From Oscillospiraceae bacterium (lineage in GTDB: Bacteria; Bacillota; Clostridia; Oscillospirales; UBA929): 64,000 bases of DNA. Numbering within the stretch: position 1 is the first letter of the stretch; each line of letters begins with the position of its first letter. The DNA is taken from assembly GCA_009782475.1 (NCBI GenBank), contig WRIZ01000002.1, positions 1 to 64,000 on the forward strand, given 5' to 3'. The notes under the pieces are model-generated. The model was not told where the DNA came from, did not search any database, and worked only from the letters and a program-made list of their open reading frames with translations. Shown piece after piece: positions 1 through 64,000 of the stretch. Both the position numbers and the translations under genes were made by a program.

Positions 1-101
1 AAAAGGCGATCCCCATTGACACACCGCTCGCCGAACATATCAATGCAAAGCGATACAAAGTTGATGATGAAGAACTGCTGAAACAACTCTGCGGTCTATG
101 A
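1..101 (+). CDS. 3' end of a hypothetical CDS running in from upstream of the window (stop TGA at 99-101)
   Basis: Open frame from the window edge, translating ...KRYKVDDEELLKQLCGL*. No recognisable domain. Confidence 0.25.
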   Translation, partial: KAIPIDTPLAEHINAKRYKVDDEELLKQLCGL

Positions 102-208
102 TGGTGTTTGTTATCAGGAAATTCAATCGCCGAAATATCTAAATAACGGGTTTCTGCGGTTGGTTTCCTGATAAGTCGGGATTTCTGATAAGGCAATAAA
201 TCATAAAT

Positions 209-847
209 TTATGATTTATTGCCATCTATGAGGTTGTATCTCCCTGGGCTGATCTCAGCAAGAATGACCGGGCACCGTAAATCGGCATCAGCACATTTAT
301 CAATCGGTATCTTGCTGGGCAAGGCCGTATGGTCCGCGACCAGAGTTTCCTTGAGGGGGTACTCACCATGATGGGTGGTTATATGCTCCAATAAGCGTGT
401 GATGTTGAAAATCCAGATGCCGTTTGCAAGATACTGGTCGCCTTCTCGTATTTCAAGCGGTTGGTAGTTTGGGTCGGGGAAAAGATATAAAGGGTGGCTT
501 TCACGTTTTAGCCGCTCCCGAGTTTTCTTGGTCAGTGATTTCAATATCAAATCGTAAGAATGGTCTATCTGACGGAAAATCTCGTTATCAGGGACGCTGC
601 CATCGCAAAGCACCCTGTTCCAGTGACCGCTTTTATCCGCCGGCTTAACGGCCGAATACTGTTTACGCAATAAATCGGCCAGCATGGGTTCGCACTTCAA
701 GGTGAGTTTAGTCACACCGTCTTTTTCGTAAATCGCAGTAAATACTTTACCCCCTGCTTTGAACGTGGCAGTAGAAGGGCCGAAGGGGTATTCCAATGCC
801 GCGTACCGTTTGGACAGGCAGTAATCCATCAGCTTTTGATCGGTCAT
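209..847 (-). CDS. MmcQ/YjbR-family predicted DNA-binding protein with an extra C-terminal domain
   Basis: 212-aa ORF. The N-terminal ~115 aa (MTDQKLMDYCLSKRYAALEYPFGP...GHWNRV) matches the MmcQ/YjbR (DUF419) pattern as I remember it. Confidence 0.45.
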   Translation of the reverse strand: MTDQKLMDYCLSKRYAALEYPFGPSTATFKAGGKVFTAIYEKDGVTKLTLKCEPMLADLLRKQYSAVKPADKSGHWNRVLCDGSVPDNEIFRQIDHSYDLILKSLTKKTRERLKRESHPLYLFPDPNYQPLEIREGDQYLANGIWIFNITRLLEHITTHHGEYPLKETLVADHTALPSKIPIDKCADADLRCPVILAEISPGRYNLIDGNKS

Positions 848-871
848 ACGTTCACCCCGGCAATATAGTAG

Positions 872-1129
872 CTACTGCTCATGCTCCTGACTCCACATTT
901 TCGGATTAAGCCCTAACTCCACAGCTGCACGGATAGGGTCGGCTGGAATTCCATTTTTCGCAAGCCGCTCGACTATTTGGGACAGCAGTATACATGAAGC
1001 CATTGCCGGTTCACTTTTGACAATGACCTGACACTCCCCGGTATCAGGATTGAGTGACGCAAATATCTCTGCGCTGTTGCCTTTGAGCAGTTCGACAATC
1101 ATTTTATCTGTCTGATCTTGCGTAAACAA
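872..1129 (-). CDS. hypothetical small protein
   Basis: 85-aa ORF in the same orientation as its neighbours. No recognisable motif. Confidence 0.3.
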   Translation of the reverse strand: MFTQDQTDKMIVELLKGNSAEIFASLNPDTGECQVIVKSEPAMASCILLSQIVERLAKNGIPADPIRAAVELGLNPKMWSQEHEQ

Positions 1130-1211
1130 TGCGATACGCCCCTTTCACGGTAAAACGGCGATTCAGGCCAAGACCTAAATCGCCGTTGCCTTCTTATCAG
1201 ACTCTATACCT

Positions 1212-1991
1212 CTACATCATCAGACTGCGTTTTATGAAATCGAGGAGCTGTACCGCGTCTCCTCCGGCTCTTGCTTTTATGTACAAGGAGGTCAGCAAGT
1301 GATGCGCGTCCTCCAATGATAGCTCGTCGGCAGCCTTTGCCAGTTCAGGGGAGTTCGAAAAATCGGATGAGAACATAGCTTTGGTTCCAGTTTTCGGAGA
1401 ATCATTCCCTTGCTCCTTGGAAACTCCCGGTGCGTCAGTTTTGTTTTCGGCATCACCACGCGGCTTTTGAACCGCAAGCCCTTGGGCTACCTTTGCATAT
1501 CCTTTTGTAGTAAGGAATGAAATGAGAATATCGTCGGTACATACTCCTTGTTCATCCACATCACCGGTAAGGTAAAGGGGGTTCAGGTTGAGTACCTGCC
1601 CAATGGCGACGGCAACTTTTGCGGTGATGACGCCGGTAGCGTAAACACGGTTGATGGATACTCGCTTCAAACCGGTCAGCGCGTCGATCTCATCCTTCTG
1701 CTTCCTTTTCGCGGCTTTTAAGACTTCCTTTGTCCGTTCCATAGTCAGATCGGCATTCGCGCTGACGTCTTTCCGTCCCATCGTTTGGATGACTTCCGCT
1801 GAGAGCATGATGATTTCCCCCTGTTTTTGTCGTTTGTTGCCTATATCATACCTCATAGCGGATTGAAGCGCAACTGTTATTTCATGCGGAGTACCTGCCT
1901 GTGGCGGTTCGATTACTGTTGTGCTTTCTGATGGCATATGGTAAAATTGGTCGAGGTTTGTAGAAGCGAACCACATGGCGGTCAAGATCAT
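1212..1991 (-). CDS. hypothetical protein with Lys/Glu-rich central and C-terminal parts
   Basis: 259-aa ORF. The start codon is uncertain and no conserved domain was recognised. It sits in an accessory-like context. Confidence 0.35.
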   Translation of the reverse strand: MILTAMWFASTNLDQFYHMPSESTTVIEPPQAGTPHEITVALQSAMRYDIGNKRQKQGEIIMLSAEVIQTMGRKDVSANADLTMERTKEVLKAAKRKQKDEIDALTGLKRVSINRVYATGVITAKVAVAIGQVLNLNPLYLTGDVDEQGVCTDDILISFLTTKGYAKVAQGLAVQKPRGDAENKTDAPGVSKEQGNDSPKTGTKAMFSSDFSNSPELAKAADELSLEDAHHLLTSLYIKARAGGDAVQLLDFIKRSLMM

Positions 1992-2012
1992 AATCAGAGG
2001 AGAACTCAGATC

Positions 2013-3296
2013 ATGTCATATGACAACGATAGGTTTTTTGAGAACCTTATGGGAACAGAGGCGGGTCAGCGCCTGTATGGAGCGACAAAAAGCCTTGTCA
2101 ACACAATGTTTGAAGGGTTGTCAGACTATGAAATAGCAAAGAGTATGCTTCCGAAAAAAGGAAACTATCGGGACGGCGCTTACAATTCCATGCAGGATAT
2201 CAAAGACGAGATCGACAACTGTCAAAGGGATATTCAAATGGTGAAAGCCGAAGCGGACACAGCCCGAAAACCGGGAGTCCGTTATGCTGAAATTCTTAGC
2301 AGGTTGTATAGCCGGGAGTCGTCGCTAAAAGCGGAACTGCAGGATCGGATAGAAGAAAGACGTGACCCTGCTGCCTACGCTGAGCAAAAGCGCATGGAGC
2401 GGTACAACAGTTTATATGAGCAGTCGAAAACTGCAACATCTGAATGGGAACTGAAAAGGCTTGTTGAGCAGTTGCGTGAACTTGATGGTTTCGAAGACTC
2501 TGAAGATTTGGCTGACGAAATAGAGCAGCGATATGAAAATCTCAAGAGCACACGCATTAGCAGCTCATACAGCAGCGAAATACAAAAGCTATCGGAGCTA
2601 AAAAAACAGTTTGATAGCAGAAATAAATTGACTCCGCACCAACTTCGAGAATTGGCGAATTCTTATAAGGAAAGAGCCCGCCAATTCAATGACCTTGAGG
2701 GATATAAATCATCTGTTGAAAAAGCAAAGGAATGCGAAAGGAATAGTGATACCGCGAGTAAATTAGCGGATACCAAGGAGCGAAGGGCAATTATTGCCCG
2801 AAAAACGGTTATAGGGGTAGGTATAGGCGTTCAGGTATGTGTGACAGCGTATTTCCTTTATACTCTCTATGGAACAGCAGCTATTCGCCAATTTACCGAG
2901 GCGGAAAAAGGGTCATGGGGTATCATGCACTCTTTGTTTATGCCGTTATGTTTGTTCGGCCTGACGCTGGCTTGCAATAGCATGATTTTTTTCAGGAAGA
3001 ACTTTATTTCCGGCGCGTTAACGCATCTGCCGTTATTCGGTGTCGCTATAGTCTACGCGGTTACACTGGCCAATTGGACAGATAGCGCATCATCGGACTT
3101 GCTTACCTTTGGCCTGCTATGCCTTGTTGCAATAATCCCGGGCTTTATATTGCTGTTACTAATGCAGAAGACATATTCTATTAAGTCAATCCCTATTTCT
3201 CTGATTCTTGTTGCTGCTGTAGTAATAGGTGGAAGATATGGGTTTCCTGCATTGGAAACTTTCATGCAATCATTACCGGAAATAGGGATAGGGTGA
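2013..3296 (+). CDS. hypothetical membrane protein with an N-terminal coiled-coil and C-terminal transmembrane helices
   Basis: ATG at 2013 is preceded by AGAGGAGA. The N-terminal ~260 aa are charged and coiled-coil-like. The C-terminal ~160 aa contain at least 4 hydrophobic helices. The gene ends in an ATGA overlap with the next gene. Confidence 0.5.
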   Translation: MSYDNDRFFENLMGTEAGQRLYGATKSLVNTMFEGLSDYEIAKSMLPKKGNYRDGAYNSMQDIKDEIDNCQRDIQMVKAEADTARKPGVRYAEILSRLYSRESSLKAELQDRIEERRDPAAYAEQKRMERYNSLYEQSKTATSEWELKRLVEQLRELDGFEDSEDLADEIEQRYENLKSTRISSSYSSEIQKLSELKKQFDSRNKLTPHQLRELANSYKERARQFNDLEGYKSSVEKAKECERNSDTASKLADTKERRAIIARKTVIGVGIGVQVCVTAYFLYTLYGTAAIRQFTEAEKGSWGIMHSLFMPLCLFGLTLACNSMIFFRKNFISGALTHLPLFGVAIVYAVTLANWTDSASSDLLTFGLLCLVAIIPGFILLLLMQKTYSIKSIPISLILVAAVVIGGRYGFPALETFMQSLPEIGIG

Positions 3297-4003
3297 GCAG
3301 TATGAATGATCTGACCGCTTTACTAAAAGATGAATTACTCCAACATGGCGCTGATATGGTCGGCATCGGAGATTTATCGGAACTGCCGCCGGATGTTCGC
3401 CATGATTTGACTGTCGGTATATCCGTTGCGGTGAAGTATCCTGACATAGTCATCCAAGGAATCGGAGAGTTCCCCACGGGAGCCTATAATAACTGGTACA
3501 TAAAGCTCAACGAGCGATTGGATATGCTGGTTACTTTGGGTGCGGAAAAGCTTCAATCCCTCGGTTATAAGGCAATCGCCATGACGCGGGCGTTCGTTGG
3601 AAATGGGGAGACGGAAAACAATACAGCCTTGCCGCATAAAACGGTGGCCACTCGCGCCGGCATAGGATGGATTGGGAAAAGCGCTTTACTGGTCACAGAA
3701 CAGTACGGCTCAATGATCCGCCTTTCATCCATTCTCACCGATGCCCCATTGGACACTGCCGAACCTGTCAACCAATCCAAGTGCGGGGACTGCATGATCT
3801 GCACGGTGGCCTGTCCGGCCGGGGCGATTTCGGGGCGAGAATGGAGTACCGAACTGTCCCGCGATGGGTTCTTTGACCCTGGCAAATGCCGCAAGACAGC
3901 CAAAGAGCGAGCATTCAAAGGATTTGGAGGAGGCAACACCATATGCGGAAAGTGCATTGAAATCTGCCCATACACGCGGCAAGCGTGGGGGAATGGACTT
4001 TGA
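3293..4003 (+). CDS. QueG-like (epoxyqueuosine-reductase-like) 4Fe-4S ferredoxin-domain protein, short form
   Basis: There are two Cys clusters, CGDCMICTVACP and CGKCIEICPY. The N-terminus (LQHGADMVGIGDLSELP) resembles the QueG N-domain. At 236 aa it has no room for a cobalamin domain. Confidence 0.55.
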   Translation: MSSMNDLTALLKDELLQHGADMVGIGDLSELPPDVRHDLTVGISVAVKYPDIVIQGIGEFPTGAYNNWYIKLNERLDMLVTLGAEKLQSLGYKAIAMTRAFVGNGETENNTALPHKTVATRAGIGWIGKSALLVTEQYGSMIRLSSILTDAPLDTAEPVNQSKCGDCMICTVACPAGAISGREWSTELSRDGFFDPGKCRKTAKERAFKGFGGGNTICGKCIEICPYTRQAWGNGL

Positions 4004-4067
4004 CGGGTTCTTCCGTATATGCTATAATATTTGAGGTTATTCAATAGATAGAGAGGGAGGACAACGT

Positions 4068-4661
4068 ATGGCTACGCTTTTGCTTTATCAAGGGCATGGG
4101 AGCTTTCGTCTCAGGTCAGGTGACGGAAAGGTCATCTTTGTGGATCCATACATCGGTGACGGTTACGATTTACCGGCTGATATAGTCTTGGTGACCCATC
4201 AGCATGGCGACCATAATCAAGTGCAGTTGGTCACCCAAAACCCTGGATGCCGTGTGATTACCAACAATGAAGCGTTGACAGGCGGTAAGCACCAATCGTT
4301 TTCGATTGACGGCATAGAAATACAATCCGTGGCTGCCGGCAACAAGAACCATGACCCTAACCAATGTGTTGGCTATATCATTACGCTTGATGGAGTGAAA
4401 GTATACGCGGCAGGGGATACCTCCAAGACCGGAAGCATGGAGTCTTTCGCGGACATGAGCATAGACTATGCGCTGCTGCCCACAGACGGTAAATACAACA
4501 TGGGCCTCGATGAAGCGGCAGAGTGTGCCCGCATTATTAAGGCAAAGCACAATGTCCCGATTCATATGAAACCGGGAGAACTGTTTGACCGTGACTACGC
4601 AGAAATGTTCTGCGCGCCGAATAGGCTGATTGTTGAGCCGGGGGAGGAGATTACGCTGTAG
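4068..4661 (+). CDS. MBL-fold metallo-hydrolase
   Basis: HQHGDH metal-binding motif (THQHGDHNQ), 197 aa. RBS GAGGGAGG lies upstream. Confidence 0.7.
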   Translation: MATLLLYQGHGSFRLRSGDGKVIFVDPYIGDGYDLPADIVLVTHQHGDHNQVQLVTQNPGCRVITNNEALTGGKHQSFSIDGIEIQSVAAGNKNHDPNQCVGYIITLDGVKVYAAGDTSKTGSMESFADMSIDYALLPTDGKYNMGLDEAAECARIIKAKHNVPIHMKPGELFDRDYAEMFCAPNRLIVEPGEEITL

Positions 4662-4665
4662 GCGG

Positions 4666-4703
4666 CGCACTTCAAGTCTTCTTGAAGTGCGTTGCATTTT
4701 CTT
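4666..4703 (+). terminator. Rho-independent terminator after the MBL hydrolase gene
   Basis: 11-bp stem cgcacttcaag / cttgaagtgcg with loop tctt, followed by ttgcattttctt. Confidence 0.6.
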
Positions 4704-4737
4704 AAAGAAAAAAGCAAAAATATTTTCAAAAAAACTA

Positions 4738-4768
4738 TTGACTTTGACGCTACGGAATAGTTTACACT
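4738..4768 (+). promoter_or_regulatory. MerR-type promoter: -35 TTGACT, 19-bp spacer, -10 TACACT
   Basis: A 19-bp spacer is the hallmark of MerR-regulated promoters. It lies directly upstream of the MerR-HTH gene, so autoregulation is plausible. The outer dyad CTATT..AATAG spans the -35 element and the spacer. Confidence 0.4.
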
Positions 4769-4790
4769 TGGTTTTAGGAGGTGAGGTCAG

Positions 4791-5798
4791 ATGGAATACA
4801 CCGTCAACAAACTCTCGAAATTGTCAGGGGTCAGCGCTCGTACGCTGCGTTATTACGATGAGATCGGCCTCTTGAAACCGGCTAAGGTCGCATCGTCAGG
4901 GTATCGCAGCTACGGGCAGTACGAAGTGGATATGTTGCAGCAGATTTTGTTCTACCGTGAACTCAATTTCTCGCTGGACGATATCCAGAAAATCATGACC
5001 GACCCCAATTTTGACCGGGAGCAGGCTTTCACAAACCATCTCACCGAGCTTCAAAACAAAAGTGTGCGGCTGGACGAATTGATTGTCAACGTCAAGAAGT
5101 CCATGGCCGCCATGAAAGGTGAGGGTACTATGTCGGTCAAAGAAAAATTCAAGGGGTTCAGCAAGACGAACAGAAACGTGGATGCCGTGTTGAAGGAAAT
5201 CTCCATCACCGGCAATGTAGCCGGAGGGTTGCTCCTCAATGAAATCGAGCAGGTGTTTGTCAACATCGGGGAAGAGAATGTAGAGTTCATTTATACCTTC
5301 CCGATGCCTGAAGACGCCTCGGTCACCAGTTTCTCTGCCATGATTGGAGATGAGCGATTCACAGGCGTGGTGCAGGAAAAGGAAGAAGCGCTGGAAAAAT
5401 ACCAGAAAGCCATTGTCAAGGGTGACAGCGCCTACATGCTTGAGAGTCATCGGGACAATATATTTCAAGCCTCTCTGGGTAACGTGGCAAAGGGCGAAAC
5501 GGTAACCGTTCACATCTCTTACATACAGGATGTCACGGTGTCCAATAATGAGATCAGATTGCTAATCCCTACCCTTGTCAGCCCGCGGTATATCCCCGGT
5601 AAGCCCATAGGCCCGAAAACAGGTATGGGCTCCGTCAATCCGACCGGGCAGGTTCCAGATGCGGATTTCATTACTCCTGTGATTGGCGAAACAGGTTATA
5701 AGGTTGATTTTAATCTCTCTTTTGAATTGGATAACAATATTAAAGAGATTTCCTCGCCGTCTCATGACATTACATCGACATTTGACGAAGGCAAATGA
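4791..5798 (+). CDS. MerR-family HTH regulator fused to a VIT domain. This is the N-terminal segment of a MerR-VIT-vWA protein and ends at an in-frame TGA.
   Basis: The N-terminus LSGVSARTLRYYDEIGLLKP is a MerR HTH, followed by a coiled-coil. Residues ~150-275 fit the VIT pattern (FPMPEDASVTSF...RLLIPTLVSPRY). Translation continues in the same frame after TGA 5796-5798. Confidence 0.7.
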   Translation: MEYTVNKLSKLSGVSARTLRYYDEIGLLKPAKVASSGYRSYGQYEVDMLQQILFYRELNFSLDDIQKIMTDPNFDREQAFTNHLTELQNKSVRLDELIVNVKKSMAAMKGEGTMSVKEKFKGFSKTNRNVDAVLKEISITGNVAGGLLLNEIEQVFVNIGEENVEFIYTFPMPEDASVTSFSAMIGDERFTGVVQEKEEALEKYQKAIVKGDSAYMLESHRDNIFQASLGNVAKGETVTVHISYIQDVTVSNNEIRLLIPTLVSPRYIPGKPIGPKTGMGSVNPTGQVPDADFITPVIGETGYKVDFNLSFELDNNIKEISSPSHDITSTFDEGK

Positions 5799-5840
5799 AC
5801 TGTTACTGTAAATCAGGCGGATCTGAACTCCGACTTTGTC

Positions 5841-7781
5841 TTGAACATTTCGCTGCTCGGCGTTACGGCCGAGAAGTTCATCGTTTCTCAAAAGACAGAT
5901 AGCGGGTATTTTTCCTATATCTCGTTTGTGCCAAGACTGAAAGCCGCGCCTTTTGCTAACAAGGAATATATTTACATGCTCGATATATCCTATTCAATGA
6001 GCGGCGAAAACTTGGAATCGGCGAAGAAGGCTCTGAAAATCTGTCTGAGAAACCTGGAAGCCGGCGACATTTTTAATATGATTGCCTTTGAAAGCAGCTT
6101 CGAGTGTTTTTCCGAGCGGGGTGTTGAGCTTACAGAGGACAGCTTCAAAAAAGCTAACCTGTGGATAGATCAGCAAACCAGCCGTGGCGGTACGGAAATC
6201 TTCCCGGCCCTGCGGTATGCTGTGGAAAGCATGAAGAATGAACACGACATAGAAAAGATTATTATGCTCCTGACGGACGGTCAGGTGGGCAATGAGGACG
6301 AGATTATCAAATATGTCAAGGGCAATTTCGATGGCCGCGTCTTCTGCGTGGGAATCGACGTCAATGTCAACGACAGCTTCTTAAACAAAGTATCTACTGT
6401 AGGCAACGGCTATACAGAGTTCTATTACCCGGACAGTAATGAAGACCTTGCCGGAAAAATCGTAAGGCAATTCGCCAGATCAAATGCCGCGTATCTCAAG
6501 GACATTAAGTTCAAAGCGGATTGCAAAATCGAGGTGGCCGGCAAGCCGCCTAAATACCTCTACAGTGATGAATGCTGCAACATCATCTTGAAATCGGACG
6601 ACTGTATTGACTTTTTACGCGTTATCGGGTCTTCCGACGAGGGCGAGATGACGTTGGAGTTCCCGGTGACAGACACCAACGGCAATCCAGAGCTGTTCAG
6701 TAAAATGTGGGCCAAGAAGAGGATAACTGATTATGAACGCGATGCGTTCGATATCAACCCGAGACACGAGAAGCTGGCAAAAGAAAAGATTATCGAAATA
6801 AGCGTCATGTATGGCGTGATATGTCGCTATACCAGCTTTATCGCGCTGAATGAGCGTGAGAGCAAACAGGTGAATCTGCCCAAAGCGGTAGCCGTTCCGG
6901 TCAATGCGCCGAAGAGGAAAGCAGCAAAATCTTCTGGCGGAGGAATCTTGGGCAGAGGGCTTTTCAGCGAAATGAAGATGCTCAGTAGGCCATATTCAGA
7001 CGATGATACTGAAGACTTTGTCTGCTATAGTAGGTCTCCGCGCGAACAAGAGAGACGGTCGCAAGAGAGACTTGAAATGAAACGGCTAATGAGGCCAATA
7101 GATGATGCCGATGATTTCTCTGAATTTATGCCCCGAAGCGCAAGCATTCCGCCACCGCCTCCTAGTGCCGCATATGCTCCAAGTGCATCTGTGCAAAGCA
7201 GCGATGCCGATGAGAGCGATCCTTTCGAGAGCATATTCCGCATCTTTAATAGATCTTCGGCAACGAGGCCGCAGCCAGAAGGCAAAAGCAAAATCCAGCC
7301 TCTTGTCCTAAGATTTTTCAAGGAAATCTCTGATAGAGACACCCCAGTATCAGAATCGGAGTTCAAACTCGACATACGGGCAAAGATCATCGAGCTGTCT
7401 AAGCATTGCGACGCCATTGACTTTGCTGTGTGCTTCAATGAGATGGATCAGATTCTATCGGCTGTCGAGCAGTTTGTCGGGAAGGGCGATCAAGCATTTG
7501 ACGACAGTTTCCAAAAGTTGCTTCAACTGTTGGATGAGAACTGCCGCTTAAACGATGCGTCCTTAAAGTCCGCCGATATTGCCAGTATGCAGAATTTCGA
7601 CGGCTCGTTCTGCCAGTGCAGTCAGCTGAAAAAGAAGTATACCTTGGTCGCGGCGAAGCGGTTTATCAGCGACAGCGATTCATTCCTGTATAGCAGGCAA
7701 ATCAAAAAGCTGGTTGAATTTTTCCGCCGGACAGACGCCACTGTTTTGGAGGATTCTTGCTTTGCCGAATACTTGAAGTAA
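5841..7781 (+). CDS. von Willebrand factor A (vWA) domain protein, continuing the upstream VIT ORF in frame. It carries an internal copy of the FtsZ C-terminal peptide.
   Basis: vWA MIDAS region YMLDISYSMSGENL...LTDGQ. Then a Pro-rich disordered linker (PPPPPSAAYAPS) ending in DESDPFESIFRIFNRSS, then an alpha-helical C-terminal domain. It is in the same frame as 4791..5798, and the intervening codons read TVTVNQADLNSDFVLNISL. Confidence 0.7.
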   Translation: MNISLLGVTAEKFIVSQKTDSGYFSYISFVPRLKAAPFANKEYIYMLDISYSMSGENLESAKKALKICLRNLEAGDIFNMIAFESSFECFSERGVELTEDSFKKANLWIDQQTSRGGTEIFPALRYAVESMKNEHDIEKIIMLLTDGQVGNEDEIIKYVKGNFDGRVFCVGIDVNVNDSFLNKVSTVGNGYTEFYYPDSNEDLAGKIVRQFARSNAAYLKDIKFKADCKIEVAGKPPKYLYSDECCNIILKSDDCIDFLRVIGSSDEGEMTLEFPVTDTNGNPELFSKMWAKKRITDYERDAFDINPRHEKLAKEKIIEISVMYGVICRYTSFIALNERESKQVNLPKAVAVPVNAPKRKAAKSSGGGILGRGLFSEMKMLSRPYSDDDTEDFVCYSRSPREQERRSQERLEMKRLMRPIDDADDFSEFMPRSASIPPPPPSAAYAPSASVQSSDADESDPFESIFRIFNRSSATRPQPEGKSKIQPLVLRFFKEISDRDTPVSESEFKLDIRAKIIELSKHCDAIDFAVCFNEMDQILSAVEQFVGKGDQAFDDSFQKLLQLLDENCRLNDASLKSADIASMQNFDGSFCQCSQLKKKYTLVAAKRFISDSDSFLYSRQIKKLVEFFRRTDATVLEDSCFAEYLK

Positions 7782-7841
7782 AAAGCTGCAATAGGCAATG
7801 GGCGGGTTGACTAATAACCCGCCCATTGCTATATCTCTTCA

Positions 7842-8717
7842 TCATGCCGTTTGTTGCTTCTGCCAAGCGCAAAGCAGATCGGTTATGACTTGATTCATCT
7901 GAGATGCCGTGTAATCCGCAGGGAAGAATCTACGAAATCCTCCGACGTCTTTTTCTGTGTTCGAATCTGATTTAGTTTTCGCAAGCACCTTTTCAATCGC
8001 GGCAACGGTGAGTTCCCCGGCTTGGCTCAGTTTCTTGAGTTGTATTGCCTGCGAGAGCATCGGCTTGACCTGATATTTCATCATTGCCTCTACCACAGAT
8101 GCTTGTTCCGAACGCGAGAGATGGGACAATTCCACGGCAGGATTGAACGCAAGCCGATTTGCGTCCACCTTGTCAAGCAGATCAGGAACCAATTCAGTCA
8201 GCCGGATTAGCCGAAAAATCTGGTTTCTGCTTTCGCCGGTCTGCTCGACCAACACATCCACGGAGTGCATATCGCTTTTGACTCCGTTGTGGTTCAGTGC
8301 TTCCATCTTAACACGGTAGGCCCACGCCTTTTCGCTGGGCAGGATTTTCTCCCGCTGTTCCAAATTCGAATCTACCATCGCTATGGCGGCGCTGTCATCG
8401 TCCATTTCGCGTATGATAACAGGCATGGTGACTATCCCGGCGAGTTCGGAAGCCCGTTTGCGTCGGTTCCCGGCAATAAGCTCATAACCACCCTCGGCTC
8501 TTGGCCGGACAAGACCGGGCTCACGGACGCCATACTGCTTCACGCTGTTTACAAGCCGTTTCATAGCAGCATCATCAAGAACCTGAAATGGGTGATACTC
8601 AGGAGGGTAGAGTTCAGTGAGCGGGAGGTCAACGATACGCTCGACATCCGCTTCAACGCCAAAAATCTCGTTGTGACCGGCAAGGGCAAGGTTGCCGAAT
8701 GTTCCTGTCTTACGCAA
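7842..8717 (-). CDS. parB: ParB/Spo0J-family partition protein
   Basis: ParB N-terminal domain: GVREPGLVRP...YELIAGNRRKRASELAG, a GERR-box variant. 291 aa. It overlaps parA by 8 bp. Confidence 0.8.
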   Translation of the reverse strand: MRKTGTFGNLALAGHNEIFGVEADVERIVDLPLTELYPPEYHPFQVLDDAAMKRLVNSVKQYGVREPGLVRPRAEGGYELIAGNRRKRASELAGIVTMPVIIREMDDDSAAIAMVDSNLEQREKILPSEKAWAYRVKMEALNHNGVKSDMHSVDVLVEQTGESRNQIFRLIRLTELVPDLLDKVDANRLAFNPAVELSHLSRSEQASVVEAMMKYQVKPMLSQAIQLKKLSQAGELTVAAIEKVLAKTKSDSNTEKDVGGFRRFFPADYTASQMNQVITDLLCAWQKQQTA

Positions 8718-9498
8718 TCTTCAGCACCTCCTCGGTGAGCGTGGCATACGCCGCCGCGACTTTTCCGGTGGGATCATAGGCGAAGATGCTTTTTCCTTCC
8801 GCGCTGGTTTCCGCGGCACGGACAGAGCGGGGAATACGCTCCCTAAAAATGTGGATATCGCTGCCGTATGCGCTTTCGATGAGAGAGATGATCTCGCGGG
8901 TATAGTTCATCCGTTTGTCAACCATTGTAAGTAAAATGCCGCCAATTGCAAGATTGGGGTTGAAATGCCGCTGCACCTGTGATATAGTCTTAAGCAGCAG
9001 TTCAAGCCCTTTGGCATCAAGGTATCCCGCTATAACTGGAATGAGTACGCAGTCTGACGCGGTAAGCGCGTTGATGGTCAGAAGACCGAGCGATGGCGAT
9101 GTGTCAACGATAACGAAGTCATACATCGGTTTCAACGTATCGATGTACTGCCGGAGTATGGTTTCACGCCCCACCATCACTGAGGCTAAAGCGAGTTCCG
9201 TGCCTGACAGACTGTTGTTAGCGGGAAGAAAGTCAATGCCCTCGCTGTGATGGAGGATGCCGCTTGTCGGGTCGATTGGGGTTTCGCGTAAGATGGCGTC
9301 CATTGCGGTTGTGAGCGTGACGGGGAGTTTATCCGGCTCTCTGACGCCAAGACTGATAGTGAGGGAGTGTTGCGGGTCGGCATCGAGAAGGAGAACACTT
9401 GCTCCGCTTTTTGCCAGTCCGACACCAAGGCTCACGGCGGTCATGGTCTTTCCCACACCACCTTTGCGATTGGAAACGCAGATTGTTTTGCCCATATG
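8710..9498 (-). CDS. parA: ParA/Soj-family partition ATPase
   Basis: Deviant Walker A KGGVGKT. The likely start is MGKTICVSN at 9495/9498, preceded by an AAAGGAAAG RBS. The ORF is open upstream as far as 9630. Confidence 0.8.
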   Translation of the reverse strand, partial: HMGKTICVSNRKGGVGKTMTAVSLGVGLAKSGASVLLLDADPQHSLTISLGVREPDKLPVTLTTAMDAILRETPIDPTSGILHHSEGIDFLPANNSLSGTELALASVMVGRETILRQYIDTLKPMYDFVIVDTSPSLGLLTINALTASDCVLIPVIAGYLDAKGLELLLKTISQVQRHFNPNLAIGGILLTMVDKRMNYTREIISLIESAYGSDIHIFRERIPRSVRAAETSAEGKSIFAYDPTGKVAAAYATLTEEVLKIA

Positions 9499-9687
9499 GT
9501 TCTTTCCTTTCCGGTTGGATTTTGGGACATTGGCATTTGTCGTATACTTAACATCAGCTATAGTATTGGACAAAAGGGTCCCAATCTTGAAGTGGAAAAA
9601 GGGTAGAAATGAATAACGACAAACCCGCAACCCATTGATAACACAGGTTTTTAGGATTTGTCGTAATTATACCATAAGGGCAGTTGT

Positions 9688-9719
9688 CCCATAAACGAAC
9701 CGTGAGGTTCGTTTATGGG
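9688..9719. repeat. perfect 14-bp inverted repeat (hairpin) in the parA upstream / divergent intergenic region
   Basis: cccataaacgaacc gtga ggttcgtttatggg. There is no U-tract on either strand. It may be an operator or recognition site. Confidence 0.5.
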
Positions 9720-9878
9720 CATCTTTATGCTCTGATCGCCGTGAACGTGGGGACGGTCGGGTGAGTATGACCCCTATTATGAGGATAAGCTGGGGTATGA
9801 GTACAAACCTAACCCAAATCCCCGGCATACTGGCGTGTTGCAAAAAGATAAAGTCTACCTTGAGAGGAAATTGTGACA

Positions 9879-10340
9879 ATGAATAACAACGAAAATCTGC
9901 GGTTAAGAGACCCCGAAGTGACGCCGTCGGACGAATTGCTCCGGCAAACGCTTGGCGACAGCTATGCCGCATATGAAACGCTCCAAGAGGCTTTGCCCGG
10001 CTTAGAGATGGAGCAGGAATGGCAATGGTATACGCCCCACAAGGCGTGGTTTGCAAAAGGGCAGCACTTTTGGATAACGCCGCGTGGAGCAAAGAAAGAG
10101 AAAAATCTATACTGGCTTCATGTGTATGAAGGTGTTTTCAGCGTAGCGGTTTGGTTCAAGGAAAAAAACCGCGCGGAGATTCTGAGAGCCAATGTGAACG
10201 AAACAACAAAACAGTTGATTCGTGACTCCGAGACATATGGAAAGGTACCTACCTTCCCGGTAGTATTTGACATCACCACATCAGAGCTTCCTGCCGATAT
10301 TTGCACGCTCATAGACTGCAAAAAAAGATTGGAGAGATGA
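9879..10340 (+). CDS. DUF3788-like protein (paralog of 29094..29618)
   Basis: Pattern LGDSYAAYETL ... LYWLHVYEGVFSVAVWFKEKNR matches the other copy (LGDASAAWEHL ... LLSLHLRDGFFLVSVTLGGKER). Family name is from memory. Confidence 0.35.
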   Translation: MNNNENLRLRDPEVTPSDELLRQTLGDSYAAYETLQEALPGLEMEQEWQWYTPHKAWFAKGQHFWITPRGAKKEKNLYWLHVYEGVFSVAVWFKEKNRAEILRANVNETTKQLIRDSETYGKVPTFPVVFDITTSELPADICTLIDCKKRLER

Positions 10341-10517
10341 GAAAATAAGGATCATGGACAGGTGCGGCGTTTTACGCCAATGAATCGGTATAATTATATC
10401 GATAAATATATATCTATATTCCGAATATATATTTCCCATAACTGCGGCGATGTACTAATATAATACTATCCCGGTATTTTAGAAAAACACGCCGGAGATG
10501 AGGAGTGGAAATCAATC

Positions 10518-13124
10518 GTGAGCAAGCAATACGAGACCGTGAACAGCGTTGAATCTTTACATGCCGCCTTTGAACGGGTACGCGCCGCCCAAAACCAATT
10601 CGCCTCTTTTACGCAGGAGCAGGTGGATGCCATTTTCCGCGCGGCGGCCACCGCGGCGAACCGATCGCGCATACCGCTGGCAAAGCTGGCGGTGGAGGAA
10701 ACGGGTATGGGCGTCGCGGAAGACAAGGTCATCAAAAACCATTACGCCGCCGAGTATGTATACAACGCGTATAAGGACACGAAAACCTGCGGATTGATCG
10801 GGGACGATCCCGCGGGCGGTTATCATACATACGCCGAACCAATGGGGGTCATCGCGGCGGTCATCCCAACCACAAACCCGACGTCAACGGCCATTTTCAA
10901 GGCTCTGATCGCCCTGAAGACCCGCAACGGCATCATCTTCAGCCCCCACCCAAGAGCCAAAGGCTGTACCATTGCCGCGGCAAAAACGGTATTGGACGCC
11001 GCCGTGAAAGCCGGTGCGCCGGAGGGCATTATCGGCTGGATTGACGCGCCTAATTTGGAACTGACCAACCTGGTCATGAAGGAAGCGGATGTCATCTTGG
11101 CGACCGGCGGGCCAAGCATGGTGAAAGCGGCCTATTCCAGCGGCAAACCGGCCATCGGCGTGGGCGCGGGCAATGTTCCGGCGATTATCGACGATACGGC
11201 GGACATCCTTTTGGCGGTAAACTCCATCATACACTCGAAGACCTTCGACAACGGGATGATCTGCGCTTCGGAGCAGGCCGTGATCGTCTTGGATTCACGG
11301 GTTGAAGAGGTGAAAAACGAGTTTGGTAAGCGCGGATGCCATATACTCAGCCCGGAAGAGACAGAGAAGGTTCGCAAAACCATCATCATAAACGGCTCGC
11401 TGAATGCCAAAATTGTCGGGCAGACGGCGCATACGATCGCCGGACTCGCCGGTGTGACCGTTCCGAAAACAACAAAAATCCTGATCGGGGAAGTGGAAAG
11501 CGTTGAACTAAGCGAGGAGTTTGCGCATGAAAAACTATCTCCCGTGCTGGCTATGTACAAGGCAAAAGACTTTGAAGACGCGCTGCAAAAAGCGGAACGC
11601 CTAGTCTTTGACGGCGGCATGGGGCATACGGCCTCCATTTATCTTGACCCGTTAACGGCAAAGGAAAAGCTGGAACAATTCACCGCGCGGATGAAAACCT
11701 GCCGCATCCTTCTCAACACACCGTCCTCACACGGGGGGATCGGGGATTTATACAATTTCAAGCTCCGGCCGTCACTTACCTTAGGCTGCGGTTCGTGGGG
11801 CGGAAATTCGATCAGCGAAAACGTCGGCGTAAAGCATCTGCTGAATATAAAAGTTGTGGCTGAGAGGAGAGAAAATATGCTTTGGTTCCGCACACCCGAA
11901 AAAATCTATCTCAAACGCGGATGCCTGCCGGTCGCTTTGGATGAGCTGAAATCCGTGCTCGGCAAGAAACGCGTCTTTATCGTCACAGACGGATTCCTGT
12001 ATAAAGGCGGCTTTGCCAAAGCTGTCACCGGGAAACTGGACGAAATGGGGATCACGCACACAACATTCTTCGATGTTGAGCCTGACCCGACGCTGGTCTC
12101 GGCGCGCGAGGGCGCGAAACAGATGGCGGCCTTCGAGCCGGATGCCATCATCGCCATCGGCGGCGGCAGCCCGATGGACGCCGCGAAGATCATGTGGCTG
12201 CTGTACGAACACCCGGAGGCGGATTTCGAGGATATGGCCATGCGGTTTATGGACATCCGCAAACGGGTTTACGGTTTCCCGAGCCTAAAAACATACTTTA
12301 TTGCCATTCCCACCACGGCAGGCACCGGCAGCGAGGTGACCCCCTTTGCGGTCATAACCGACGAAACCACAGGGATCAAATACCCGCTGGCGGATTATGA
12401 GCTTATGCCCGACATGGCGATCGTTGACGCCGACCTGATGATGCAGGCTCCCAAAGGATTGACGGCCGCGAGCGGCATCGACGCAGTCTCTCACGCGCTG
12501 GAAGCGTATGCCTCCATGCTCGCCACCGACTATACCGATTCTCTTGCGCTGGGTGCGTTGAAATCATTGTTCGCGTATCTGCCCCGAGCCTATGAAAATG
12601 GCGCAGACGACCCGGAAGCCCGTGAAAAAGTCGCTAATGCCGCGACCATGGCGGGCATGGCGTTTGCCAACGCATTCCTCGGCGTCTGCCACTCGATGGC
12701 GCATAAGCTGGGAGCCTATCATCATTTGCCCCACGGTGTAGCAAACGCGCTGCTGATCGGCGAGGTCATCCGCTTCAACGCCTCCGAAGCCCCCGCGAAA
12801 ATGGGGTCATTTTCGCAGTACGATCACCCGCACACCCTGTCGCGTTACGCTTCGATTGCCGACGCGCTGGGGTTGGGCGGCAAGACCGATGAGGATAAAC
12901 TGCAGCAACTGCTGGATGCTGTTGAACGGTTGAAAGAGAATGTTGGCATCCAAAAAACCATCCGCGATTATGGCGTGGATGAAAAGGATTTCCTTGACCG
13001 GCTGGACGAAATGACAGAAAATGCTTTTGACGATCAATGCACCGGAGCCAATCCCCGCTATCCGCTGTTTGCCGAGATTAGGCAGATGTATCTGAACGCT
13101 TATTATGGAGGCGAAGAAAAATGA
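10518..13124 (+). CDS. adhE: bifunctional acetaldehyde-CoA / alcohol dehydrogenase
   Basis: 868 aa. The N-terminal part is an aldehyde dehydrogenase domain. The C-terminal part is an iron-dependent alcohol dehydrogenase (GGGSPMDAAK, HSMAHKLGAYHHLPHG). GTG start. Confidence 0.95.
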   Translation: MSKQYETVNSVESLHAAFERVRAAQNQFASFTQEQVDAIFRAAATAANRSRIPLAKLAVEETGMGVAEDKVIKNHYAAEYVYNAYKDTKTCGLIGDDPAGGYHTYAEPMGVIAAVIPTTNPTSTAIFKALIALKTRNGIIFSPHPRAKGCTIAAAKTVLDAAVKAGAPEGIIGWIDAPNLELTNLVMKEADVILATGGPSMVKAAYSSGKPAIGVGAGNVPAIIDDTADILLAVNSIIHSKTFDNGMICASEQAVIVLDSRVEEVKNEFGKRGCHILSPEETEKVRKTIIINGSLNAKIVGQTAHTIAGLAGVTVPKTTKILIGEVESVELSEEFAHEKLSPVLAMYKAKDFEDALQKAERLVFDGGMGHTASIYLDPLTAKEKLEQFTARMKTCRILLNTPSSHGGIGDLYNFKLRPSLTLGCGSWGGNSISENVGVKHLLNIKVVAERRENMLWFRTPEKIYLKRGCLPVALDELKSVLGKKRVFIVTDGFLYKGGFAKAVTGKLDEMGITHTTFFDVEPDPTLVSAREGAKQMAAFEPDAIIAIGGGSPMDAAKIMWLLYEHPEADFEDMAMRFMDIRKRVYGFPSLKTYFIAIPTTAGTGSEVTPFAVITDETTGIKYPLADYELMPDMAIVDADLMMQAPKGLTAASGIDAVSHALEAYASMLATDYTDSLALGALKSLFAYLPRAYENGADDPEAREKVANAATMAGMAFANAFLGVCHSMAHKLGAYHHLPHGVANALLIGEVIRFNASEAPAKMGSFSQYDHPHTLSRYASIADALGLGGKTDEDKLQQLLDAVERLKENVGIQKTIRDYGVDEKDFLDRLDEMTENAFDDQCTGANPRYPLFAEIRQMYLNAYYGGEEK

Positions 13125-13870
13125 ATTTAGAACATGTAATCGCCAAAAGGCCGACAAAGACCATATACAGGGACGGTAATTTAGCCATCAAGCTGTTTGA
13201 CGAATCGTATACGGCGTCTGACGTTCTCAACGAGGCGTTGAATTTGGCGATCGTTCATGAATCGGGGTTCCCTGCACCGGCCATCGTCAATGCGGAGAAA
13301 ATCAACGGACAGTGGGCGATCATCACCGAGTTTATCGAAGGCGTTACCCTCTTTGAGCGTATGGAGAAAAACCCGGAGAAGGAGGATGAATACTTCAATC
13401 GGTTCTTGGATATACAGCTTGACATGCACAGCAATAAGGTTCCTCGGCTGCGCCACCACACCGATAAAATGCACGCTAAAATATCAAGCTGCGGGCTGCC
13501 CGCCACCTCCCGCTATGAACTGCATACCCGCCTGAACGGGCTCCCGCGTCACTCCAAACTCTGTCACGGGGATTTCACCCCCGGAAATGTGATCATCACG
13601 CCGGAAAACAAAGCCTATGTCATCGACTGGTCGCATGCCACGCAAGGCAACGCTTCGGCGGACGCGGCGCGCACCTATTTGCGTTTCACGCTTTCCGGCC
13701 GCGAAAAACAGGCAGAAAAGTATTTGGATATTTTCTGCGAAAAAAGCGACACAGCCAGGCAATATGTGCAAAAATGGTTCGCCATCGTTGCCGCGAGCCA
13801 GCTTGTCAAGGGCAACCCTGAGGAGCGGGAGCTTCTGACAAGATGGGCGAACATCGTGGAATACGAATAA
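13121..13870 (+). CDS. phosphotransferase (APH / choline-kinase-like) family protein
   Basis: Brenner motif HGDFTPGNVII and VIDWSHA (D-x-x motif). ATGA overlap with the adhE stop. Confidence 0.6.
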   Translation: MNLEHVIAKRPTKTIYRDGNLAIKLFDESYTASDVLNEALNLAIVHESGFPAPAIVNAEKINGQWAIITEFIEGVTLFERMEKNPEKEDEYFNRFLDIQLDMHSNKVPRLRHHTDKMHAKISSCGLPATSRYELHTRLNGLPRHSKLCHGDFTPGNVIITPENKAYVIDWSHATQGNASADAARTYLRFTLSGREKQAEKYLDIFCEKSDTARQYVQKWFAIVAASQLVKGNPEERELLTRWANIVEYE

Positions 13871-13883
13871 GGGGATATCCTTC

Positions 13884-14528
13884 ATGGAAAATCTAAACAA
13901 GGCCGTTCCAAGCCAAACGTTCAGGAGATTGCCGGATTACCATTCACTGCTGGTCAAAATGGATGAACAGGGCGCGGAGAATGTTTCATCCACTGTGATT
14001 GCCGGGATCCTGAAGCTGAATGACGTCGTTGTGCGGAAGGATTTGGCCGCCGTCAGCGAAAGCGGGGGTAAACCCCGAACCGGATACGCGGTGCGGGAAT
14101 TGATGAAGCAGATCGGTGCTTGCCTAGGTTATTACAACACAAATGACGCCGTACTTGTCGGGGCGGGACAGCTTGGCCGCGCCCTGCTGTCCTACGACGG
14201 GTTTTCCGAATACGGCGTCAGGATTGTAGCGGCTTTCGATTCAAACAGCGGCATTGCCGGTCTTGAGAAAAACGGAAAGCCGGTCATGAACATTTCCGAA
14301 CTCCCTGACTATTGCCGGCAGCGGAAGATACGGATCGGTATTATCACGGCTCCGGCAAAGGCGGCGCAGACGATTTGCGACCTGCTGGTATCCGGCGGTA
14401 TCATGGCGGTATGGAACTTTGCCCCTACCCATTTGGTGGTGCCCGAGGGTGTTTTTGTTCACAACGAGAATATGGCTCGTTCTCTTTCGCTGCTGTCGCA
14501 GCATCTTGCCCAAAAGGATCGGAGCTGA
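13884..14528 (+). CDS. rex: redox-sensing transcriptional repressor Rex
   Basis: Winged-helix N-terminus, then a Rossmann motif VGAGQLGRAL. About 214 aa. Classic adhE neighbour. Confidence 0.85.
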   Translation: MENLNKAVPSQTFRRLPDYHSLLVKMDEQGAENVSSTVIAGILKLNDVVVRKDLAAVSESGGKPRTGYAVRELMKQIGACLGYYNTNDAVLVGAGQLGRALLSYDGFSEYGVRIVAAFDSNSGIAGLEKNGKPVMNISELPDYCRQRKIRIGIITAPAKAAQTICDLLVSGGIMAVWNFAPTHLVVPEGVFVHNENMARSLSLLSQHLAQKDRS

Positions 14529-14548
14529 GAGATTTGAACCTGCAATAT

Positions 14549-15466
14549 ATGAGATATGCCATCGAAGTCGAAAAAGCCGGCTCCATTTCCAAAGCCGCTG
14601 AGAACCTGTTTATGAGCCAGCCCAACTTGAGCAAAGCGATCAAAGAATTGGAGACTATGATCGGCGTCCCGCTGTTCAACCGCACGACCAAAGGCGTGTC
14701 TTCCATTACGGAAGACGGGCGCGTTTTTATTGAGTACGCACAAAATATATTGGTGCAGCTTGAGAATATGAAGCAGCATTTTCAGCACAGTCCTGCCGGG
14801 AAAAATTCACTTCGCCTCTCTGTCCCGCGCGCGAGTTATATTTCCGAGGCGTTCGCGTCGTTTGTCAATGAACTGGGATCGGATGATTTTAGCATCAAAT
14901 ATTATGAAACAAGCTCATTTCAAGCCATTGAAAATGTAAGTAAGAACGAATGCGATTTTGGGATCATCCGTTACCTTACGTTATACGAAAACACCTTCCT
15001 ATCCTTGCTTCAGGAGAAAGAACTTGAGCACCGGACAATATTGACGTCCGACGGCGTTATCGTCATGAACGCTCAAAACAAACTTGCCGGTAAACCCGCG
15101 CTGCGGTTTCTTGATTTAGAGACTATGATCGAAATTGTCAATGACGATTTTTCCATGCCCCGGCGGGCGGACGGCGACAAAGAAAGCCATGTAAACAAAA
15201 AGCGGGTCTATGTGTATGAGAGGGGAAGCCAGTTTGATCTGCTGACCCATGTGCCGGACGCGTTCATGTGGGTATCCCCCATGCCCAAAGATGTGCTGGC
15301 GCGTAACACGCTGGTTCAAAAACAATGTCCGGGAAAGCCGTTTCAGGATGTGCTTATTGTTCGGAAAGGTCATGATTTCAGCGATTATGAACGGCTTTTT
15401 ATCAGCAGGGTAGAACAGCTCACGCGCTTCGGCTCTGTATCTCGTTCTCAAGGAAAGACCGAATAA
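14549..15466 (+). CDS. LysR-family transcriptional regulator
   Basis: HTH MRYAIEVEKAGSISKAAENLFMSQPNLSKAIKELE, followed by a LysR substrate-binding domain. The longer track ORF starting at 14312 overlaps rex and was rejected. Confidence 0.8.
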   Translation: MRYAIEVEKAGSISKAAENLFMSQPNLSKAIKELETMIGVPLFNRTTKGVSSITEDGRVFIEYAQNILVQLENMKQHFQHSPAGKNSLRLSVPRASYISEAFASFVNELGSDDFSIKYYETSSFQAIENVSKNECDFGIIRYLTLYENTFLSLLQEKELEHRTILTSDGVIVMNAQNKLAGKPALRFLDLETMIEIVNDDFSMPRRADGDKESHVNKKRVYVYERGSQFDLLTHVPDAFMWVSPMPKDVLARNTLVQKQCPGKPFQDVLIVRKGHDFSDYERLFISRVEQLTRFGSVSRSQGKTE

Positions 15467-15887
15467 ACGGAATGCTCCCCTCGTCAACGGGAAAGAGGAA
15501 GCAGGTGTAACGGCATTTGTGATATTGTGAACCCTTGACAGAGAAATCATAACCCTTGCCGCACTTTGGGTTGCACATTTTGCAGTCCGGCGACTTTGCG
15601 ACGGATTTAACCATCGCGTCCGGCAGGGTTTCTAAGAAGTCTATGTATTGACCGATCATGTCGCTGTAGATACGGATCAGAAGGCCGATTTTCCGAAAGA
15701 CGAAGTTCAGCAGAACCTTCTTGTTTTTCCCGTGTGAATACGAAACGACATACCCGTTTTTGGCGAGCTGGAGTTTGAGTTTGCACCCGTTTTCCAATAA
15801 ATAGACGTGTGTCTGCTTGACAAAGTCTTGATAGACCGGGTTCACATTTGACAGGAAATCCTCAAAGCTCAATTCTTGATCCGGCAT
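15420..15887 (-). CDS. hypothetical protein with a Cys-rich C-terminus
   Basis: Start MPDQELSFEDF with GGAGGA 9 nt upstream. It contains CKMCNPKCGKG and HKCRYTC. Convergent with the LysR gene end. Confidence 0.4.
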   Translation of the reverse strand: MPDQELSFEDFLSNVNPVYQDFVKQTHVYLLENGCKLKLQLAKNGYVVSYSHGKNKKVLLNFVFRKIGLLIRIYSDMIGQYIDFLETLPDAMVKSVAKSPDCKMCNPKCGKGYDFSVKGSQYHKCRYTCFLFPVDEGSIPFIRSFLENEIQSRSA

Positions 15888-15963
15888 AGGTATTGATCCT
15901 CCATTCGTAAATATGGTATCATTATAACACAATGGGAGATATGTTTATAGAGGGGACTGTTGG

Positions 15964-16449
15964 ATGATGAACGTTGAGATAGCATCTGCGCAATTAGAAG
16001 ATATGGAAGCAGTCTTGCGGCTTCAATATACCGCCTATCAAAGCGAGGCGGCAATTCATGGCGACTATACCATACAACCGCTCAGACAGACGTTGGATGA
16101 GCTTATCGATGAATTTCACAAGGGTGTTATCCTGAAGGCGGTGCGGGACGGCGCAATCATCGGCTCCGTGAGGGCATACGCGGAAGGCGGCACGGTGTAT
16201 ATAGGGAAGCTGATCGTGCATCCAAACCATCAAGGCAAAGGTTTGGGCAAGCGTCTGCTTGCGGAGGCGGAAGGCAAACTCTGCCGCAAGAGGTTTGAAC
16301 TGTTCACCAGCTGCAAGAGCGATCGAAATCTGCACCTATATGAGAAGTCGGGGTATAAACGCTTCCGCGAGGAAACGGATACAGCCGGAATCCGGTTTGT
16401 TTACTTGGAAAAGGAGAATGAGCCGAAAACGGAACATGACGAAAGATGA
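15964..16449 (+). CDS. GNAT-family N-acetyltransferase
   Basis: Acetyl-CoA motif HPNHQGKGLGKRLLAEAE. Confidence 0.8.
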   Translation: MMNVEIASAQLEDMEAVLRLQYTAYQSEAAIHGDYTIQPLRQTLDELIDEFHKGVILKAVRDGAIIGSVRAYAEGGTVYIGKLIVHPNHQGKGLGKRLLAEAEGKLCRKRFELFTSCKSDRNLHLYEKSGYKRFREETDTAGIRFVYLEKENEPKTEHDER

Positions 16450-17108
16450 ACATGAAATTCAACGCGAATGGAATCGAGCTGTATGTCGAGAAAACAGGGC
16501 AGGGAGCCCCTGTCATTCTGCTGCACGGCAATGGGGAAGACCATACCATTTTTGATGTGCTGGTTCGGCAGCTCTCCCCGGATTATACCGTGTATGCCGT
16601 TGACAGCCGGGATCACGGCAAAAGCGGCAAGGTCAAAACGCTTGACTATCACGATATGATGGAGGACGTCGCCGCGCTGATCCGGGGGCTGAATCTCCCA
16701 AAACCCATCCTATATGGATTCAGCGACGGCGGGATCATCGGGCTTTTGCTGGCGATTCAATATCCCGGGCTCCTCTCCAAACTGATCATCAGCGGAGCCA
16801 ATACCCATCCTGACGGAATCAAAAGAATGGTTGCCATCGGTATGAAACTTACCTATTTCTTTACGCGGAGCCGGAAATACAAACTGATGATCACCCAACC
16901 GGACATCACGGACGCCGAGCTGAAATCCATTCAAACGCCGACGCTCGTTTTGGCCGGAAGCAAAGACATTGTCAAAGACGGGCATACGAAATATATCGCC
17001 CGTAATATTCCGGGCAGCACCCTGCGGATTTTAGAAGGGGAGACCCACGCCGGTTATGTCATCCGCAGCGAGAAGCTATACGGCGTTATCAAACCGTTTC
17101 TAAAATAA
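16446..17108 (+). CDS. alpha/beta-fold hydrolase
   Basis: ILLHGNGEDH ... GFSDGG nucleophile elbow. ATGA overlap with the GNAT gene. Confidence 0.8.
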   Translation: MNMKFNANGIELYVEKTGQGAPVILLHGNGEDHTIFDVLVRQLSPDYTVYAVDSRDHGKSGKVKTLDYHDMMEDVAALIRGLNLPKPILYGFSDGGIIGLLLAIQYPGLLSKLIISGANTHPDGIKRMVAIGMKLTYFFTRSRKYKLMITQPDITDAELKSIQTPTLVLAGSKDIVKDGHTKYIARNIPGSTLRILEGETHAGYVIRSEKLYGVIKPFLK

Positions 17109-17111
17109 ATC

Positions 17112-17711
17112 TTGACTTATATTATCAATTATGATAATATACTCATGCACGATAAAGAGATGAAAGGGGAAGTAATCATAGAGAATTTTTTATCCTGTTT
17201 AAGCAATCCGATAAACGCAAAGCTGCTCCTTGAAATCAAGGAACGCGGGCAAACGACGGCGTCTCAACTGCTGGCAAAGTTCAGCGACGTTCCGCAGGCA
17301 ACGCTGTATCGGCGTTTGCAGAAAATGCTTGGTGACGGACATCTGAAAATCGCGGGTGAAAACCAAATCCGCGGGACGGTGGAAAAGGTATATGCACTCA
17401 ACTACGACCTTGACGCTGAATGGAACAAGATGGGCAACACGAACGACGGCAGAACCTATATGCGGTTTGTAACCTATCATACACTGGGTATTCTGCGGGA
17501 GTTCATGGAGTATACGGCCAAAGAGGATATAAACATCCAAAAGGACGCCACGGGGCTTTTCATCGCGCCGGTATACGCGACAAATGAAGAATTGACAGAA
17601 ACGCTGAACAAAATCATCGAAGCCCTTACCGAGTTGAAAGACAACAAGCCGGACGGGGAGCGAAGGCTGCGCAATATCTGTATTACCATAACCCCGCCTA
17701 AGAATGAATGA
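17112..17711 (+). CDS. ArsR-like winged-HTH transcriptional regulator with a C-terminal domain
   Basis: TTASQLLAKFSDVPQATLYRRLQKM is a helix-turn-helix. The start is uncertain: TTG at 17112 or ATG at 17160. Confidence 0.5.
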   Translation: MTYIINYDNILMHDKEMKGEVIIENFLSCLSNPINAKLLLEIKERGQTTASQLLAKFSDVPQATLYRRLQKMLGDGHLKIAGENQIRGTVEKVYALNYDLDAEWNKMGNTNDGRTYMRFVTYHTLGILREFMEYTAKEDINIQKDATGLFIAPVYATNEELTETLNKIIEALTELKDNKPDGERRLRNICITITPPKNE

Positions 17712-17726
17712 AAGAAGGAATTTTCT

Positions 17727-18413
17727 ATGAAAATCGCAAACAATGCGGAGTTGCTGAACATCAAAAGCGAAGAGACAAACTATGATATGTCTCTTGTCTT
17801 GACGTGGGATGAGAACGAGCTTGTCTTGATTGACGCGGGGCTGCCCGGGCAGATCGAGGTGATCAGGGAAGCGGTTAAGCAAGCGGGGTTCGATTTAGAG
17901 AAACTCACAAAAGTGATCATCACCCATCAGGATATGGATCACATCGGATGCGCGAAGGTTTTGGCTGAAATGGGCGCGAAAATCTTAGCGCATGAAGCGG
18001 AGGCTCCCTATATCCAGGGCGACAAAACGCCGGTACGCATCACGCAGATGGAGGAGCGATTGCCGGAACTGAGCGATGAGCAGCGCGCTTTCCTGGAGCA
18101 GGTCAAAGCGGGCGCGCCGCAGTTTTATGTTCATATCGATCAGCAGCTCACAGACGGCGAGCGGCTGGACATTTGCGGCGGCATCAAGGTGATCCACACG
18201 CCCGGCCATATGCCGGGGCATATAGCGTTGCTGCTGGAAGAGAGCAATATCATGGTCGCGGGCGACGCGGCCAATGTCCACGAAGGCGTGCTGTTAGGAG
18301 CCAATCCGCAGTTTACGCAGGATATGGCGCAGGCGGACGCTTCCTTCCAAAAAATGATGGATTGCAAGCCTTCTTATATCGTTAGTTATCACGGCGGGCT
18401 ATACTCAATGTAG
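17727..18413 (+). CDS. MBL-fold metallo-hydrolase
   Basis: ITHQDMDHIG and HTPGHMPGH motifs. Confidence 0.75.
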   Translation: MKIANNAELLNIKSEETNYDMSLVLTWDENELVLIDAGLPGQIEVIREAVKQAGFDLEKLTKVIITHQDMDHIGCAKVLAEMGAKILAHEAEAPYIQGDKTPVRITQMEERLPELSDEQRAFLEQVKAGAPQFYVHIDQQLTDGERLDICGGIKVIHTPGHMPGHIALLLEESNIMVAGDAANVHEGVLLGANPQFTQDMAQADASFQKMMDCKPSYIVSYHGGLYSM

Positions 18414-18422
18414 ACCGTCCGC

Positions 18423-18623
18423 TCATTCCTCTGATGTAAAGGACAATGAGACAGCTTCGCCGTCTTTCATGGTCAGCAGCATATCGATCAAGCTCTTTAC
18501 AATGACCTTCGTCTCGGGCGGTTCGGCTTCATCCGCCTTTTTGCGGAGGCGGCAAATCGTCTCGGAAAGTGTGCCGGCGTGGAAAGCGCAGAGTACATTC
18601 ATTTCTTTTGCGGTCAGATTCAT
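18423..18623 (-). CDS. hypothetical small protein (66 aa)
   Basis: Short ORF with no recognisable domain. Weak support. Confidence 0.25.
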   Translation of the reverse strand: MNLTAKEMNVLCAFHAGTLSETICRLRKKADEAEPPETKVIVKSLIDMLLTMKDGEAVSLSFTSEE

Positions 18624-18670
18624 GATTGATAACCCCCCGCCGTAGTATGTGCCGTCGCGGCGGGTTCACA

Positions 18671-18700
18671 CTTGACAAAAAGTTCCCAACTGTGATATGC
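18671..18700 (+). promoter_or_regulatory. sigma-A-type promoter upstream of pyrB (TTGACA, 18-bp spacer, extended -10 TGaTATGCT)
   Basis: Sequence match only. Confidence 0.45.
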
Positions 18701-18737
18701 TCATGAAAATGCACAGGGGAGAGGTGTGTCCGCGCCG

Positions 18738-19658
18738 ATGAAAAGCCTAATCAACACACTGGATTTTTCGGTTAAAGAGCAGGATGAACTGTTGGCATTG
18801 GCAAACCGCATGGCGGCTTCTCCGAAGGATTATAATGAATTGCTCAAAGGACGTATTATGGCGTCCTTATTTTTTGAGCCGAGCACGCGGACACGCCTCA
18901 GTTTTGAATCGGCCATGCTCCGGCTTGGCGGCCGGGTGATCGGGTTTTCCGACGGGTCGCTGTCTTCAACGGCCAAAGGCGAGAGCTTATCCGATACGAT
19001 ACGGATGGTCAGCCATTACGCCGACTGCATCGTTATCCGCCATTCCAAAGAGGGGGCGGCTCAGGTCGCCCAGACCCACGCCTCCGTTCCGGTCATCAAT
19101 GCCGGGGACGGCGGCCGCGAGCATCCGACGCAGACATTGACCGACTTGATGACCATATTGAAGGTGAAGAACCGTTTGGACAATTTAACCGTCGGCTGTG
19201 TGGGGGACTTAAAATTCGGGCGGACGGTGCATTCGCTGGTCAAAAACATCGGGCGGTATCCCGGCGTCCGTTTTCTCTTCGTTTCTCCCGGCGAACTGCG
19301 CATCCCTGCATTTCTGCGTACTTACTTAGACGAATTGCGCATCCCGTATGAAGAATCCTCCCATATGGAGGCCGCGCTCGGGCTGATGGACGTGCTGTAC
19401 ATGACCCGTGTCCAGCGGGAGCGGTTTTTCAACGAGGAAGAATACATCCGGCTCAAAGATATGTTCATCCTGAACAGTCAAAAACTTGAAAACGCCGGGA
19501 AAGAGTTGGCCATCCTGCACCCGCTGCCGCGCGTCAACGAGATCGCCTATGACGTGGACGATGACCCGCGCGCCGTTTATTTCGATCAGGCGGGTTACGG
19601 CGTGTTCGCCCGCATGGCGCTTTTGGCATGGCTGCTGGACGGAAAGGAGCTGGGGTAA
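18738..19658 (+). CDS. pyrB: aspartate carbamoyltransferase catalytic subunit
   Basis: STRTR motif (FFEPSTRTRLSFE), HPTQ, HPLP. About 307 aa. Confidence 0.9.
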   Translation: MKSLINTLDFSVKEQDELLALANRMAASPKDYNELLKGRIMASLFFEPSTRTRLSFESAMLRLGGRVIGFSDGSLSSTAKGESLSDTIRMVSHYADCIVIRHSKEGAAQVAQTHASVPVINAGDGGREHPTQTLTDLMTILKVKNRLDNLTVGCVGDLKFGRTVHSLVKNIGRYPGVRFLFVSPGELRIPAFLRTYLDELRIPYEESSHMEAALGLMDVLYMTRVQRERFFNEEEYIRLKDMFILNSQKLENAGKELAILHPLPRVNEIAYDVDDDPRAVYFDQAGYGVFARMALLAWLLDGKELG

Positions 19659-20099
19659 ATGGCAGGTCAGCGTTTGGTCAATTCGATCGAAAAAGGGATC
19701 GTCATCGATCACATCCAAGCCGGTATGGGGATCAAACTGTTCCGCTATCTCAACTTGGACAAAGCCGGTTTCACCGTTGTGATGATCATGAACGCCGCTT
19801 CCAAACGCATGGGGCGGAAAGACATCATCAAAATACAGGACATCACCGACCTGGACTATACCGTGATCGGGCTGATCGATCACCGCGCGACCATATCGGT
19901 CATAGACGGCGGGAAAATCATTGCGAAAAAACCGCTGACCCTTCCCTCAACGGTTCAAAATGTGCTGTATTGCAAAAATCCGCGCTGCGTCACAGCCACA
20001 GAAAAACAGATGCCGCATATTTTCCGGCTTCAAAACGCCGGAGAACGCATTTATAAATGCGCCTATTGCGAGGAATATGTCAACGGGTTTGAGCTGTAG
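19659..20099 (+). CDS. pyrI: aspartate carbamoyltransferase regulatory subunit
   Basis: Starts at the pyrB stop. The C-terminal zinc domain is CKNPRCVTATE...YKCAYCEEY. Confidence 0.85.
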   Translation: MAGQRLVNSIEKGIVIDHIQAGMGIKLFRYLNLDKAGFTVVMIMNAASKRMGRKDIIKIQDITDLDYTVIGLIDHRATISVIDGGKIIAKKPLTLPSTVQNVLYCKNPRCVTATEKQMPHIFRLQNAGERIYKCAYCEEYVNGFEL

Positions 20100-20177
20100 C
20101 GAAGTTTGATTTGCATAAGCCGGCCGAGTATGATACAATAACAGATAAGCGATATAACTATATGGAGGGTGCGGGTT

Positions 20178-21113
20178 ATGGCCGAGCGGAGAAAGAACAA
20201 TACGGTTACCACCACATCGGATGACGGTACAAGCATACTCGAACTGCTGGAATTTACAATCGCCGGGAACCTTTTCGGGATCAATGTGGCTAAGGTGACC
20301 GAAATCATGCAATACAGGCCGATCACACACATGCCTTCGTCACATCCGTGTGTTGAAGGAGTCTTCAAACCGCGCGATGAAGTCATCACCGTGGTCGATC
20401 TGCCGCGCTACATGGGGCTGCCCGCCAATGAGGACGCCGAACGGGATATGCTGATGCTGACCAATTTCAGCAGCATGAACGCGGCTTTCCATGTCCATAC
20501 GGTGGAAGCGATGCACCGGATCAAATGGAGCGATGTGGAAAAACCGGACGCGACCATTTACGGCGGCAACGACAGTTTGGTCACAGGAAACGCCAAAATT
20601 GGTCAGAAACTGGTAACGATTATCGACTTTGAACGGATCCTCTTCGATATAAATCCCGAAACAGGACTTCAGATTTCCGAAATATCCGATATTGATACCC
20701 GGGAGCGAAGCGAAAAACCCATCGTGATTGCCGAGGACTCCGTCTTCCTGCAAAGGATGCTTTTGGAAGCGCTGCACGCGGCGGGGTATTCCAATGTCCG
20801 CGCCTTCAACAGCGGCCAGGACGCGTGGGATCATTTGGAGATTATGCGGGATGACTGCGAGGGGGGCGGCATCCCGGTTGAAACCAAAGTCGCGGCCGTG
20901 ATCACCGATATAGAAATGCCTAGAATGGACGGCCATCATCTGACAAAATTGATCAAAACCGATAAAACACTCGGCAAAATCCCCGTCATGGTTTTCTCCA
21001 GCCTAATCGACGATTCCATGCGGACGCGAGGCGAGGCCATAGGCGTTGACGCCCATTTGTCAAAACCCCAAATCGGCCAGCTTGTTTCAACGCTCGATAG
21101 GTTGATCTTGTAG
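20178..21113 (+). CDS. cheV: chemotaxis protein CheV (CheW-like domain plus response-regulator receiver)
   Basis: N-terminal CheW domain (ILELLEFTIAGNLFGINVAKVTEIMQ). C-terminal REC with Asp (VITDIEMPRMDG). GGAGGG RBS. Confidence 0.75.
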   Translation: MAERRKNNTVTTTSDDGTSILELLEFTIAGNLFGINVAKVTEIMQYRPITHMPSSHPCVEGVFKPRDEVITVVDLPRYMGLPANEDAERDMLMLTNFSSMNAAFHVHTVEAMHRIKWSDVEKPDATIYGGNDSLVTGNAKIGQKLVTIIDFERILFDINPETGLQISEISDIDTRERSEKPIVIAEDSVFLQRMLLEALHAAGYSNVRAFNSGQDAWDHLEIMRDDCEGGGIPVETKVAAVITDIEMPRMDGHHLTKLIKTDKTLGKIPVMVFSSLIDDSMRTRGEAIGVDAHLSKPQIGQLVSTLDRLIL

Positions 21114-22013
21114 TCAATTTTTCCGCCGCGGCGGCATTTGGGACAATAGAATACCGATGAAAATCACCGCGCCGCCCAAGTATTTTTGGGCGGTCATTGT
21201 TTCGCCCAGCCACACCGTTTCGCTGACGGCGGCAAAGAGTGCCTCCAGCGAAAAAATGATGGCCGCCTTCGACGGTTCTACGCCGCGCTGCCCCAATATC
21301 TGAAAGGTATACGCCGTGCCGCAGGCGAAAATCCCGCCGAAGAGGAGAGGCAATATCCCGTCATAAATCCCCTGAACGGTCACCGTTTCAAACAAAAACG
21401 CGCTGGGCATACAGAGAACGGAGCAAACGGCAAATTGCACGGCGGCAAACCGGATGGGGCTCACGCTATGAACAAAACGGTCAATGAAGAGGATATGCGC
21501 CGCCCAAAAGACCGCCCCGATCACCAATAGAATGTCACTGATCTTGATGGACGATATGCCCTCCGGCCCGATGCTGATCAATGCCAAACCGCCAAAGGCC
21601 AAAACGGCGGCGATCCACACCAGCGGGCGTGCCTTACGGCCTAAGAATAGACCGAGCAGGGGGGTAAAAACGATATACAGCCCGGTGATGAACCCCGCTT
21701 CGCTGGCCGAACCCGGCTCTTTGTTAAGGATGATGCCGAATTGCTGCAAATTTGACGCGATGAAAAGGATGCCGCCCCCGCCGATCCCCGCCAGGATGGT
21801 GCGGCGGCTTTTTGCCCGATCCGGCTTCTTCTCAAAAATCAGGATGACCGGCAGCAGCGAAAGAATGCCCAACGCAAAACGCAGCCCGTTGTATGTAAAC
21901 GACCCCATGTGATAACCGGCCAGCTTTTGCGTGACAAAGGTCGTGCCCCAAATCGCGGAGGCACAAAAAACAAAGACAGTTGGCAGAACACGCCCTGTCT
22001 TTGCCGTATTCGG
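21114..22013 (-). CDS. DMT-superfamily (EamA-like) transporter
   Basis: Ten hydrophobic helices and a duplicated EamA-like architecture. The start is uncertain because there is no ATG near the first helix. The 354-aa track ORF extends further upstream. Confidence 0.65.
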   Translation of the reverse strand, partial: PNTAKTGRVLPTVFVFCASAIWGTTFVTQKLAGYHMGSFTYNGLRFALGILSLLPVILIFEKKPDRAKSRRTILAGIGGGGILFIASNLQQFGIILNKEPGSASEAGFITGLYIVFTPLLGLFLGRKARPLVWIAAVLAFGGLALISIGPEGISSIKISDILLVIGAVFWAAHILFIDRFVHSVSPIRFAAVQFAVCSVLCMPSAFLFETVTVQGIYDGILPLLFGGIFACGTAYTFQILGQRGVEPSKAAIIFSLEALFAAVSETVWLGETMTAQKYLGGAVIFIGILLSQMPPRRKN

Positions 22014-22035
22014 TTGTGTATCTTTGTTCAAAGGC

Positions 22036-22794
22036 TTATAAAATGCTCTGCAAAAACTGTTTGGCGCGCGGGTTCTGCGGGTTTGTAAACAGCTCGTCCG
22101 GGCTGCCTTCTTCCGCCGCCACCCCGTCGCACATAAAGACGACCCGGTTGGCCGCTTCCCGCGCAAACCCCATTTCATGCGTCACCACGATCATCGTCAT
22201 ACCGCTTTTGGCGAGATTCTTCATAACGCCCAGCACTTCGCCCACCAGTTCGGGGTCAAGCGCGCTGGTCGGTTCGTCAAAGAGCATGATCTCGGGGTGC
22301 ATGGCCAATGCCCGTGCGATCGCCATGCGCTGCTGCTGCCCGCCCGAGAGTTTGGACGGGTATTCGTTGATTTTGTCGCTCAGCCCCACCTTTTCAAGCT
22401 GTTCTTCGGCCAGCTTGCGGGCTTCGGTTTTGGATACGCCGCCCACATGCACCGGAGCCAGCATGACATTCTCGGCCGCCGTCAGGTGAGGGAAGAGGTT
22501 GAACCGCTGAAAAACCATCCCCATTTTGAGCAGCAGGCGGGCGTGCTCTTTATGAGGGAGTTTGCTCTTCATATGCCCGTGATGCCATTCCTCCACGAGG
22601 ATGTCGTCAATATAGAGCTTACCGCTGGTGATTGTTTCCAAATGGTTGAGGGCGCGCAGATAGGTTGATTTGCCCGCGCCGGAGGGGCCGATGATGGCCA
22701 GCACCTCGCCCTGCTCGACAGATAAAGACACATCCTTCAGCACTTCCAGCTGCCCGAAGGATTTGCACAGATTTTCCGTTCTTACGACCGACAC
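22036..22794 (-). CDS. polar amino-acid ABC transporter ATP-binding protein
   Basis: Walker [10 protein letters not shown], signature [16 protein letters not shown], Walker [12 protein letters not shown]. Confidence 0.9.
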
Positions 22795-22806
22795 TTTGAT
22801 AAACCT

Positions 22807-23784
22807 CTATTCATATCTGGAGAGTCTTTCTTCCAAGCGGTTGAACACCGACGTGAACACGCTGGTCATGACCAAATACAAAGCCATCGCGGGGATAAAG
22901 ACAAGGGTTGTGTTGTTGCTGGATTGGATTTTCCGGGTTTGGCTGGTCAGATCCATCAGCCCGATGACGAAAACAAGGGATGTATCTTTCAAAACCATGA
23001 CAAATTCGTTGCAGATAGGCGGGATCATGCGCCTGTATGCCTGCGGGATGATGACAAGCCGCATGGCCTGCGCGTAGCTGAGCCCCAGGGCTTTGCTCGC
23101 CTCCATTTGGCCTTTGTCGATGGATTGGATGGCGGCGCGGATGATCTCGGCCACGTAGGCCGCGATGTTGAGCGTAAACGCGATAAACGCCGCCATATAC
23201 CGGCTTTGAATGGTCAGAGCCGAGTGTATGAGCGGCAATCCGTAGTAGATAAAGAAAATCTGCATGAGCAGCGGTGTGCCGCGGAAGAAGAAGACATAAG
23301 CGTTGCTGAGGTTTCTGGTGATAAAGTTTTTCGATAATTTTCCGAGTGCCAAGAAGACGGAAAGAATAAGAGCCGCGCAGACCGAGAGGACGGTGAGCGA
23401 CAGGGTGATCCAGCTTGCGTTCAGCAAGGCCGGCATCCAGCTGATGATTTTCTCCAAAGCCGAAGGCATCCGCAAAAAAGTGTAATCCTCAAAAATGATT
23501 TTATCACCGCTGCGGAGCCCGTTCATGACCTGGCGCAATCCCAAAGCGTGGGCTTCCGCCGGCGGGAATGTGATTTCCACCACATCCCCGCTGGCGGTAA
23601 ATGTGCCTGTTAACAGATCGCCTTTCAGACTGGTCAGTGTCACCGAATCTCCTGAGAAATCCAGCTTGACGCGGGCGGGACGCAATACGTCCTCTTCATA
23701 CAACCCCGACAATGAGCCGGAAGCGCAGGAAGAAACCGCCAGCATGATCAAGACCGCCGCTATGACGACCGCTGCTTTTCTCAT
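22807..23784 (-). CDS. amino-acid ABC transporter permease with an N-terminal ~100-aa extracytoplasmic extension
   Basis: His/Glu/Gln-type permease motif (FRGTPLLMQIFFIYYGLP). The N-terminal signal-anchor and extra domain are unusual. Confidence 0.8.
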   Translation of the reverse strand: MRKAAVVIAAVLIMLAVSSCASGSLSGLYEEDVLRPARVKLDFSGDSVTLTSLKGDLLTGTFTASGDVVEITFPPAEAHALGLRQVMNGLRSGDKIIFEDYTFLRMPSALEKIISWMPALLNASWITLSLTVLSVCAALILSVFLALGKLSKNFITRNLSNAYVFFFRGTPLLMQIFFIYYGLPLIHSALTIQSRYMAAFIAFTLNIAAYVAEIIRAAIQSIDKGQMEASKALGLSYAQAMRLVIIPQAYRRMIPPICNEFVMVLKDTSLVFVIGLMDLTSQTRKIQSSNNTTLVFIPAMALYLVMTSVFTSVFNRLEERLSRYE

Positions 23785-24653
23785 TAGTTCTTAACCACGA
23801 TGCAAAGGGCGTTGGCTACATAGGGCTGGGTGAGCAGATGCCGCTGCTGGCGGGGAACGGTGATGCTGACCGAGGACATGATGCAGTCAAAATCGCCCCG
23901 CTCCACGCTGTCGAAAATGCCGTCCCAAGCCGTGTCGATGACTTTGTGTTCCAGCCCGAGCAGATCGGCAATGGCTTTACCCACGTCAATGTCAAAACCG
24001 ATGGGGGTTGTGCCGTCTCTGTCGTAATACTCCATCGGGGGATACCCAATGTCGGCGCCGACTGAAAAGACGCCGGGCGTCCTGAGGTCATCGTCGCTGA
24101 CCGGGGGAATGACCGGCTCGGACGTGACATTGCGCAATCCGGCCGTAAGGTCTTCACCGAAATGCTTCCTTGAGATATTAGCCATTTCACCGTTGTAATA
24201 CAATGTATCGACAGCGGCTTCGATCGCGGCAAGCAGGTTTTCCGAGTTTTTATCCAAGCAGATGCCCAGCGGTTCGGCTTCGTCGCTGAGCCAAACGCGT
24301 TGGTATTCGGTGCTTCCCGTTGTGTAGAAAGCGGCAACCACACTGTCTACATAAACAGCGTCTACCCGGCCGATTTTCAGGTCGTCAAAACAGTTGATGA
24401 CCTGCGGATAACGGAATACGTCGATGTCCATACCGTCGTCGATCATGAGGGCAATGCTTTCGTCGGCGGTGGTTTCATCCTGAACGGCGATTTTCTTTCC
24501 GGCAAAGTCGGCGGGGCTTTTAATGCCCCCGCTTCCGGCACCGATATTGCTGCCGTCGCCGGCGCCGCTTCCGCCGTCGGTGCTGCCTTCGGAGCAGGCC
24601 GCGGCCGAAGCGAGCAGAATGACCGAAATAAGAAGTGCGAAGATGCGTTTCAT
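23784..24653 (-). CDS. amino-acid ABC transporter substrate-binding lipoprotein
   Basis: Lipobox LLASAAAC, periplasmic-binding-protein family 3 pattern. Same operon as the permease and ATPase. Confidence 0.85.
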   Translation of the reverse strand: MKRIFALLISVILLASAAACSEGSTDGGSGAGDGSNIGAGSGGIKSPADFAGKKIAVQDETTADESIALMIDDGMDIDVFRYPQVINCFDDLKIGRVDAVYVDSVVAAFYTTGSTEYQRVWLSDEAEPLGICLDKNSENLLAAIEAAVDTLYYNGEMANISRKHFGEDLTAGLRNVTSEPVIPPVSDDDLRTPGVFSVGADIGYPPMEYYDRDGTTPIGFDIDVGKAIADLLGLEHKVIDTAWDGIFDSVERGDFDCIMSSVSITVPRQQRHLLTQPYVANALCIVVKN

Positions 24654-24783
24654 GTTTTTTCCTCCTATATTTTTGCTGACGCAAAGTATGTCGATTATTA
24701 TACATCAGCCAATCCCTGCCGTCAAGATAAATGTACAAGCGGTTTCCATATAACACCAAACCTTGAAATCCGTCGTTTTTTGT

Positions 24784-24812
24784 TTGACTTCCCTTGCCCT
24801 GTGGTGTAAAAT
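24784..24812 (+). promoter_or_regulatory. sigma-A-type promoter (TTGACT, 17-bp spacer, TAAAAT) for the zinc-ribbon/SPFH operon
   Basis: Good consensus match 33 nt upstream of the 24845 start. Confidence 0.45.
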
Positions 24813-24844
24813 TGAAAGTATATTGGGGGAGTGGGATCGAAGGC

Positions 24845-25435
24845 ATGGTTACTGCGTCAGTCATAGCGATCATTTTATTGCTCATTCTCGGAACAGTCGC
24901 GTTCATCTATTGGAGGATCAGGCGCGGATTGAAGAGAACGTTCGGTCAAGTCGGCCTTTCCCATATGATCAAGGCGGCCGATCTCAATTCGCAGCTGACG
25001 CCCAAGTCGGTCAGCGGGGGAGACGCGATCTTTCTGCCGCGGATATTGAAGGATTACCCGCAATTCAATGTCAATCTCGCTAAGAACGTGGTCGAGAACA
25101 ACATCCGCCAACTTTACGGAGCCGGGCATTTCGCCGATGTGAAGGTACATAGGACGACCATCTCCAACTACCAAAAGCATTACGGCTCTTCGGTCATCAA
25201 GTTCCAAACGGCGTTTCAATATAGCTCGGACAGGACTGTTCAGGAAAAGGCGGAGACGACATATACATTTAGGGTAAAGGACAAAGAAGGCGCGTCAAAC
25301 GCCGCCTTGCGGTGCGGCTACTGCGGAGCCCCGGTCGCCCGGCTGGGAAACAAATCCTGCACCTACTGCGGCAACGAGGTTATCTTGGATATGGAACAGG
25401 CTTGGGATATTACCGATGTGAATATCGTAAATTAG
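24845..25435 (+). CDS. membrane-anchored protein with a C-terminal zinc ribbon
   Basis: N-terminal TM helix (MVTASVIAIILLLILGTVAFIYW). C-terminal CGYCGAPV...CTYCGNEV. First gene of a tightly packed four-gene cluster. Confidence 0.5.
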   Translation: MVTASVIAIILLLILGTVAFIYWRIRRGLKRTFGQVGLSHMIKAADLNSQLTPKSVSGGDAIFLPRILKDYPQFNVNLAKNVVENNIRQLYGAGHFADVKVHRTTISNYQKHYGSSVIKFQTAFQYSSDRTVQEKAETTYTFRVKDKEGASNAALRCGYCGAPVARLGNKSCTYCGNEVILDMEQAWDITDVNIVN

Positions 25436-25452
25436 AATAGGAGGACAAACAA

Positions 25453-26787
25453 ATGGGACTGATCAAATCCATCATCGGCGCGGCGGGCGGAGTATTGGCG
25501 GATCAATGGGTAGACTTTTTCACCTGTGACGCCATGCCGCACGAGGTGCTGATGCGCCCCGGCACAAGGCCGCAGCAGGCGCGGAGCGGAAACACCAAAT
25601 ACTCGGAGAACATCATCAGCAACGGCTCCAAGATCAACGTGGCCGACGGCCAGTGTATGCTTATCATCGAGAACGGCAAGATCGCCGACTTCTGCGCCGA
25701 GCCCGGACAGTATACATACAACAACACCGTCGCGCCTTCGCTGCTGGGCGGCGGCTTTAAGGACTTAGGTGCGTCCTTCGCGCAGGTTGGGAAGCGGTTT
25801 TTGGCGGGCGGCGCGCCCACCGACCAGCAAAAAATCTACTATGTCAACACCAAAGAGATCATCGGCAACAAAATCGGCTGGGGCAACATTCCCTTCCGTG
25901 ATTCCGAATTCCAAATGACGGTGCGGGTGCAGGGTTTCGGGCAATACAGCTTCAAAATCACCAACCCGCTGCTATTCTACACCAACATTGTCGGCAACAA
26001 AGAAGGCGAATACCGCAGGGATGACCTCACCGCTATGATGAAGAGCGAAGTCATCTCCGCCCTCAATCCGGCGTTGGGTAAAATCGCCATGCAGAAGGTC
26101 TCCTACGATATGCTGATCAACTATCCCCGGGAAATCGGCAAGGCACTCAACGAGGAGATGTCGGCCGAGTGGTCGGAGCGCAGGGGCATTGAGATCGAAA
26201 GCCTCGCCATGGAGAGCGTCACGGTTGACGAGCAGTCGGCCAAGAAGATTGAGCAGCTTCAGGAAGCGCGTGCTCTCAGCAATCCAGCATTGGCCGCCGG
26301 GCGTTTGGTTGCCGGACAGGCGACGGCAATGGAACAGGCGTCGGCCAACGAAGGTTCGGGCGGCGCGATGGGTGCTTTCATCGGCATGGGTATGGCGCAG
26401 AACGCCGGGGGGATGAACGCCAACAGCCTCTTCCAAATGGGTCAGCAGCAGGGCGTTCCGCAGCAGCCGGACAATCCCGCGTCACAACCAGTCCCGGCAA
26501 CCCCGCCGCTCCCGCCCGCACCCGCCGCCGGAGGAGCCGAAGGATGGACATGCGGAGAATGCAATCACGCCGGAAACACAGGCAAGTTTTGCATGGAGTG
26601 CGGAGCGAAACAACCCGAATCCCCGGCCGGATGGACTTGCACAGCCTGCAATCACGCCGGGAACACGGGCAAATTCTGTATGGAATGCGGTGCCAAAAGG
26701 GCTGTGGCCTGCCCCGGATGCGGCTGGGCCGCCCCCGATGCCGATGCCGCGCCGAAATTCTGCCCCGAGTGCGGGACAAAAATGTGA
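25453..26787 (+). CDS. SPFH/Band-7-like domain protein (B. subtilis YdjI-like; COG4260, labelled virion core protein in some databases) with three C-terminal zinc ribbons
   Basis: N-terminus MGLIKSIIGAAGG and an SPFH-like body, then a Pro-rich linker, then 2x GWTC..CNHAGNTGKFCMECGAK plus a third degenerate ribbon. Confidence 0.55.
   Translation: MGLIKSIIGAAGGVLADQWVDFFTCDAMPHEVLMRPGTRPQQARSGNTKYSENIISNGSKINVADGQCMLIIENGKIADFCAEPGQYTYNNTVAPSLLGGGFKDLGASFAQVGKRFLAGGAPTDQQKIYYVNTKEIIGNKIGWGNIPFRDSEFQMTVRVQGFGQYSFKITNPLLFYTNIVGNKEGEYRRDDLTAMMKSEVISALNPALGKIAMQKVSYDMLINYPREIGKALNEEMSAEWSERRGIEIESLAMESVTVDEQSAKKIEQLQEARALSNPALAAGRLVAGQATAMEQASANEGSGGAMGAFIGMGMAQNAGGMNANSLFQMGQQQGVPQQPDNPASQPVPATPPLPPAPAAGGAEGWTCGECNHAGNTGKFCMECGAKQPESPAGWTCTACNHAGNTGKFCMECGAKRAVACPGCGWAAPDADAAPKFCPECGTKM
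26536..26760 (+). repeat. intragenic tandem triplication encoding zinc-ribbon modules (~87-bp period)
   Basis: ggatggacatgcggagaatgcaatcacgccggaaacacaggcaagttttgcatggagtgcgg versus ggatggacttgcacagcctgcaatcacgccgggaacacgggcaaattctgtatggaatgcgg. The third copy is diverged. Confidence 0.7.
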
Positions 26788-26793
26788 GGGTGA

Positions 26794-27873
26794 ATGATGC
26801 CGTCAACATTAAAATGCTCCAACTGCGGCGGTGACCTGAAATTCACCCCCGCTTTGCAGCTGTGGAAATGCGAATGGTGTGATCAGGAACATACCGAGAA
26901 AGACTTACAGGGTTTTACCGAGCAAGCCGAGCAAGCCCTGAATGAAACGGTTGCCGTCAAAGTAGAGCGCGAGGAGACGGACGACGGCGTGACCGTGACC
27001 TATAAATGCGGCTACTGCGGGGCAGAGGTGGTCACGACAGAGGAGACGTCGCAGACCTTCTGCCTCTACTGCCAGCGGCCTGTCACCATCCTGAGCCAGG
27101 TTTCCGGCACCTTCAAACCCGAAGCGGTTCTGCCTTTCCGGCACACCAAAGAGAAGGCTTTGGAAGCGTTCAAAGAGTTTTTGAAAGGCAAACGGTTTTT
27201 GCCGGATTCGTATAAAGCCAATCAGAACATCGAAAAGCTGCGGGGGGTCTATATCCCGCACTGGCTGTTTGAAGGGACGGTTCATTTCAGTGTGCAGGGG
27301 GAAGGCGACGTTGTCACCACCACCCGCCAGGGCGATTACCGCATTACAAAAACCGACACATACCGGGTCGTCCGGGTGGGGTACATCGGGGTCAAAGACG
27401 TCCCGGTCGACGCCTCCTCCAAAACCCCCGACGACATGATGGATTCGATCGAACCGTATGATTTCAGCGGCTTAAAACCGTTTGCCACGCCGTATCTGTC
27501 GGGGTTTTTGGCCGAGCGGTACGACGTCTCGCAGGATGAATCCTTACCCCGAGCCGATAAACGGTGCAAGGGTTCGGCGGAAAACAAACTGAGGGGTTCG
27601 CTGACCCGGTATAGCATTGTGCGGCGTCAAAAAGACGAGAAACGGATAGAGAACATGAAGGCGCGGTATAGCTTGCTCCCTGTTTGGATGCTGCACTCGT
27701 GGCACGAGGGGAAGGATTATCCTTTCGCCATGAACGGCCAAACGGGCAAGATTTTAGGCAATCTGCCGCTTGATAAAGGGAAAATGGTTAAATTCGGGGC
27801 ATTGATATTCGGCATCAGCGGCACTGTCAGCGGGGTTGTCGGTGCGTTGCTGAAATATTTTGAAGTTTTTTAG
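26794..27873 (+). CDS. double zinc-ribbon protein with a C-terminal transmembrane anchor (B. subtilis YdjG-like)
   Basis: KCSNCGG...WKCEWCDQEH and YKCGYCGAEV...CLYCQRPV. Then a globular domain. The C-terminal hydrophobic helix is FGALIFGISGTVSGVVGALL. Confidence 0.5.
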   Translation: MMPSTLKCSNCGGDLKFTPALQLWKCEWCDQEHTEKDLQGFTEQAEQALNETVAVKVEREETDDGVTVTYKCGYCGAEVVTTEETSQTFCLYCQRPVTILSQVSGTFKPEAVLPFRHTKEKALEAFKEFLKGKRFLPDSYKANQNIEKLRGVYIPHWLFEGTVHFSVQGEGDVVTTTRQGDYRITKTDTYRVVRVGYIGVKDVPVDASSKTPDDMMDSIEPYDFSGLKPFATPYLSGFLAERYDVSQDESLPRADKRCKGSAENKLRGSLTRYSIVRRQKDEKRIENMKARYSLLPVWMLHSWHEGKDYPFAMNGQTGKILGNLPLDKGKMVKFGALIFGISGTVSGVVGALLKYFEVF

Positions 27874-27887
27874 GAGGGTTACCAATC

Positions 27888-28127
27888 ATGGATTTTGACG
27901 TCATTCTATACGGCATTCTCTTCTTCTTGGTCGGCGGCGGCGGGATCACCGCCATCGTTATGGTGCTGGAAGTCAAAAAACACCGCCCCGTAAAGATGGC
28001 GGCGGACGCGGATATGTATATCAAAGCGGGCGAAACGCAAATGACGGTGGTGGAAGACGCCTTCCTGCGCACCCATACCACCAAAGTCAAAGTCGCGTCA
28101 AGCAACAATACCGTCAAAAAACGATGA
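27888..28127 (+). CDS. small membrane protein (79 aa)
   Basis: TM helix ILYGILFFLVGGGGITAIVMVL. The 15-bp gap after the upstream gene suggests the same operon. Confidence 0.4.
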   Translation: MDFDVILYGILFFLVGGGGITAIVMVLEVKKHRPVKMAADADMYIKAGETQMTVVEDAFLRTHTTKVKVASSNNTVKKR

Positions 28128-28189
28128 TGATTCCCATAGCATCCATAGTCAATACCTCCCTCAGTTATTAGCTTTTTCTATTAAGTTGG

Positions 28190-28211
28190 AAATGCAGATA
28201 ATGCTTATTAG
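28190..28211. repeat. copy 1 of a 22-bp direct repeat, aaatgcAgataatgcttattag
   Basis: 21 of 22 bases identical to 29064..29085. It overlaps the stop of the carbamoyltransferase-like gene. Confidence 0.7.
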
Positions 28212-29037
28212 GCATGTATCCCATACAGAATAACTGCTTGTTGAATATATAACAATGATTCCTTGAATCTATATCCCACAAAGAACTCGCTATTGATAAC
28301 ATCTGCTGACACTTCTTCACCACGGGTAAAAGGAGGACAAGGATTTAACATCGCGTTCGGTTTTGCGGAACACATCAAATCCATTGTTATTTGGTAAGGC
28401 TCAAAATCCTTTAAGGCTTCCTTTGCTATCGAATCTGTCAACACAATATCGCTTTGCTTTATTGCTTTCTCAATATCATGTTCCACATTGACATGTTCAA
28501 TTTCATATCCCTTTGGGCAGCAATGAGTAAAGGGTATTCCAAACGCTTTCGCCGCTTCAGCCCATGCTCTCCCTATATTTGCATTTACCCCGACGAATGT
28601 ATAGGCTAAATTTAAATAACCATCCCGTTGCTTTGATATGGCATAAAGGTCTGATAAGACTTCGCAAGGATGGTTTGTTTTTGTCATGGCGTTTATTGTG
28701 GGCATGATACTATAGCTTGAGAATTGTTCAATCAAGTCAATATTGCTGTGGCGTATCACAACGCAATCTGCCCAATTGTTCAAATACCCGGCAACATCTT
28801 CGATTTTTTCCTTTTTATCAAGGCTGTCACTTGGAATTAAAATTGGCTGTCCGCCCAATAAGCAGATGCCCTTTTCAAATGTCACCCTTGTACGGATACT
28901 GGAAGCCGGGAAAAATAATACGATTGTTTTGCCTGATAAATCTTTTTTATGTTTACCCGATTTTACTTCATCTGCAAGAATAAAAATATTATTCATATCT
29001 TGAACAGAATAGTCCGTTAATCTTATTAAGTGTTTCA
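28208..29037 (-). CDS. aspartate/ornithine carbamoyltransferase-family protein of unknown specificity
   Basis: Carbamoyl-phosphate site SIRTRVTFE (S-x-R-T-R) and an HCxP-like FTHCCPKG. The DNA is AT-rich. The start MKHLIRL is preceded by AGGAGA. Confidence 0.55.
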
Positions 29038-29063
29038 TCGAACGTCTCCTATACCTAATATAT

Positions 29064-29085
29064 AAATGCGGATAATGCTTATTAG
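29064..29085. repeat. copy 2 of the 22-bp direct repeat, aaatgcGgataatgcttattag
   Basis: Lies between the DUF3788-like stop and the carbamoyltransferase-like start. Confidence 0.7.
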
Positions 29086-29093
29086 CTACCACA

Positions 29094-29618
29094 TTAGGTT
29101 ATAATATATTTCGTAATATGATCATGCGACATTCCAATATCTAAACGCCCACATTTTTCAATGTCTTTGGGGGGGATTTTACGATTGGGTCTGCGCTTAA
29201 TTTGCACCAAGTGGATGATGTCGTCAATCAGCGAATCATTTCGCACCTCAAACCCCAGCCACTTGCCATCGTGCAAAGTTTCGGCGGAATCGTATATGTT
29301 GCGGACAGTTTCTCCAAACGTCATCCGCTGTTCTTCAAACTGATCGCGCTCTTTACCGCCGAGAGTAACGCTCACCAAAAAGAAGCCATCACGCAAATGT
29401 AAGGACAATAGAGCCTTACCGCTCCGCTTAATGAACAAATTATTGAAATGCTTATGGGTGGGTTTGCCCTCTGCCCAATTTTCGTCCATTTCGTAGTGAA
29501 ATCGAATGTAGCCGATAAGATGTTCCCACGCCGCGCTCGCATCACCAAGCATAGCCTTGACTTCGCTGTATGGCTTTGTCGGTCTGTCCATTATACCTTT
29601 CATCCTATACTGCCGCAA
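29094..29618 (-). CDS. DUF3788-like protein (paralog of 9879..10340)
   Basis: See the paralog entry for the shared pattern. Start is ambiguous: 29618, 29603 or 29591. AT-rich. Confidence 0.4.
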   Translation of the reverse strand: MRQYRMKGIMDRPTKPYSEVKAMLGDASAAWEHLIGYIRFHYEMDENWAEGKPTHKHFNNLFIKRSGKALLSLHLRDGFFLVSVTLGGKERDQFEEQRMTFGETVRNIYDSAETLHDGKWLGFEVRNDSLIDDIIHLVQIKRRPNRKIPPKDIEKCGRLDIGMSHDHITKYIIT

Positions 29619-30627
29619 TCATCGTCTCCATTAACGCATAAACATTGTTGTGAGTATTCCCAAACGCGGATAACGTGATTTTCTTATCCGGCAAATATGC
29701 AGTAAAGAACTCAACGCCCGCATCGCCGCCCACGGCGTAATAAAGCAGCTTGTTTTCCGTTTCGTGGCGATAAATACCAAGTCCGTAACTTTCTGTTTCA
29801 TTCATAACAGACTGCTTCTTTATAAATTCCGTCAACATATTTTCAGAGAAAATCCCGCCCTCGAAAACAGCACGCCATAATGTATCTAAATCACCTGCAC
29901 AAGTGTACATACCACCATCAGAGCCGCCAATAACAGGCAAGCTGAAAATATTCGTTCGTCCATTTTCCATGTACCCTAAAGCAGTATTAAAGGGAAGAGA
30001 ATCGGCGCGGTAAAAACCTGTATGCTCAAGTTTACACGGCAAGATTATCTTTTCATGCACATACTGCTGAAAAGGAAGCCCGCTTACCGCTTCAACAACC
30101 AAGCCGAGGAGAATAAACCCTGCGTTTGAGTACCCGAAGCGTTGGCCGGGTTCATATTTCGGCGGTAACGGTGTAATCATTTGCAGATAATAATCAAGTT
30201 TCTCGTACAGATAAACCGGATATTTCTTGTTTAAGGCTTCAAATTGCTGGTCGCAATCCTCGGATTCTTCGTCAAGATAATCCCCAACCCCCGATGTATG
30301 CGTAAGAAGATGAAAGACAGTTACCCTTTTATCTATTTGCCCCAATTCGTATGGTAATACATCGCAGATTTTCTCTTCAAGGGATATTTTCTCTTCATCG
30401 ATTAACTTGCAAACAGCTAACCCTGTAAACAGCTTTGTCCCGGATGCAATCCCAAACGCTGTGTCTTTGTTATTCGGTAATCTCTCACTTTGATTCCGAA
30501 AACCACAACATTGCTCGAATATTTTACCTTGCTCTCCTCTAATGGAAAACACGCCTGAGAAATCAGCGGAACCTGACCAACTACTCCAAATACGTTCAAA
30601 ATCCATATATACCACTCTCTCATTCAT
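29605..30627 (-). CDS. serine hydrolase of the beta-lactamase / penicillin-binding (class C-like esterase) family
   Basis: S-x-x-K motif in FGIASGTKLFTGLAVCKL. About 340 aa. AT-rich. Confidence 0.65.
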   Translation of the reverse strand: MNERVVYMDFERIWSSWSGSADFSGVFSIRGEQGKIFEQCCGFRNQSERLPNNKDTAFGIASGTKLFTGLAVCKLIDEEKISLEEKICDVLPYELGQIDKRVTVFHLLTHTSGVGDYLDEESEDCDQQFEALNKKYPVYLYEKLDYYLQMITPLPPKYEPGQRFGYSNAGFILLGLVVEAVSGLPFQQYVHEKIILPCKLEHTGFYRADSLPFNTALGYMENGRTNIFSLPVIGGSDGGMYTCAGDLDTLWRAVFEGGIFSENMLTEFIKKQSVMNETESYGLGIYRHETENKLLYYAVGGDAGVEFFTAYLPDKKITLSAFGNTHNNVYALMETMIAAV

Positions 30628-30666
30628 AATATTACGGTAATTAACCCGGGCGTCATGCTTAAAAAT

Positions 30667-31758
30667 CTACCTAAACTTCGGTAGTCCGTCCAGCGTGATG
30701 GCCAGCGGGCTGGTGTAGATATACTCCAAATGCTCTTTAGAGTTGGCCTTGAGGTAAGTGGTGTGCCATGTCAAAAACCACGACCAAAGCGCGCCTTCCT
30801 CAAAGGCTTTCTCAACGTCGGGGATGTCGCCGCATTCGTGGAAGGCGACCGGGCGTTCCTCGCCGAAAATCTTGACCAGCCGGTCGTACATTTTTAGCTG
30901 GGTTCCGCCTTTGTAGGTGTCCCCGGCGGCGATGTCGACATATTCATCGCCTGGATACCAGCCTGATTTGGTGTCGTCGGCGAACCCCAAGACCCATATG
31001 AGGTTGTTCAGCCCGTGATGATCGGTATACCGATCATACATCAGCCGCCACAATTCAATGAAAGCGTCGCGGCCGCCCTTGCCCCACCAAAACCATGTTC
31101 CGTCAAACTCATGGAAAGGCCGCCACAAAACAGGCACGCCCGCCTCTTGAAGCTCCAAAAGGGCTTCGGCGGCGCGATCCATTTGCGCAAGCATCCCCTC
31201 ATGAAGCTCCGACCCCACGGTCAGGGCTTCTTCCAAGTCGATTTTCCCTTTGCTCGATTCATACCCCACGCCGTTGGGCGGCGTGCCCCAATGCCAGCAG
31301 ATCGAAACAATGCCGCCGCGTTCCCACCATTCGATCGAACGCTCGACAACACCGTTAAAATCTCCATTGATGAAGTCCAACCCGCGGATGGCCGGAAGCT
31401 CGCCTGTGACTTCATAAATGTAATCCATCTCGTATTCCGGCGAACCCATCCAGGTCGATTCCTGCTGGCCGGTCAGCGTCTTGTGTTTGTAAACGCTGCA
31501 CAAATAATTGTAGAGAAGCTGCGCTTCATCGTTTGCGTCCGGGTTGCGCAGAATAGGGAAGCTGCCGTCCATACCATACAGCTCCTTTTGAACAGGGGGT
31601 TTGGGTGTGCGCGGCGGCGAGGGGGAGGGTTTGGGCGTCCACTCCAAAGCAGGGGGGGAGTCTTCCGGCGTTTCAGCCGGCGAAGTCTCGCCCGGTGTAC
31701 ATCCGGCCATCAAGAGGACTGCCAAACAGATGCAAAATAGTTTTTTCATTTCATTCAT
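30667..31758 (-). CDS. glycoside hydrolase family 26 (beta-mannanase-like) lipoprotein
   Basis: Lipobox LLMAGC. The RPFHEFDGTWFWWG motif fits the GH26 HE-N-WFWWG signature as I remember it. Confidence 0.55.
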   Translation of the reverse strand: MNEMKKLFCICLAVLLMAGCTPGETSPAETPEDSPPALEWTPKPSPSPPRTPKPPVQKELYGMDGSFPILRNPDANDEAQLLYNYLCSVYKHKTLTGQQESTWMGSPEYEMDYIYEVTGELPAIRGLDFINGDFNGVVERSIEWWERGGIVSICWHWGTPPNGVGYESSKGKIDLEEALTVGSELHEGMLAQMDRAAEALLELQEAGVPVLWRPFHEFDGTWFWWGKGGRDAFIELWRLMYDRYTDHHGLNNLIWVLGFADDTKSGWYPGDEYVDIAAGDTYKGGTQLKMYDRLVKIFGEERPVAFHECGDIPDVEKAFEEGALWSWFLTWHTTYLKANSKEHLEYIYTSPLAITLDGLPKFR

Positions 31759-33202
31759 CCCTTTCCGTTTCTTCCGCGCGGGGCAGGCGCAAGGTAACGA
31801 GAGTACCTTCTCCTATCGCACTCCAAATGATCAGTTCGCCGCCGTGCAGCCGCATAATATCATCGCTGACCGATAACCCGATGCCGCTGCCGCGCGCCGT
31901 GGAACTGCCCTTGTAAAATTTATATTTCACATGCTCCAATTCGCTCTCGGGGATGCCCTGCCCGTAGTCGCGGACGTTGATGGATACCCAATGGTCATCG
32001 AAAAACAAATCGGCGTCGATGCGTTTGCCGCTTCCGCCGTGCTTGGCGGCATTGTCGAGGATATTGACAAAAACCTGCTTCAACCGTTCTCTGTCGCCGA
32101 CCACTTCCGGCAGAACGTCGGGCTGGTGATATGTCAGGGTAATGCCCTCGCGCTTTAAGGCGTCCATGTGCAGGTATACGATCTCTTCCAGCTCGCTCGC
32201 CAAGTCAAACGGTTCGATGTCAAGCGTCAGCCGCCCGCCTTCGATCCGTGTGAAATCAAGCAGCTCTTCCACCATCTTGGAGAGCCGCGAGGTTTCCTTC
32301 AGCATGATGCGGATGCCTTTGCGCATTTCGGCGGGGTCGTTCATATCCGCCGAGAGAAGGGTCTCACCCCAACCGCTGATGGCGGTCAGCGGTGTGCGGA
32401 GTTCATGCGATACCGAGGAAATGAAATCGCTTTTCAACCGTTCGGAGGTTCGTATTTCCCCCGACATATGGTTGATATTCTCCACCAGTTCGCCCATTTC
32501 GTCGCGGTATGTTTTTTCGATCCGCACGCCGTAACCGCCTTCGGCGATGCGTTTGGCGATGCGGTTGATCTCCTGCACAGGTTTGAGGATGCTTCGTATA
32601 AAGAGGAAACTGGAGGTCAGCATGACCGACAAGAAGACGACGCTCAAAAGCGCGCCCCACAGGACAAATTGATAAACGCGCTTGTCGGCCAGTTCAAGGC
32701 TGGTCACGCAGCGCACCACGCCGACAACGCTCCCGTTTTGCAGCACAATGGGAGCGGATAACGCCATAACGCGTTCGCCGGTGTTCAGGTTTTCCCCGGT
32801 AAACGGTTTCGACGGCTCGGCGTTCAGCGCGGCCTGCACATCGGGCGTGTTGATCAGCAGCCCCGAAGCGGCAATGTTGGTCGATACCTGAAGCCTGCCG
32901 TTCCCGTTGATGAATTGCAGTTCAAACTTATCCCTGTCGGTAAAATCCTGCACTAGGATATTGATGGAGCGTATATAGTCGTCTATTGTGCCGATGTAGT
33001 TTTTAGAAACATAATTGGCGTACATCTTCGCCGGAGCCTCTAACGATGAAGTGAGCGCGGAATAGTAATAGTTGCTGACGACAATGGCCAGCGCACCCAC
33101 CGCAAGCAGCATGAGGACAAGGGAAACAGCGAGGACATTGAGGATCCAGCGTCGCTGGATGCCGGAAACGAGTTTTGTCCTGCCCAACCTTACGCGCCCC
33201 AC
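31751..33202 (-). CDS. two-component sensor histidine kinase
   Basis: Two TM helices plus an extracytoplasmic domain, HAMP, H-box SHELRTPL, and a HATPase_c with N, G1 and G2 boxes (GGSGKRID...GSGIGLS). Confidence 0.85.
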   Translation of the reverse strand: MGRVRLGRTKLVSGIQRRWILNVLAVSLVLMLLAVGALAIVVSNYYYSALTSSLEAPAKMYANYVSKNYIGTIDDYIRSINILVQDFTDRDKFELQFINGNGRLQVSTNIAASGLLINTPDVQAALNAEPSKPFTGENLNTGERVMALSAPIVLQNGSVVGVVRCVTSLELADKRVYQFVLWGALLSVVFLSVMLTSSFLFIRSILKPVQEINRIAKRIAEGGYGVRIEKTYRDEMGELVENINHMSGEIRTSERLKSDFISSVSHELRTPLTAISGWGETLLSADMNDPAEMRKGIRIMLKETSRLSKMVEELLDFTRIEGGRLTLDIEPFDLASELEEIVYLHMDALKREGITLTYHQPDVLPEVVGDRERLKQVFVNILDNAAKHGGSGKRIDADLFFDDHWVSINVRDYGQGIPESELEHVKYKFYKGSSTARGSGIGLSVSDDIMRLHGGELIIWSAIGEGTLVTLRLPRAEETERDE

Positions 33203-33897
33203 TTATAGCCGTAACCCCATACCGTTGTGATATAGGCGGGATTGGCGGTGTCGTCCTCGATCTTGATGCGCAAACGGCGGATGTTGACGTCCACGATCTT
33301 TAGGTCGCCGAAATACTCCGAACCCCATACTTTATGCAGAATTTCCTCGCGGGACAGGGCGCGGTCGGGGTTTTCCATGAAGAGTTTGACAATGTTAAAC
33401 TCCACTTGCGTCAGCCTGACTTTTACGCCGTTTTTTTGCAATGCCCGGGTACGCGCGCTGAGGGTGAACGGCCCGCTGCGCAAAACGTCTTCGGATTCTT
33501 GCGTTTCACCGCCCGCTGAGATGCCGCCCAGCCGCCTGGACAGGGCGTCGACACGGGCGATCAGTTCGGTGGGGGAGAAGGGTTTGGTGATGTAATCGTC
33601 CGCGCCCGAGACAAGGCCGGTGACTTTATCCAGTTCCTGCGTTTTCGCGGTCAGCATGATGACGCCCATTTCGGGGCGCAGGGCGCGGATGCGGCGGCAA
33701 ACTTCCAGCCCGTCCAGTTCCCCCGGCAGCATGATGTCAAGCAGGGAAAGGCGTATATCAGGGTGGTTTTGAACAAGCGCGAGAGCCTCCTCGCCGGTTC
33801 CCGCTTCCACAACATCGTAGCCGGCTCGTTTGAGGTTGATGACCACAAAACTGCGGATGCTCTCCTCGTCCTCAAGGATCAATAATTTCTGCGGCAT
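33190..33897 (-). CDS. OmpR-family response regulator
   Basis: REC domain (LLILEDEES...LDIMLP) and a winged-helix C-terminus (YITTVWGYGYKW). Confidence 0.85.
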   Translation of the reverse strand: MPQKLLILEDEESIRSFVVINLKRAGYDVVEAGTGEEALALVQNHPDIRLSLLDIMLPGELDGLEVCRRIRALRPEMGVIMLTAKTQELDKVTGLVSGADDYITKPFSPTELIARVDALSRRLGGISAGGETQESEDVLRSGPFTLSARTRALQKNGVKVRLTQVEFNIVKLFMENPDRALSREEILHKVWGSEYFGDLKIVDVNIRRLRIKIEDDTANPAYITTVWGYGYKWGA

Positions 33898-35208
33898 TAT
33901 AAACCCCTCCAATCCGCGGGGATGATTTTGAAGATGGATTTTAGCTCAGCTTCGCTCAGAGCATAGTGCGCGTATTCATCCGGTAAAGGGATGATCTCGG
34001 CGGTTGCGAACAGGTTGCCGTACTCGGCCAGGACGGTGCGGTCACGAACCGACCTCCGGTCGTTGACCGGCTGGTTCAGGTAATAGATATGAAGGAAATC
34101 AATGGGTTCCCCCTCCTCTTGAAGGAGGGAAAAGGTTGTTTTTTGCGGAGCCGAAGACAAGGTGCGCCGTACGGTATATTGTTCGGGCTGAGGCCATTGC
34201 TCGGGGAGCAAGATGTACCATGTATTGTTCATGCTGTGATATGTGCGGGCGGTTTCTTTATAATAACCGACCGAATCGTAGGCCATCCACCGTGTTTCAG
34301 TGAAAATATCTTCGCTTGATTCCTCTCCGCCCTGATAAGGCGGAAGCTCTACCAAGCGGGGGAGGCTGTAAACGCCGGAATCGTCAATATCGGCGGCGGC
34401 GAGCTCCCGGTTCCGCACCAGCATCTCGCTGACGCCTGTTTCGATGCTGGCGGAGATATTTACCAGCCCGCCGTCACGAAAAGCGATCACATCGGTGATC
34501 TCACCCGAGCCGGTTTGGTATTGTGAGGTTATCAGCAATCCAGGTTTTTTATCCAAAAGCGGCCCTGTGCGGATTCGGCGAACCGCTTCGGCACCGGGTG
34601 ACAGATAGGCTGTCGAAGCAACCGCCAGTTCACCCCCGCGGTCGGTGACCATTTCCACAAGCTGCTCGGATGTATCGACCTTGACGAGTAAAAGAGCGGG
34701 GATGCCGTTGTCTTCAATATCATAAATCGCATAACCGGAATAGGGGCTGGTGAAGATTTCTGTCAAGATGTTTTCGTCCAGTGTATACACAGAAATATAC
34801 CGCTGGCTGCCCACCTGCCATCCTACGATGATCTCCTGCCGCCCGTCGCCGTTCATATCGCAAAAGACGATGGAATGCACCGATTCGACATTCTCATAGA
34901 TGGGCGGGACGGGGATAAACTCATCGTCAACGGATAAAAAAACAGCCAAAATGTTTTCCGTTTCGTTCCGCATGAGAACAACGGCGGCTTCCGTTCCGTC
35001 CCCGGTGAGATCGGCCGTCAAGACCGCCTGCCGGTTGTCACCCGAAACAGGCGCGCTGTATGTATAACCGTCGGCAATCAAGACGTCGATTTGGGTTTGC
35101 AAATTCCGATACTGCACGGCGGGGCGGGGAGCCTGCATCAAGTTTTCCGAACCGAAGCAGCCCGAAAGCAATAAAAGAAGCGGCGTCAGAAGAAGTATCT
35201 TCCGCATT
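33897..35208 (-). CDS. lipoprotein with FG-GAP/VCBS-like repeats
   Basis: Lipobox LLLSGC. Repeats DLTGDGTEAAVV and FCDMNGDGRQEIIVGW. AGGAGG RBS. Confidence 0.5.
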
Positions 35209-35227
35209 ATGAGCCTCCTACGTAACC

Positions 35228-35253
35228 ACGGGCAGGCTCTCATGCCTGCCCGT
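35228..35253 (-). terminator. hairpin between the acpP stop and the lipoprotein gene start (weak terminator or attenuator)
   Basis: acgggcaggc tctcat gcctgcccgt, a 10-bp stem with a poor U-tract. Confidence 0.35.
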
Positions 35254-35273
35254 ACTGGTTCGCAACCCTATTG

Positions 35274-35516
35274 TTAAATATGCTCGTCGATGTATCCCGC
35301 CACATCGGCAACGGTACGGAACTCTTTCACAGCTTCTTCATCGATGGTGATCTCAAATTCCTCCTCGACAGACATCATCAGTTCAACGACATCGAGGGAA
35401 TCCGCGCCCAAGTCCTCGGCGATGTTTGTGGTATCGTTGATTTTCTCGGCGTCGATGTCAAGCTGCGCAGCAAGGATCGCGCGCACCTTCTCCGCGGTAG
35501 CGCTCATAGATGGCAT
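35274..35516 (-). CDS. acpP: acyl carrier protein
   Basis: Phosphopantetheine attachment site DLGADSLDVVELMM. 80 aa. Confidence 0.9.
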   Translation of the reverse strand: MPSMSATAEKVRAILAAQLDIDAEKINDTTNIAEDLGADSLDVVELMMSVEEEFEITIDEEAVKEFRTVADVAGYIDEHI

Positions 35517-35628
35517 CCTCCTTATAGATCGGTTATATTTACATAGAGTATAACCCGCCTGTTCGAGTATATCAAGAGGTTTTTGAAAAAAGTTTGTTTT
35601 TTTACCGATCCTTTGCTATACTGGCGGT

Positions 35629-36783
35629 ATGGAAATCATATTGCTTAAAATGGGTGAAATGGTGCTCAAAGGCCTCAACCGTTCGCGGTTTGAGTCGAGT
35701 TTGCTCAACCGTTTGCGCGCCGTGCTGGCTCCGTTCGGAACCTTTGGGGTCACCAGCCGCCAATCGGCCGTCTACGCTCTGCCTGAGGGCGTGTGCGATA
35801 TGGAAGGAGCCTTTGACGCGGCAAAACGGGTTTTTGGGTTCACATCCCTCTGCCGCGCCGTCATGTGTGAAAAAGACATCGGCGATATACGGCAAAAAGC
35901 CCTTGCCCTTCCGGGATTGAAAACCTGTAAATCATTTAAGGTGGAAGCCCGCCGCGCCGACAAAGCGTTTCCCTTTACAAGCCCGCTGATATGTGAGCAA
36001 ACCGGCGGCTTCATTCAGGAGCAAACCGGCTTGCCGGTGGATGTGCATGACCCCGGAGAGGTTGTTTGGGTCGAAGTGCGCGAATCGGCGGCCTATGTCC
36101 ATACCCGCCCCGTTGAAGGCGCGGGCGGTTTGCCGCCCGGTACGGCCGGAAAAGCCGTTTTGTTGCTTTCCGGCGGGATCGACAGCCCGGCGGCGGGCTG
36201 GCGGATGGCGCGGCGCGGGTTGTCTTTGCTGCCTGTGCATTTTCACAGTTATCCGTATACGTCGCCCGAGGCGAAGGATAAGGTATTGAAACTGGCTCGC
36301 ATCCTCTCGGAATGGTGCGGGCCGATGGTTGTAAGGGTGTTATCCTTTACGGCGATACAGGAAGCCATACGAAAAAACTGCCCCGAGGATTTGGCGACCG
36401 TTCTCACCCGCCGGAGCATGTGCCGGGTTGCCGGAGCCATCGCTTTGCGCAGCGGAGCCGGAGCCATTGTCACAGGAGACAGTTTGGGGCAGGTGGCCAG
36501 CCAAACGCTGGAGGCTTTGGCGGTAACAGAGGAAGCGTCCCCCTTGCCGCTGCTGCGCCCGCTGATCGGGATGGATAAAGAGGAGGTCACGCGTTTGGCG
36601 CGACAGATCGGAACCTTTGAAACATCCATCCTGCCTTATGAGGATTGCTGCGGGCTCTTCACCCCGCGCCACCCGCAAACCAAACCCAAATCGGAGAGCG
36701 TGTTGACGGCCGAGAGGCTGTATGACTATACATCGCTTGAAGCGGAGACACTGCAAAATGTTGAGAAGGTTGAGGTGGGATGA
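35629..36783 (+). CDS. thiI: tRNA 4-thiouridine(8) synthase
   Basis: THUMP-like N-terminus and PP-loop SGGIDSPAA. 384 aa. Confidence 0.9.
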   Translation: MEIILLKMGEMVLKGLNRSRFESSLLNRLRAVLAPFGTFGVTSRQSAVYALPEGVCDMEGAFDAAKRVFGFTSLCRAVMCEKDIGDIRQKALALPGLKTCKSFKVEARRADKAFPFTSPLICEQTGGFIQEQTGLPVDVHDPGEVVWVEVRESAAYVHTRPVEGAGGLPPGTAGKAVLLLSGGIDSPAAGWRMARRGLSLLPVHFHSYPYTSPEAKDKVLKLARILSEWCGPMVVRVLSFTAIQEAIRKNCPEDLATVLTRRSMCRVAGAIALRSGAGAIVTGDSLGQVASQTLEALAVTEEASPLPLLRPLIGMDKEEVTRLARQIGTFETSILPYEDCCGLFTPRHPQTKPKSESVLTAERLYDYTSLEAETLQNVEKVEVG

Positions 36784-38030
36784 TGCCCCTGGTCTGTGAG
36801 ATCATCGCGGTCGGAACCGAACTGCTGCTGGGCAGCATCGCCAACACCGACGCGCAGGACATATCGCAAGGATTGGCGGAGGCGGGTATCCACTGCTATT
36901 TCCACACAACGGTCGGCGACAACCCGGCGCGTTTGAGTCAGGCGTTGGCCGTCGCGCGGGAGCGCGCCGACATCATTATCACAACAGGCGGTCTCGGCCC
37001 CACCATCGACGATTTGACCAAACAGACGGTCTGCGAGGCCTTCGGCGTGCCGCTGGAACTGCATGAGGGGACATGGGAACGCATCCTTTCCTTCTTCCGG
37101 CGCATCGGCAAACCGGTGACCGAAAACAACCGCCGGCAGGCGATGGTTCCCGTGGGCGGCGTGGTTTTTGAAAACGATTGGGGAACAGCCCCCGGCTGTG
37201 GTTTTCAAGCCGGGGATACCCATATATATATGTTGCCGGGGCCGCCGAAAGAATGCCGCCCGATGTTTGCCAATTGCCTGCTGCCATTGCTGAAATCACT
37301 GACCGGGGCAACCATCCTCAGCCGGAACATCAAGGTCTTCGGTATGGGTGAATCGGCGGTGGAGGATATGCTCCGCCCGCTGATGGAGAAGTCATCCAAC
37401 CCGACGCTGGCTCCTTATGCCAAAGAAGGGGAGGTCACCCTGCGTGTTACCGCTTCGGCGCAATCAAATGAAGAGGCTTTCCGCCTGACCGAACCGATTG
37501 TGGCGGAAGTGCTGGCATTGCTGGGCGGCGCGGCGTACGGGGTGGATGTGGATTCGCTGGAAAGCGTCGTGCTGGAATTGCTGGAGGCAAACGGCGTCCG
37601 GCTGGCCGCCGCCGAAAGCTGCACAGGCGGCTTGGTGTCCGCGAAACTCACGGCCATACCCGGCGCGTCGAGGTTTTTTTTGGGCGGCGTCGTGGCTTAC
37701 GGCCGTCAGGTAAAGGAAAATGTTTTAGGAGTGCCGGAAGACTTGATCAACAAATGCGGGATGGTGTCCGGGGAGGTCGCTCTCGCCATGGCGCGGGGAG
37801 TCTGCAAGCTGACGGGCGCGGAGATCGGGCTTGGTTTGACCGGGTTGGCGGGGCCCGGCGGGGACGGCAGCAATGTCCCGGTCGGGACGGTTTGCATCGC
37901 GCTGTTTGACGCGCGGGATCGATCGCATAAAGAGGTAACCCGCAATTTCGGGGATGAACGCGGGCGTGTCCGCACCATGGCGTCACTGACGGCATTGGAT
38001 ATGGTGAGACGCCATCTGAACATGATATAA
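36780..38030 (+). CDS. cinA: competence/damage-inducible protein CinA (MoCF-binding plus nicotinamide-nucleotide amidase)
   Basis: CEIIAVGTELLLG N-terminus and a C-terminal CinA domain. 416 aa. Confidence 0.9.
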   Translation: MMPLVCEIIAVGTELLLGSIANTDAQDISQGLAEAGIHCYFHTTVGDNPARLSQALAVARERADIIITTGGLGPTIDDLTKQTVCEAFGVPLELHEGTWERILSFFRRIGKPVTENNRRQAMVPVGGVVFENDWGTAPGCGFQAGDTHIYMLPGPPKECRPMFANCLLPLLKSLTGATILSRNIKVFGMGESAVEDMLRPLMEKSSNPTLAPYAKEGEVTLRVTASAQSNEEAFRLTEPIVAEVLALLGGAAYGVDVDSLESVVLELLEANGVRLAAAESCTGGLVSAKLTAIPGASRFFLGGVVAYGRQVKENVLGVPEDLINKCGMVSGEVALAMARGVCKLTGAEIGLGLTGLAGPGGDGSNVPVGTVCIALFDARDRSHKEVTRNFGDERGRVRTMASLTALDMVRRHLNMI

Positions 38031-38043
38031 CGCAGAATCAAGG

Positions 38044-38072
38044 AAATTTATGTTGACTTGCAAAATAAACTT
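38044..38072 (+). promoter_or_regulatory. sigma-A promoter for ptsH (TTGACT, 17-bp spacer, TATGAT)
   Basis: Sequence match. Confidence 0.5.
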
Positions 38073-38135
38073 TGCTATGATGGCATTATAAACAGAATGT
38101 CCGGCGTCAACCGGGCGTAGGCAGGAGATGAGGAA

Positions 38136-38399
38136 ATGGTATCCCGGGAAGTCACCGTCAACAACCAAGTAGGGCTCCATGCCCGTCCGGCGACGTTTTT
38201 TATACAGAAAGCAAGTGAGTTCCGCTCCAGCATATGGGTGGAAAAAGAAGAACGCCAGGTCAATGCCAAGAGCCTGCTGGGCGTTTTAAGCCTTGGCATC
38301 ATCAAAGGGACAGTGATCCGCATTTTGGCCGACGGCGCGGATGAAGAAGCCGCTGTCGCGGCTCTCGCGGAATTGATCTCCTCCAATTTTTACGAGTAA
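38136..38399 (+). CDS. ptsH: phosphocarrier protein HPr
   Basis: Active-site His context GLHARPA and Ser46 context KSLLGVLSLG. 87 aa. Confidence 0.85.
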   Translation: MVSREVTVNNQVGLHARPATFFIQKASEFRSSIWVEKEERQVNAKSLLGVLSLGIIKGTVIRILADGADEEAAVAALAELISSNFYE

Positions 38400-38402
38400 A
38401 TT

Positions 38403-40280
38403 GTGAAATCCGAGGTTCCCGATAGCAAAGAGAGTGCCGCCGTAGGCGGCCTTTCTGCGATTGACAGAAAAGAAGGGTTGAAAGCGAAAGCCCTTTCCCT
38501 GCCCGGCGAACCGGGCGTATACATCATGTTTGACAAAAAGGGGAAAATAATCTACATCGGCAAAGCAAAACGGCTGAAAAACAGAGTTTCGTCTTATTTT
38601 CAAGACAGCGCGGGACACAGCGCGAAAACCCGCCGCATGGTATCCCGGATCGACCGCTTCGATACCATCGTCGCCGCCAGTGAGTTTGAGGCGTTGGTGC
38701 TGGAGTGCAGCCTCATCCGCCACCATAAACCCCAGTATAACATCATGCTCAAAGACGGCAGCGGGTATCCGTTCATCAAGCTGCCCCCGGGGTCGTATCC
38801 GTCGTTCTCGGTCATCCACGACAACCGGCTGGTCAAAGACGGTTCGCGTTATTTCGGCCCCTACGGCAAATGGGGGTTGTCAAAACTGGTCATCGACGCG
38901 CTGAACACCACCCTCAAACTGCCCGTATGCGGGAAGAATTTCCCGAGGGACATCGGCAAAGGGCGTCCCTGCCTGCAATACCATATGGGGCGTTGCGCCG
39001 GGGTTTGCCTGGGGGATGTAAGCGAAGAGGAATATAAGGAAAAGATACGCCGCGCCATCATGATGATGGAGGGCAAAGCCGCCGGGCTCATCAATGAAAT
39101 GGAAAAAGAGATGGCGGATTGTGCGGACAAGCTCCAGTTTGAAGCGGCCGCGCAGATCCGCGACGAGATCAAATCGATCACCGCGCTGACAAACCGGCAA
39201 ATTGTCGTCGGCGGGGGAATGGCCGACACCGACGTCATCGCCGCCGTCACGGGCGAAACCCGTTCGGGCGTTGCGGTGCTGCATTTCCTTGATGGCAAAA
39301 TCGTCGGGCAGGACATTGAACTGAGCGAAGACGCTGACGAAGCCGAAGTGCTCTCATCCTTTGTCTCCCAATACTATATCGCGCGGGGGCGCATCCCTAA
39401 GAATGTATTTTTATCAAGTCCGATCGAGGATGAAGAAATTCTCAAGGACGCCTTTTTGGCAAAAGGGATGAAGGTGGAGTTTTCCGTCCCACAGCGGGGG
39501 GCGAAGGCCGAACTGGTCAAGATGGCGGCGCGAAACGCCGCCGAGGAGATCGAAAGGGTGACCTCCCGGGAAGAGAAGATACGGTTCCTGCTCGGGGAGT
39601 TAAAGCGTTTGCTCTCGCTGCCTGAGCCGCCCGGGCGCATCGAGGCGGTTGACATCTCCAATTTGGGCGACAGCGGGCGGGTCGGCGTGATCATTTGCTA
39701 TAAAGACGGGAAACCGCTGAAGAAGGCGTATAAACACTTCATCATCAAGAACGCCGGCATCCACGACGATTACCATTCGATGGAGGAAGTATTGACCCGG
39801 CGTTTCGCCCGATTGATCAAAGGCGACGCGGGGTTTGCCGAAGCCCCGGGGCTTTTGCTGGTAGACGGCGGCTCGACCCACGCCGCTATGGCCGAACGGG
39901 TGCTGAACGGGTTTGGTCTGACCATTCCGGTCTTCGGGATGGTCAAAGATGAAAAGCACCGCACCCGCGCCGTGGTCACACCAAACGGCGGCGAGGCGGC
40001 TTTGACGGGTTCCCCGGGTGTTTTCGCGCTGATCGGCCAGATTCAGGAGGAAACCCACCGGAGCGCGCTGGCGTTTCATCAGAAGCAGCGCAGTAAGTTT
40101 GAATCTGAATTAGACGGCATACCCGGTCTGGGCGAAGCGCGGCGGAATAAATTGATTCAGCATTTTAAGAGCGTGAAAAGAGTCGCTTCGGCAACGCCGG
40201 AAGAGCTGGAAGCATTGCTGCCGAAAAAGGCCGCCATTGCGGTATACAACCATTTCCATGTGCCGTTTGAAGGAGCATAA
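38403..40280 (+). CDS. uvrC: excinuclease ABC subunit C
   Basis: GIY-YIG motif (GVYIMFDKKGKIIYIGKAKRLKNRVSSYF), a UvrBC-interaction region, and an RNaseH-like/HhH C-terminus. GTG start. Confidence 0.9.
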   Translation: MKSEVPDSKESAAVGGLSAIDRKEGLKAKALSLPGEPGVYIMFDKKGKIIYIGKAKRLKNRVSSYFQDSAGHSAKTRRMVSRIDRFDTIVAASEFEALVLECSLIRHHKPQYNIMLKDGSGYPFIKLPPGSYPSFSVIHDNRLVKDGSRYFGPYGKWGLSKLVIDALNTTLKLPVCGKNFPRDIGKGRPCLQYHMGRCAGVCLGDVSEEEYKEKIRRAIMMMEGKAAGLINEMEKEMADCADKLQFEAAAQIRDEIKSITALTNRQIVVGGGMADTDVIAAVTGETRSGVAVLHFLDGKIVGQDIELSEDADEAEVLSSFVSQYYIARGRIPKNVFLSSPIEDEEILKDAFLAKGMKVEFSVPQRGAKAELVKMAARNAAEEIERVTSREEKIRFLLGELKRLLSLPEPPGRIEAVDISNLGDSGRVGVIICYKDGKPLKKAYKHFIIKNAGIHDDYHSMEEVLTRRFARLIKGDAGFAEAPGLLLVDGGSTHAAMAERVLNGFGLTIPVFGMVKDEKHRTRAVVTPNGGEAALTGSPGVFALIGQIQEETHRSALAFHQKQRSKFESELDGIPGLGEARRNKLIQHFKSVKRVASATPEELEALLPKKAAIAVYNHFHVPFEGA

Positions 40281-40282
40281 TC

Positions 40283-40837
40283 ATGCGTATCATAGCAGGC
40301 GAAGCCAGAGGACGCAAGTTAAAGCCGGTGCCGGGGGACGCGACAAGACCGACCTCCGACCGTGTGAAAGAATCAATGTTCAATATCCTGCAATTTCATT
40401 TGGAAGGGCGTCGCGTCCTCGATTGCTTTGCTGGGACAGGGCAGCTGGGCGCAGAAGCGTTGAGCCGGGGGGCGCGGGAATGCGTCTTTATCGAGCAATC
40501 GGCGGCAGCGGCGGCCGTCATCCGTGAGAATACACGCTTCTTTGAACAACGCGCCGTTGTGCGGGTGGCCGAAGCTGTCCGCTGGCTGGACGGGGCGGAA
40601 GAGAAATTTGACCTTGTTCTTCTCGACCCGCCGTATGGGCCGCAGCTCCTTGCCAAAACGCTGAACAAACTTTTCACGCGCGATTTGGTCAATCCAGGCG
40701 GTTTTATCCTGTGCGAATGCCTTGCCGATACCGAACCGCCGGAAGCTCCGCCGCCGTATGCGTTGGTGAAATGTTACGACTATGGGAATGTGAGGTTGAT
40801 CAATTATGAAAACCGCCATCTGCCCGGGCAGTTTTGA
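40283..40837 (+). CDS. rsmD: 16S rRNA (guanine966-N2)-methyltransferase
   Basis: DCFAGTGQLGAEALSRGA and LDPPY motifs. Confidence 0.85.
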   Translation: MRIIAGEARGRKLKPVPGDATRPTSDRVKESMFNILQFHLEGRRVLDCFAGTGQLGAEALSRGARECVFIEQSAAAAAVIRENTRFFEQRAVVRVAEAVRWLDGAEEKFDLVLLDPPYGPQLLAKTLNKLFTRDLVNPGGFILCECLADTEPPEAPPPYALVKCYDYGNVRLINYENRHLPGQF

Positions 40838-41306
40838 CCCGGTCACGCTGGGGCATATAGACGTCATCGAGCGCGCCGCCCGCATCTTTGACAAAACCGT
40901 TGTGGTCGTTTTGGAAAACCGGGGGAAATCGTGCCGCTTCACCCCCGAAGAGCGGGTGACCTTGCTTCGCAAATCAACGTCATTCATCCCCAATATTGTG
41001 ATAGAACACTCAGACCGGCTGTTGGCCGACACCTGTGCCGATATGGGCGACGTGGTGATCGTCAAGGGGTTGCGGGCGGTATCGGACTTTGAACATGAGT
41101 TTCAAATGGCTCTGATGAACAAAAAGCTCAATGCCCGGCTCGATACCCTCTTCCTGACGGCCGGGGAACGGTTTCAATATATCAGTTCCAGCGTGATCAA
41201 AGAGATTTGCCACTACGGCGGCGATGTGAGCGAGTTGCTGCCGCCGGAAATCCATGATGAAGTGGTGAAAAGACTGAGGAGGGACATTTCATGCCGCACG
41301 ATGTAG
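40806..41306 (+). CDS. coaD: phosphopantetheine adenylyltransferase
   Basis: AICPGSFDPVTLGHIDV (HxGH). Confidence 0.9.
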   Translation: MKTAICPGSFDPVTLGHIDVIERAARIFDKTVVVVLENRGKSCRFTPEERVTLLRKSTSFIPNIVIEHSDRLLADTCADMGDVVIVKGLRAVSDFEHEFQMALMNKKLNARLDTLFLTAGERFQYISSSVIKEICHYGGDVSELLPPEIHDEVVKRLRRDISCRTM

Positions 41307-41752
41307 AAAGCCTGCTCGATATGCTGCGCGAGCTGATCGAAGATTCATTCACCCTGCCGCTGGGCAGCGACAAATGCGTCTTGGACAAAGACAAGGCGAT
41401 GGGTTTGATCGACGAGATCGCGGGCAGCCTGCCCGAAGAATTGCGCAAAGCCACCAGCATTGTCAGCCAGCGCAATGAAATGATGGCAAAAGCGAAGAGC
41501 GAAGCAGAGTCCATTGTAAAAAGCGCGGAAGAACGCTCGCGCCGACTTGTTTCGGAGGAAGAAGTGCTGGCGTCGGCGCGCAGGAAAGCGCAGGACATTG
41601 AAAACCAAACAAAGAATAAGACGCGCGAATTGCGCATGGCCACCAACGAATACGTGGAAGATTTGCTCAAACGAACGGAAGAAGCGGTCAACACAGCCCT
41701 CAACGAAGTGCGCAGATCGCGCCAGGAATTTAGGAACACGGCCAAGCGATAA
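41291..41752 (+). CDS. hypothetical coiled-coil protein (ATP-synthase-b-like / apolipoprotein-like helices)
   Basis: 153 aa, highly charged and helical. It overlaps the coaD end by 16 bp and is followed by a strong terminator. Confidence 0.4.
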   Translation: MPHDVESLLDMLRELIEDSFTLPLGSDKCVLDKDKAMGLIDEIAGSLPEELRKATSIVSQRNEMMAKAKSEAESIVKSAEERSRRLVSEEEVLASARRKAQDIENQTKNKTRELRMATNEYVEDLLKRTEEAVNTALNEVRRSRQEFRNTAKR

Positions 41753-41778
41753 ACCGCGGCCACCCACAACATATTGCG

Positions 41779-41806
41779 GCGTCCCCGGAGACGGGGGCGT
41801 TTTTCT
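41779..41806 (+). terminator. Rho-independent terminator upstream of the dcw cluster
   Basis: cgtccccg gaga cgggggcg followed by ttttt. Confidence 0.65.
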
Positions 41807-41917
41807 TGTGTAAATTGCGAAATATAAGAACATTCGTTTTTGTTGCAAAAAAGCGGAAAAACCGACAAAATCACGCAATAGAACACTTGTTTTGTGTAAA
41901 ATATTTATGAAAAACAC

Positions 41918-41947
41918 TTGACAGCAATAAAACAGTTCATGTATACT
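41918..41947 (+). promoter_or_regulatory. sigma-A promoter for mraZ (TTGACA, 18-bp spacer, TATACT)
   Basis: Sequence match. Confidence 0.5.
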
Positions 41948-41995
41948 GTCGATACACTAAAGTGGAGCGTAATGGAGTAGAAAGGAGGGGAACTC

Positions 41996-42397
41996 ATGAG
42001 CCGTCTGTTTGGCACATACAACCATCAGATCGACGCCAAAGGCCGTTTGTTCATGCCTTCCCGCCTTCTAAAGGTTCTCGGGGACGTCTTCTTCATATCG
42101 GTCAGCAAGCTCCAATGCCTGAACATATACACCCTTGACGAATGGGAAAAGCTCGAGGAATCCTTTGAAAAGATACCGGAAGACGAGCAAATGGTCAAAC
42201 GCAGGGATTTCTACTCGATGGCGCAGGACTGCACCCCGGACAACCAAGGGCGGGTGCTGCTGTCACCGGCTCTGCGGGAATACGCCGGATTGGACAGAAC
42301 GGTTACCATCAAAGGCGCGGGCAAATACGCCGAGATATGGAACCCTGTCCGGTTGGAAGCATATGAGCAAGGCTTAAAGAATCAAACGGACTCATGA
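41996..42397 (+). CDS. mraZ: division/cell wall cluster transcriptional regulator MraZ
   Basis: DAKGRLFMPSRL motif. Two MraZ half-domains. Confidence 0.85.
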   Translation: MSRLFGTYNHQIDAKGRLFMPSRLLKVLGDVFFISVSKLQCLNIYTLDEWEKLEESFEKIPEDEQMVKRRDFYSMAQDCTPDNQGRVLLSPALREYAGLDRTVTIKGAGKYAEIWNPVRLEAYEQGLKNQTDS

Positions 42398-43299
42398 ACA
42401 TCATCCACACACCAGTTATGCCGCATGAGGTGATTCATGCACTGGCTCCGCGCAAAAGCGGCGTCTACTTAGACGGCACAGCCGGGCTGGGCGGGCATTC
42501 CGAATTGCTGCTGGAAGCAGGGGCGACAGTATATTGCCTTGACAGGGATCAAAACGCGCTGGAGAAATGCAAAGAGCGGCTGAAACGGTTCGGGGACAAA
42601 GCGGTGTTCCTGCACGGAAACCACAGCGAGATGGACAAGCTGCTGGATCCCTCAATCTCATTGGATGGCATTTTGCTCGATTTGGGCGTATCCTCCATGC
42701 AGCTGGACGAACCGGAGCGGGGCTTTTCTTACCGCCATGACGCGCCTTTGGATATGCGGATGGATCAGACCCAGGCGCGCACGGCGGCCGAAGTGGTCAA
42801 TGAATGGTCATACCGCGAGTTGATCCGCATCTTGATTGAGTATGGCGAGGAACGGTACGCCAAGCAGATTGCCCGGGGAATTGTCTTTGCCCGTCCTCTC
42901 AAAACAACGGCGGAACTGGCCGAAGTCATCCTGGAATCAATGCCGGCAAAGGGGCGGCGCGAGGCGCAGCACCCGGCGAGGCGCACCTTTCAGGCCATCC
43001 GAATCGCCGTCAACGGTGAATTGGAATCGCTGGAGGAAACACTGCCGAAAGCCTTGAGGATGCTGAACTATATTGGCCGGATGGCCGTGATCAGTTTTCA
43101 TTCGCTGGAAGACCGTATCGTGAAGAGGGTTTTCGCCGAAGCGGCCAAAGGATGTATCTGCCCCCCGGCCTTTCCCGCCTGTGTGTGCGGAAGGAGACCG
43201 GCCGTCAGGATAACGGGGCGATGGAAACCAACCCGGCAGGAGATCGAAAGCAATCCGCGTTCGGCAAGCGCGGTATTGCGGGGGATCGAACGTATCTAA
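42394..43299 (+). CDS. rsmH: 16S rRNA (cytosine1402-N4)-methyltransferase
   Basis: HTPVMPHEV...YLDGTAGLGGHS. Confidence 0.9.
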   Translation: MNIIHTPVMPHEVIHALAPRKSGVYLDGTAGLGGHSELLLEAGATVYCLDRDQNALEKCKERLKRFGDKAVFLHGNHSEMDKLLDPSISLDGILLDLGVSSMQLDEPERGFSYRHDAPLDMRMDQTQARTAAEVVNEWSYRELIRILIEYGEERYAKQIARGIVFARPLKTTAELAEVILESMPAKGRREAQHPARRTFQAIRIAVNGELESLEETLPKALRMLNYIGRMAVISFHSLEDRIVKRVFAEAAKGCICPPAFPACVCGRRPAVRITGRWKPTRQEIESNPRSASAVLRGIERI

Positions 43300-43308
43300 C
43301 GTATCTAA
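43291..43308 (+). repeat. 2 x 9-bp tandem duplication (cgtatctaa) that includes the rsmH stop codon
   Basis: cgtatctaacgtatctaa. Confidence 0.6.
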
Positions 43309-43326
43309 CGAAAGAGAGGCCTTGAA

Positions 43327-43863
43327 ATGGTTGAAGGAACCGCGGCATTGACGATGAACCCGCCGATGACGATCCCGCAAAGGCTCCCTGCGCCTCTTCC
43401 CGCGCAAAGACCCGTCAGGACGCCTGCCGCGCCCGATGTGCGGGAAAGGCCGAGAACGAAGGCTCCGGCAAAAAGAGTTGAAACAAGCGCGTCGGCGAGA
43501 TCGATCATGCGCGCCCTTGTATTGTTCGTGGGAGCTATGGCGTTGCTGCTGTTTATCGTGTATAATTATATGCAGTTAAGCATGTTGAGCAACGAAAATC
43601 GGAAAACGGCCAATCAGATTCATACACTGAAGAAGGAAGAAAGCGTTCTCAACCGCAGGGCGGAAGCGGGCGTCAGCCTGAGCGAGGTCGAAGGGTATGC
43701 GATCGGGGAATTGGGGATGGTCAAGCCGACGCGTGACCAAATCGTTTATGTCGGCACACCCGCGAGGGATCACGCCGAAGTCATTCAGCAAACAGGGTTT
43801 TGGGGAAGTGTGAAAAATCTCTTTTCCACCATGACGGGCAGGGTGATCGAATTCCTTGATTAG
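43327..43863 (+). CDS. ftsL: cell division protein FtsL-like (single TM helix plus coiled-coil)
   Basis: By position between rsmH and the PBP. TM helix VLFVGAMALLLFIVYNY, then a coiled-coil. N-terminal Pro/Arg-rich extension. Confidence 0.5.
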   Translation: MVEGTAALTMNPPMTIPQRLPAPLPAQRPVRTPAAPDVRERPRTKAPAKRVETSASARSIMRALVLFVGAMALLLFIVYNYMQLSMLSNENRKTANQIHTLKKEESVLNRRAEAGVSLSEVEGYAIGELGMVKPTRDQIVYVGTPARDHAEVIQQTGFWGSVKNLFSTMTGRVIEFLD

Positions 43864-43919
43864 TTCTATTTGCGAGGGACTGTCCGTATAATCAAGTGAG
43901 AAAAAGGGGGGACAGCCGA

Positions 43920-46193
43920 ATGGCGGAAGAGAGGAAGCCGCGGCCTGATAAAGAACGGTACAACCGGATGATTCTGGTGCGGGTGTTGATCCTCACCGGG
44001 ATTTTCGGTTTTGCGATGTTCGTCCCTTTGTCCATGAAACTCTATAACGTCGCCATCACACAGCATGACGAGCTGGAGCAAAGAGCCATCGATCAAGCCA
44101 CCAGCTCCTATCCCGTCACCGCCGGGCGCGGAACCATCTACGACCGCAATCACAACATTTTGGCCGTATCGGCCAGTGTGGAAACGGTCTGCGTCTCGCC
44201 GCGCGACATCGCCCGGGACAAAGACGCCGACGCCAAAAAGAAAATCATTGCCGACGGGCTTTCGGCCTTGCTGGATGTAGACCGGGAGATGATCGTTGAG
44301 CGGATGGAGCGCACCAACCGCGCCAACGAAACCATCAAGATGCAGATCGAGCGCGAACTGGCCGACGAGGTGCGGCAGTTTATTGAGGATAACAAACTGA
44401 CCCGGATGGTCTTCCTCGAACCGGCCAGCAAACGGTATTACCCCAACGGCTCCTTTGCGTCCAACATATTGGGGTTTGTGGACAGGGACGGAAAAGGGCT
44501 GATGGGGCTGGAAGCGGTGTATAACAAACACTTGGCCGGCGCGCCCGGATATACGGTGCGGGCGAAGACCGGGCAGGGGATGCCGCTGCCCAACCAATAT
44601 GAAATGTATTATGACGTTTTGGAAGGCTACAGCCTCGTTCTCACCATCGACGAAACCATTCAGCATTTTGCCGAGAAGCATCTTGAAACCGCCGTGATCG
44701 AAAACGAAGTCGCTCAGCGCGGCTGCGCCATCGTGATGGATGTCAAAACAGGCGGCATCCTCGCCATGGCGACCAAAGGCGATTTCGACCTCAACGAACC
44801 GCGTGAGATCGCCGACGAGGCGACCCGCCGCTGGCTGGATTCGCTCGGTGAAGAACTATACGCCGATGAATTGAGCATCGCGCAGCAGGCGCAGTGGCGC
44901 AACAAAGCCGTGTCCGATACCTATGAGCCGGGTTCGGTTTTCAAAATCTTCACCGCCGCTATGGCCATTGAGGAAAAGGCGGTGGATATCCATAACGACC
45001 GTTTTTCCTGCGGGGGAACCATTTCCATACCCGGTTACAGCGGCAGATGCCACAAAGCGGCCGGGCATGGGAGCCAAACCTTTTTGGAAACACTGACGCA
45101 TTCGTGCAACCCGGCTTTTGTCAACATTGGGATGCGGGTGGGGCCGGAAAAATTTTATGATTATATGCGCGCCTTCGGCTTTATGGATACAACAGGGATC
45201 GACCTTCAAGGCGAAGCCAAGGGCATCATCGCCCCTTATGAGAATTACTCACGGTATGTCTCCTCGCAGGCCGTTTACTCGTTCGGTCAGACGTTTACCG
45301 TAACGCCCCTCCAAATGCTCACGGCGGTCAGCGCCGTCGCCAACGGCGGAAAACTGATGAAGCCGTATATGCTTTCTCAGGTCATCGACGCCGACGGGCG
45401 GGTGGCCGAGAAAACCGACGCCACCCTTGTCCGGCAGGTCATCAGCGAGGATACGAGCAGATTGATGTGCGAGTATTTGGAAGAATGCGTCAATCAGGGA
45501 ACCGGTTCCAACGCCTACGTCAAAGGCTACCATGTGGCGGGCAAGACCGGGACGTCGCAGAAACGGGCGCAGGATATAACCGGGGAAAAGGGACTCTATG
45601 TCGTCTCCTTTGCCGGATTCGCCCCGTCGCACGATCCGCAGATCGCGGTTTTGGTCATGCTGGACGAACCGGGGTTAGACCGCCACCTGCGTATGGGAGG
45701 GTATATGGCGGCTCCCGTCGCGGGGCGTATCTTTGCCGACGCGCTGCCCTATATGAATGTCATCCCGCAGTATAAGCCGGAAGAGGCCATGTCGGCCGAT
45801 GTGACCGTTCCCTTTGTCAAACGCGCTGCCGTTTCCGAAGCCGAAGCCGCCGCGAAAAAACTCGGGCTGACGGTGCGTGTGATCGGCGACGGGGAGAGCA
45901 TTACCGACCAGTTACCGGCGGCGGGTGTGCGTGTGCCGCTCAAAACAGAGATGATCCTCTATACCGAAGGGACAAAACCCGAGGAGAGCTGTTTGGTTCC
46001 CGATGTGCGCGGCAAAACGCCCGGACAGGCCAATGAGCTGCTGACCAATGCCGGGGTGTTTATGCGGCCGATCGGAGCCAAGCCGTCCCCGGACGCCGTC
46101 CTGACGGCGGCGTGGCAGGAGTATGCCGGGCAGGAAGTGCCGCGCGGGACGGTCATATCGGTGGAATTCCGAAGTTCCAACGTAGACGACTAA
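43920..46193 (+). CDS. class B penicillin-binding protein (FtsI/SpoVD/PBP2B-like) with C-terminal PASTA domains
   Basis: Transpeptidase SVFK (SxxK), SCN (SxN), KTGT. PASTA repeats at the C-terminus. AAAGGGGGGA RBS before ATG 43920. Confidence 0.9.
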   Translation: MAEERKPRPDKERYNRMILVRVLILTGIFGFAMFVPLSMKLYNVAITQHDELEQRAIDQATSSYPVTAGRGTIYDRNHNILAVSASVETVCVSPRDIARDKDADAKKKIIADGLSALLDVDREMIVERMERTNRANETIKMQIERELADEVRQFIEDNKLTRMVFLEPASKRYYPNGSFASNILGFVDRDGKGLMGLEAVYNKHLAGAPGYTVRAKTGQGMPLPNQYEMYYDVLEGYSLVLTIDETIQHFAEKHLETAVIENEVAQRGCAIVMDVKTGGILAMATKGDFDLNEPREIADEATRRWLDSLGEELYADELSIAQQAQWRNKAVSDTYEPGSVFKIFTAAMAIEEKAVDIHNDRFSCGGTISIPGYSGRCHKAAGHGSQTFLETLTHSCNPAFVNIGMRVGPEKFYDYMRAFGFMDTTGIDLQGEAKGIIAPYENYSRYVSSQAVYSFGQTFTVTPLQMLTAVSAVANGGKLMKPYMLSQVIDADGRVAEKTDATLVRQVISEDTSRLMCEYLEECVNQGTGSNAYVKGYHVAGKTGTSQKRAQDITGEKGLYVVSFAGFAPSHDPQIAVLVMLDEPGLDRHLRMGGYMAAPVAGRIFADALPYMNVIPQYKPEEAMSADVTVPFVKRAAVSEAEAAAKKLGLTVRVIGDGESITDQLPAAGVRVPLKTEMILYTEGTKPEESCLVPDVRGKTPGQANELLTNAGVFMRPIGAKPSPDAVLTAAWQEYAGQEVPRGTVISVEFRSSNVDD

Positions 46194-46208
46194 CAGAGGG
46201 GGTGCAAG

Positions 46209-47603
46209 ATGCGGCTGTTTGCCCTGTTGCAGGTTTTGGATACATTGCAGACAAACGCGCCGTCTTTGGACTGCGAAGTGGACGGCGTGCACAACGATAC
46301 GCGGGGCATGAAGAAAGGCGACCTCTTCGTCGCCGTCCCCGGAACCGAACTGGATGGTCATTGTTATATCCGTCAGGCGATGGACATCGGCGCGTCGATG
46401 ATCGTGACCGAACGCCCGCTTGATTCCTCTGTCCCGCACGTCGTCGTGCCCGACGCGCGCGCCGCTTTGGCCATGCTGGAAGCGAAAATTGCAGGCTACC
46501 CGGCTGAAAAGATGACGATGACCGGCGTGACCGGGACAAAAGGGAAAACGACGGTCACTCATATCATCAAGGGGTTGATCGAGGGCGTCACAGGCCAAAA
46601 GACAGGGCTGGTCGGCACCAATCATATCCTGATCGGGGAGAAGGAGCTGCCGTCGGAACGCACAACCCCCGACGCGGTCAAGCTGAACAGTGTTTTCGCG
46701 CAAATGGCGGAAGAAGGATGCGCCCACTGCGTGATGGAAGTATCGTCCCACGCGCTGGCGCAGTCCCGGGTATTGGGGATACATTACGAAGCAGGGGTCT
46801 TTACCAACCTCCATCACGAGCATATGGATTACCATACCGATATGGAGGATTACTTTTCCGCCAAAAGCCGATTGTTTTTGCAAAGCAGGAAAGCTATCAT
46901 CAACAGTGACGACCCTTACGGAAAACGGCTGGCCGCACAAATCCCCGATGCGATCCCCTTCTCGCTCTCTATGGCGGAGAACAGGGAGCTAAAGCCCAAC
47001 GGCGTTGCGTTCACCCTGTCGGGAGAGCGTTTCGCGTGGGGTACGCCCGGGTTGTTCACCGTTTACAATGTTCTTGCCGCCGTCTTGACCGGCGCGGCAT
47101 TGGGGCTCCCCATCGCGGATATGGCAAGGGTTTTGCCCGGTATCCCGCCTGTGAAAGGGCGGATGGAGTTGGTGACGGCGGACAACGGTATCTACATTTA
47201 CATCGATTACGCCCATACGCCCGACGCCATTGCCGCCGTGCTGCAAACGATGAAACCATTTTGCAAAGGGCGGCTGATCGCCCTCTTCGGATGCGGCGGC
47301 GACCGTGACAAGACCAAACGCCCTTTGATGGGGGCTGCGGCTCAGCGAACCGCCGACCTATGTTATGTCACTTCCGACAACCCCCGTTCCGAAAACCCGG
47401 AAACGATTATTTCAAACATTTTAGAGGGAATGGAAAACCGGGACAGGTTTGTTGAACCCGATCGCAGGAAAGCGATTAAGGCGGCGATGAAAGAGGCCAA
47501 GCCGGGCGATATACTCATGCTGCTGGGCAAAGGTCACGAAGAGTATCAGGAAATTTGCGGCGTCAAGCATCCGTTTGACGAACGGGAGGTGGTACGGGAA
47601 TGA
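46209..47603 (+). CDS. murE: UDP-N-acetylmuramoyl-L-alanyl-D-glutamate--2,6-diaminopimelate ligase
   Basis: GVTGTKGKTT P-loop and Mur ligase domains. Confidence 0.9.
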   Translation: MRLFALLQVLDTLQTNAPSLDCEVDGVHNDTRGMKKGDLFVAVPGTELDGHCYIRQAMDIGASMIVTERPLDSSVPHVVVPDARAALAMLEAKIAGYPAEKMTMTGVTGTKGKTTVTHIIKGLIEGVTGQKTGLVGTNHILIGEKELPSERTTPDAVKLNSVFAQMAEEGCAHCVMEVSSHALAQSRVLGIHYEAGVFTNLHHEHMDYHTDMEDYFSAKSRLFLQSRKAIINSDDPYGKRLAAQIPDAIPFSLSMAENRELKPNGVAFTLSGERFAWGTPGLFTVYNVLAAVLTGAALGLPIADMARVLPGIPPVKGRMELVTADNGIYIYIDYAHTPDAIAAVLQTMKPFCKGRLIALFGCGGDRDKTKRPLMGAAAQRTADLCYVTSDNPRSENPETIISNILEGMENRDRFVEPDRRKAIKAAMKEAKPGDILMLLGKGHEEYQEICGVKHPFDEREVVRE

Positions 47604-48580
47604 ACGACATGCTGCTCTCTGCCGGTATAGCGTTGGTTTGCGCGCTGCTGTTCGGAAAGCTCCTCCTTCCGGTGCTGCGAAGGCTCAAAATGGGGCAGAA
47701 AATCCTCGAAATCGGCCCCAAATGGCATAAATCCAAAGAGGGGACGCCCACCATGGGCGGGTTCTTCTTCATGCTGGCCATCACGGTTGCCGTTGTGATC
47801 ACCGGCTGGCATGACGCGGTGAATGGGCAATACACCCACCTTTTCATTCTGCTGTTCGCGTGGGTTTGCGGCGGGATCGGGTTTGTAGACGACCTCGCCA
47901 AAGTCCGCAAGAAGAAAAATCAAGGGTTGACGGCTCCGCAGAAACTCTTGCTTCAGCTGAGCGCGTCGGCGGCGTTTTTGGCGGCGTTGCGGGTCTTCAT
48001 GCCCGATTCAAAACTGGCCGGAGGGGAAATCGCCATCCCCTTTACATCCATCGTTCTCAGCGTTTCATGGCCTGTTTTCCTAACGCTGGGCATCCTTTTC
48101 GTCGCGGGGTTTATCAACGCCGTCAACATCACCGACGGGGTGGACGGGCTTTGCAGCGGCGTGACCCTGCCGGTCACCGTTTTCTTCGGAGCCATCGCCT
48201 TTTCGGCGGGGAATACCGGCAATATGGTGTTTGCCGGGGCGTTGGCGGGAGGGCTGCTCGGGTTTTTATGGTTTAATTTTCATCCGGCCAAAGTTTTCAT
48301 GGGCGACACAGGATCGCTCTTTATCGGCGGCGCGCTGTGCGGTTTGGCGTTCGCCGCCGATCAGCCGTTGATTTTGCTCATCGCCGGGCTGGTTTATTTG
48401 TTTGAGGTTCTTTCGGTCGTACTGCAAGTGACCTATTTCAAGCTGACAGGCGGCAAGCGCATCTTTAAGATGTCGCCGGTTCATCATCATTTTGAAATGA
48501 GCGGCTGGGGCGAAAAGAAAGTATTCTTTGTATTCACGGCTTTTAGCGCGGTTTTCTGCGCGTTGGCCTGGTTTGGGTGA
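47600..48580 (+). CDS. mraY: phospho-N-acetylmuramoyl-pentapeptide transferase
   Basis: Polytopic membrane protein with NAVNITDGVDGL and the HHHFE motif. Confidence 0.9.
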   Translation: MNDMLLSAGIALVCALLFGKLLLPVLRRLKMGQKILEIGPKWHKSKEGTPTMGGFFFMLAITVAVVITGWHDAVNGQYTHLFILLFAWVCGGIGFVDDLAKVRKKKNQGLTAPQKLLLQLSASAAFLAALRVFMPDSKLAGGEIAIPFTSIVLSVSWPVFLTLGILFVAGFINAVNITDGVDGLCSGVTLPVTVFFGAIAFSAGNTGNMVFAGALAGGLLGFLWFNFHPAKVFMGDTGSLFIGGALCGLAFAADQPLILLIAGLVYLFEVLSVVLQVTYFKLTGGKRIFKMSPVHHHFEMSGWGEKKVFFVFTAFSAVFCALAWFG

Positions 48581-49761
48581 GCAAGATGAATGAACAAACG
48601 GAAAAAGTGAATATCGAAGCGGCCAAACGCGAAATGAACCGGACGGTGAAAAGCCCGATGGATTTGCCGTTTGCCCTTTTGGTCATCCTGCTCGGCGGCA
48701 TCGGGCTGGTGATGATGTTTTCGGCAGGTTACTCGTGGGGAGCCATCAAAACAGGGAATCCGGCGTTCTTTGTGACAAGGCAAGGCATTTTCCTGTTGAT
48801 GGGCATTGCCGTTATGCTGATCATATCGCGTTTTGATTATCATTATTTCCGCGCTTTTTCCATGCCCGCTATGGTTATTGCCGTTATCCTTTTGGTGGTG
48901 GTTCTCTTTGTCGGTTCGGCCGACAAAGGAGCCATTCGCTGGATCAACTTTGGCATCTTCAACATCCAGCCCTCGGAAATCGCCAAAATCGCCGTGATCA
49001 TGCTTTTTGCCGCCATGATCTCGGCACGGCCTGAACGATTGTCGCAAAAAAAACTGTTGCCCGCACTGGTTGGCATTGGACCGTATATCTGTATCTTGGT
49101 ATTGATCGCCGGGCTGATGGCAATGCAGCCGCATTTCTCCGGCATCATCCTCATCCTCTCGGTCGGTGCCGTTATGCTCTTCATGGGCGGGCTGGCTTAT
49201 CGCTGGATCGCCATTGTGGGCGCGGCGGGCGTGGGTGCCATGACGGTGATGATCACCGCCACAGATTATGCCTCCAATCGGATCGCCTTATGGCGCGACC
49301 CGTGGATCGATCCGCAGGAAGGGGGATACCAAATCATCCAATCGCTCTACGCCGTGGCGTCGGGCGGGTGGTTCGGGCTGGGGCTGGGGCAGAGCCGTCA
49401 AAAATACTCCTATCTGCCCGAACCGCATAACGATTTTGTTTACGCCATCGTCGTGGAAGAATTGGGCGTCGTGGGAGCCATGATCGTGCTCTTCCTGTTC
49501 ATGCTGCTGATCATCCGGGGGTTTTGGATCGCCCTCCATGCCCGCGACCGTTTCGGGACGCTGCTGGTCTCCGGCGTCACCACCCTGCTGGCCATTCAGG
49601 TTTTCCTCAACGTCGCCGTCGTCACCAATTTGATCCCGGTCACGGGGATTTCCATGCCGTTCTTCTCTTACGGGGGGTCGTCCCTCCTCATCCTGATGGC
49701 GGAGATGGGCATCATCCTCTCGGTGAGCAGGCGGCTGCCCGCCTACCGGCAAGGAGGCTGA
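48577..49761 (+). CDS. ftsW: SEDS-family peptidoglycan glycosyltransferase FtsW/SpoVE
   Basis: 10-TM SEDS pattern (SEIAKIAVIM, PEPHNDFVYA). Confidence 0.85.
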   Translation: MSKMNEQTEKVNIEAAKREMNRTVKSPMDLPFALLVILLGGIGLVMMFSAGYSWGAIKTGNPAFFVTRQGIFLLMGIAVMLIISRFDYHYFRAFSMPAMVIAVILLVVVLFVGSADKGAIRWINFGIFNIQPSEIAKIAVIMLFAAMISARPERLSQKKLLPALVGIGPYICILVLIAGLMAMQPHFSGIILILSVGAVMLFMGGLAYRWIAIVGAAGVGAMTVMITATDYASNRIALWRDPWIDPQEGGYQIIQSLYAVASGGWFGLGLGQSRQKYSYLPEPHNDFVYAIVVEELGVVGAMIVLFLFMLLIIRGFWIALHARDRFGTLLVSGVTTLLAIQVFLNVAVVTNLIPVTGISMPFFSYGGSSLLILMAEMGIILSVSRRLPAYRQGG

Positions 49762-49763
49762 CC

Positions 49764-50870
49764 ATGCGCTTTATCCTGACTTGCGGCGGTTCGGGCGGGC
49801 ATATCAACCCCGCTTTGGCTGTGGCGCGGCTTCTGCGTGAAGGCGGGCATGAGGTTCACTTTATCGGCGCGCCGTCCGGGCTGGAGCGCGATTTGGTTCC
49901 GCGCGAAGGTTTTCCAATTGAATTTGTTGAAATCCGTTCGCTTTCCCGTTCGCTTTCGCCGAAAGCCATCGTGAAAAATGTCAAAACGGCTGTGCAAACA
50001 TTGGGCGCGGCGGGAAAAGCAAAGAAAATCATCCAACGATACAAACCCAACGCCGTTTTAGGTACGGGGGGTTACGCCAGTTATCCCGCGCTGCGCGCCG
50101 CCGCCAAGTGTAAAATCCCCGTCTTGGTGCATGAATCCAACGCTTTTCCCGGCTTGACCACCAAAATGGCGGCCAAGCGCGCCGACGCTATCTTGGTGGG
50201 GATGGAACACTGCCGCGAAGCGTATAAACACAAAGACCGCGTCCATGTCACCGGAACCCCGGTGCGCCCGGAGTTTTTCAGCACGAATCGCCTGCTTGCT
50301 AAAGAAGAATTGAAACTGGATAACCGTCCGTTGATCGTGAGCATATTTGGCTCGCAAGGGGCGAGGGATATGAACCGCATCATCTTGGAACTGATGCGGC
50401 TGGAAGGCGGGGAATGGCAGCACATCCACGCGGCGGGGCCCAAGCGGGTTGACAGCGTTTTGCAAAAAGCCGAAGAAATGGGATTGGCTTTCAACGGAAC
50501 GACCGGGCTCCGCCTGTTGGATTACATCCACAACATGGCGCAAGCGGCGGCGGCGGCCGACCTATTGATCTGCCGTGCCGGGGCGTCTACGCTGGCCGAG
50601 TTGGCGGCGGCCGGGAAACCCGCCATCTTGATCCCCAGCCCCAATGTTGCCGCAGACCATCAAACGGCCAACGCAAAAATGATGGAGAAAGCCGGAGGGG
50701 TGGTTGTTGTGCCGGAAGCGGGGCTGTCGGCTGAAAAACTGCATGAATTGGTTAAAACAATGCTCGCGGATAAAGATAAACTCGGCCAAATGAGCCGGGA
50801 CATCCAAAAGACGTCGGTTCCCGATTCCGCACAGCGTATCGTGAAAATTTTGATGAAGACGGCAAAGTAA
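49764..50870 (+). CDS. murG: undecaprenyldiphospho-muramoylpentapeptide beta-N-acetylglucosaminyltransferase
   Basis: MRFILTCGGSGGHINPALAVA with AAGGAGG RBS. The longer track ORF from 49524 overlaps ftsW and was rejected. Confidence 0.9.
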   Translation: MRFILTCGGSGGHINPALAVARLLREGGHEVHFIGAPSGLERDLVPREGFPIEFVEIRSLSRSLSPKAIVKNVKTAVQTLGAAGKAKKIIQRYKPNAVLGTGGYASYPALRAAAKCKIPVLVHESNAFPGLTTKMAAKRADAILVGMEHCREAYKHKDRVHVTGTPVRPEFFSTNRLLAKEELKLDNRPLIVSIFGSQGARDMNRIILELMRLEGGEWQHIHAAGPKRVDSVLQKAEEMGLAFNGTTGLRLLDYIHNMAQAAAAADLLICRAGASTLAELAAAGKPAILIPSPNVAADHQTANAKMMEKAGGVVVVPEAGLSAEKLHELVKTMLADKDKLGQMSRDIQKTSVPDSAQRIVKILMKTAK

Positions 50871-50940
50871 CAATTCCCCCGAAACTGCCATAGAATGAGC
50901 CATAAAGCCCATTTTCATGGAGGATTCGGAGGAAAACGGC

Positions 50941-52191
50941 ATGAGCGCGATTTATATCAGCGGTGGTAAACCGCTAAACGGTTCTGTGCGCGTACAAGGC
51001 GCGAAGAATAGCGTTTTACCCATCCTTGCGGCAACCATCCTGTCAGGGGAGCCATGCGTGATCCGTAATTGCCCCAATCTCCTTGACGTCGGCACTTCGG
51101 TACGGATTTTGCAGCATTTGGGATGCAAAGCGGCGTATAAAGACGGAGTCGTCACGGTGGATACGGCGGGGATGAACCGATATGACGTGCCGGAAGACTT
51201 GATGAGGGAAATGCGCTCCTCGGTGGTGTTTTTGGGAGCCATCCTGTCTAGAACAGGCGAGGCCGTGATGAGTTATCCCGGCGGCTGTGACCTCGGTTCC
51301 CGGCCGATCGACCTCCACATCTCGTCGCTCAAACAGATGGGTGCGGACATACGCGAAGAGGGCGGTTTTCTAATCTGTAAAGCGCATAGGTTTACAGGGT
51401 GCGATATATGCCTCCCCATCCCCAGCGTCGGGGCAACGGAGAACATCATGCTGGCGGCCGCGCTTGCGCGCGGGACAACGAGGATTTTCAACGCGGCGCA
51501 TGAGCCGGAGATCGGCGACTTGCAGGCATTCCTCAACGCGATGGGCGGAAAGGTATCGGGAGCGGGAAGCTCCACCGTGGTCATCGAAGGGGTTCGCCGG
51601 TTGAATGGCACCGAACATCAGGTTATCCCGGATCGTATTGCCGCCGCCACATTGCTGACGGCCGTGGCGTCGGCGGGCGGGGAAATCGAGCTGACCAAAG
51701 CGCGCCCCGATGATCTTGCCATCTTGCTGTCGGTGCTGAATGAAGCGGGCTGCACCATCCAAACCGACGGGACTGTGATACACGCCAAACGGGACGGACA
51801 GCTCAAGCCGATGGGGCGGGTGCAGACCATGCCGCACCCGGGGTTCCCGACAGACGCGCAGGCATTGCTGATGGCGGTTGCCTGCCGTGCCGAAGGGGTA
51901 ACGGTTTTCTGCGAAACGATCTTTGACGGGCGTTACCGCCATGTGGGGGAACTGCTGCGCATGGGAGCCGACATACAAGTCGTGGAACGCGTCGCGGTTG
52001 TCAAAGGGGTCAAGAGACTGACCGGAGCCAGGGTATGCTCCACCGACCTGCGCGGGGGCGCGGCGTTGGCCGTGGCGGCGTTGGCGGCCGAAGGCGAAAC
52101 GGCCTTGAGCGGGCTTAACCATATAGACCGGGGATATGAACGGTTTGAGGAAAATTTGGCTTCGCTGGGAGCCGACATCAAACGAAAGTAG
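50941..52191 (+). CDS. murA: UDP-N-acetylglucosamine 1-carboxyvinyltransferase
   Basis: GGKPLNGSVRVQGAKNSVLPILAA and catalytic Cys context GGCDLGSRPID. Confidence 0.9.
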   Translation: MSAIYISGGKPLNGSVRVQGAKNSVLPILAATILSGEPCVIRNCPNLLDVGTSVRILQHLGCKAAYKDGVVTVDTAGMNRYDVPEDLMREMRSSVVFLGAILSRTGEAVMSYPGGCDLGSRPIDLHISSLKQMGADIREEGGFLICKAHRFTGCDICLPIPSVGATENIMLAAALARGTTRIFNAAHEPEIGDLQAFLNAMGGKVSGAGSSTVVIEGVRRLNGTEHQVIPDRIAAATLLTAVASAGGEIELTKARPDDLAILLSVLNEAGCTIQTDGTVIHAKRDGQLKPMGRVQTMPHPGFPTDAQALLMAVACRAEGVTVFCETIFDGRYRHVGELLRMGADIQVVERVAVVKGVKRLTGARVCSTDLRGGAALAVAALAAEGETALSGLNHIDRGYERFEENLASLGADIKRK

Positions 52192-52211
52192 AACCGAAAG
52201 AGGTACAAAAG

Positions 52212-52979
52212 ATGCCGGGAGAAAGAAAGCGCAGACGGCGGGGAAGGTATAGCTTTTTGCTGACCTTCTTTGTTGCCGCCGCGCTTATTTTTGCATTTGT
52301 GCTGACAAGCGGCTTTTTCTTCAAAATCAAGCACATCGAATTTGAGGGCGTATCGGTCACAAGCCAGGCAAAAATCAAAGAGCTTTTGGGGTTTTCCGAA
52401 GGCGATCATATCTTCCTCATCAATAAATCAGGTTCGGCCAATTCGATTTTGGCCAACATGCCTTATGTCAAAACAGTCCGCATCAAGCGGAGCCTGCCGG
52501 GCACGGTGCTGGTGATCATCACCGAAGCCGAACCGGCGGCCATGATCGAATACAGGGGCGAGGTTTGGCTGTTTGACGCGCAGGGGAAACTCTTGGAGTC
52601 CGTTGCGTCTTATAACACGCCCGATCTGCCGGTTGTAACGGGGTTTGAGCTGTTCAGCCCCATGGAAGGCACAACCATTTATCCGGCGTTTGAAGATACC
52701 GCGAAGAAAGAACCGCTGCTGGAATTGCTTCAAACAATGCGGGAGGAAGGGATATGGGAAGGCGTCGGGGAAATCGATCTGACGCAAATCTCCAATATTT
52801 GCTTTACCTATAACGAAATCTATACGGTGGAACTGGGGCTGCCGAACAAGTTTGACCGGAAGATTCAAATCATGAATCAAGCCTTGCAGGATGAGAAAGT
52901 CTCCGGCAGAGGGGCGGGAACGCTTTATCTTGCGGACGCGGGGGAAAAGCCTGTGAGATTCGTCCCGGGGGGTGATTGA
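52212..52979 (+). CDS. ftsQ: cell division protein FtsQ/DivIB (POTRA)
   Basis: N-terminal TM, then a POTRA-like KIKHIEFEGVSVTS. Confidence 0.75.
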   Translation: MPGERKRRRRGRYSFLLTFFVAAALIFAFVLTSGFFFKIKHIEFEGVSVTSQAKIKELLGFSEGDHIFLINKSGSANSILANMPYVKTVRIKRSLPGTVLVIITEAEPAAMIEYRGEVWLFDAQGKLLESVASYNTPDLPVVTGFELFSPMEGTTIYPAFEDTAKKEPLLELLQTMREEGIWEGVGEIDLTQISNICFTYNEIYTVELGLPNKFDRKIQIMNQALQDEKVSGRGAGTLYLADAGEKPVRFVPGGD

Positions 52980-54604
52980 CCGTGGATGAAAAGCCCAATG
53001 ACGAATTTACCAAAATTACCGAAGAGACGACGCAAGGGGATGAAGGATCAAAGCGAAAGAATACACAGTTTTTCACCATCGCGGTTTGCGTTTTTTCCGC
53101 CGCCATCACCGCCGCGTGGTTTTTTCTCTCGCAGTTTGGCGGCGAGCCGGAGCAGCCATACGAGCCTCCCGTAGAAATAAGTCCGAGTGAAAATGAGGAC
53201 TTGTTACCGCATCCTTTTTTCAACTTGGATGTATGGGCTGTTAAACCCTCTTTGCCGTATGAAATGGTGAGTCCTTTTTTCAATGGGGTCGCACAGGTTG
53301 AAGCCATCGGTAAAATCGGCCTGATCGATCAGACCGGGCGCGAGATTGTCCCTTGCGAATATGTAAGCATCTCGTTTGGTGAGGAGTTAACTGTACTTCG
53401 CAAGTATCAGGATTGCTTCCTGATGGATAGGGAAGGCAATACGTTCCTGCACGGTAAATATGATTATATCGGCGAATTTATAGATGGATTGGCACAGGTG
53501 TCCAGATTGACAAGTGGTATAAAAACCACTGTAACATATGGCTTTATCAACCAAGCCGGACACGAGGTCGTTCCCTGCGTCTATGAGGGCGTGTTTCCTT
53601 TTTCCGACGGCATGGCGGCTGTTAAGAAAAACGATAAATACGGGTTTGTGGATACGGAAGGGCGGGAGGTCATCCCGTGTATATATTATGATTACAGGGG
53701 GTTCAGTGAGGGGTTGGCGGCGGTTACATATAGCGTGAGGTATGGCGTTATTGATAAAGAGGGTCAGACTGTCATACCGTTTGAGTATTTATCAATCGGC
53801 GAATTCAGCGAGGATGGTTTTGCTCGGGTTACAAAGCAGGAAAGAGGAACGCTATCACTATATGATGGGTACATCGACCGGACGGGGCGCGAGGTCATCC
53901 CCTGCGAATACGACTTTAGTCAGGAGAATGTCAGAAACGGACAGACGGTTGTATGGAAAAACGGTCAGTGCGGGGTCATCAACATGGAGGGGGAAATTGT
54001 CATACCATTCGGGATGTATGACAGCATTTATAGTTTTGGGTACTATGGGGACACAACGGATGAAACGATCTATACCGTTCAAAAGGATAACAAATACGGC
54101 ACGGTTGACGGGGCGGGAAAGGAACTTGCGCCTTGCGTATACGACTCTATTATCAGCATTGTTTCCGATGGTTTGATCGTTGTTGGTAAGAACGATGACC
54201 AATTCCGCACAGTCTCGTACTTTGGCTATCTTGATACCAAAGGGAATGAGGTTGTTCCGTGCGTGTATACGGAGGCATCTCCGTTGTTTTTCAACGGTTA
54301 TGCGGTGGTATGGCGAAACGGGAAACTGGGGTACATCAACCGCAGCGGAGCAACAGTCGTCCCCTGTATGTATGACGGCTTCTATTATAACTCAAATAGA
54401 AGCCGCTACAGTCATTTTTCCGAAGGGGTTGTTGTTGTCTGCCGCGACGGCGGATACGGCTATGTGAACGAATACGGGCGGGAGATAACACCGTTTATCT
54501 TCGACGAGGCGCGGATGTTTAGCGAGGGCTTGGCGTGGGTTCGGGTTGACGGCCTGTGGGGAATCCTTTCCTTGGAGAAACTGAAAAACCCCCGGATGAA
54601 ATAA
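52976..54604 (+). CDS. WG-repeat (KWG) containing membrane-anchored protein
   Basis: More than 10 repeats of the type KNDKYGFVDTEGREVIPCIYD. N-terminal TM. ATGA overlap with ftsQ. Confidence 0.7.
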   Translation: MTVDEKPNDEFTKITEETTQGDEGSKRKNTQFFTIAVCVFSAAITAAWFFLSQFGGEPEQPYEPPVEISPSENEDLLPHPFFNLDVWAVKPSLPYEMVSPFFNGVAQVEAIGKIGLIDQTGREIVPCEYVSISFGEELTVLRKYQDCFLMDREGNTFLHGKYDYIGEFIDGLAQVSRLTSGIKTTVTYGFINQAGHEVVPCVYEGVFPFSDGMAAVKKNDKYGFVDTEGREVIPCIYYDYRGFSEGLAAVTYSVRYGVIDKEGQTVIPFEYLSIGEFSEDGFARVTKQERGTLSLYDGYIDRTGREVIPCEYDFSQENVRNGQTVVWKNGQCGVINMEGEIVIPFGMYDSIYSFGYYGDTTDETIYTVQKDNKYGTVDGAGKELAPCVYDSIISIVSDGLIVVGKNDDQFRTVSYFGYLDTKGNEVVPCVYTEASPLFFNGYAVVWRNGKLGYINRSGATVVPCMYDGFYYNSNRSRYSHFSEGVVVVCRDGGYGYVNEYGREITPFIFDEARMFSEGLAWVRVDGLWGILSLEKLKNPRMK

Positions 54605-54634
54605 TCCGAGGGTTTACCATCGTTACGTATTTCT

Positions 54635-56329
54635 CTAAAACCGTATCTCCAGCTTCACACTGGCGGGCTTTTTTGCCGTCGCGCCTGTCCATAGCCATAT
54701 GCTTTCGGTGACGTCCATCACATCGAGCAGCCCGTTGGATGGATGCAAGGTTGTTAAATCCGTCCTGCTAACGATGGTATTCGCTTTATACTTGATGGTT
54801 TTCGTTGCTTCTTTGCTCTTAGACGCTTTGGTTGTTTTCACCTTGTAACGCGGAGCCTTGATTTCGCTCAATGCCTTGACTTTTTTCACTTTGCTTGCCG
54901 CTTTGTAGTCCGGGCCGTCTTGAGGAGCCGTTCGGATGAGGTAGATTGACTTTATCGGTTTGGCCGTTTTCAGTTCTTTGACACAAATACCGTTTGTCAA
55001 GCCGTCGTAGAAGCACCCGAAGTGTTTCTCGTCGGTCACTTTGTTCTTCTTAGCCGCATCGGCCGCGCCAATCTGCACATTTTCCTTAACCGCCGTTGAG
55101 CCGCCTTTCTCCGTCAGCACCCATTGGCCGGGGGTCGCGCCTGTATTGTCCGCGCCGATCAGATAGTTAATCGTCAGCTTGGGGGCTGCCGCCCGTTTGC
55201 CGATGGCGGCAAACGTCACGACCGCCGCATCGTCCGGGGGTTTCTTTGTTTTCTTGTCAATGGGTTTATCCGATAGATGCAGGGTGAGGTCTTTGTTGAA
55301 GAGCTTGGGGAACTTGGCGTCGCTGAAGGTATCGGGCTTCACATTCCTCCACTTCGTCCCGCCGTCTACGCTGTAGGCAACGCTGGTGTATGTAGCCGGA
55401 ATGGTGATGGTCTCCTTTGTGAGATTGATCTCAAATCCATCCGCCGAGCCGGGGACGAGGATGTCGTCGTGGGAGTAGTCGATGCAGCATCCAGTGTGCT
55501 CGGGTGGCTCGGTGGGTTCATCCGGTGGGTCGGGCGGATCAGGGAATGAGGGTTTATCAAATTCACAAAACATATGCAGGAAACCATGACCCACTGAATT
55601 AATGATTCCATTCCTGCAAGTTATAAAAACAATACTTAATTCATTTGGCATATATATAGAAAATCGCATATCGTCTGTTATCATGGTTTCTACAAGAGCT
55701 AAATCAGAACGTCCTTTTTCAATAAAAGCCATGTTTACCGCATCAGCAACCATTTCCGCGAATATGTCAGCATTAGCTAAAATCAATAAACTGTTGGCAG
55801 CATATAAATCATTTTGCACAAAATTGTTGAAATTGGGATGTATGATTTGCATTTGTTTATCTATCAGTAATGTGTCATTAAATAAAATATAAGGGTCTAG
55901 GCGCGTTCCAGTTATTACAAGAAGTAAATCATTATACTCACTATATATATCCATAAATTCCCAAAACAATGTGGTATTCCCCATATTCATGTCAAGCATA
56001 AATTTCAGAATATCTGTATATCCGTAAAGGAAGATAAAATCATATAATTCTTTTAGCTTTTCTTGTAATTGAGGAGTATTTAATATTTTTTGCTCTTCTA
56101 TATAGTATTCAGGAGAACGTACTACTACTCCTACTTCATTACCATTATTGCAATTCAAAGATTGGATCAAATTTCTTGCAAACTCTGTATCAAGAGATTC
56201 ATTTGATACTAACACTCTCTCAGGGCGCGTTGCATTGGCTACTAAAATTGGAATAAGCTGTATTAACAGAAGTAAGGGAAGGGTAAAAGCGGCAAGCCTG
56301 ACTATTTTTTTCATCTTGATAACCTCCAA
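54635..56329 (-). CDS. secreted hypothetical protein, two-domain mosaic (AT-rich N-terminal half, GC-rich C-terminal half)
   Basis: Signal peptide. PDPPDPPDEPTEPPEH linker between domains. Base composition switches abruptly near 55550. Confidence 0.5.
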   Translation of the reverse strand: MEVIKMKKIVRLAAFTLPLLLLIQLIPILVANATRPERVLVSNESLDTEFARNLIQSLNCNNGNEVGVVVRSPEYYIEEQKILNTPQLQEKLKELYDFIFLYGYTDILKFMLDMNMGNTTLFWEFMDIYSEYNDLLLVITGTRLDPYILFNDTLLIDKQMQIIHPNFNNFVQNDLYAANSLLILANADIFAEMVADAVNMAFIEKGRSDLALVETMITDDMRFSIYMPNELSIVFITCRNGIINSVGHGFLHMFCEFDKPSFPDPPDPPDEPTEPPEHTGCCIDYSHDDILVPGSADGFEINLTKETITIPATYTSVAYSVDGGTKWRNVKPDTFSDAKFPKLFNKDLTLHLSDKPIDKKTKKPPDDAAVVTFAAIGKRAAAPKLTINYLIGADNTGATPGQWVLTEKGGSTAVKENVQIGAADAAKKNKVTDEKHFGCFYDGLTNGICVKELKTAKPIKSIYLIRTAPQDGPDYKAASKVKKVKALSEIKAPRYKVKTTKASKSKEATKTIKYKANTIVSRTDLTTLHPSNGLLDVMDVTESIWLWTGATAKKPASVKLEIRF

Positions 56330-56425
56330 ATGTTTTCTTACACACAGTATAACCCATTTTATGTGAGCTGCGTGTGATAAATGGTATGTTCACCGTGAGA
56401 ATGCTGTGAGGAAAATTCTTCCTTG

Positions 56426-56457
56426 CCGGACAAGGCGCGTTGCCGCGCCCTGTCCGG
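56426..56457 (-). terminator. imperfect 13-bp hairpin downstream of the GLUG gene (candidate terminator)
   Basis: ccggacaaggcgc gttgcc gcgccctgtccgg. Confidence 0.35.
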
Positions 56458-56526
56458 GGAAGGGTTGCGTCTAGTATAGTATATGCTGTGGGGATACGCG
56501 AATTTACACGAAAATTGTTGAATTAT

Positions 56527-58413
56527 TTAGCAGATAAGTGTTAGCCATGGACTGTAAAGAGGTTGTGAGATTTCTGCAAACTCTAATTTCACTCTAACAT
56601 CCAAAAATGCGCCAACCATCATGAATACTGCTTGACCTGTATCTGGGTGTATTGTTGCAAATGATTCGTTTTTCATTTCCCATGTTATCTGTTGTACTGT
56701 CAGATTACCTGTAAATGATTGATAAGTCATTTGTTGAAAGGACATTGGTAGAGGGGTAAATGGAACTATCTCCACCTCTATGACCGTCACCATCCTCGTT
56801 GCCTTCGCGCCCGGGATTGATGCTGTGCATGTCACATATCCGCTTACGACAGCCTCAACGGTAAAGTCGGTAATGCGGTAGCCGCCGCTGTAGGAAATCG
56901 CGGTATTTGTGATGTTGACGTTCCCCGGTTGGTCAAAGGTAAGCGTTACGTCGGCGTCAGAAGGATAACTCCTGATGGAAAACTGGAAGACATCCCCTTT
57001 TGCAACATAATCAGGAGCACTTAGAAAATTGACTTCCGTGATACTTTCATACTCCCATGCCAGTGTTGGGTATATATTGGGATTATTGCTGCTATGGGGA
57101 TTCACAACCCAAACGGTTCCGGCTTTTTCATCTTTGTAGGAAATGCTCCAGCCCGGATACGCATTTGGATTATTTTGAAAATGGCTGTGAGCGTAAGCTG
57201 TACCTTGATTACCGCCATCAGAAACTGTAACATTTGTACCTCCGCGGTAAAGCGTCATATCACTTCTAGCGCGGTTGCCGGAATAACCAGGTGAACCGCT
57301 GCCCCAAACCCTTCCCGAGTCACTTGTAGACGTACGCTTTTCTACATAAGCGTTAAGGGCAACGTTATACCTGACGTAAGTTGATCCACCCGCTCTTCCG
57401 ACAATACCGCCTGTGCCGCTTCCTGTGTTTGCTCCTGCCGCCCAACCGCCTTCAATCCACCCGGAAGAGTAGCAGTTTTCCACAAGTCTATACGTTGCTG
57501 TCGATCCCATATCACCGACAATGCCGCCCACATGGTTTCCGCCGAAAACATCCCCGGTTGAGTAACAGTTTATCACTTTACCGTTGGTACCTAAAAACCC
57601 GACAAGTCCTCCTGTCTCGCCTATACCGCGAACATTGGCTCTAGAGAATGATTCCTGCACAGTACCGGCAGCCTCACCGATGAGCCCGCCTGTGTATGAG
57701 GAACCTCCTGTCACACTGCTGCCCGCCAGCACGCCGCACCGCTCCATGACGGTTCCGGTTCCGCTTGGATTTTGAGCCCGTCCGGCAATGCCGCCGACCC
57801 ATGAGCCGTTTCCGCTTACAGTTCCTTGAAAGGTACAATCCGCGATGTAGACGGAGTAATTGCTGCTAGAATATGCCCCGGCGTCACCGACCAACCCTCC
57901 GGTATATCTGCCATTGTTGCTGCTACTGCTGGTATTATAAATACCGGCATTTTTAACATGGCAGTTCTCCATCCTCAAGTGTCTGGCATTACCGACGATT
58001 GCGCCTGTATAGTTTGAATTGCTGTCGACGTAAACACTGTCAAGAATGAGGTTGCTTACGTTCAATCTATAGACTTCGCCAAATAGGCCGCAGCTATAGG
58101 AGGATGAGACTTTTAGATTGTAGATCGTGTAGTTTTTACCATTAAGCGTTGCGCTATAATTTGTTCCGTCAATCCGCGTCCAGTATCCAGTGAGGCTAAT
58201 GTCATCTCCCAGCTCGAAGTAACTGCCGCTGTAATGCTGCATACTGTATAAATCAGTTTGGTTCATGATGATATAAGGGTCTTGCTCGGTGCCGGTGCCG
58301 CCGCCGCTGAACGGCAAGGCAGCATTTGCTTGCAGAGGCATGAGTGTCATCATTTGGATGACAAGCGCGAGGGTTAGGATGAACGGGGTAATTTTTCGCT
58401 TCATGAAACGCAC
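56527..58413 (-). CDS. secreted GLUG-motif (beta-helix-like) repeat protein
   Basis: Signal peptide. Repeated GGLVGDAG, GGIAGRA, GGLIGEAAG, GGLVGFLG and GGIVGDMG units form the GLUG pattern. Confidence 0.6.
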   Translation of the reverse strand: MRFMKRKITPFILTLALVIQMMTLMPLQANAALPFSGGGTGTEQDPYIIMNQTDLYSMQHYSGSYFELGDDISLTGYWTRIDGTNYSATLNGKNYTIYNLKVSSSYSCGLFGEVYRLNVSNLILDSVYVDSNSNYTGAIVGNARHLRMENCHVKNAGIYNTSSSSNNGRYTGGLVGDAGAYSSSNYSVYIADCTFQGTVSGNGSWVGGIAGRAQNPSGTGTVMERCGVLAGSSVTGGSSYTGGLIGEAAGTVQESFSRANVRGIGETGGLVGFLGTNGKVINCYSTGDVFGGNHVGGIVGDMGSTATYRLVENCYSSGWIEGGWAAGANTGSGTGGIVGRAGGSTYVRYNVALNAYVEKRTSTSDSGRVWGSGSPGYSGNRARSDMTLYRGGTNVTVSDGGNQGTAYAHSHFQNNPNAYPGWSISYKDEKAGTVWVVNPHSSNNPNIYPTLAWEYESITEVNFLSAPDYVAKGDVFQFSIRSYPSDADVTLTFDQPGNVNITNTAISYSGGYRITDFTVEAVVSGYVTCTASIPGAKATRMVTVIEVEIVPFTPLPMSFQQMTYQSFTGNLTVQQITWEMKNESFATIHPDTGQAVFMMVGAFLDVRVKLEFAEISQPLYSPWLTLIC

Positions 58414-58721
58414 TCCTTGGTTTTATTTTTTAGAGAGTACCGTTCGATGCTAACGATGATTAGCCGCTGCTTCACCACCTTTGCCTTCGCGCACCTTTAC
58501 TGAACCCACAGCCTCCAACATGGGTTCGCAAGACTGATTATATACGCAATGCTGAAGATTGTCAATCTTTAGTTTATCGTCCCACGGTTGGAGAAACTGT
58601 TAAATAATTCTTGACAACGGCAGTAAAGCCATATACAATACAAAAGAACATATAGACATGCAAACGATTATCCGTAAAGTGTTATACTTTACACCAACAA
58701 ATGAGACCGGGGGATGAGGGC

Positions 58722-59888
58722 ATGGCCTTTGAACTGGACAGTGGAAACGAAAGCGTTGTATCCATAAAGGTTATCGGCATCGGCGGCGGCGGGAACAACG
58801 TCGTCAACCGCATGATGGAAGGCGGCGTTACCAGTGCCGATATGGTCGCTGTGAACACAGACCGCCAAGCCCTGATCAAAACAAGGGCGACACATAAGCT
58901 CCAAATCGGCGAGAAGCAGACGGGCGGCAAAGGCGCGGGTTCCAATCCCGAAATCGGCCGCAAGTCGATGGAAGAGAGCCGTCAGGAGATGGCCAAACTC
59001 CTTACCGGAACCGATATGGTGTTCATATCCGCCGGCATGGGCGGCGGCACCGGCACGGGTGCTGCGCCTATCGTGGCCGACATTGCCCGCGAGCAGCAGA
59101 TCCTCACCATCGGCATCGTCACCAAGCCTTTCCATTTTGAAGGGCCTCACCGCATGAAACAGGCGGAAGCGGGGATCGAAGAGCTGCGCAGCCGGGTCGA
59201 TTCATTGATCGTTATACCCAATGAACGGCTAAAGCTGGTTTCAACCGAGAAAATATCCTTTGCCACAGGATTTAGAATTGCCGACGATGTGCTCAAACAA
59301 GCCGTGCAGTCTATATCAGACCTGATCAACACCACCCAGCTGATCAACCTTGACTTTGCCGACGTCAGTGCCATCATGCGCGACGCGGGTTATGCCCATA
59401 TCGGCGTGGGGCACGCCTCGGGCAAAGCCAAAGCCGAGGAAGCCAGCCGTCAGGCCATACAAAGCCCGCTGCTGGAGACAACCATCAACGGAGCCAAAGG
59501 CGTCATCATCAACATCACCGGAGACGCCGACCTTGCGCTGGAAGATGTTGAAATGGCGGCCAACATGGTCAAAGGTGCCGTACACCACGACGCCAACATC
59601 ATCTTCGGAGCGGCCATAGACGAAAATATGGATGATGAGATTCGTGTCATCGTCATCGCCACCGGTTTTGATGAAAGTGCCATGATCATCGACGACAGCC
59701 TGTTCACAGGGTCGGCGGCCAAACCGCCCGCGCCCAAACCCACGCCGTCTGCGGCCGAACCCGCGGCAGCGGCGGCCATCGATTCACCGGAACAAACCCC
59801 CTTCCCGACAGTGGCACCGGCCGCCAAAGAAGAACCGGCCGAGGAAGACCCGTTTGAATCGATTTTCAGAATCTTCAATAAAAAATAA
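58722..59888 (+). CDS. ftsZ: cell division GTPase FtsZ
   Basis: GIGGGGNN and tubulin signature GGGTGTG. A Pro/Ala-rich C-terminal linker ends in the conserved C-terminal peptide DPFESIFRIFNKK. Confidence 0.95.
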   Translation: MAFELDSGNESVVSIKVIGIGGGGNNVVNRMMEGGVTSADMVAVNTDRQALIKTRATHKLQIGEKQTGGKGAGSNPEIGRKSMEESRQEMAKLLTGTDMVFISAGMGGGTGTGAAPIVADIAREQQILTIGIVTKPFHFEGPHRMKQAEAGIEELRSRVDSLIVIPNERLKLVSTEKISFATGFRIADDVLKQAVQSISDLINTTQLINLDFADVSAIMRDAGYAHIGVGHASGKAKAEEASRQAIQSPLLETTINGAKGVIINITGDADLALEDVEMAANMVKGAVHHDANIIFGAAIDENMDDEIRVIVIATGFDESAMIIDDSLFTGSAAKPPAPKPTPSAAEPAAAAAIDSPEQTPFPTVAPAAKEEPAEEDPFESIFRIFNKK

Positions 59889-59890
59889 CG

Positions 59891-59921
59891 ACGTTTCCCC
59901 CGGCAAAGCCGGGGGAAACGT
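59891..59921 (+). terminator. perfect 14-bp hairpin immediately after ftsZ
   Basis: acgtttcccccggc aaa gccgggggaaacgt. There is no U-tract on the + strand, and a U-run on the - strand. Confidence 0.4.
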
Positions 59922-59941
59922 ATGAGAGGACATTTGGTGTT

Positions 59942-61039
59942 ATGTCAATACGTTTGGGCGTCATCGGGGTTGGTAACATCGGGAAAACGCACATTGGGCA
60001 TAGTACAGAAGGGCGTACGCCGGACATCGAATTGACCGCCGCGGCCGACCGGCTGCCGGAAAACCGGGTGTGGGCAAAAGAACGTTGTCCGTCTGTTTTT
60101 GAAGAAGGAAGCGATCTGATCGCAAGCGGCTGCTGTGACGCCGTGCTGATTGCCGTGCCGCATATCCAGCACCCGGAATTGTCCATTGCCGCCTTCCGCG
60201 CGGGATTGCATGTCTTGTGTGAAAAACCGGCCGGGGTCTATGCCAAACAGGCTCGGGAGATGAATGAGGAAGCGGCCAAACACCCGCATCTTGCCTTTGG
60301 CATGATGTTCAACCAGCGCACCAACTGCCTTTACCGAAAAATGCGCGAACTAATACACAGCGGGGAACTGGGCGCGATCAAACGGGTCAACTGGATCATC
60401 ACCGACTGGTATCGCCCGCAACATTACTATGATTCAGGCGGCTGGCGCGCCACATGGGACGGCGAGGGCGGCGGCGTTTTGCTCAACCAATGCCCGCATA
60501 ATTTGGATTTACTGCAATGGATTTGCGGGATGCCGTCGAAAGTCCGTGCTTTCTGCCATGAAGGCAAATGGCACGACATCGAGGTGGAGGACGATGTAAC
60601 GGTTTACATGGAATGGCCGAACGGCGCGACCGGGGTTTTCGTTACATCGACCGCCGACGCGCCCGGAACCAACCGCTTAGAAATCACCCTAGAGGGCGGA
60701 AAACTGGTCTGTGAGGACGGAAACCTTACCCTTTGGCGGCTGCATGAAAACGAACGTGAGTATTGCAAAAAAGCCAAAGACTACTTTGCCCCGCCACCGC
60801 ACACCGTTGAGACCATTGAGACAGACGGCCAAAACATCCAGCATGTCGGCGTTCTGAACGCGTTTGCCGCACATATCCTCCGAGGTGAACCGCTGATCGC
60901 GCACGGCAGCGAAGGGCTCAACAGTTTGACCATATCCAACGGATGCCACCTCTCCCATTGGCTTGAGAAAACGGTGGAACTGCCGCCGGATGAAGATTTA
61001 TTTATCAAAATGCTGGATCAAAAGAGGGGTAAACGATGA
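59942..61039 (+). CDS. Gfo/Idh/MocA-family oxidoreductase
   Basis: Rossmann fold LGVIGVGNIGKTH and a C-terminal alpha/beta domain. Confidence 0.85.
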   Translation: MSIRLGVIGVGNIGKTHIGHSTEGRTPDIELTAAADRLPENRVWAKERCPSVFEEGSDLIASGCCDAVLIAVPHIQHPELSIAAFRAGLHVLCEKPAGVYAKQAREMNEEAAKHPHLAFGMMFNQRTNCLYRKMRELIHSGELGAIKRVNWIITDWYRPQHYYDSGGWRATWDGEGGGVLLNQCPHNLDLLQWICGMPSKVRAFCHEGKWHDIEVEDDVTVYMEWPNGATGVFVTSTADAPGTNRLEITLEGGKLVCEDGNLTLWRLHENEREYCKKAKDYFAPPPHTVETIETDGQNIQHVGVLNAFAAHILRGEPLIAHGSEGLNSLTISNGCHLSHWLEKTVELPPDEDLFIKMLDQKRGKR

Positions 61040-61941
61040 AACCGACATTGGTGGTCATGGCGGCCGGAATGGGGAGCCGTTTCGGCGGGCTGAAACAGAT
61101 GGAGGCCATCACCGGACAGGGCGAAGTCCTGCTTGATTTCTCGGTTTACGACGCTTTGGAAGCGGGTTTTGAAAAAATTGTGATCGTTTTGAAAAAAGCG
61201 ATTGAAAAAGAGTTTCACGAGGCTGTCGGTAAGAGGCTATGCAGGCAAGCCGACGTGCAATATGTCTTTCAAGAGATCGACGACCTTCCGGGCGGAAAAA
61301 GCCCCCCGGCGGGACGGGAAAAACCGTGGGGGACGGGGCAAGCCGTGCTGGCGGCGAAAAAGGCCGTATCCGTGCCGTTTGCCGTCATCAACGCCGACGA
61401 TTACTACGGAAAAAGCGCGTGGAGTGTGATCGGCTCATTTCTACAGCATGAAGCCGTTGCCGGGAATTACGCCATGGTGGGCTACCGTTTGGGCAATACG
61501 TTAACAGCCCACGGCAGCGTGGCGCGGGGCGTCTGCGAGATCGAAAACGGGTATCTGCGGGGGTTGACCGAACGGACGAAGATCATCCAGCGGATGGAAG
61601 ACGCGGCCTACACCGAAGACGGGGAGACTTGGCACTCGATCCCCCTGGACACACTGGTTTCGATGCAGCTATTCGGCTTTCATCCCGACTTTTTCGGGCA
61701 TTTGGAAGAAGGGTTCGCCTCATTCCTTGATTCGCCGTTTGACCCGCTCAAAGGGGAATACCTGCTGCCGGGGCGTGTCGGGGAACTGCTGAAAAGCAAA
61801 CAGGTATCCATGCGGGTGCTGTCCAGCCCCGACCGCTGGTTCGGCGTAACCTATAAAGAAGACAAACCAGCCGTTGTTTCGGCAATTGACGACTTGAAAC
61901 AAAAGGGAGTCTACCCTGAAACCTTATGGCAGAGGTGGTAA
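61036..61941 (+). CDS. sugar-phosphate nucleotidyltransferase (NTP_transferase family)
   Basis: LVVMAAGMGSRFGGLKQ, glycine-rich. ATGA-coupled to the upstream gene. Confidence 0.65.
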   Translation: MKPTLVVMAAGMGSRFGGLKQMEAITGQGEVLLDFSVYDALEAGFEKIVIVLKKAIEKEFHEAVGKRLCRQADVQYVFQEIDDLPGGKSPPAGREKPWGTGQAVLAAKKAVSVPFAVINADDYYGKSAWSVIGSFLQHEAVAGNYAMVGYRLGNTLTAHGSVARGVCEIENGYLRGLTERTKIIQRMEDAAYTEDGETWHSIPLDTLVSMQLFGFHPDFFGHLEEGFASFLDSPFDPLKGEYLLPGRVGELLKSKQVSMRVLSSPDRWFGVTYKEDKPAVVSAIDDLKQKGVYPETLWQRW

Positions 61942-61944
61942 CGT

Positions 61945-63204
61945 ATGCCAATCCTGATCACATTGCGCGACGGCTTAAAAGCGGGAAAATACGACGCCAA
62001 GCTGGCAAACCTCTACGGTGACCTCACGGCGGCCAAACGCCGGGTGCAGCGTTTGATCGAACTGTATGCCGACTATTTCAACGACGAAGGCACCGAAGTA
62101 TCGCTTTTCTCCGCTCCCGGGCGCACCGAAATCGGCGGGAACCACACCGACCATAACAACGGCCGGGTTCTTGCCGGAGCCATAGAGCTGGATACCCTCG
62201 GGCTGGCCGGTAAATGCGAAGGAGACATTATTAAGCTGCAATCGGTCGGGTTTGCCAAAAACACCGTCAATATTGAAACCCTCAGCCCCGATGAAGGCGG
62301 CTCGACTTCCGACCGTATCATCCGCGGGGTTTGCGCCGGATTTGCCAAAAATGGGCTGCCGTACGGCGGGTTTCATGCTGTAACCCATTCCGATGTGCCG
62401 CCCGGGTCAGGACTTTCCTCCTCGGCGGCGTTTGAAAACCTGATCGGCGTGATCATCGACCATCTGTACGGAGACGGAAGGATCAAACCGTCAACGCTTG
62501 CGAGGATCGGAAATTTTGCTGAAAACGTCTATATTCAAAAGCCCTCCGGTCTGATGGATCAAACGGCTTCGGCCGTCGGCGGGCTTTCCCTGATGGATTT
62601 CGCCGACCCTGAAAAGCCTCAGGTAGAGAGCATCCCGTTTGATTGCCCGGGGCATACCATGATCATCACAGGGCCGATCGGATGCCATGCCGATCTGACG
62701 CCGGAATATGCCGCCATCCCGCAGGAAATGCGCAAAGTGGCATGGACGCTGGGGCAGGACACCATGCGCGGTGTGACGAACGAACGGTTCATCGCCGCCT
62801 TGCCGTCGATGACAACAACCATATCCGGGCGCGCCTTGCTTCGAGCCTTTCATTTCCTCCGCGAAAACGAACGGGCGCACAAGCAGGCTAAGGCTTTGAA
62901 GAGCGGGGATTTTGAGCATTTTTTACAGCTGGTGAACGAATCGGGGCTTTCCTCGTTTATGTATCTGCAAAACGTCGTCTTGCAAGAGGAACAGGGGCTA
63001 GGCGTGGCATTGATGCTAAGCGAGATGCTGCTCAACGGGCGCGGCGCGCATCGCGTCCACGGCGGCGGCTTTGCCGGAACGATACAGGCTTTTGTGCCGG
63101 ATGACATTTTAGAGAGTTATAAAACCGGGATGGAAGCGGTCTTCGGCATCGGAAGCTGCCTAGCCGTCCGCATCCGCAAACAGGGCGTCGTCAAAGTGAT
63201 ATAG
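61945..63204 (+). CDS. GHMP kinase of the galactokinase / N-acetylhexosamine-1-kinase type
   Basis: Galactokinase signature SAPGRTEIGGNHTDHNNG and GHMP motif PPGSGLSSSAA. Confidence 0.7.
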   Translation: MPILITLRDGLKAGKYDAKLANLYGDLTAAKRRVQRLIELYADYFNDEGTEVSLFSAPGRTEIGGNHTDHNNGRVLAGAIELDTLGLAGKCEGDIIKLQSVGFAKNTVNIETLSPDEGGSTSDRIIRGVCAGFAKNGLPYGGFHAVTHSDVPPGSGLSSSAAFENLIGVIIDHLYGDGRIKPSTLARIGNFAENVYIQKPSGLMDQTASAVGGLSLMDFADPEKPQVESIPFDCPGHTMIITGPIGCHADLTPEYAAIPQEMRKVAWTLGQDTMRGVTNERFIAALPSMTTTISGRALLRAFHFLRENERAHKQAKALKSGDFEHFLQLVNESGLSSFMYLQNVVLQEEQGLGVALMLSEMLLNGRGAHRVHGGGFAGTIQAFVPDDILESYKTGMEAVFGIGSCLAVRIRKQGVVKVI

Positions 63205-63258
63205 ATTGTCCTTTTTCCCCTCTTGTCCGCATATAGTGTGGGACAAGGGGGTTGTCTC

Positions 63259-64000
63259 TTGGAACTGAAAGGCCTGACCGAAGCCGAAGCCATTGCTTCG
63301 CGGAAACAACACGGGGTAAACCGCGTCACTGAAAAAAAGAGACGGGGTTTCTTTTCGCGCCTCCTTGAGAATTTCGGCGACCCGATGATTAAGATTTTGC
63401 TTGTCGCGCTTGCCATCAATCTGCTCTTTTTGTTCAATACCGCCGAATGGATCGAAACGGCCGGGATCGCCGCCGCCGTCCTGTTGGCTGTGATGATCTC
63501 AACACTGAGCGAGCAGGGGAGCGAGTCGGCCTTCCGCAAATTGCAAGAGGAATCGATGCGTGTAAAGTGCCGGGCTTTACGGAATGGTTTGATCGTTGAA
63601 ATCCCTTTTGAAGATGTTGCCGTCGGCGACATCATCCGTTTGCAGGCGGGAGACCGCGTCCCCGCCGACGGTGTGATGGAGCAGGGGGTTGTGGAACTGG
63701 ATCAGTCGGCCATCAACGGGGAGACAAAGGAAGCGCGCAAAACGGCCGGTGAGACATGCTTGTCCGGCACGGTGGTGGTTTCGGGGGAAGGGTTCATCCG
63801 TGTGGTCGCGGTGGGGGATCATACCATTTACGGGCAGATTGCCGGTGAAGTGCAGGAAGAGAAAGCCGCAAGCCCCCTTAAAGCGCGTTTGAGCCAGCTT
63901 GCGAAAACGGTCAGCAAGTTCGGTTACATAGGCGCGTCACTGGCCGCGCTGACCTACTTATTCAATGTGCTGATCATGGATAACGGTTTTGATCCCGTTT
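63259..64000 (+). CDS. P-type (Ca2+-type) cation-transporting ATPase, N-terminal part continuing past the window
   Basis: Cation_ATPase_N-like region GLTEAEAIASRKQHGVNRV, TM1/TM2, and actuator-domain start (IRLQAGDRVPADG). TTG start with a GGGGG RBS. Truncated at the window end. Confidence 0.65.
   Translation, partial: MELKGLTEAEAIASRKQHGVNRVTEKKRRGFFSRLLENFGDPMIKILLVALAINLLFLFNTAEWIETAGIAAAVLLAVMISTLSEQGSESAFRKLQEESMRVKCRALRNGLIVEIPFEDVAVGDIIRLQAGDRVPADGVMEQGVVELDQSAINGETKEARKTAGETCLSGTVVVSGEGFIRVVAVGDHTIYGQIAGEVQEEKAASPLKARLSQLAKTVSKFGYIGASLAALTYLFNVLIMDNGFDPV

Follow-up and report, generated by a model that had tools for sequence, protein, structure and literature searches.

The locus analyzed here raises the question of whether a MerR-type DNA-binding module, encoded in frame with a large VIT-vWA protein, forms a working transcription regulator or the truncated product of a recent gene fusion. 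It lies near one end of a 64,000-nucleotide stretch from an Oscillospiraceae bacterium (contig WRIZ01000002.1), the whole of which is referred to as the window. A preliminary description had taken positions 4738-7781 as a single open reading frame coding for a MerR helix-turn-helix (HTH) and dimerisation helix, a VIT domain and a vWA domain, and all three domain assignments are borne out by HMM domain scan (E-values of 1.8e-17, 3.5e-30 and 4.8e-16, respectively). The region, however, is not a single reading frame. The MerR-VIT frame is opened by the ATG at 4791 and closed by an in-frame TGA at 5796-5798 (forward strand, codon 336), which had been overlooked. The resulting product, here termed ORF A, comprises 335 amino acids and carries the MerR_1 and VIT domains, and the rest of the VIT-vWA protein, including the vWA part, continues downstream in unchanged frame (5799..7781, forward strand), as evidenced both by reading of the open frame and by public annotation. 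There, the locus is likewise divided in two: P0121, a "MerR family transcriptional regulator" of 335 aa, and P0001, a "VWA domain-containing protein" of 646 aa, which starts at a TTG codon (5841) without a Shine-Dalgarno sequence; read through, the entire MerR-VIT-vWA protein would span 996 aa. As sequenced, therefore, the vWA domain and its MIDAS are not joined to the DNA-binding part, and the proposal that the MIDAS serves as the sensor of the regulator finds no direct support. The reading that we favor, with a probability of roughly 55%, is that of a lineage-specific chimera, truncated as sequenced, in which a TipA-class module and its promoter were grafted on a VIT-vWA gene.

Residues 1-124 (4791..5162, forward strand) make up a TipA/Mta-class MerR N-terminal module composed of a winged HTH (aa 3-70) and an alpha-5 dimerisation helix. 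The MerR_1 match covers aa 3-70, includes the motif LSGVSARTLRYYDEIGLLKP and scores 63.6 bits against PF13411 (cut-off 21.6) and 51.6 bits against PF00376 (cut-off 28.2). The first ~125 residues are 65-75% identical to those of hundreds of MerR+TipAS proteins of ~252 aa (Mta/TipAL class), a similarity that ends at aa ~124 ("...KEKFKGFS"), and the domain scan yields no match to the TipAS domain (PF07739) in the fusion. The predicted dimerisation helix, also part of the preliminary description, is consistent with conservation through aa ~110 in the alignment with MerR+TipAS proteins, and the structural model places putative helices at 76-89 and 94-107 with low confidence. Within the same module, a Shine-Dalgarno-like AAAGGTGAGG followed by an ATG (M114; 5115..5132, forward strand) matches the "MKGExxM" that is conserved in MerR+TipAS homologues, and the same arrangement is seen in L104, L105 and L106. 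M114 is a possible internal start for a short form lacking MerR, though no more than a lead, given that codons for K-G-E are rich in purines anyway. Two alternative start codons have been described for tipA, and constitutive activity has been reported for both TipAN and MtaN, which lack the TipAS domain (PMC7762955).

The regulatory region points to the same source. The promoter (4738..4768, forward strand) consists of a -35 element TTGACT (4738-4743), a 19-nt spacer (4744-4762) and a -10 element TACACT (4763-4768), and this 19-bp-spacer arrangement is real: it occurs once in the window, where chance alone would give 0.01 occurrences. A conserved sequence inside the spacer, the imperfect dyad CTTTGACGCTACGGAATAG (4742-4760, forward strand), constitutes the putative operator. 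Autoregulation, as previously suggested, may reasonably be inferred because the spacer/operator sequence is common to the promoters of four MerR+TipAS homologues (L104-L107), the flanks of which are not conserved. The promoter/operator pattern GACTTTGACG...CG.AATAGTTTA is kept upstream of MerR+TipAS homologues only, its central bases having diverged in the window (GCTACGG versus the consensus GTAACGT). No further operator copies occur within the window, and no MerR operator, which would mean regulation in trans, was found upstream of the closest stand-alone VIT-vWA genes. The Shine-Dalgarno sequence AGGAGGTGAGG (4776..4786, forward strand) ends 4 nt before the ATG at 4791, its GAGGTGA core being invariant and the remainder largely conserved in the corresponding alignment (A3). 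Two terminator-like hairpins on the forward strand bracket a single transcription unit: one at 4662..4695 (15-pair stem followed by a T-rich tail), which closes the upstream metallo-beta-lactamase-fold gene and sets the 5' limit, and one at 7794..7830 (16-pair stem, 13 nt past the final stop), which sets the 3' limit. The window holds no Rfam match at gathering score and no tRNA.

The remainder of the read-through protein is a complete VIT-vWA protein. The VIT domain (aa 134-244; 5190..5522, forward strand) coincides with beta strands at 132-259 in the model, and the vWA domain (5970..6443, forward strand) is matched by VWA_3, VWA and VWA_2. The MIDAS DxSxS motif (5982-5996, forward strand; D398, S400 and S402) is completed by T468 and D496, all five residues occupying invariant columns in the alignment of homologues. 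A low-confidence linker (aa 690-833; 6858..7289, forward strand), poorly conserved among homologues and probably disordered, leads to an all-helical C-terminal domain (aa 835-995; 7293..7778, forward strand) supported by both model and alignment and bearing a "QNFDGSF" motif conserved across the family. The best structural match of the model (Foldseek) is inter-alpha-inhibitor heavy chain 1 (6FPY; E 5.6e-34, TM 0.62 on target), suggesting an ITIH-like three-dimensional arrangement; the uninterrupted polypeptide that characterizes such VIT-vWA proteins is not present at the window locus. Mean pLDDT for the model is 67.9; apart from a low-confidence loop at 264-302, the VIT-vWA core is mostly at 65-92, with one 10-residue block at ~58. 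The closest VIT-vWA proteins (P0002, P0004, P0006, P0007 and L087) are 50-60% identical over the BLAST-aligned region, start at query aa ~128 and, where their contigs carry enough upstream sequence, are not preceded by a MerR gene. A cytoplasmic location is probable, because N-termini in the family are of the "MTNDATLKEL" kind and neither a signal peptide nor a sorting motif can be seen. NCBIfam provides no equivalog name for the VIT-vWA part, and the anti-phage defence models of PADLOC-DB give no match for the VIT-vWA proteins and only a generic match to mad1 for the HTH.

The two parts meet at aa ~124-130 ("SKTNRNV"; 5160..5180, forward strand), a few codons from the start of homologous stand-alone VIT-vWA genes, of which L087, with the N-terminus quoted above, is an example. 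No second MerR+VIT protein appeared among the matches listed when either the read-through protein or ORF A was compared with 5.8e9 proteins, nor among those listed in an exhaustive search of 1.84e9 representatives with ORF A. A profile combining the partner-type MerR described below with VIT likewise gave no fusion among the matches listed from 5.8e9 proteins, and the back-translated junction peptide had no matches in JGI metagenomes. A junction-centred query had brought up L087 as a metagenome match spanning the junction; it was rejected, since the VIT-vWA gene there stands alone and the ORF in front of it is unrelated. Among N-terminally extended VIT-vWA proteins, the Pfam check identified FHA, CarboxypepD_reg and SHOCT domains, never MerR, and literature searches for MerR with VIT and vWA led only to eukaryotic ITIH/PARP4 papers, with no description of the architecture. 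The earlier statement that this architecture is uncharacterised thus stands, and the MerR-VIT-vWA fusion is a one-off chimera, not an evolved family.

The codon that interrupts the frame aligns with glycine in the closest homologues, where it is encoded by GGG, GGC or GGA, and a one-base change (GGA/GGG to TGA) suffices to generate the stop. In the model, the TGA falls inside the beta-sandwich that sits between VIT and vWA, after strand 317-321 and before strand 338-344, and not at a domain boundary. Apart from this single codon, the alignment of homologues reveals no decay, with zero frameshifts and retention of all 100+ family-invariant residues, including those of the MIDAS. A second assembly record (L108; ENA ERZ27257320, contig k141_5150199) shows 6 differences to the window over 4.6 kb and carries the identical fusion junction and the identical TGA. 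Three of these differences are coding (5153, 5156 and 6221), one of them downstream of the TGA, and all three are synonymous, a hint of continuing purifying selection on both halves; by our own rough estimate, the chance of such an outcome under neutrality is ~2-6%.

In the chimera, the promoter, operator, ribosome-binding site and first ~124 codons, encoding the winged HTH and dimerisation helix, stem from a TipAL/Mta-class MerR autoregulator and have been joined in frame to a complete cytoplasmic ITIH1-like VIT-vWA gene, a few codons from its original start, the VIT-vWA protein taking the place of the TipAS drug-binding domain. The frame is now closed at codon 336, in the middle of a beta-sandwich, by a TGA that differs in one base from a glycine codon. 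The main product as sequenced would be a 335-aa MerR-N-VIT fragment, predicted to dimerise and to bind the operator in its own 19-bp-spacer promoter, probably without need of a ligand, since it lacks the autoinhibitory alpha6-alpha7/TipAS region. Only TGA read-through or a translation restart would yield the vWA/MIDAS and C-terminal helical domains, and the locus therefore most likely represents a recent fusion, truncated and perhaps decaying, rather than a MIDAS-sensing transcription factor. The synonymous differences and the intactness of the remaining sequence nonetheless hint against decay.

A broader survey of VIT-vWA genes bears on whether the association with MerR is fortuitous. Among 80 species genomes, 73 have a small, separate gene of the MerR family directly in front of the VIT-vWA gene, and this two-gene cassette occurs in at least four phyla, including Bacillota, Myxococcota, Chloroflexota, Acidobacteriota and others; carriers include the genetically tractable Myxococcus xanthus and Syntrophomonas wolfei. 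Only the MerR and VIT-vWA genes recur, with no third conserved gene, and no paper describing the pairing was found. In the Bacillota examples that were read, the promoter has a 17-nt spacer that harbors a palindromic operator. None of the 73 pairs is fused, and in one survey of 72 MerR-positive entries (71 fetched loci plus the window) MerR is encoded in a separate ORF at 71 of 71 fetched loci, leaving the window as the only same-ORF case. The partner MerR has only a short helix where a long coiled coil would be expected; its linker is disordered, and its C-terminus forms a conserved mini-domain, made of a hairpin and a helix, with the motif "Y.R..LG.G.ELH", which is absent from the module in the window; this module matches the partner type weakly (E 8.5e-5). 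Structural matches of the partner-MerR model include GlnR (7TEA) and CbpM (3UCS). The pairing lends indirect support to a link between MerR and VIT-vWA proteins, and makes it less likely that the fusion is a meaningless accident.

It is conceivable, if rather doubtful, that the locus encodes a functional single-chain regulator, much as the preliminary description had it, either because the full 996-aa protein is produced by UGA read-through or because the TGA is a minor or erroneous allele. The protein would then be a fused version of the widespread two-gene module, its VIT-vWA part, through the MIDAS or the C-terminal domain, governing the DNA-binding module at its own promoter. The unchanged frame and intact invariant residues beyond the TGA, the synonymous differences on both sides of it, the single promoter and terminator serving the entire unit and the preservation of the whole VIT-vWA protein by the junction are all in agreement with such a regulator, and the fact that 73 of 80 VIT-vWA genes lie directly behind a MerR-family gene argues that the functional link is real. 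The TGA, however, is present in two assemblies, it is a regular stop in the window and no recoding signal accompanies it. Moreover, no uninterrupted fusion homologue appears among the matches listed, the fused MerR is of the TipA class and hence of another subfamily than the usual partner, and the nearest VIT-vWA relatives manage with no MerR gene next to them.

Less probable still is that the two frames form a split working pair, in which ORF A and a second product starting at TTG 5841 (ORF B, with the vWA and C-terminal domains) reassemble or act separately. Public annotation calls both proteins, the one difference in ORF B is synonymous and VIT-only ORFs exist elsewhere (P0211 and P0137, of 243-254 aa, ending 12-17 residues past the position equivalent to the TGA). 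Against this, TTG 5841 has no Shine-Dalgarno sequence, the predicted six-stranded beta-sandwich would be split, with two or three strands to one side depending on the ORF B restart, and the TGA, one base away from an ancestral glycine codon, is no evolved boundary between genes. An artefact of assembly or sequencing, be it the chimeric joining of a MerR+TipAS gene to a VIT-vWA gene with no relation to it or a base-calling error behind the TGA, might be suspected of a singleton architecture found in a metagenome-assembled genome, but it is very improbable in the face of a second assembly with the same junction and TGA and six differing positions, of a join that is in frame and located at the start of the VIT-vWA gene, and of parent genes that appear to share no repeat able to mislead an assembler. 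Finally, a programmed reading of the TGA as selenocysteine, or as Gly or Trp under an alternative code, could invoke the aligned glycine and genetic code 25, in which TGA encodes Gly, but it is effectively refuted by the ordinary use of TGA as terminal codon in 16 of 48 long ORFs of the window that read well under code 11, by the unremarkable RNA fold downstream (z = -0.94) with no SECIS-like hairpin, by the alignment with Gly and not Cys, and by the annotation of the organism as Oscillospiraceae, for which we know of no TGA reassignment.

Taken alone, the locus is a curiosity, illustrating that a large protein of unrelated origin can acquire the TipA/Mta N-terminal module complete with its self-activating promoter, in a graft already broken by a stop codon. 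Its wider interest lies in the VIT-vWA family, known mainly from ITIH proteins of the eukaryotic extracellular matrix and from the vault-associated PARP4, and whose bacterial relatives have, to our knowledge, no assigned role. The cassette context provides these bacterial proteins with a testable link to transcription control and, if the partner proteins interact, a new way to feed a signal into a MerR-type switch. It may tentatively be postulated, though we consider it unlikely, that the fusion is a "Rosetta stone" for a regulatory module in which a MerR-type DNA-binding protein has a cytoplasmic ITIH-like VIT-vWA protein as its sensing or co-regulatory subunit. Many Bacillota, Myxococcota, Chloroflexota and Acidobacteriota would then carry this module as a self-regulated operon of two genes, and an Oscillospiraceae lineage without the adjacent partner would have rebuilt the link by capturing a TipA-class module with a similar ACGTAACG-type operator.

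Like ITIH heavy chains, PARP4 and VWA5A-type proteins, the fusion presents a VIT domain followed by a vWA domain with a full MIDAS, but it differs in its own C-terminal helical domain, the TGA interruption and the MerR module. It cannot be assigned to the marine proteobacterial sortase targets of TIGR03788 either, as its halves score 123.3 and 178.6 bits, well below the cut-off of 551.65 bits, and it has no evident signal peptide or sorting motif. With TipAL, Mta and SkgA it shares the winged HTH and alpha-5 helix, at the 65-75% identity noted above for the ~252-aa proteins, the conserved promoter for autoregulation, with its ACGT-rich operator and spacer of 19 nt, and the internal "MKGExxM" with its Shine-Dalgarno-like sequence at the position of the second tipA start (PMC7762955), whereas the antibiotic-binding, autoinhibitory TipAS domain is missing and VIT-vWA sequence begins at aa ~125. 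The same TipAN-type module (56-65% identity over aa 1-124/132) is found in the MerR + SAM-methyltransferase fusions P0252 and P0282, where unrelated C-terminal domains are joined at about the same point, which shows it to be mobile and swappable, although the partner there is a small enzyme or ligand-binding domain and here a VIT-vWA protein of ~870 aa. The two-gene cassette resembles the fusion in encoding a MerR module directly before the same VIT-vWA family and in bearing a ACGTAACG-type operator within the promoter spacer, yet its genes are always separate, its spacer measures 17 nt instead of 19 and its MerR is of another subfamily. A cytoplasmic vWA protein with a role in gene control is already known in ArnB (vWA), which together with ArnA (FHA) regulates the Sulfolobus archaellum (PMC6509490). 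Structures of ArnB (8S05 and 5A8J) are among the fold matches of the window model and an FHA::VIT-vWA fusion exists in the VIT-vWA family (P0308), even if ArnB has no VIT domain, MerR partner or fused DNA-binding module. Several MerR-like factors are controlled by a protein partner, as in the case of GlnR/TnrA with glutamine synthetase, HspR with DnaK and CbpM with CbpA. While sharing no sequence relationship beyond the MerR fold, these pairs offer the best available analogy for a small MerR protein, devoid of a ligand domain, that would be governed by a VIT-vWA protein.

On the forward strand, the gene comprises ORF A (4791 to 5798, 335 aa), in which a domain scan recognizes MerR_1 (aa 3-70, E 1.8e-17, containing the quoted LSGVSARTLRYYDEIGLLKP) and VIT (aa 134-244, E 3.5e-30), and a same-frame continuation beyond an in-frame TGA (5796-5798) that runs to a stop at 7779-7781 and carries vWA (VWA_3, E 4.8e-16). 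The scan thus bears out the MerR, VIT and vWA domains of the preliminary description, and its MerR-type promoter also stands (TTGACT, 4738-4743; 19-nt spacer; TACACT, 4763-4768; forward strand), with a single occurrence in the window against 0.01 expected by chance. Terminator-like hairpins on the same strand (4662-4695 and 7794-7830) bracket a single transcription unit. The proposal of one uninterrupted fusion protein over 4738-7781 has to be abandoned, because the TGA splits the frame, and the public annotation of this metagenome-assembled Oscillospiraceae genome (143-kb contig) also has two proteins here: one called 'MerR family transcriptional regulator' (335 aa) and one called 'VWA domain-containing protein' (646 aa; ORF B), which begins at TTG 5841. 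The preliminary description overlooked the stop codon, and what it took for an architecture is a singleton chimera. The surroundings are chromosomal. Genes for ParB and ParA (7842-9630, reverse strand) converge on the fusion gene and are followed by an AdhE-type aldehyde/alcohol dehydrogenase (10518-13124); further along (38400-40277, 43860-50867) lie uvrC and a cluster of cell-wall genes (PBP transpeptidase with PASTA, Mur ligase, MurG). Four window ORFs of 584, 631, 454 and 267 aa (respectively 54638-56389 and 56530-58422, reverse; 1932-3293, forward; 1215-2015, reverse) match no Pfam family at E <= 1e-5, and a 542-aa protein with WG-containing beta repeats (52976-54601) neighbours ORFs of this set.

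Searched against 5.8 billion proteins, ORF A retrieves, among the matches listed, itself and then MerR+TipAS or VIT(-vWA) proteins. The MerR+TipAS matches are of ~252 aa and share 65-75% identity over the first ~125 residues, the aligned homology extending to '...MSVKEKFKGFS' (aa ~124) and not beyond. The -35 box, 19-nt spacer, -10 box and ribosome-binding site are likewise kept upstream of four MerR+TipAS homologues on other contigs, with diverged flanks, and the resulting block (ATTGACTTTGACG...CG.AATAGTTTA.ACT) has no further copy elsewhere in the 108 fetched loci or the window. Hence, the 5' part of the fusion gene derives from a MerR+TipAS gene. The same N-terminal module occurs elsewhere joined to methyltransferase domains or alone, and can therefore be considered a swappable unit; in P0252 and P0282, SAM-dependent methyltransferase domains follow a TipAN-type module that is 56-65% identical over aa 1-124/132, with the swap at approximately the residue where it falls in the window. 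Within ORF A, an internal Shine-Dalgarno-like AAAGG(T/A/G)GA(G/A) precedes an invariant ATG (M114; 5115-5132, forward strand), with equivalent codons in three of the MerR+TipAS homologues (L104, L105, L106). It sits where tipA, reported to be translated from two start codons into a long and a short form, has the second of them (PMC7762955). As a lead only, translation from M114 could yield a shorter VIT(-vWA) protein that lacks MerR.

From aa ~128 onwards, the read-through protein aligns end to end with VIT-vWA proteins of ~800 aa, the nearest showing 50-60% identity over the aligned region. The start codons of these homologues lie no more than a few codons from the junction ('MTNDATLKEL' in the stand-alone gene L087 versus 'KTNRNVDAVLKEI' in the window), and the read-through model finds its best structural match in inter-alpha-inhibitor heavy chain 1 (6FPY, E 5.6e-34). 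The nearest relatives stand alone in unrelated neighbourhoods, and neither a MerR gene nor a MerR-type operator lies upstream of them. The 3' part is thus a complete VIT-vWA gene, and the locus as a whole is a chimera of this gene with a TipA/Mta-class N-terminal module and its promoter, interrupted by a stop.

Such a fusion seems to be rare. No second instance was found among the matches listed when either the read-through protein or ORF A was compared with 5.8e9 proteins, nor did any match listed cover both the MerR and VIT halves when ORF A was scored against all 1.84e9 cluster representatives. The back-translated junction peptide was not found in JGI metagenomes, and the sole candidate from a junction-centred protein query proved to be a false join. 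In a Pfam check, N-terminally extended VIT-vWA proteins never carried MerR, presenting instead FHA, CarboxypepD_reg or SHOCT domains, as illustrated by P0308, P0294 and P0303. Elsewhere in the family, the VIT-only ORFs P0211 (Melghirimyces profundicolus), P0137 and P0246 (243-254 aa) end 12-17 residues past the equivalent of the window's premature stop and may likewise represent split or truncated VIT-vWA genes.

With a probability of roughly 0.55, we regard the locus as a recent chimera that is truncated as sequenced, and not as a MIDAS-sensing regulator. TipAN and MtaN are constitutively active after removal of the TipAS domain, because the alpha6-alpha7 region of TipAS blocks DNA binding (PMC7762955). 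By analogy, the 335-aa product would dimerise via alpha-5 and bind its own operator independently of ligand, thereby driving its own promoter, and the vWA/MIDAS half would be produced solely via read-through or re-initiation.

That the MerR/VIT-vWA module functions here as a full-length single chain is possible, if rather unlikely. All family-invariant residues are retained in the alignment, including those of the MIDAS (D398, S400, S402, T468 and D496), and a second assembly (L108; ENA ERZ27257320, contig k141_5150199), 99.87% identical to the window over 4.6 kb, differs at six points: one indel and two substitutions 5' of the promoter, and three coding-frame substitutions (5153, 5156 and 6221), all of them synonymous. 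By our rough estimate, three out of three synonymous changes would arise by chance under neutral evolution in ~2-6% of cases; at three sites the sample is very small, and the observation hints at continuing purifying selection and cautions against calling the locus simply dead. On the other side stands the stop itself, which aligns with Gly in each of the three closest relatives (GGQ-G-NV, GGK-G-TV, GGN-G-RV), encoded by GGG, GGC and GGA, so that a single G-to-T change could have given TGA. A working split pair would agree with the two annotated proteins and seems still less probable: no Shine-Dalgarno sequence was found before TTG 5841, and when the read-through protein is modelled, the stop falls within the beta-sandwich joining VIT to vWA, after strand 317-321 and before strand 338-344, a position predicted to be off any domain boundary. 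Artefact or recoding is very improbable, even for so singular a gene, given that ORF A and ORF B are encoded exactly alike in the second assembly, so that neither junction nor stop is a slip of one assembler, that TGA is an ordinary stop in the window, as 16 of its 48 long ORFs end with it, and that no unusual RNA fold lies 3' of the stop (z = -0.94 against shuffled sequence).

A survey of 80 VIT-vWA loci, one genome per species (L003-L082), reveals a two-gene cassette in which a small same-strand MerR_1 gene precedes the VIT-vWA gene (71/80 loci by phmmer, 73/80 by blastp clustering). Between the MerR_1 stop and the beginning of the VIT domain lie 21-171 nt, so that the MerR_1 gene reaches, or almost reaches, the start of the VIT-vWA gene (for instance, L028:6001-8740, L039:6001-8844 and L052:5983-9092, with MerR_1 directly upstream). 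Surveyed hosts include Clostridia, Syntrophomonadaceae, Dethiobacter, Dehalococcoidia, Acidobacteriota and many Myxococcota (Myxococcus, Corallococcus, Sorangium), and no third conserved gene is found across the 80 loci. In the partner MerR (140-210 aa), a confident winged HTH is followed by a short helix where a long coiled coil would be usual, then by a variable, disordered linker and, at the C-terminus, by a hairpin-plus-helix that is conserved ('Y.R..LG.G.ELH.P...KYA.KL'); no effector domain of known type is present. Bacillota cassettes share a promoter ~35-100 nt upstream of the MerR start (TTGACA, 17 nt, TAnAAT; L025, L028, L030, L031, L039, L046, L050, L059 and L063), with a spacer dyad, CGT(T/A)ACGTAACG, that in one Clostridia group is a perfect 16-bp palindrome, ATCGTTACGTAACGAT; L003-L007, L038 and L080 also belong to this set of loci. 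In Dethiobacter (L038), 14 consecutive spacer bases (CGTAACGTAATAGT) are shared with the TipAS-type promoter consensus spacer, and cassette and TipAS-type operators are alike although their MerR subfamilies are only distantly related. The two genes are always separate (0/73 pairs fused), and a profile search designed to favour partner-MerR/VIT fusions listed none among its matches. We found no published description of this gene pairing across several phyla, no PADLOC model and no curated NCBIfam name. The family-wide pairing, like the hint of purifying selection, adds to the interest of the locus; the stop codon and the lack of a second example detract from it.

The window locus itself falls outside this cassette, since its MerR subtype differs (its MerR module matches the partner type only at E 8.5e-5 and is not of that type), its parts are fused and its spacer is of 19 nt instead of 17. 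GlnR/TnrA are governed by glutamine synthetase and HspR by DnaK, and such MerR-like factors under the control of protein partners are, together with ArnA/ArnB, the closest functional parallels to the cassette; GlnR is among the fold matches of the partner-MerR model and ArnB among those of the read-through model. In the archaeal ArnA/ArnB pair, a cytoplasmic vWA protein participates in gene control (PMC6509490), and the FHA fusion seen within the VIT-vWA family resembles this FHA/vWA regulator pair. Compared with ITIH-like VIT-vWA proteins, the window locus is alike in sequence and modelled fold and differs, as sequenced, in not being one polypeptide. It would work like TipA-class MerR regulators at its 5' end and lacks their defining C-terminal TipAS domain; the MerR N-module is itself known, and what is new here is its C-terminal passenger.

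Follow-up and report, generated by a model that had tools for sequence, protein, structure and literature searches.

Organisation of the locus

The window, by which we mean the whole stretch of 64,000 nucleotides of an Oscillospiraceae genome that was analysed, contains two open reading frames in one common frame, ORF1 (4791..5798, 335 aa) and ORF2 (5841..7781, 646 aa). A TGA at 5796-5798 is the sole internal stop among the 997 codons of the translation of 4791-7781, which reads across it as ...STFDEGK*TVTVNQADLNSDFVLNISL... According to Pfam, ORF1 comprises MerR_1 and VIT and ORF2 comprises VWA, and the two match consecutive parts of the VIT-vWA model TIGR03788 (positions 7-205 for ORF1 and 221-593 for ORF2). 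The frame sharing alone is unremarkable, since eight other neighbouring gene pairs in the window also share a frame, and those checked with Pfam are unrelated complete genes. Here the arrangement is non-random because homology runs on across the stop, which bears out the sequence-only reading of a single in-frame TGA within a continuous MerR-VIT-vWA frame. NCBI annotates two genes, MCL1806228.1 and MCL1806229.1, and no pseudogene. The features of the locus are as follows.

4662..4695, + strand: terminator-like hairpin (15-bp stem, T-rich tail) closing the upstream MBL-fold gene, the 5' boundary of the transcription unit
4738..4768, + strand: MerR-type promoter read from the sequence, with a -35 TTGACT (4738-4743), a 19-bp spacer and a -10 TACACT (4763-4768)
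4776..4781, + strand: strong Shine-Dalgarno AGGAGG of ORF1 (duplex dG -14.5 kcal/mol; window gene median -5.8)
4791..5159, + strand: MerR head, residues 1-123, with winged helix-turn-helix, dimerisation helix and the first ~10 TipAS residues (alignment)
5160..5795, + strand: VIT domain and first part of the VIT-vWA connector, residues 124-335 (Pfam, alignment)
5796..5798, + strand: TGA, in frame, at the codon of an otherwise invariant Gly (GGA>TGA), equivalent to G210 of the homolog P0002
5799..7781, + strand: rest of the frame beyond the stop (ORF2; MCL1806229.1 in the annotation, which starts it at TTG 5841), assigned from translation, Pfam, homologs and a model
5841..5843, + strand: TTG taken as the ORF2 start by gene callers, midway along the 'DFVLNISL' strand
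5982..5996, + strand: intact MIDAS motif DISYS (DxSxS) of the vWA domain (family alignment)
7218..7250, + strand: DPFESIFRIFN in the disordered linker of ORF2 (comparison with host FtsZ)
7794..7830, + strand: strong terminator-like hairpin (16-bp stem) closing the unit after the ORF2 stop
59847..59888, + strand: 3' end of host ftsZ (ORF 58701..59888), tail ...EEDPFESIFRIFNKK*, the model for the ORF2 motif (sequence)

The hairpins at 4662-4695 and 7794-7830 are predicted to bracket one transcription unit.

Reality and origin of the stop codon

The same TGA is carried by an independent ENA contig (L001), which is 99.84% identical to the window over 5.7 kb, differs from it at nine positions (8 SNPs and 1 indel) and encodes identical 335-aa and 646-aa products. 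Three of the SNPs lie within the ORFs and all are synonymous, the pattern expected of purifying selection on both halves, though n=3. Exact-pattern scans of genome contigs and JGI metagenome contigs, with NNN at the stop, returned no sense allele of the junction, and none is present among ~15 billion catalogued proteins. Judged by the agreement of the two assemblies, the TGA at 5796-5798 is real. A sequencing or assembly artefact masking a true sense codon (GGA) had been among the three origins proposed; the source is a metagenome-assembled genome and one wrong base in a sense codon would be enough, but the second assembly and the scans of both contig collections and the protein catalogue make an artefact very improbable.

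At the position of the stop, all ten closest relatives have Gly (GGG, GGA, GGC or GGT; GGA in four). The ortholog L108, for instance, reads GGC AAG GGA ACG where the window reads GGC AAA TGA ACT. Because all ten carry GGN, the change is GGA>TGA and not TGG>TGA, and the TGG-to-TGA origin first suggested is superseded. The proposed comparison with orthologous loci did reveal a sense codon at this site, but it encodes Gly and is never TGG. The stop is one mutational step (G>T) from the orthologous sense codon and is lineage-specific. Among the three origins, a nonsense mutation is the best supported, the stop being real and derived from a Gly codon.

The AlphaFold model of P0002 (pLDDT 84) shows where this residue lies. 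The equivalent G210 directly follows a GG turn and is the second residue of a beta-strand (209-217) with a local pLDDT of ~90, two strands ahead of the end of the VIT-side sheet. On this model, the stop interrupts an ordered beta-hairpin that lies between VIT and vWA, rather than a flexible linker or a domain boundary.

Signals for recoding, readthrough and restart

As the sequence-only reading held, TGA is a genuine stop elsewhere in the window: it terminates 21 of the 56 long ORFs, nearly always with more stops soon after, and the other same-frame neighbours are distinct complete genes. That the TGA is instead read as an amino acid, by an alternative genetic code or as selenocysteine, is scarcely credible. 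Although code 25 decodes TGA as Gly, the ancestral residue, an Oscillospiraceae MAG is outside the known code 25 lineages (Gracilibacteria/Absconditabacteria), and the short extensions beyond TGA-terminated ORFs argue against a reassigned code. Selenocysteine is opposed by the lack of a SECIS-like hairpin downstream of the TGA (downstream fold z = 0.55) and by the homologs, which have Gly or Ala at the stop column and never Cys. An Rfam search around the stop gave nothing at E<=10 except noise, and the window contains no tRNA gene.

Leaky or regulated readthrough would yield mostly MerR-VIT protein and a minority of full-length product with Trp or another residue at the stop, that is, a DNA-tethered FtsZ-tail protein, and their relative amounts would matter for function. 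UGA is the leakiest bacterial stop, the one at which near-cognate readthrough happens most readily, and a certain amount of full-length protein is therefore to be expected. Further, the downstream frame is perfectly kept, and readthrough is possible at an in-frame stop, unlike at a frameshift. However, no ortholog has a stop at the same codon, no stimulatory structure was detected downstream, no relative is similarly arranged and the chimeric architecture is a singleton. Insertion of Trp is also likely to be harmful because the Gly is invariant at a tight turn-to-strand junction. We regard a functional role for readthrough as improbable.

The codon at 5841, previously read as ATG, is TTG. It lies 43 nt past the stop and has no Shine-Dalgarno (duplex dG +0.4 kcal/mol, vs -14.5 kcal/mol for ORF1). 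None of the in-frame starts upstream of vWA strand beta-1 has a Shine-Dalgarno, and the only in-frame start with an average one, ATG 5976, sits within that strand. No promoter or terminator was detected on the + strand between ORF1 and ORF2. The suggestion of regulated readthrough or of a restart at 5841 thus gains no positive support from conservation of the stop, RNA structure, Shine-Dalgarno or promoter.

The MerR head and its fusion to VIT-vWA

The MerR_1 match in ORF1 (E = 1.8e-17) lies in a head that is collinear with, and 70-75% identical to, 252-aa MerR-TipAS regulators over residues 1-123, as far as 'KGF'. The alignment departs from TipAS after 'EKFKGF', and Pfam finds no TipAS effector domain (PF07739). 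The VIT domain (PF08487, E = 3.5e-30) follows at ORF1 residues 134-244. The fusion point corresponds to about codon 2 of a VIT-vWA gene, with 'GF/SKTNRNVDAVLKE' (the slash marks the junction) set against 'MSKNTAVLKE' and 'MTNDATLKE' in relatives. Upstream, the promoter spacer contains an imperfect dyad at about 4741-4761, the predicted operator, and the promoter core TTGACTTTGACG...AATAGTTTAYAC is kept upstream of two MerR-TipAS genes, L009 and L010 (alignment A3).

Among the homologs found, the combination of MerR and VIT occurs in this protein only. The N-terminal extensions of other VIT-vWA proteins are CarboxypepD_reg, SHOCT-like and FHA domains or signal/TM segments, and never MerR. The MerR-VIT-vWA frame is therefore best read, from these comparisons, as a one-off chimera; the earlier wording of a continuous frame holds as a description but not as a family architecture. 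Most relatives have a separate MerR gene directly upstream of the VIT-vWA gene, and the ~150-aa MerR type usually paired in this way is 35% identical to the head, in the HTH only. In the closest relative, P0122 (L008), the upstream gene encodes a TPR protein, not MerR. An ancestral unfused arrangement of MerR-TipAS and VIT-vWA genes was not found. PADLOC returned a generic HTH match only (mad1) and no defence system, and a literature search on the pairing of MerR with VIT-vWA found nothing.

Integrity of the downstream frame

Beyond the stop, the frame encodes in order four connector strands, the vWA domain, a hybrid-like beta region, the disordered linker and a C-terminal helical domain. It stays open for 660 codons in DNA of 47.7% GC, ends where the homologs end and has no second lesion. 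The vWA domain matches PF13768 and PF00092, and its MIDAS residues D398, S400, S402, T468 and D496 occupy columns that are invariant, the window sequence included. The window departs from the family at 5 of 91 conserved columns, all 3' of the stop and two of them shared with relatives; the deviations include F395Y, G401Y and L462Q. As a result of the second of these, DISYS carries Tyr where at least 95% of the family has Gly. In integrin beta subunits, DxSYS is a working MIDAS variant. The deviations are no proof of decay because they are few and because DxSYS works as a MIDAS. The open frame, the retained MIDAS and family-invariant residues and the intact FtsZ motif indicate that the nonsense mutation is recent.

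A copy of the host FtsZ tail

FtsA, SepF, EzrA and further division proteins dock on the FtsZ C-terminal peptide. The linker motif DPFESIFRIFN equals the C-terminal peptide of host FtsZ at 11 of 11 residues but only 22 of 33 nucleotides, and 8 of the 11 codons are different synonymous ones. Amino acid identity with diverged codons points to selection rather than recent copying. A mimic of the FtsZ tail had been proposed; the full match to the host's own tail makes the case stronger than that proposal could know.

Oscillospiraceae FtsZ tails share this DPFESIFRIFN-type dialect, and the ortholog L108 has the variant DPFDTIFKIF. Other Bacillota members of the family carry the canonical DIPxFLRK (D-[LM]-D-I-P-x-F-L-R-K) at the same relative linker position, and Myxococcota members have no canonical motif. 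Across Bacillota members, the linker motif appears to match the FtsZ-tail dialect of the host lineage. Not every member of the subclade has the mimic, since P0004 scores at background (21) against the FtsZ tail on its own contig. Our literature search found no FtsZ-tail decoys, and no protein of this kind is known to us.

Relatives and other splits in the connector

All 80 genomic loci and 35 of 38 metagenomic loci of relatives read straight through, and every full-length homolog in alignment A1 is continuous. In the window, VIT and vWA do not lie on one uninterrupted polypeptide owing to the TGA. Judging from the relatives, the split is not ancestral, which disposes of the idea that orthologs might encode two proteins at this junction.

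In at least three other lineages (L011, L013 and L096), a lone in-frame stop likewise falls within ~35 residues of this connector and is followed by a long open ORF, so that a split at this point could be tolerated or even useful. L011 and L013 were chosen for shortness, and unbiased surveys gave one nonsense case in ~118 loci; the connector is at most a candidate hot-spot for stops. L012 and L014 add no independent confirmation because L011/L012 and L013/L014 are 100% identical pairs.

These stops bear on the reading in which the gene is functionally split into a MerR-VIT regulator and a vWA/FtsZ-tail protein, the latter made by termination-reinitiation at TTG 5841 or nearby and the two perhaps reassembling non-covalently. 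Consistent with it are the full integrity of ORF2, the exclusively synonymous SNPs, the short distance from the stop to TTG 5841, the independent connector stops, the separate MerR polypeptide of most relatives and the two-gene NCBI annotation. However, the cut falls within an ordered beta-hairpin and the TTG start in mid-strand, translation and transcription signals for ORF2 are lacking as described above, and splits are rare in the surveys. Further, the stops of the other lineages are not conserved in their nearest relatives, as L013 has TAG where L020 has GAT and L096 has a stop where P0122 has Tyr. A functional split is, on balance, unlikely.

Comparison with known systems

VIT-vWA proteins such as PARP4 of vaults, ITIH1/4 and bacterial TIGR03788-like proteins share with this locus the VIT domain, the ordered beta connector and a vWA domain with MIDAS DxSxS...T...D. 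In PARP4, residues 618-1194 align with P0002 (E = 3e-26), which can also be aligned with ITIH4 and ITIH1. The protein here differs in that it is bacterial and cytoplasmic, has no signal peptide, and carries a DNA-binding head, an FtsZ-tail motif in a disordered linker, a C-terminal helical domain and a stop in the connector.

Regulators of the TipAL/Mta type combine a MerR HTH, a coiled coil and a TipAS sensor, and their promoters are autoregulated and have 19-bp spacers. The head itself is of the TipAL/Mta type, as its identity to these MerR regulators and the conserved TTGACT-19 bp-TACACT promoter with its predicted operator core show, and is not the ~150-aa MerR type that usually accompanies VIT-vWA genes. 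In contrast to TipAL and Mta, only the first ~10 residues of the TipAS sensor are left, and a VIT-vWA protein stands where the remainder would be. In this sensor loss, the protein resembles the truncated, constitutively active MtaN fragment.

The FtsZ C-terminal peptide, on which FtsA, SepF, EzrA, ZipA, MinC and SlmA dock, is identical to the linker motif but terminal in FtsZ, whereas here it is internal to a non-tubulin protein and partner binding is putative. SlmA and Noc bind DNA and act on FtsZ; the protein here would instead imitate it.

Like young nonsense pseudogenes, the locus has a one-step, lineage-specific in-frame stop and an open downstream frame with neither Shine-Dalgarno nor promoter. 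It differs from them in that the stop is common to two slightly diverged strains with only synonymous ORF differences, and in that the same ~35-residue connector also contains a stop in three further lineages of the family.

Interpretation and significance

Based on these observations, the TGA is probably a genuine, recent and inactivating nonsense mutation (G>T, GGA->TGA) and not a recoding signal. The interrupted unit comprises a TipA/Mta-type MerR promoter, predicted operator, winged helix and dimerisation helix fused to a cytoplasmic VIT-vWA protein. Ribosomes would now release a 335-aa MerR-VIT stub, which probably still dimerises and binds its own operator. The downstream 660 codons, with vWA, FtsZ-tail motif and C-terminal domain, would give a trace product only, by leaky UGA readthrough or reinitiation without a Shine-Dalgarno. 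The net effect would be to knock out, or strongly knock down, the FtsZ-tail-bearing part. Decay is opposed by the absence of a second lesion in ORF2, the intact motif, the synonymous SNPs and the stops in L011, L013 and L096.

MerR heads without a sensor domain tend to be constitutive activators, as in MtaN. The fusion may, speculatively, have over-expressed an FtsZ-tail decoy because of this tendency, and the nonsense mutation may then have been selected as relief.

A bolder proposal is that the stop, rather than marking decay, divides a new kind of division regulator into working parts. On this view, VIT-vWA proteins paired with MerR would act as FtsZ-tail decoys induced by stress, with the MerR head welded on in this case. 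The UGA would set the ratio of an abundant MerR-VIT factor to a rare readthrough product that tethers the FtsZ-tail copy, and hence FtsA-/SepF-type partners, to DNA. We consider this a long shot.

If the TGA is a nonsense mutation, as favoured here, the locus is better annotated as a disrupted gene than as two proteins, MCL1806228.1 and MCL1806229.1. The stop alone is ordinary; its importance lies in cutting off a part that reproduces the host FtsZ C-terminal peptide exactly. The recurrent linker motif in the host dialect, together with the MerR gene upstream in most members, suggests a module under MerR control, not described before, that mimics the FtsZ tail and may inhibit division or be recruited to the divisome. 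For this putative module, the locus would provide a natural 'Rosetta-stone' fusion linking a DNA-binding partner to the VIT-vWA protein, and the window would offer a natural knockout or hypomorph of it.

The interrupted reading frame

Two consecutive open reading frames, ORF1 and ORF2, share one frame and are separated by a single TGA. Translation from 4791 to 7781 gives 997 codons with one internal stop, which bears out the sequence-only reading of one MerR–VIT–vWA frame split in two. NCBI lists the locus as two proteins of an Oscillospiraceae MAG (MCL1806228.1 and MCL1806229.1).

Features of the locus and the window
4791–5798: ORF1, 335 aa; MerR_1 (residues 3–70) and VIT (residues 134–244) by Pfam
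5796–5798: in-frame TGA
5841–7781: ORF2, 646 aa; vWA by Pfam
7218–7250: FtsZ-tail motif in the ORF2 linker
7842–9630, minus strand: ParB_N-domain gene (291 aa) overlapping a ParA/MinD-type ATPase gene (called at 306 aa, annotated by ENA at 261 aa), both convergent with the MerR–VIT–vWA unit
43896–54604: division/cell-wall cluster, with a PBP transpeptidase and a Mur ligase among the ORFs scanned against Pfam
58701–59888: ftsZ, tail coding at 59847–59888

Eight other neighbouring gene pairs in the window also share a frame; those run against Pfam, PyrB/PyrI and PBP/Mur ligase among them, each consist of two complete genes with no relation to one another. Frame-sharing alone is of no significance; what matters is the homology carried across the stop. 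TIGR03788, a single VIT–vWA model, is matched consecutively by ORF1 (positions 7–205) and ORF2 (221–593), and the passage from VIT to vWA is uninterrupted in every full-length homolog aligned.

A sequencing error had been one proposed explanation. However, the exact 335-aa product, followed by the same 646-aa ORF, also lies on an ENA metagenome contig (ERZ27257320 k141_5150199), which is 99.84% identical to window 4189–9852 (eight substitutions, one indel) and has the identical ...GGCAAATGAACT... around the stop. Since two non-identical consensus sequences both have the TGA, it is very unlikely to be an error of assembly. The differences inside the ORFs (5153, 5156 and 6221) are all synonymous. 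The sole indel, one base at 4651, falls three codons short of the stop in the MBL-fold gene upstream (4068–4661) and alters the extreme C-terminus of that protein in one of the two strains.

Origin of the stop codon

The aligned codon is glycine (GGG, GGA, GGC or GGT) in all ten closest relatives, which are metagenomic loci of termite-gut and related origin (L095, L096, L098–L104 and L108). In L108 the stretch reads GGC AAG GGA ACG GTC ACG, against GGC AAA TGA ACT GTT ACT in the window. The proposal of a nonsense mutation therefore gains support from the orthologous loci, while its supposed TGG ancestor does not: because the aligned codon is always glycine, the change is GGA to TGA, a G>T transversion. 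No sense allele of the exact locus was found among catalogued proteins or in pattern scans of two contig collections.

No relative has a stop at the window's codon, which speaks against an ancestral split at this junction. The frame is uninterrupted at all 80 genomic loci that matched best and at 35 of 38 metagenomic loci, the latter ranked by their VIT part alone. Three other lineages have one in-frame stop each within the same ~35-residue connector between VIT and vWA, with a long open vWA frame downstream; none of these stops coincides in position with the window's TGA, nor is any kept in its nearest relative (the L013 TAG is GAT in locus L020).

Other interrupted connectors, with positions equivalent in homolog P0002
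L011, Melghirimyces profundicolus: TAG 5763–5765, after ...DRDIVLI; position 227
L013, Syntrophomonadaceae-like contig: TAG 3075–3077, after ...GRCR; position 231
L096: stop in ...SDEE*FIYSTF..., Tyr there in near-relative P0122; position ~244

As two of the three were inspected for being short, they do not establish the connector as a hot-spot for stops. Elsewhere in the family, vWA is deleted in L097 and P0169, where VIT and connector are joined directly to the post-vWA region, and L104 has a ~350-nt insertion between connector and vWA.

Recoding, restart and the place of the cut

Regulated readthrough and an internal restart at 5841 had also been proposed; signals for either are absent. TGA ends 21 of the 56 long ORFs in the window, confirming it as a genuine stop there; further stops follow soon after nearly every one of these, and the window uses the standard genetic code. 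Folding of the 81 nt that span and follow the stop is no stronger than that of shuffled sequence (z = 0.55), an Rfam search returned only noise, and no tRNA was found within the window. Family members carry Gly or Ala here, never Cys.

The codon at 5841 is TTG, not the ATG first read there, and it lacks a Shine–Dalgarno sequence (duplex dG +0.4 kcal/mol; ORF1 has −14.5, and the window's genes have a median of −5.8). Among in-frame starts, ATG 5976 alone has an average Shine–Dalgarno, and it lies inside vWA strand beta-1, adjoining the MIDAS motif. No promoter-like or terminator-like site was found on the + strand between the ORFs, and strong hairpins (4662–4695 and 7794–7830) flank the two as one unit.

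P0002 is the closest intact homolog that the protein search gave, and its AlphaFold model (pLDDT 84, pTM 0.83) runs collinear with the window on either side of the stop. G210 takes the place of the stop codon (local pLDDT ~90); it is the second residue of strand 209–217 and comes directly after a GG turn, itself preceded by strand 202–206. Strands 223–229, 236–239 and 246–253 precede vWA beta-1. In this model the cut therefore falls within an ordered sheet rather than at a flexible boundary between domains, and translation from TTG 5841 would begin in mid-strand.

A chimeric MerR head

Residues 1–123 share 70–75% identity with ordinary TipAS-containing MerR regulators of 252 aa, and are collinear with them through '...MSVKEKFKGF', the first few TipAS residues. 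There follows 'SKTNRNVDAVLKEISITG', which matches the extreme N-terminus of VIT–vWA proteins (MSKNTAVLKE in P0002, MTNDATLKE in L098, MSNGAVLKE in L095). The promoter (TTGACT, 19-bp spacer, TACACT) and a putative operator core are conserved with two MerR–TipAS loci. An assembly chimera was ruled out as the origin of this fusion because both assemblies have the junction. Neither a word-indexed search over 5.8 billion sequences nor a full HMMER scan over 1.84 billion representatives gave another MerR + VIT protein; where other family members are extended at the N-terminus, the added part is a CarboxypepD_reg, SHOCT-like or FHA domain, or a signal peptide. The closest MerR–TipAS relatives of the head lie near an integrase, a MobC/NikA-like protein and a helicase (L009), and near a TerL nuclease fragment and a methyltransferase (L010), contexts which hint that mobile DNA may carry the donor gene of the head.

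MerR is nonetheless a natural partner of the VIT–vWA family. A different MerR-family gene of ~150 aa directly precedes the VIT–vWA gene, in the same orientation, at 71 of 80 genomic loci that range from Clostridia to Myxococcota (L015–L094; ~300–600 nt 5' of the VIT–vWA start), and at 17 of 38 metagenomic loci; L013 has a MerR-family gene at 1781–2251. At locus L123 only four in-frame codons separate the MerR stop from the VIT–vWA ATG. The partner is absent from the window's own subclade (L002, L004, L005, L008, L095–L108). No description of the gene pair was found in the literature searched. As MerR is the usual neighbour, the fusion resembles a Rosetta-stone protein that ties VIT–vWA to DNA binding of the MerR type, apparently built from a non-cognate, TipA/Mta-type head.

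An FtsZ-tail motif in the family

The window's FtsZ ends ...EEDPFESIFRIFNKK, and the ORF2 linker encodes DPFESIFRIFN, identical at 11 of 11 residues to the host FtsZ C-terminal peptide; the mimic suspected earlier is real. At the nucleotide level only 22 of 33 positions match, with eight codons different but synonymous (including AGC/TCG and CGC/AGA), so the motif is not a recent DNA copy and the peptide identity is maintained by selection. The division/cell-wall cluster and ftsZ share the 64-kb window with this gene, ~51 kb away.

The motif's dialect tracks the host lineage. Oscillospiraceae FtsZ tails have the same non-canonical form, DPF[ED]xIF[KRN]IFN..., and the ortholog L108 (61% identical) has DPFDTIFKIFS, of Oscillospiraceae type, at the corresponding place of a linker that is otherwise not conserved. 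Other Bacillota members have textbook FtsZ tails (DLDIPTFLKR, DDLDIPRFLRKK, DMDIPSFLRKN...), sometimes two in tandem. The canonical D-[LM]-D-I-P-x-F-L-R-K lies in the disordered linker of many Bacillota VIT–vWA proteins, at ORF residues ~590–690 (loci L017, L018, L067, L069, L070, L075, L076, L078 and L080; proteins P0012, P0056, P0061, P0068, P0112, P0328 and others). Such a motif occurs in 30 of 217 family proteins, with 30 of 31 matches at relative position 0.74–0.82; 31 matches in 178,511 residues, against 5 in 494,691 residues of control ORFs, amount to ~17-fold enrichment. The upstream MerR gene accompanies the motif at each of the nine genomic loci that have it. Not every family member has the motif: P0004 does not match the FtsZ tail from its own contig, and the canonical form is absent from Myxococcota members. 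No comparable FtsZ-tail mimic was found in the literature searched. Under MerR control, the family may offer the partners of FtsZ an imitation of its tail.

Consequences of the split

Signs of decay in ORF2 are weak. It is open for 660 codons in DNA of 47.7% GC and keeps all invariant residues in the alignment. The window departs from columns conserved at ≥95% at five positions, all 3' of the stop, of which F395Y, G401Y (MIDAS loop) and L462Q are specific to it; these are no proof of decay, since integrin beta subunits have a functional MIDAS of the form DxSYS. It is conceivable that the split is tolerated and the gene makes two products, or that the TGA is read through at a low level. The simplest reading is that the stop is a recent inactivating mutation.

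With such a mutation, ORF1 would leave a MerR–VIT stub, probably still dimerising and binding its operator, while ORF2 and its FtsZ-tail motif would be largely silenced. A sensor-less MerR head tends to be a constitutive activator, as in MtaN. By this likeness one may speculate that the fusion made a constitutive activator driving its own decoy, and that the nonsense mutation might have been selected as relief of a division defect. The stop itself is ordinary; the broken gene is not.

Follow-up and report, generated by a model that had tools for sequence, protein, structure and literature searches.

The FtsZ C-terminal peptide recurs exactly inside a split VIT-vWA gene of an Oscillospiraceae bacterium

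Results

The window, that is, the whole stretch of 64,000 nucleotides that was analysed, opens with 10 kb of atypical composition, in keeping with the accessory-element setting proposed in the initial annotation. The region of the vWA gene described below has a GC3 of 0.45-0.60, against 0.65-0.75 for the core genes. The adjoining parAB pair was confirmed as well: a parB-like gene (7842..8717) and a parA-like gene (8710..9630) occupy positions 7842..9630 on the minus strand, convergent with the vWA gene (Pfam ParB_N 2.4e-18 and AAA_31 2.1e-46). For the parB-like neighbour, the generic ParB domain model alone passes the NCBIfam cut-off, and the Noc model scores 90 bits, far short of its cut-off (315). 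No parAB neighbours were present at the closest homologues examined, and nothing was found that would assign the locus to a defence system, a plasmid or a tRNA-flanked island. Genes for the FtsZ-tail partners FtsA and SepF were not found within the 64-kb window.

The VIT-vWA gene itself is divided between two reading frames on the plus strand. The upstream one (4791..5798, 335 aa) represents its N-terminal half and encodes a MerR HTH at residues 3-70 (Pfam MerR_1 1.8e-17 and MerR 8.2e-14) and a VIT domain at residues 134-244 (Pfam VIT 3.5e-30), which stands in place of the usual effector region; the MerR-DNA-bind model reaches 23.1 bits, against a cut-off of 25.4 bits. The downstream one (5841..7781, 646 aa, annotated TTG start) shares the same frame, carries the vWA domain (Pfam VWA_3 4.7e-16) and is listed in NCBI as a VWA domain-containing protein of an Oscillospiraceae MAG. 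An in-frame TGA (5796..5798, plus strand) separates them. The single MerR-VIT-vWA polypeptide with a DNA-binding head that had been assumed earlier must therefore be given up: the MerR domain occurs in the upstream frame only and is cut off from the vWA polypeptide by this TGA, and VIT and vWA do not lie on one polypeptide in either of two assemblies.

At the position of the TGA the three closest homologues have Gly, which fits a change from GGA to TGA. Since the same TGA was present in an independent second assembly (L056) that differs by 6 SNPs, an assembly error is unlikely to be behind it; within the split gene, all three SNPs between the two assemblies are synonymous. Recoding of the TGA, including as selenocysteine, was rejected: TGA ends 24 genes of the window, the homologues have Gly and not Cys at this position, and the RNA downstream shows no notable fold (z +0.40). 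Beyond the TGA the reading frame is intact, with all family-invariant residues present and no further lesions. Expression of this motif-bearing half is uncertain because the TGA interrupts the gene and the annotated TTG start has no Shine-Dalgarno-like sequence ahead of it; we infer that 5841..7781 is expressed despite the upstream stop.

The AF2 model of the vWA protein (mean pLDDT 79.4) shows three parts. Residues 1-334 form a vWA domain with a complete MIDAS (DxSxS...T...D; D48, S50, S52, T118 and D146 are invariant in the alignment), together with a beta-sandwich and helices, and the best Foldseek match is ITIH1 (6fpy, E 8.5e-18). The VIT and vWA (MIDAS) architecture is that of the ITIH/VWA5A-type proteins, from which the bacterial protein differs in its MerR fusion, split gene, long disordered linker and extra helical domain. 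Residues 335-477 (6843..7271, plus strand) are a Pro/Ser/Ala-rich linker, hypervariable among homologues (alignment columns 620-800), which ends with an acidic patch (SSDADES); the linker, about 140 residues long, is predicted to be disordered, with pLDDT below 50 at residues 345-403 and 415-477. Residues 478-646 (7272..7778, plus strand) form an all-helical domain (pLDDT 84-98) that is common to the closest homologues and contains a conserved QNxDGSF motif, with A581, Q584, D587, G588, S589 and F590 invariant. No significant PDB sequence match assigned this domain to a known family (best E 0.05). The protein is cytoplasmic, with no visible signal peptide.

The second gene of interest is ftsZ (58722..59888, plus strand, 388 aa; Pfam Tubulin 4.3e-50 and FtsZ_C 3.4e-34), whose C-terminal linker ends in EEDPFESIFRIFNKK. 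As had been reported for this DNA, the peptide DPFESIFRIFN at the end of FtsZ (59847..59879, plus strand) recurs with 11 of 11 residues identical inside the vWA reading frame (7218..7250, plus strand). The earlier coordinates were off in one respect: the 17-mer DESDPFESIFRIFNRSS occupies 7209..7259, and not 7218..7250. Beyond the 11-mer, position -2 is Glu and position +1 is basic at both sites (E-S-DPFESIFRIFN-R in the vWA protein and E-E-DPFESIFRIFN-K in FtsZ). Among the 120 closest FtsZ proteins, about 35 have exactly DPFESIFRIFN, and the lineage-specific consensus of the Oscillospiraceae is [ED][ED]DPF[ED]xIF[KR]IFN[KR][KR]; its identification as the conserved FtsZ C-terminal peptide thus holds for this lineage. 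Pfam found neither a Tubulin nor an FtsZ_C domain in the vWA protein, in which the peptide lies at residues 460-470 of 646, internal rather than at the extreme C-terminus. It follows the acidic patch, precedes the C-terminal domain by about 8 residues and, in the AF2 model, is a lone amphipathic helix (residues 461-470) with a confidently folded domain on either side; this helix has low confidence (pLDDT 37-46, within the region below 50) and is docked on no domain.

Chance is negligible as the origin of the match, as was first supposed. A PSSM built from FtsZ tails gave 52.6 bits for FtsZ and 40.5-42.6 bits for the vWA site, with all remaining sites among 19,304 residues of window proteins at or below -1.0 bits and a maximum of 15.3 bits on shuffled vWA proteins. 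When the FtsZ tail was aligned locally to the vWA protein, the score was 66, compared with 25.5 +/- 3.6 for shuffles.

The two DNA copies differ at 11 of 33 bases and in 8 of 11 codons, a correction to the count of 9 in 10 codons given previously, and all differences are synonymous. The peptide was kept in none of 2,000,000 random variants with 11 substitutions, and the DNA identity (22/33) is not above the 25.1/33 expected from independent back-translation. The 14 metagenomic ftsZ tails have at most 26 of 33 bases in common with the vWA copy, and at the position of the Ser codon AGC in the vWA copy every one of them has TCN (or ACN). P0311, a protein described below, has a tail that resembles the vWA context beyond the C-terminal peptide; its DNA is only 48% identical to the vWA copy and shares 4 of 17 codons with it. 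For all sampled sequences, whether the host ftsZ, ftsZ genes from elsewhere or P0311, these base and codon differences rule out recent copying of DNA, which upholds the view that no recent duplication took place. Selection at the protein level had also been suggested; constraint at the protein level is the simplest explanation of the peptide identity.

The same architecture of linker plus tail had been described for both proteins. The part that stands is a disordered Pro/Ser/Ala-rich linker with an acidic patch ahead of the peptide; copying of the linker itself lacks statistical support. In pairwise comparison some FtsZ linkers look similar to that of the vWA protein, for example the linker of P0133 with a score of 57 (uncorrected p < 1/3000). 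The FtsZ-linker profile gave it 3.5 bits, inside the shuffle range, and homology along the whole linker was rejected; because the profile did not confirm the pairwise hint, we regard the likeness as compositional.

We also examined the homologues for a tail of their own FtsZ, a check proposed at the outset. The closest orthologue of the vWA protein among about 15 billion proteins has just 58% identity. The full motif was found in none of 120 vWA homologues, and none of the homologues has a MerR head. P0004 (locus L052), the sole homologue with its own FtsZ on the contig, does not carry that FtsZ tail (score 21, p = 0.90). The sole hint in the family is a half-motif in P0005 (DDDVFDDIF; 19.7 bits, p < 1/2000). 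The linkers of P0010 and P0006 contain amphipathic stretches reminiscent of MinD (GSFFRKIFGGKKKK and GGLFKKLFKAEE, respectively), neither of which was significant in the half-motif PSSM test. The orthologues thus do not behave as expected of tail carriers, and family-wide mimicry of the FtsZ tail is ruled out by the 120 homologues and P0004. Judged from these sequences, acquisition of the motif is specific to one gene and no property of the VIT-vWA family.

Searches for other internal copies recovered FtsZ almost exclusively. Of the 37 loci that a degenerate-DNA scan recovered from 185,579 species genomes in GTDB, 36 are FtsZ tails and one is a chance frame of 37 codons; the set is not exhaustive, because the stop-codon filter also removes true sites whose codon at +3 or +4 begins with T, the window's own site included. 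In a scan of JGI metagenomes, 14 of 14 loci were FtsZ, and the IMG/VR scan yielded 0 loci for the motif. A profile search against 1.84 billion cluster representatives found 95 matches; apart from P0241 and P0311, all are FtsZ or fragments of it. Since representatives only were searched, cluster members such as the vWA protein of the window are invisible to this search. No report of a natural FtsZ-unrelated protein with an exact copy of the core peptide was found in the searchable literature.

The two exceptions belong to a small family that we call headless FtsZ (P0311, P0336-P0349 and P0241), which consists of an FtsZ C-terminal domain, a linker and the tail peptide without the GTPase domain. 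The peptide is of the Oscillospiraceae type and follows an acidic linker; four members have a second, internal C-terminal peptide. Homology to the FtsZ C-terminal domain rests on hhalign (98.2% probability, E 3.8e-14), the AF2 model of the P0311 family being of low confidence and Foldseek uninformative. No headless-FtsZ gene was found in the 64-kb window. The conserved peptides of these proteins show that the tail peptide is a portable module in such organisms; headless FtsZ is derived from FtsZ by descent, whereas the vWA protein shares the peptide alone.

Discussion

The FtsZ C-terminal peptide (CTP, CCTP or CTC) is the docking site for FtsA, ZipA, SepF, EzrA, ZapD, MinC and SlmA, and serves as a hub for Z-ring anchoring and regulation. 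Binding of SepF to the FtsZ C-terminus has been documented in B. subtilis (PMC3418248). The vWA copy is like the CTP in its sequence, the preceding disordered linker and acidic patch, the following basic residues and the predicted amphipathic helix; it differs in lying inside a non-FtsZ VIT-vWA protein with a folded domain after it. The Oscillospiraceae form, DPFxxIFxIFN, departs from the canonical D-I/V-P-x-F-L-R/K.

The reading that we favour, tentatively and at somewhat less than an even chance, is that the peptide works as a mimic of the docking motif and engages the partners that bind the FtsZ tail. The 11-mer would then be a working copy of the docking peptide of the lineage, presented at the linker's end in the form of a short amphipathic helix, and would be recognized by whichever host proteins read the FtsZ tail, the candidates from model organisms being FtsA, SepF, ZapA, MinC and EzrA-type proteins. 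The vWA protein may either be drawn to the division machinery, which is anchored to the membrane, or vie with FtsZ for the proteins that anchor it. Binding of these partners and any effect on division are what we infer from the sequence, and the vWA protein is probably a rare case of borrowing of the FtsZ "handle".

A related case is known from S. aureus, in which the FtsZ C-terminus and PBP4 share the GpsB-recognition motif (S/T/N)RxxR(R/K) (Sacco et al., eLife 2024, PMC11062636), so that both bind the same adaptor. There, likewise, a short linear motif of the FtsZ tail recurs in a second protein; the GpsB motif, however, belongs to the variable tip of the tail and has a known partner and demonstrated binding, whereas the vWA copy reproduces the core CTP and is recognized from its sequence. 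The nucleoid-occlusion factors SlmA (TetR family), described as binding the FtsZ tail in PMC4117426, and Noc (ParB family) share the idea of a DNA-binding protein tied to the FtsZ-tail network. The difference is that SlmA binds the tail while the vWA protein carries it, with the MerR domain on a separate ORF, and no TetR or ParB domain was found by Pfam in the vWA and MerR ORFs.

Neutral capture, which we consider unlikely but well worth weighing, would mean that recombination placed a piece of a foreign Oscillospiraceae ftsZ 3' end, or of a headless-FtsZ gene, in the hypervariable linker of a vWA gene that moves horizontally. The peptide would then still be intact only because the event was recent, and the gene would already be decaying, as its TGA would indicate. 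The singleton status of the motif in its family, the lower GC3 of the region and the stop codon that splits the gene all fit such an event. The peptide is written with many codon sets across species, and a foreign donor would therefore look non-identical to the host ftsZ; the pairwise score of P0133 and the likeness of the P0311 tail past the peptide point the same way. However, no sampled sequence qualifies as the donor, given that the best ftsZ reaches 26 of 33 bases, all use the other Ser codon family, and P0311 is far apart at the DNA level. The linker is not recognized by the FtsZ-linker profile either, and the remainder of the ORF is free of further lesions.

It appears improbable that both proteins use the peptide as an amphipathic helix for binding to the membrane, in the style of MinD or FtsA targeting, which would take the vWA protein to the membrane and not to FtsZ partners. 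From the sequence, F3, I6, F7, I9 and F10 fall on one helix face with basic residues after them, and the linkers of P0010 and P0006 contain the MinD-like stretches mentioned above. Yet amphipathicity alone leaves unexplained the identity of all 11 residues, including D, P, E, S and N, the preceding acidic patch is typical of FtsZ C-terminal peptides rather than of membrane-targeting sequences, and those two stretches lacked significance. Least probable is an autoinhibitory pseudo-ligand, in which the vWA MIDAS or the C-terminal domain binds the acidic FtsZ tail and the internal copy fills the site in cis until displaced: MIDAS sites of vWA and integrin I domains bind acidic ligand residues, this MIDAS is complete and invariant, and the copy sits close to the C-terminal domain, but AF2 docks the predicted helix on no domain, and the absence of the element from the homologues makes FtsZ-tail binding unlikely to be ancestral to the family.

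If the copy is a functional mimic, it would naturally compete for the partners of the FtsZ tail or act as an adaptor to them, and would serve as a ready probe for binders of the unusual Oscillospiraceae DPFxxIFxIFN tail, as well as a precedent for short-linear-motif mimicry within the bacterial division machinery; together with headless FtsZ, it would point to modulators of division encoded by accessory genes in abundant gut anaerobes. A copy captured neutrally would be a mere curiosity. As a speculation that is rather doubtful, FtsZ-tail decoys might be an accessory-gene strategy in the Oscillospiraceae, in which the VIT-vWA protein (possibly with the MerR-VIT half and ParAB) and headless FtsZ would titrate or hijack the FtsA or SepF anchors, so as to delay host division or to tether element DNA to the division site for inheritance. 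The headless-FtsZ genes lie beside recombinases and transposases, in contexts that look like mobile elements.

The FtsZ tail peptide is present in a vWA-domain protein

Translation of the 646-aa ORF at 5841..7781 (+) revealed the stretch SSDADESDPFESIFRIFNRSSATRP, and the FtsZ protein encoded by 58722..59888 (+) ends in KEEPAEEDPFESIFRIFNKK. In a six-frame search of the window, the common 11-mer, DPFESIFRIFN, was found only at 7218..7250 and 59847..59879. Using a PSSM made from 31 distinct FtsZ tails, the FtsZ site scored 52.6 bits and the vWA site 42.6 bits, with the rest of the 19,304 window-encoded residues at -1.0 or lower. These results confirm the exact copy of the FtsZ C-terminal peptide (CTP) reported in the initial annotation; its coordinates for a longer 17-mer were slightly off, as was its count of nine differing codons out of ten, since 8 of the 11 codons (11/33 bases) differ at the DNA level. 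All these differences are synonymous, and the serine (AGC vs TCG) and arginine (CGC vs AGA) codons belong to different families. Independent back-translations would be expected to share 25.1/33 bases, which the copies (22/33) do not exceed. When the ftsZ copy was given 11 random substitutions in 2,000,000 trials, no variant kept the peptide.

The nearest 120 FtsZ proteins, where named, come nearly all from Oscillospiraceae, Oscillibacter, Flavonifractor or Lawsonibacter, and their tails read [ED][ED]DPF[ED]xIF[KR]IFN[KR][KR] or near variants, with the exact DPFESIFRIFN in about 35. Therefore, the peptide is the lineage-specific form of the FtsZ CTP. In model bacteria, FtsA, SepF and other partners dock at the CTP. 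Binding of the FtsZ C-terminus by SepF has been described for B. subtilis (PMC3418248).

Distribution of the motif and origin of the copy

The initial annotation had raised the possibility that orthologues carry the CTP of their own FtsZ, which was not borne out: 0/120 VIT-vWA homologues contain DPF, their full-PSSM scores did not rise above the shuffle range, and the linker is hypervariable in the alignment. Homologue P0004 shares contig L052 with its own ftsZ, whose product ends in DADTPFEIPIFLQRKRN, and contains nothing similar to this tail (score 21, p = 0.90); applied to the window pair, this test gave 66 vs 25.5 +/- 3.6 for shuffles. In the P0004 organism, the VIT-vWA gene (L052 8001..10673) lies ~4.5 kb upstream of ftsQ-ftsZ (15133..16329), and that of the window lies 51 kb from ftsZ; the proximity in L052 is perhaps a coincidence. 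The only hint of a CTP-like stretch in other homologues came from the 43%-identical P0005 (L062 3405..5972), whose linker (residues ~632-655) carries DDDVFDDIF and then DDEVFDDIL in tandem, the former significantly matching the first half of the Oscillospiraceae CTP (19.7 bits, p < 1/2000).

Beyond the window, 185,579 species genomes were scanned with a degenerate DNA pattern for DPF[ED]xIFxIFN that allowed no early stop after it; this yielded 37 loci, comprising 36 FtsZ tails and one 37-codon chance frame. The exact peptide was found at 14 loci in JGI metagenomes, all of them FtsZ; these ftsZ tails have at most 26/33 bases in common with the vWA copy, and none of the 14 uses an AGY serine codon. 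No match was obtained in an IMG/VR scan for the motif. A tail-profile search of 1.84 billion cluster representatives gave 95 matches, all FtsZ or its fragments except P0241 and P0311.

These two proteins belong to a 16-cluster family (P0311, P0336-P0349 and P0241; loci L057 7907-9430, L059 10001-11284 and L060 576-1763), whose members consist of a helical N-terminal domain, a homologue of the FtsZ C-terminal domain (hhalign against FtsZ residues 206-314: 98.2% probability, E 3.8e-14), an acidic linker and a conserved Oscillospiraceae-type CTP. The GTPase domain is absent from this headless-FtsZ family, and four members have two CTPs. Among the three contexts inspected, P0241 and P0344 (L057, L059) adjoin serine recombinase, AAA_25, IS1595 or GmrSD genes, neighbours that point to mobile elements and that were not seen for P0311. 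This family shows that organisms with such an FtsZ type use the CTP as a portable module. The P0311 tail slightly resembles the vWA context past the CTP (N[KR]SS..P.P); however, P0311 was rejected as a recent donor because its DNA matches the vWA segment at only 48% identity.

According to the initial annotation, the copy extends to the linker-plus-tail architecture. A pairwise comparison with FtsZ linkers hinted at a resemblance to P0133 (p < 1/3000, uncorrected for 120 comparisons), but a profile of 60 FtsZ linkers scored 3.5 bits on the vWA linker, within the shuffle range, which does not support co-copying. The peptide may be an old capture maintained by strict selection, or it may stem from convergence or from a donor that has not been sampled. 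A neutral recent capture would fit the absence of the motif from the homologues; we regard it as unlikely, yet the strongest rival to a functional reading.

The split MerR-VIT-vWA gene and its predicted structure

Pfam assigned MerR and VIT domains to the ORF at 4791..5798 (+; 335 aa) and a vWA domain to that at 5841..7781. The two ORFs are in the same frame and are separated solely by an in-frame TGA (5796..5798), where the three nearest homologues have glycine in the alignment. TGA is a normal stop in the window, terminating 24 genes, and no structured RNA was found downstream of this one. Assembly error is an unlikely source, as the same TGA is present in L056, a contig of an independent ENA assembly (from the same sample as the P0005 contig). 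Leaving out its first ~500 bases, which do not match the window, L056 differs by 6 SNPs, of which three fall in the split gene and all four coding ones are synonymous. Thus, the split is real, and recent or tolerated. By eye, no Shine-Dalgarno-like sequence was seen upstream of the annotated TTG start of the 646-aa ORF, which makes expression of the motif-bearing half uncertain.

The MerR helix-turn-helix (4791..5120) fused to VIT is unique to the window gene: the homologues, about 780-890 aa long, combine VIT with vWA and lack MerR (0/120 in precomputed Pfam lists). The nucleoid-occlusion-like role initially suggested is weakened, because the MerR head lies on a separate ORF and is missing from all homologues.

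An AlphaFold2 model of the 646-aa ORF, based on a 67-sequence alignment, was confident in two parts: a vWA domain with a beta-sandwich and helices (residues 9-334) and an all-helical part (478-646). In the ~140-residue stretch that connects the two, pLDDT falls below 50, and the motif forms an isolated helix there (461-470). The top structural relatives of the model were ITIH1 and archaeal ArnB, and the MIDAS residues of the vWA domain are intact in the alignment. Such a helix might bind membranes in both proteins, which we consider improbable; that it acts as an autoinhibitory pseudo-ligand is slightly less probable again.

Possible role of the peptide

The most economical reading of the vWA peptide is a docking-motif mimic, which we put forward tentatively as quite possible. 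The disordered linker would display the helix to proteins that bind the FtsZ tail; these might then bring the vWA protein to the division machinery, or the vWA protein might compete with FtsZ. Our estimate is kept at this level because the motif occurs in one gene of one uncultured lineage, the gene is split and the binding is putative.

In the literature searched, we found no report of the FtsZ core tail peptide copied into an FtsZ-unrelated protein. The closest parallel comes from S. aureus, where the FtsZ C-terminus and PBP4 have a GpsB-recognition motif in common (PMC11062636), and the vWA copy may represent a further case of short-linear-motif sharing around the FtsZ tail.

Genomic context

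The window is chromosomal, containing mraZ, mraY, murG, murA, ftsQ, ftsZ, uvrC, thiI and pyrB. Genes at 0.2 to 10.3 kb have a GC3 of 0.45-0.60 vs 0.65-0.75 for core genes, which is compatible with horizontal acquisition of this block, where the split gene and a divergent parAB pair are located. Positions 1..10340 also encode YjbR, DUF3788, MBL-fold and Fe-S proteins. The window yielded no tRNA, and the ORFs screened against Pfam no integrase; no close plasmid relative or defence-system match was found, and parAB was absent from the homologue neighbourhoods inspected.

The ftsA gene is often located between ftsQ and ftsZ; neither ftsA nor sepF is in the window. The interval between ftsQ and ftsZ (52976..58413) holds three lower-GC genes, encoding a protein with 7 WG repeats, a 564-aa ORF without a Pfam or NCBIfam match and a 628-aa ORF with a weak GLUG-motif match.
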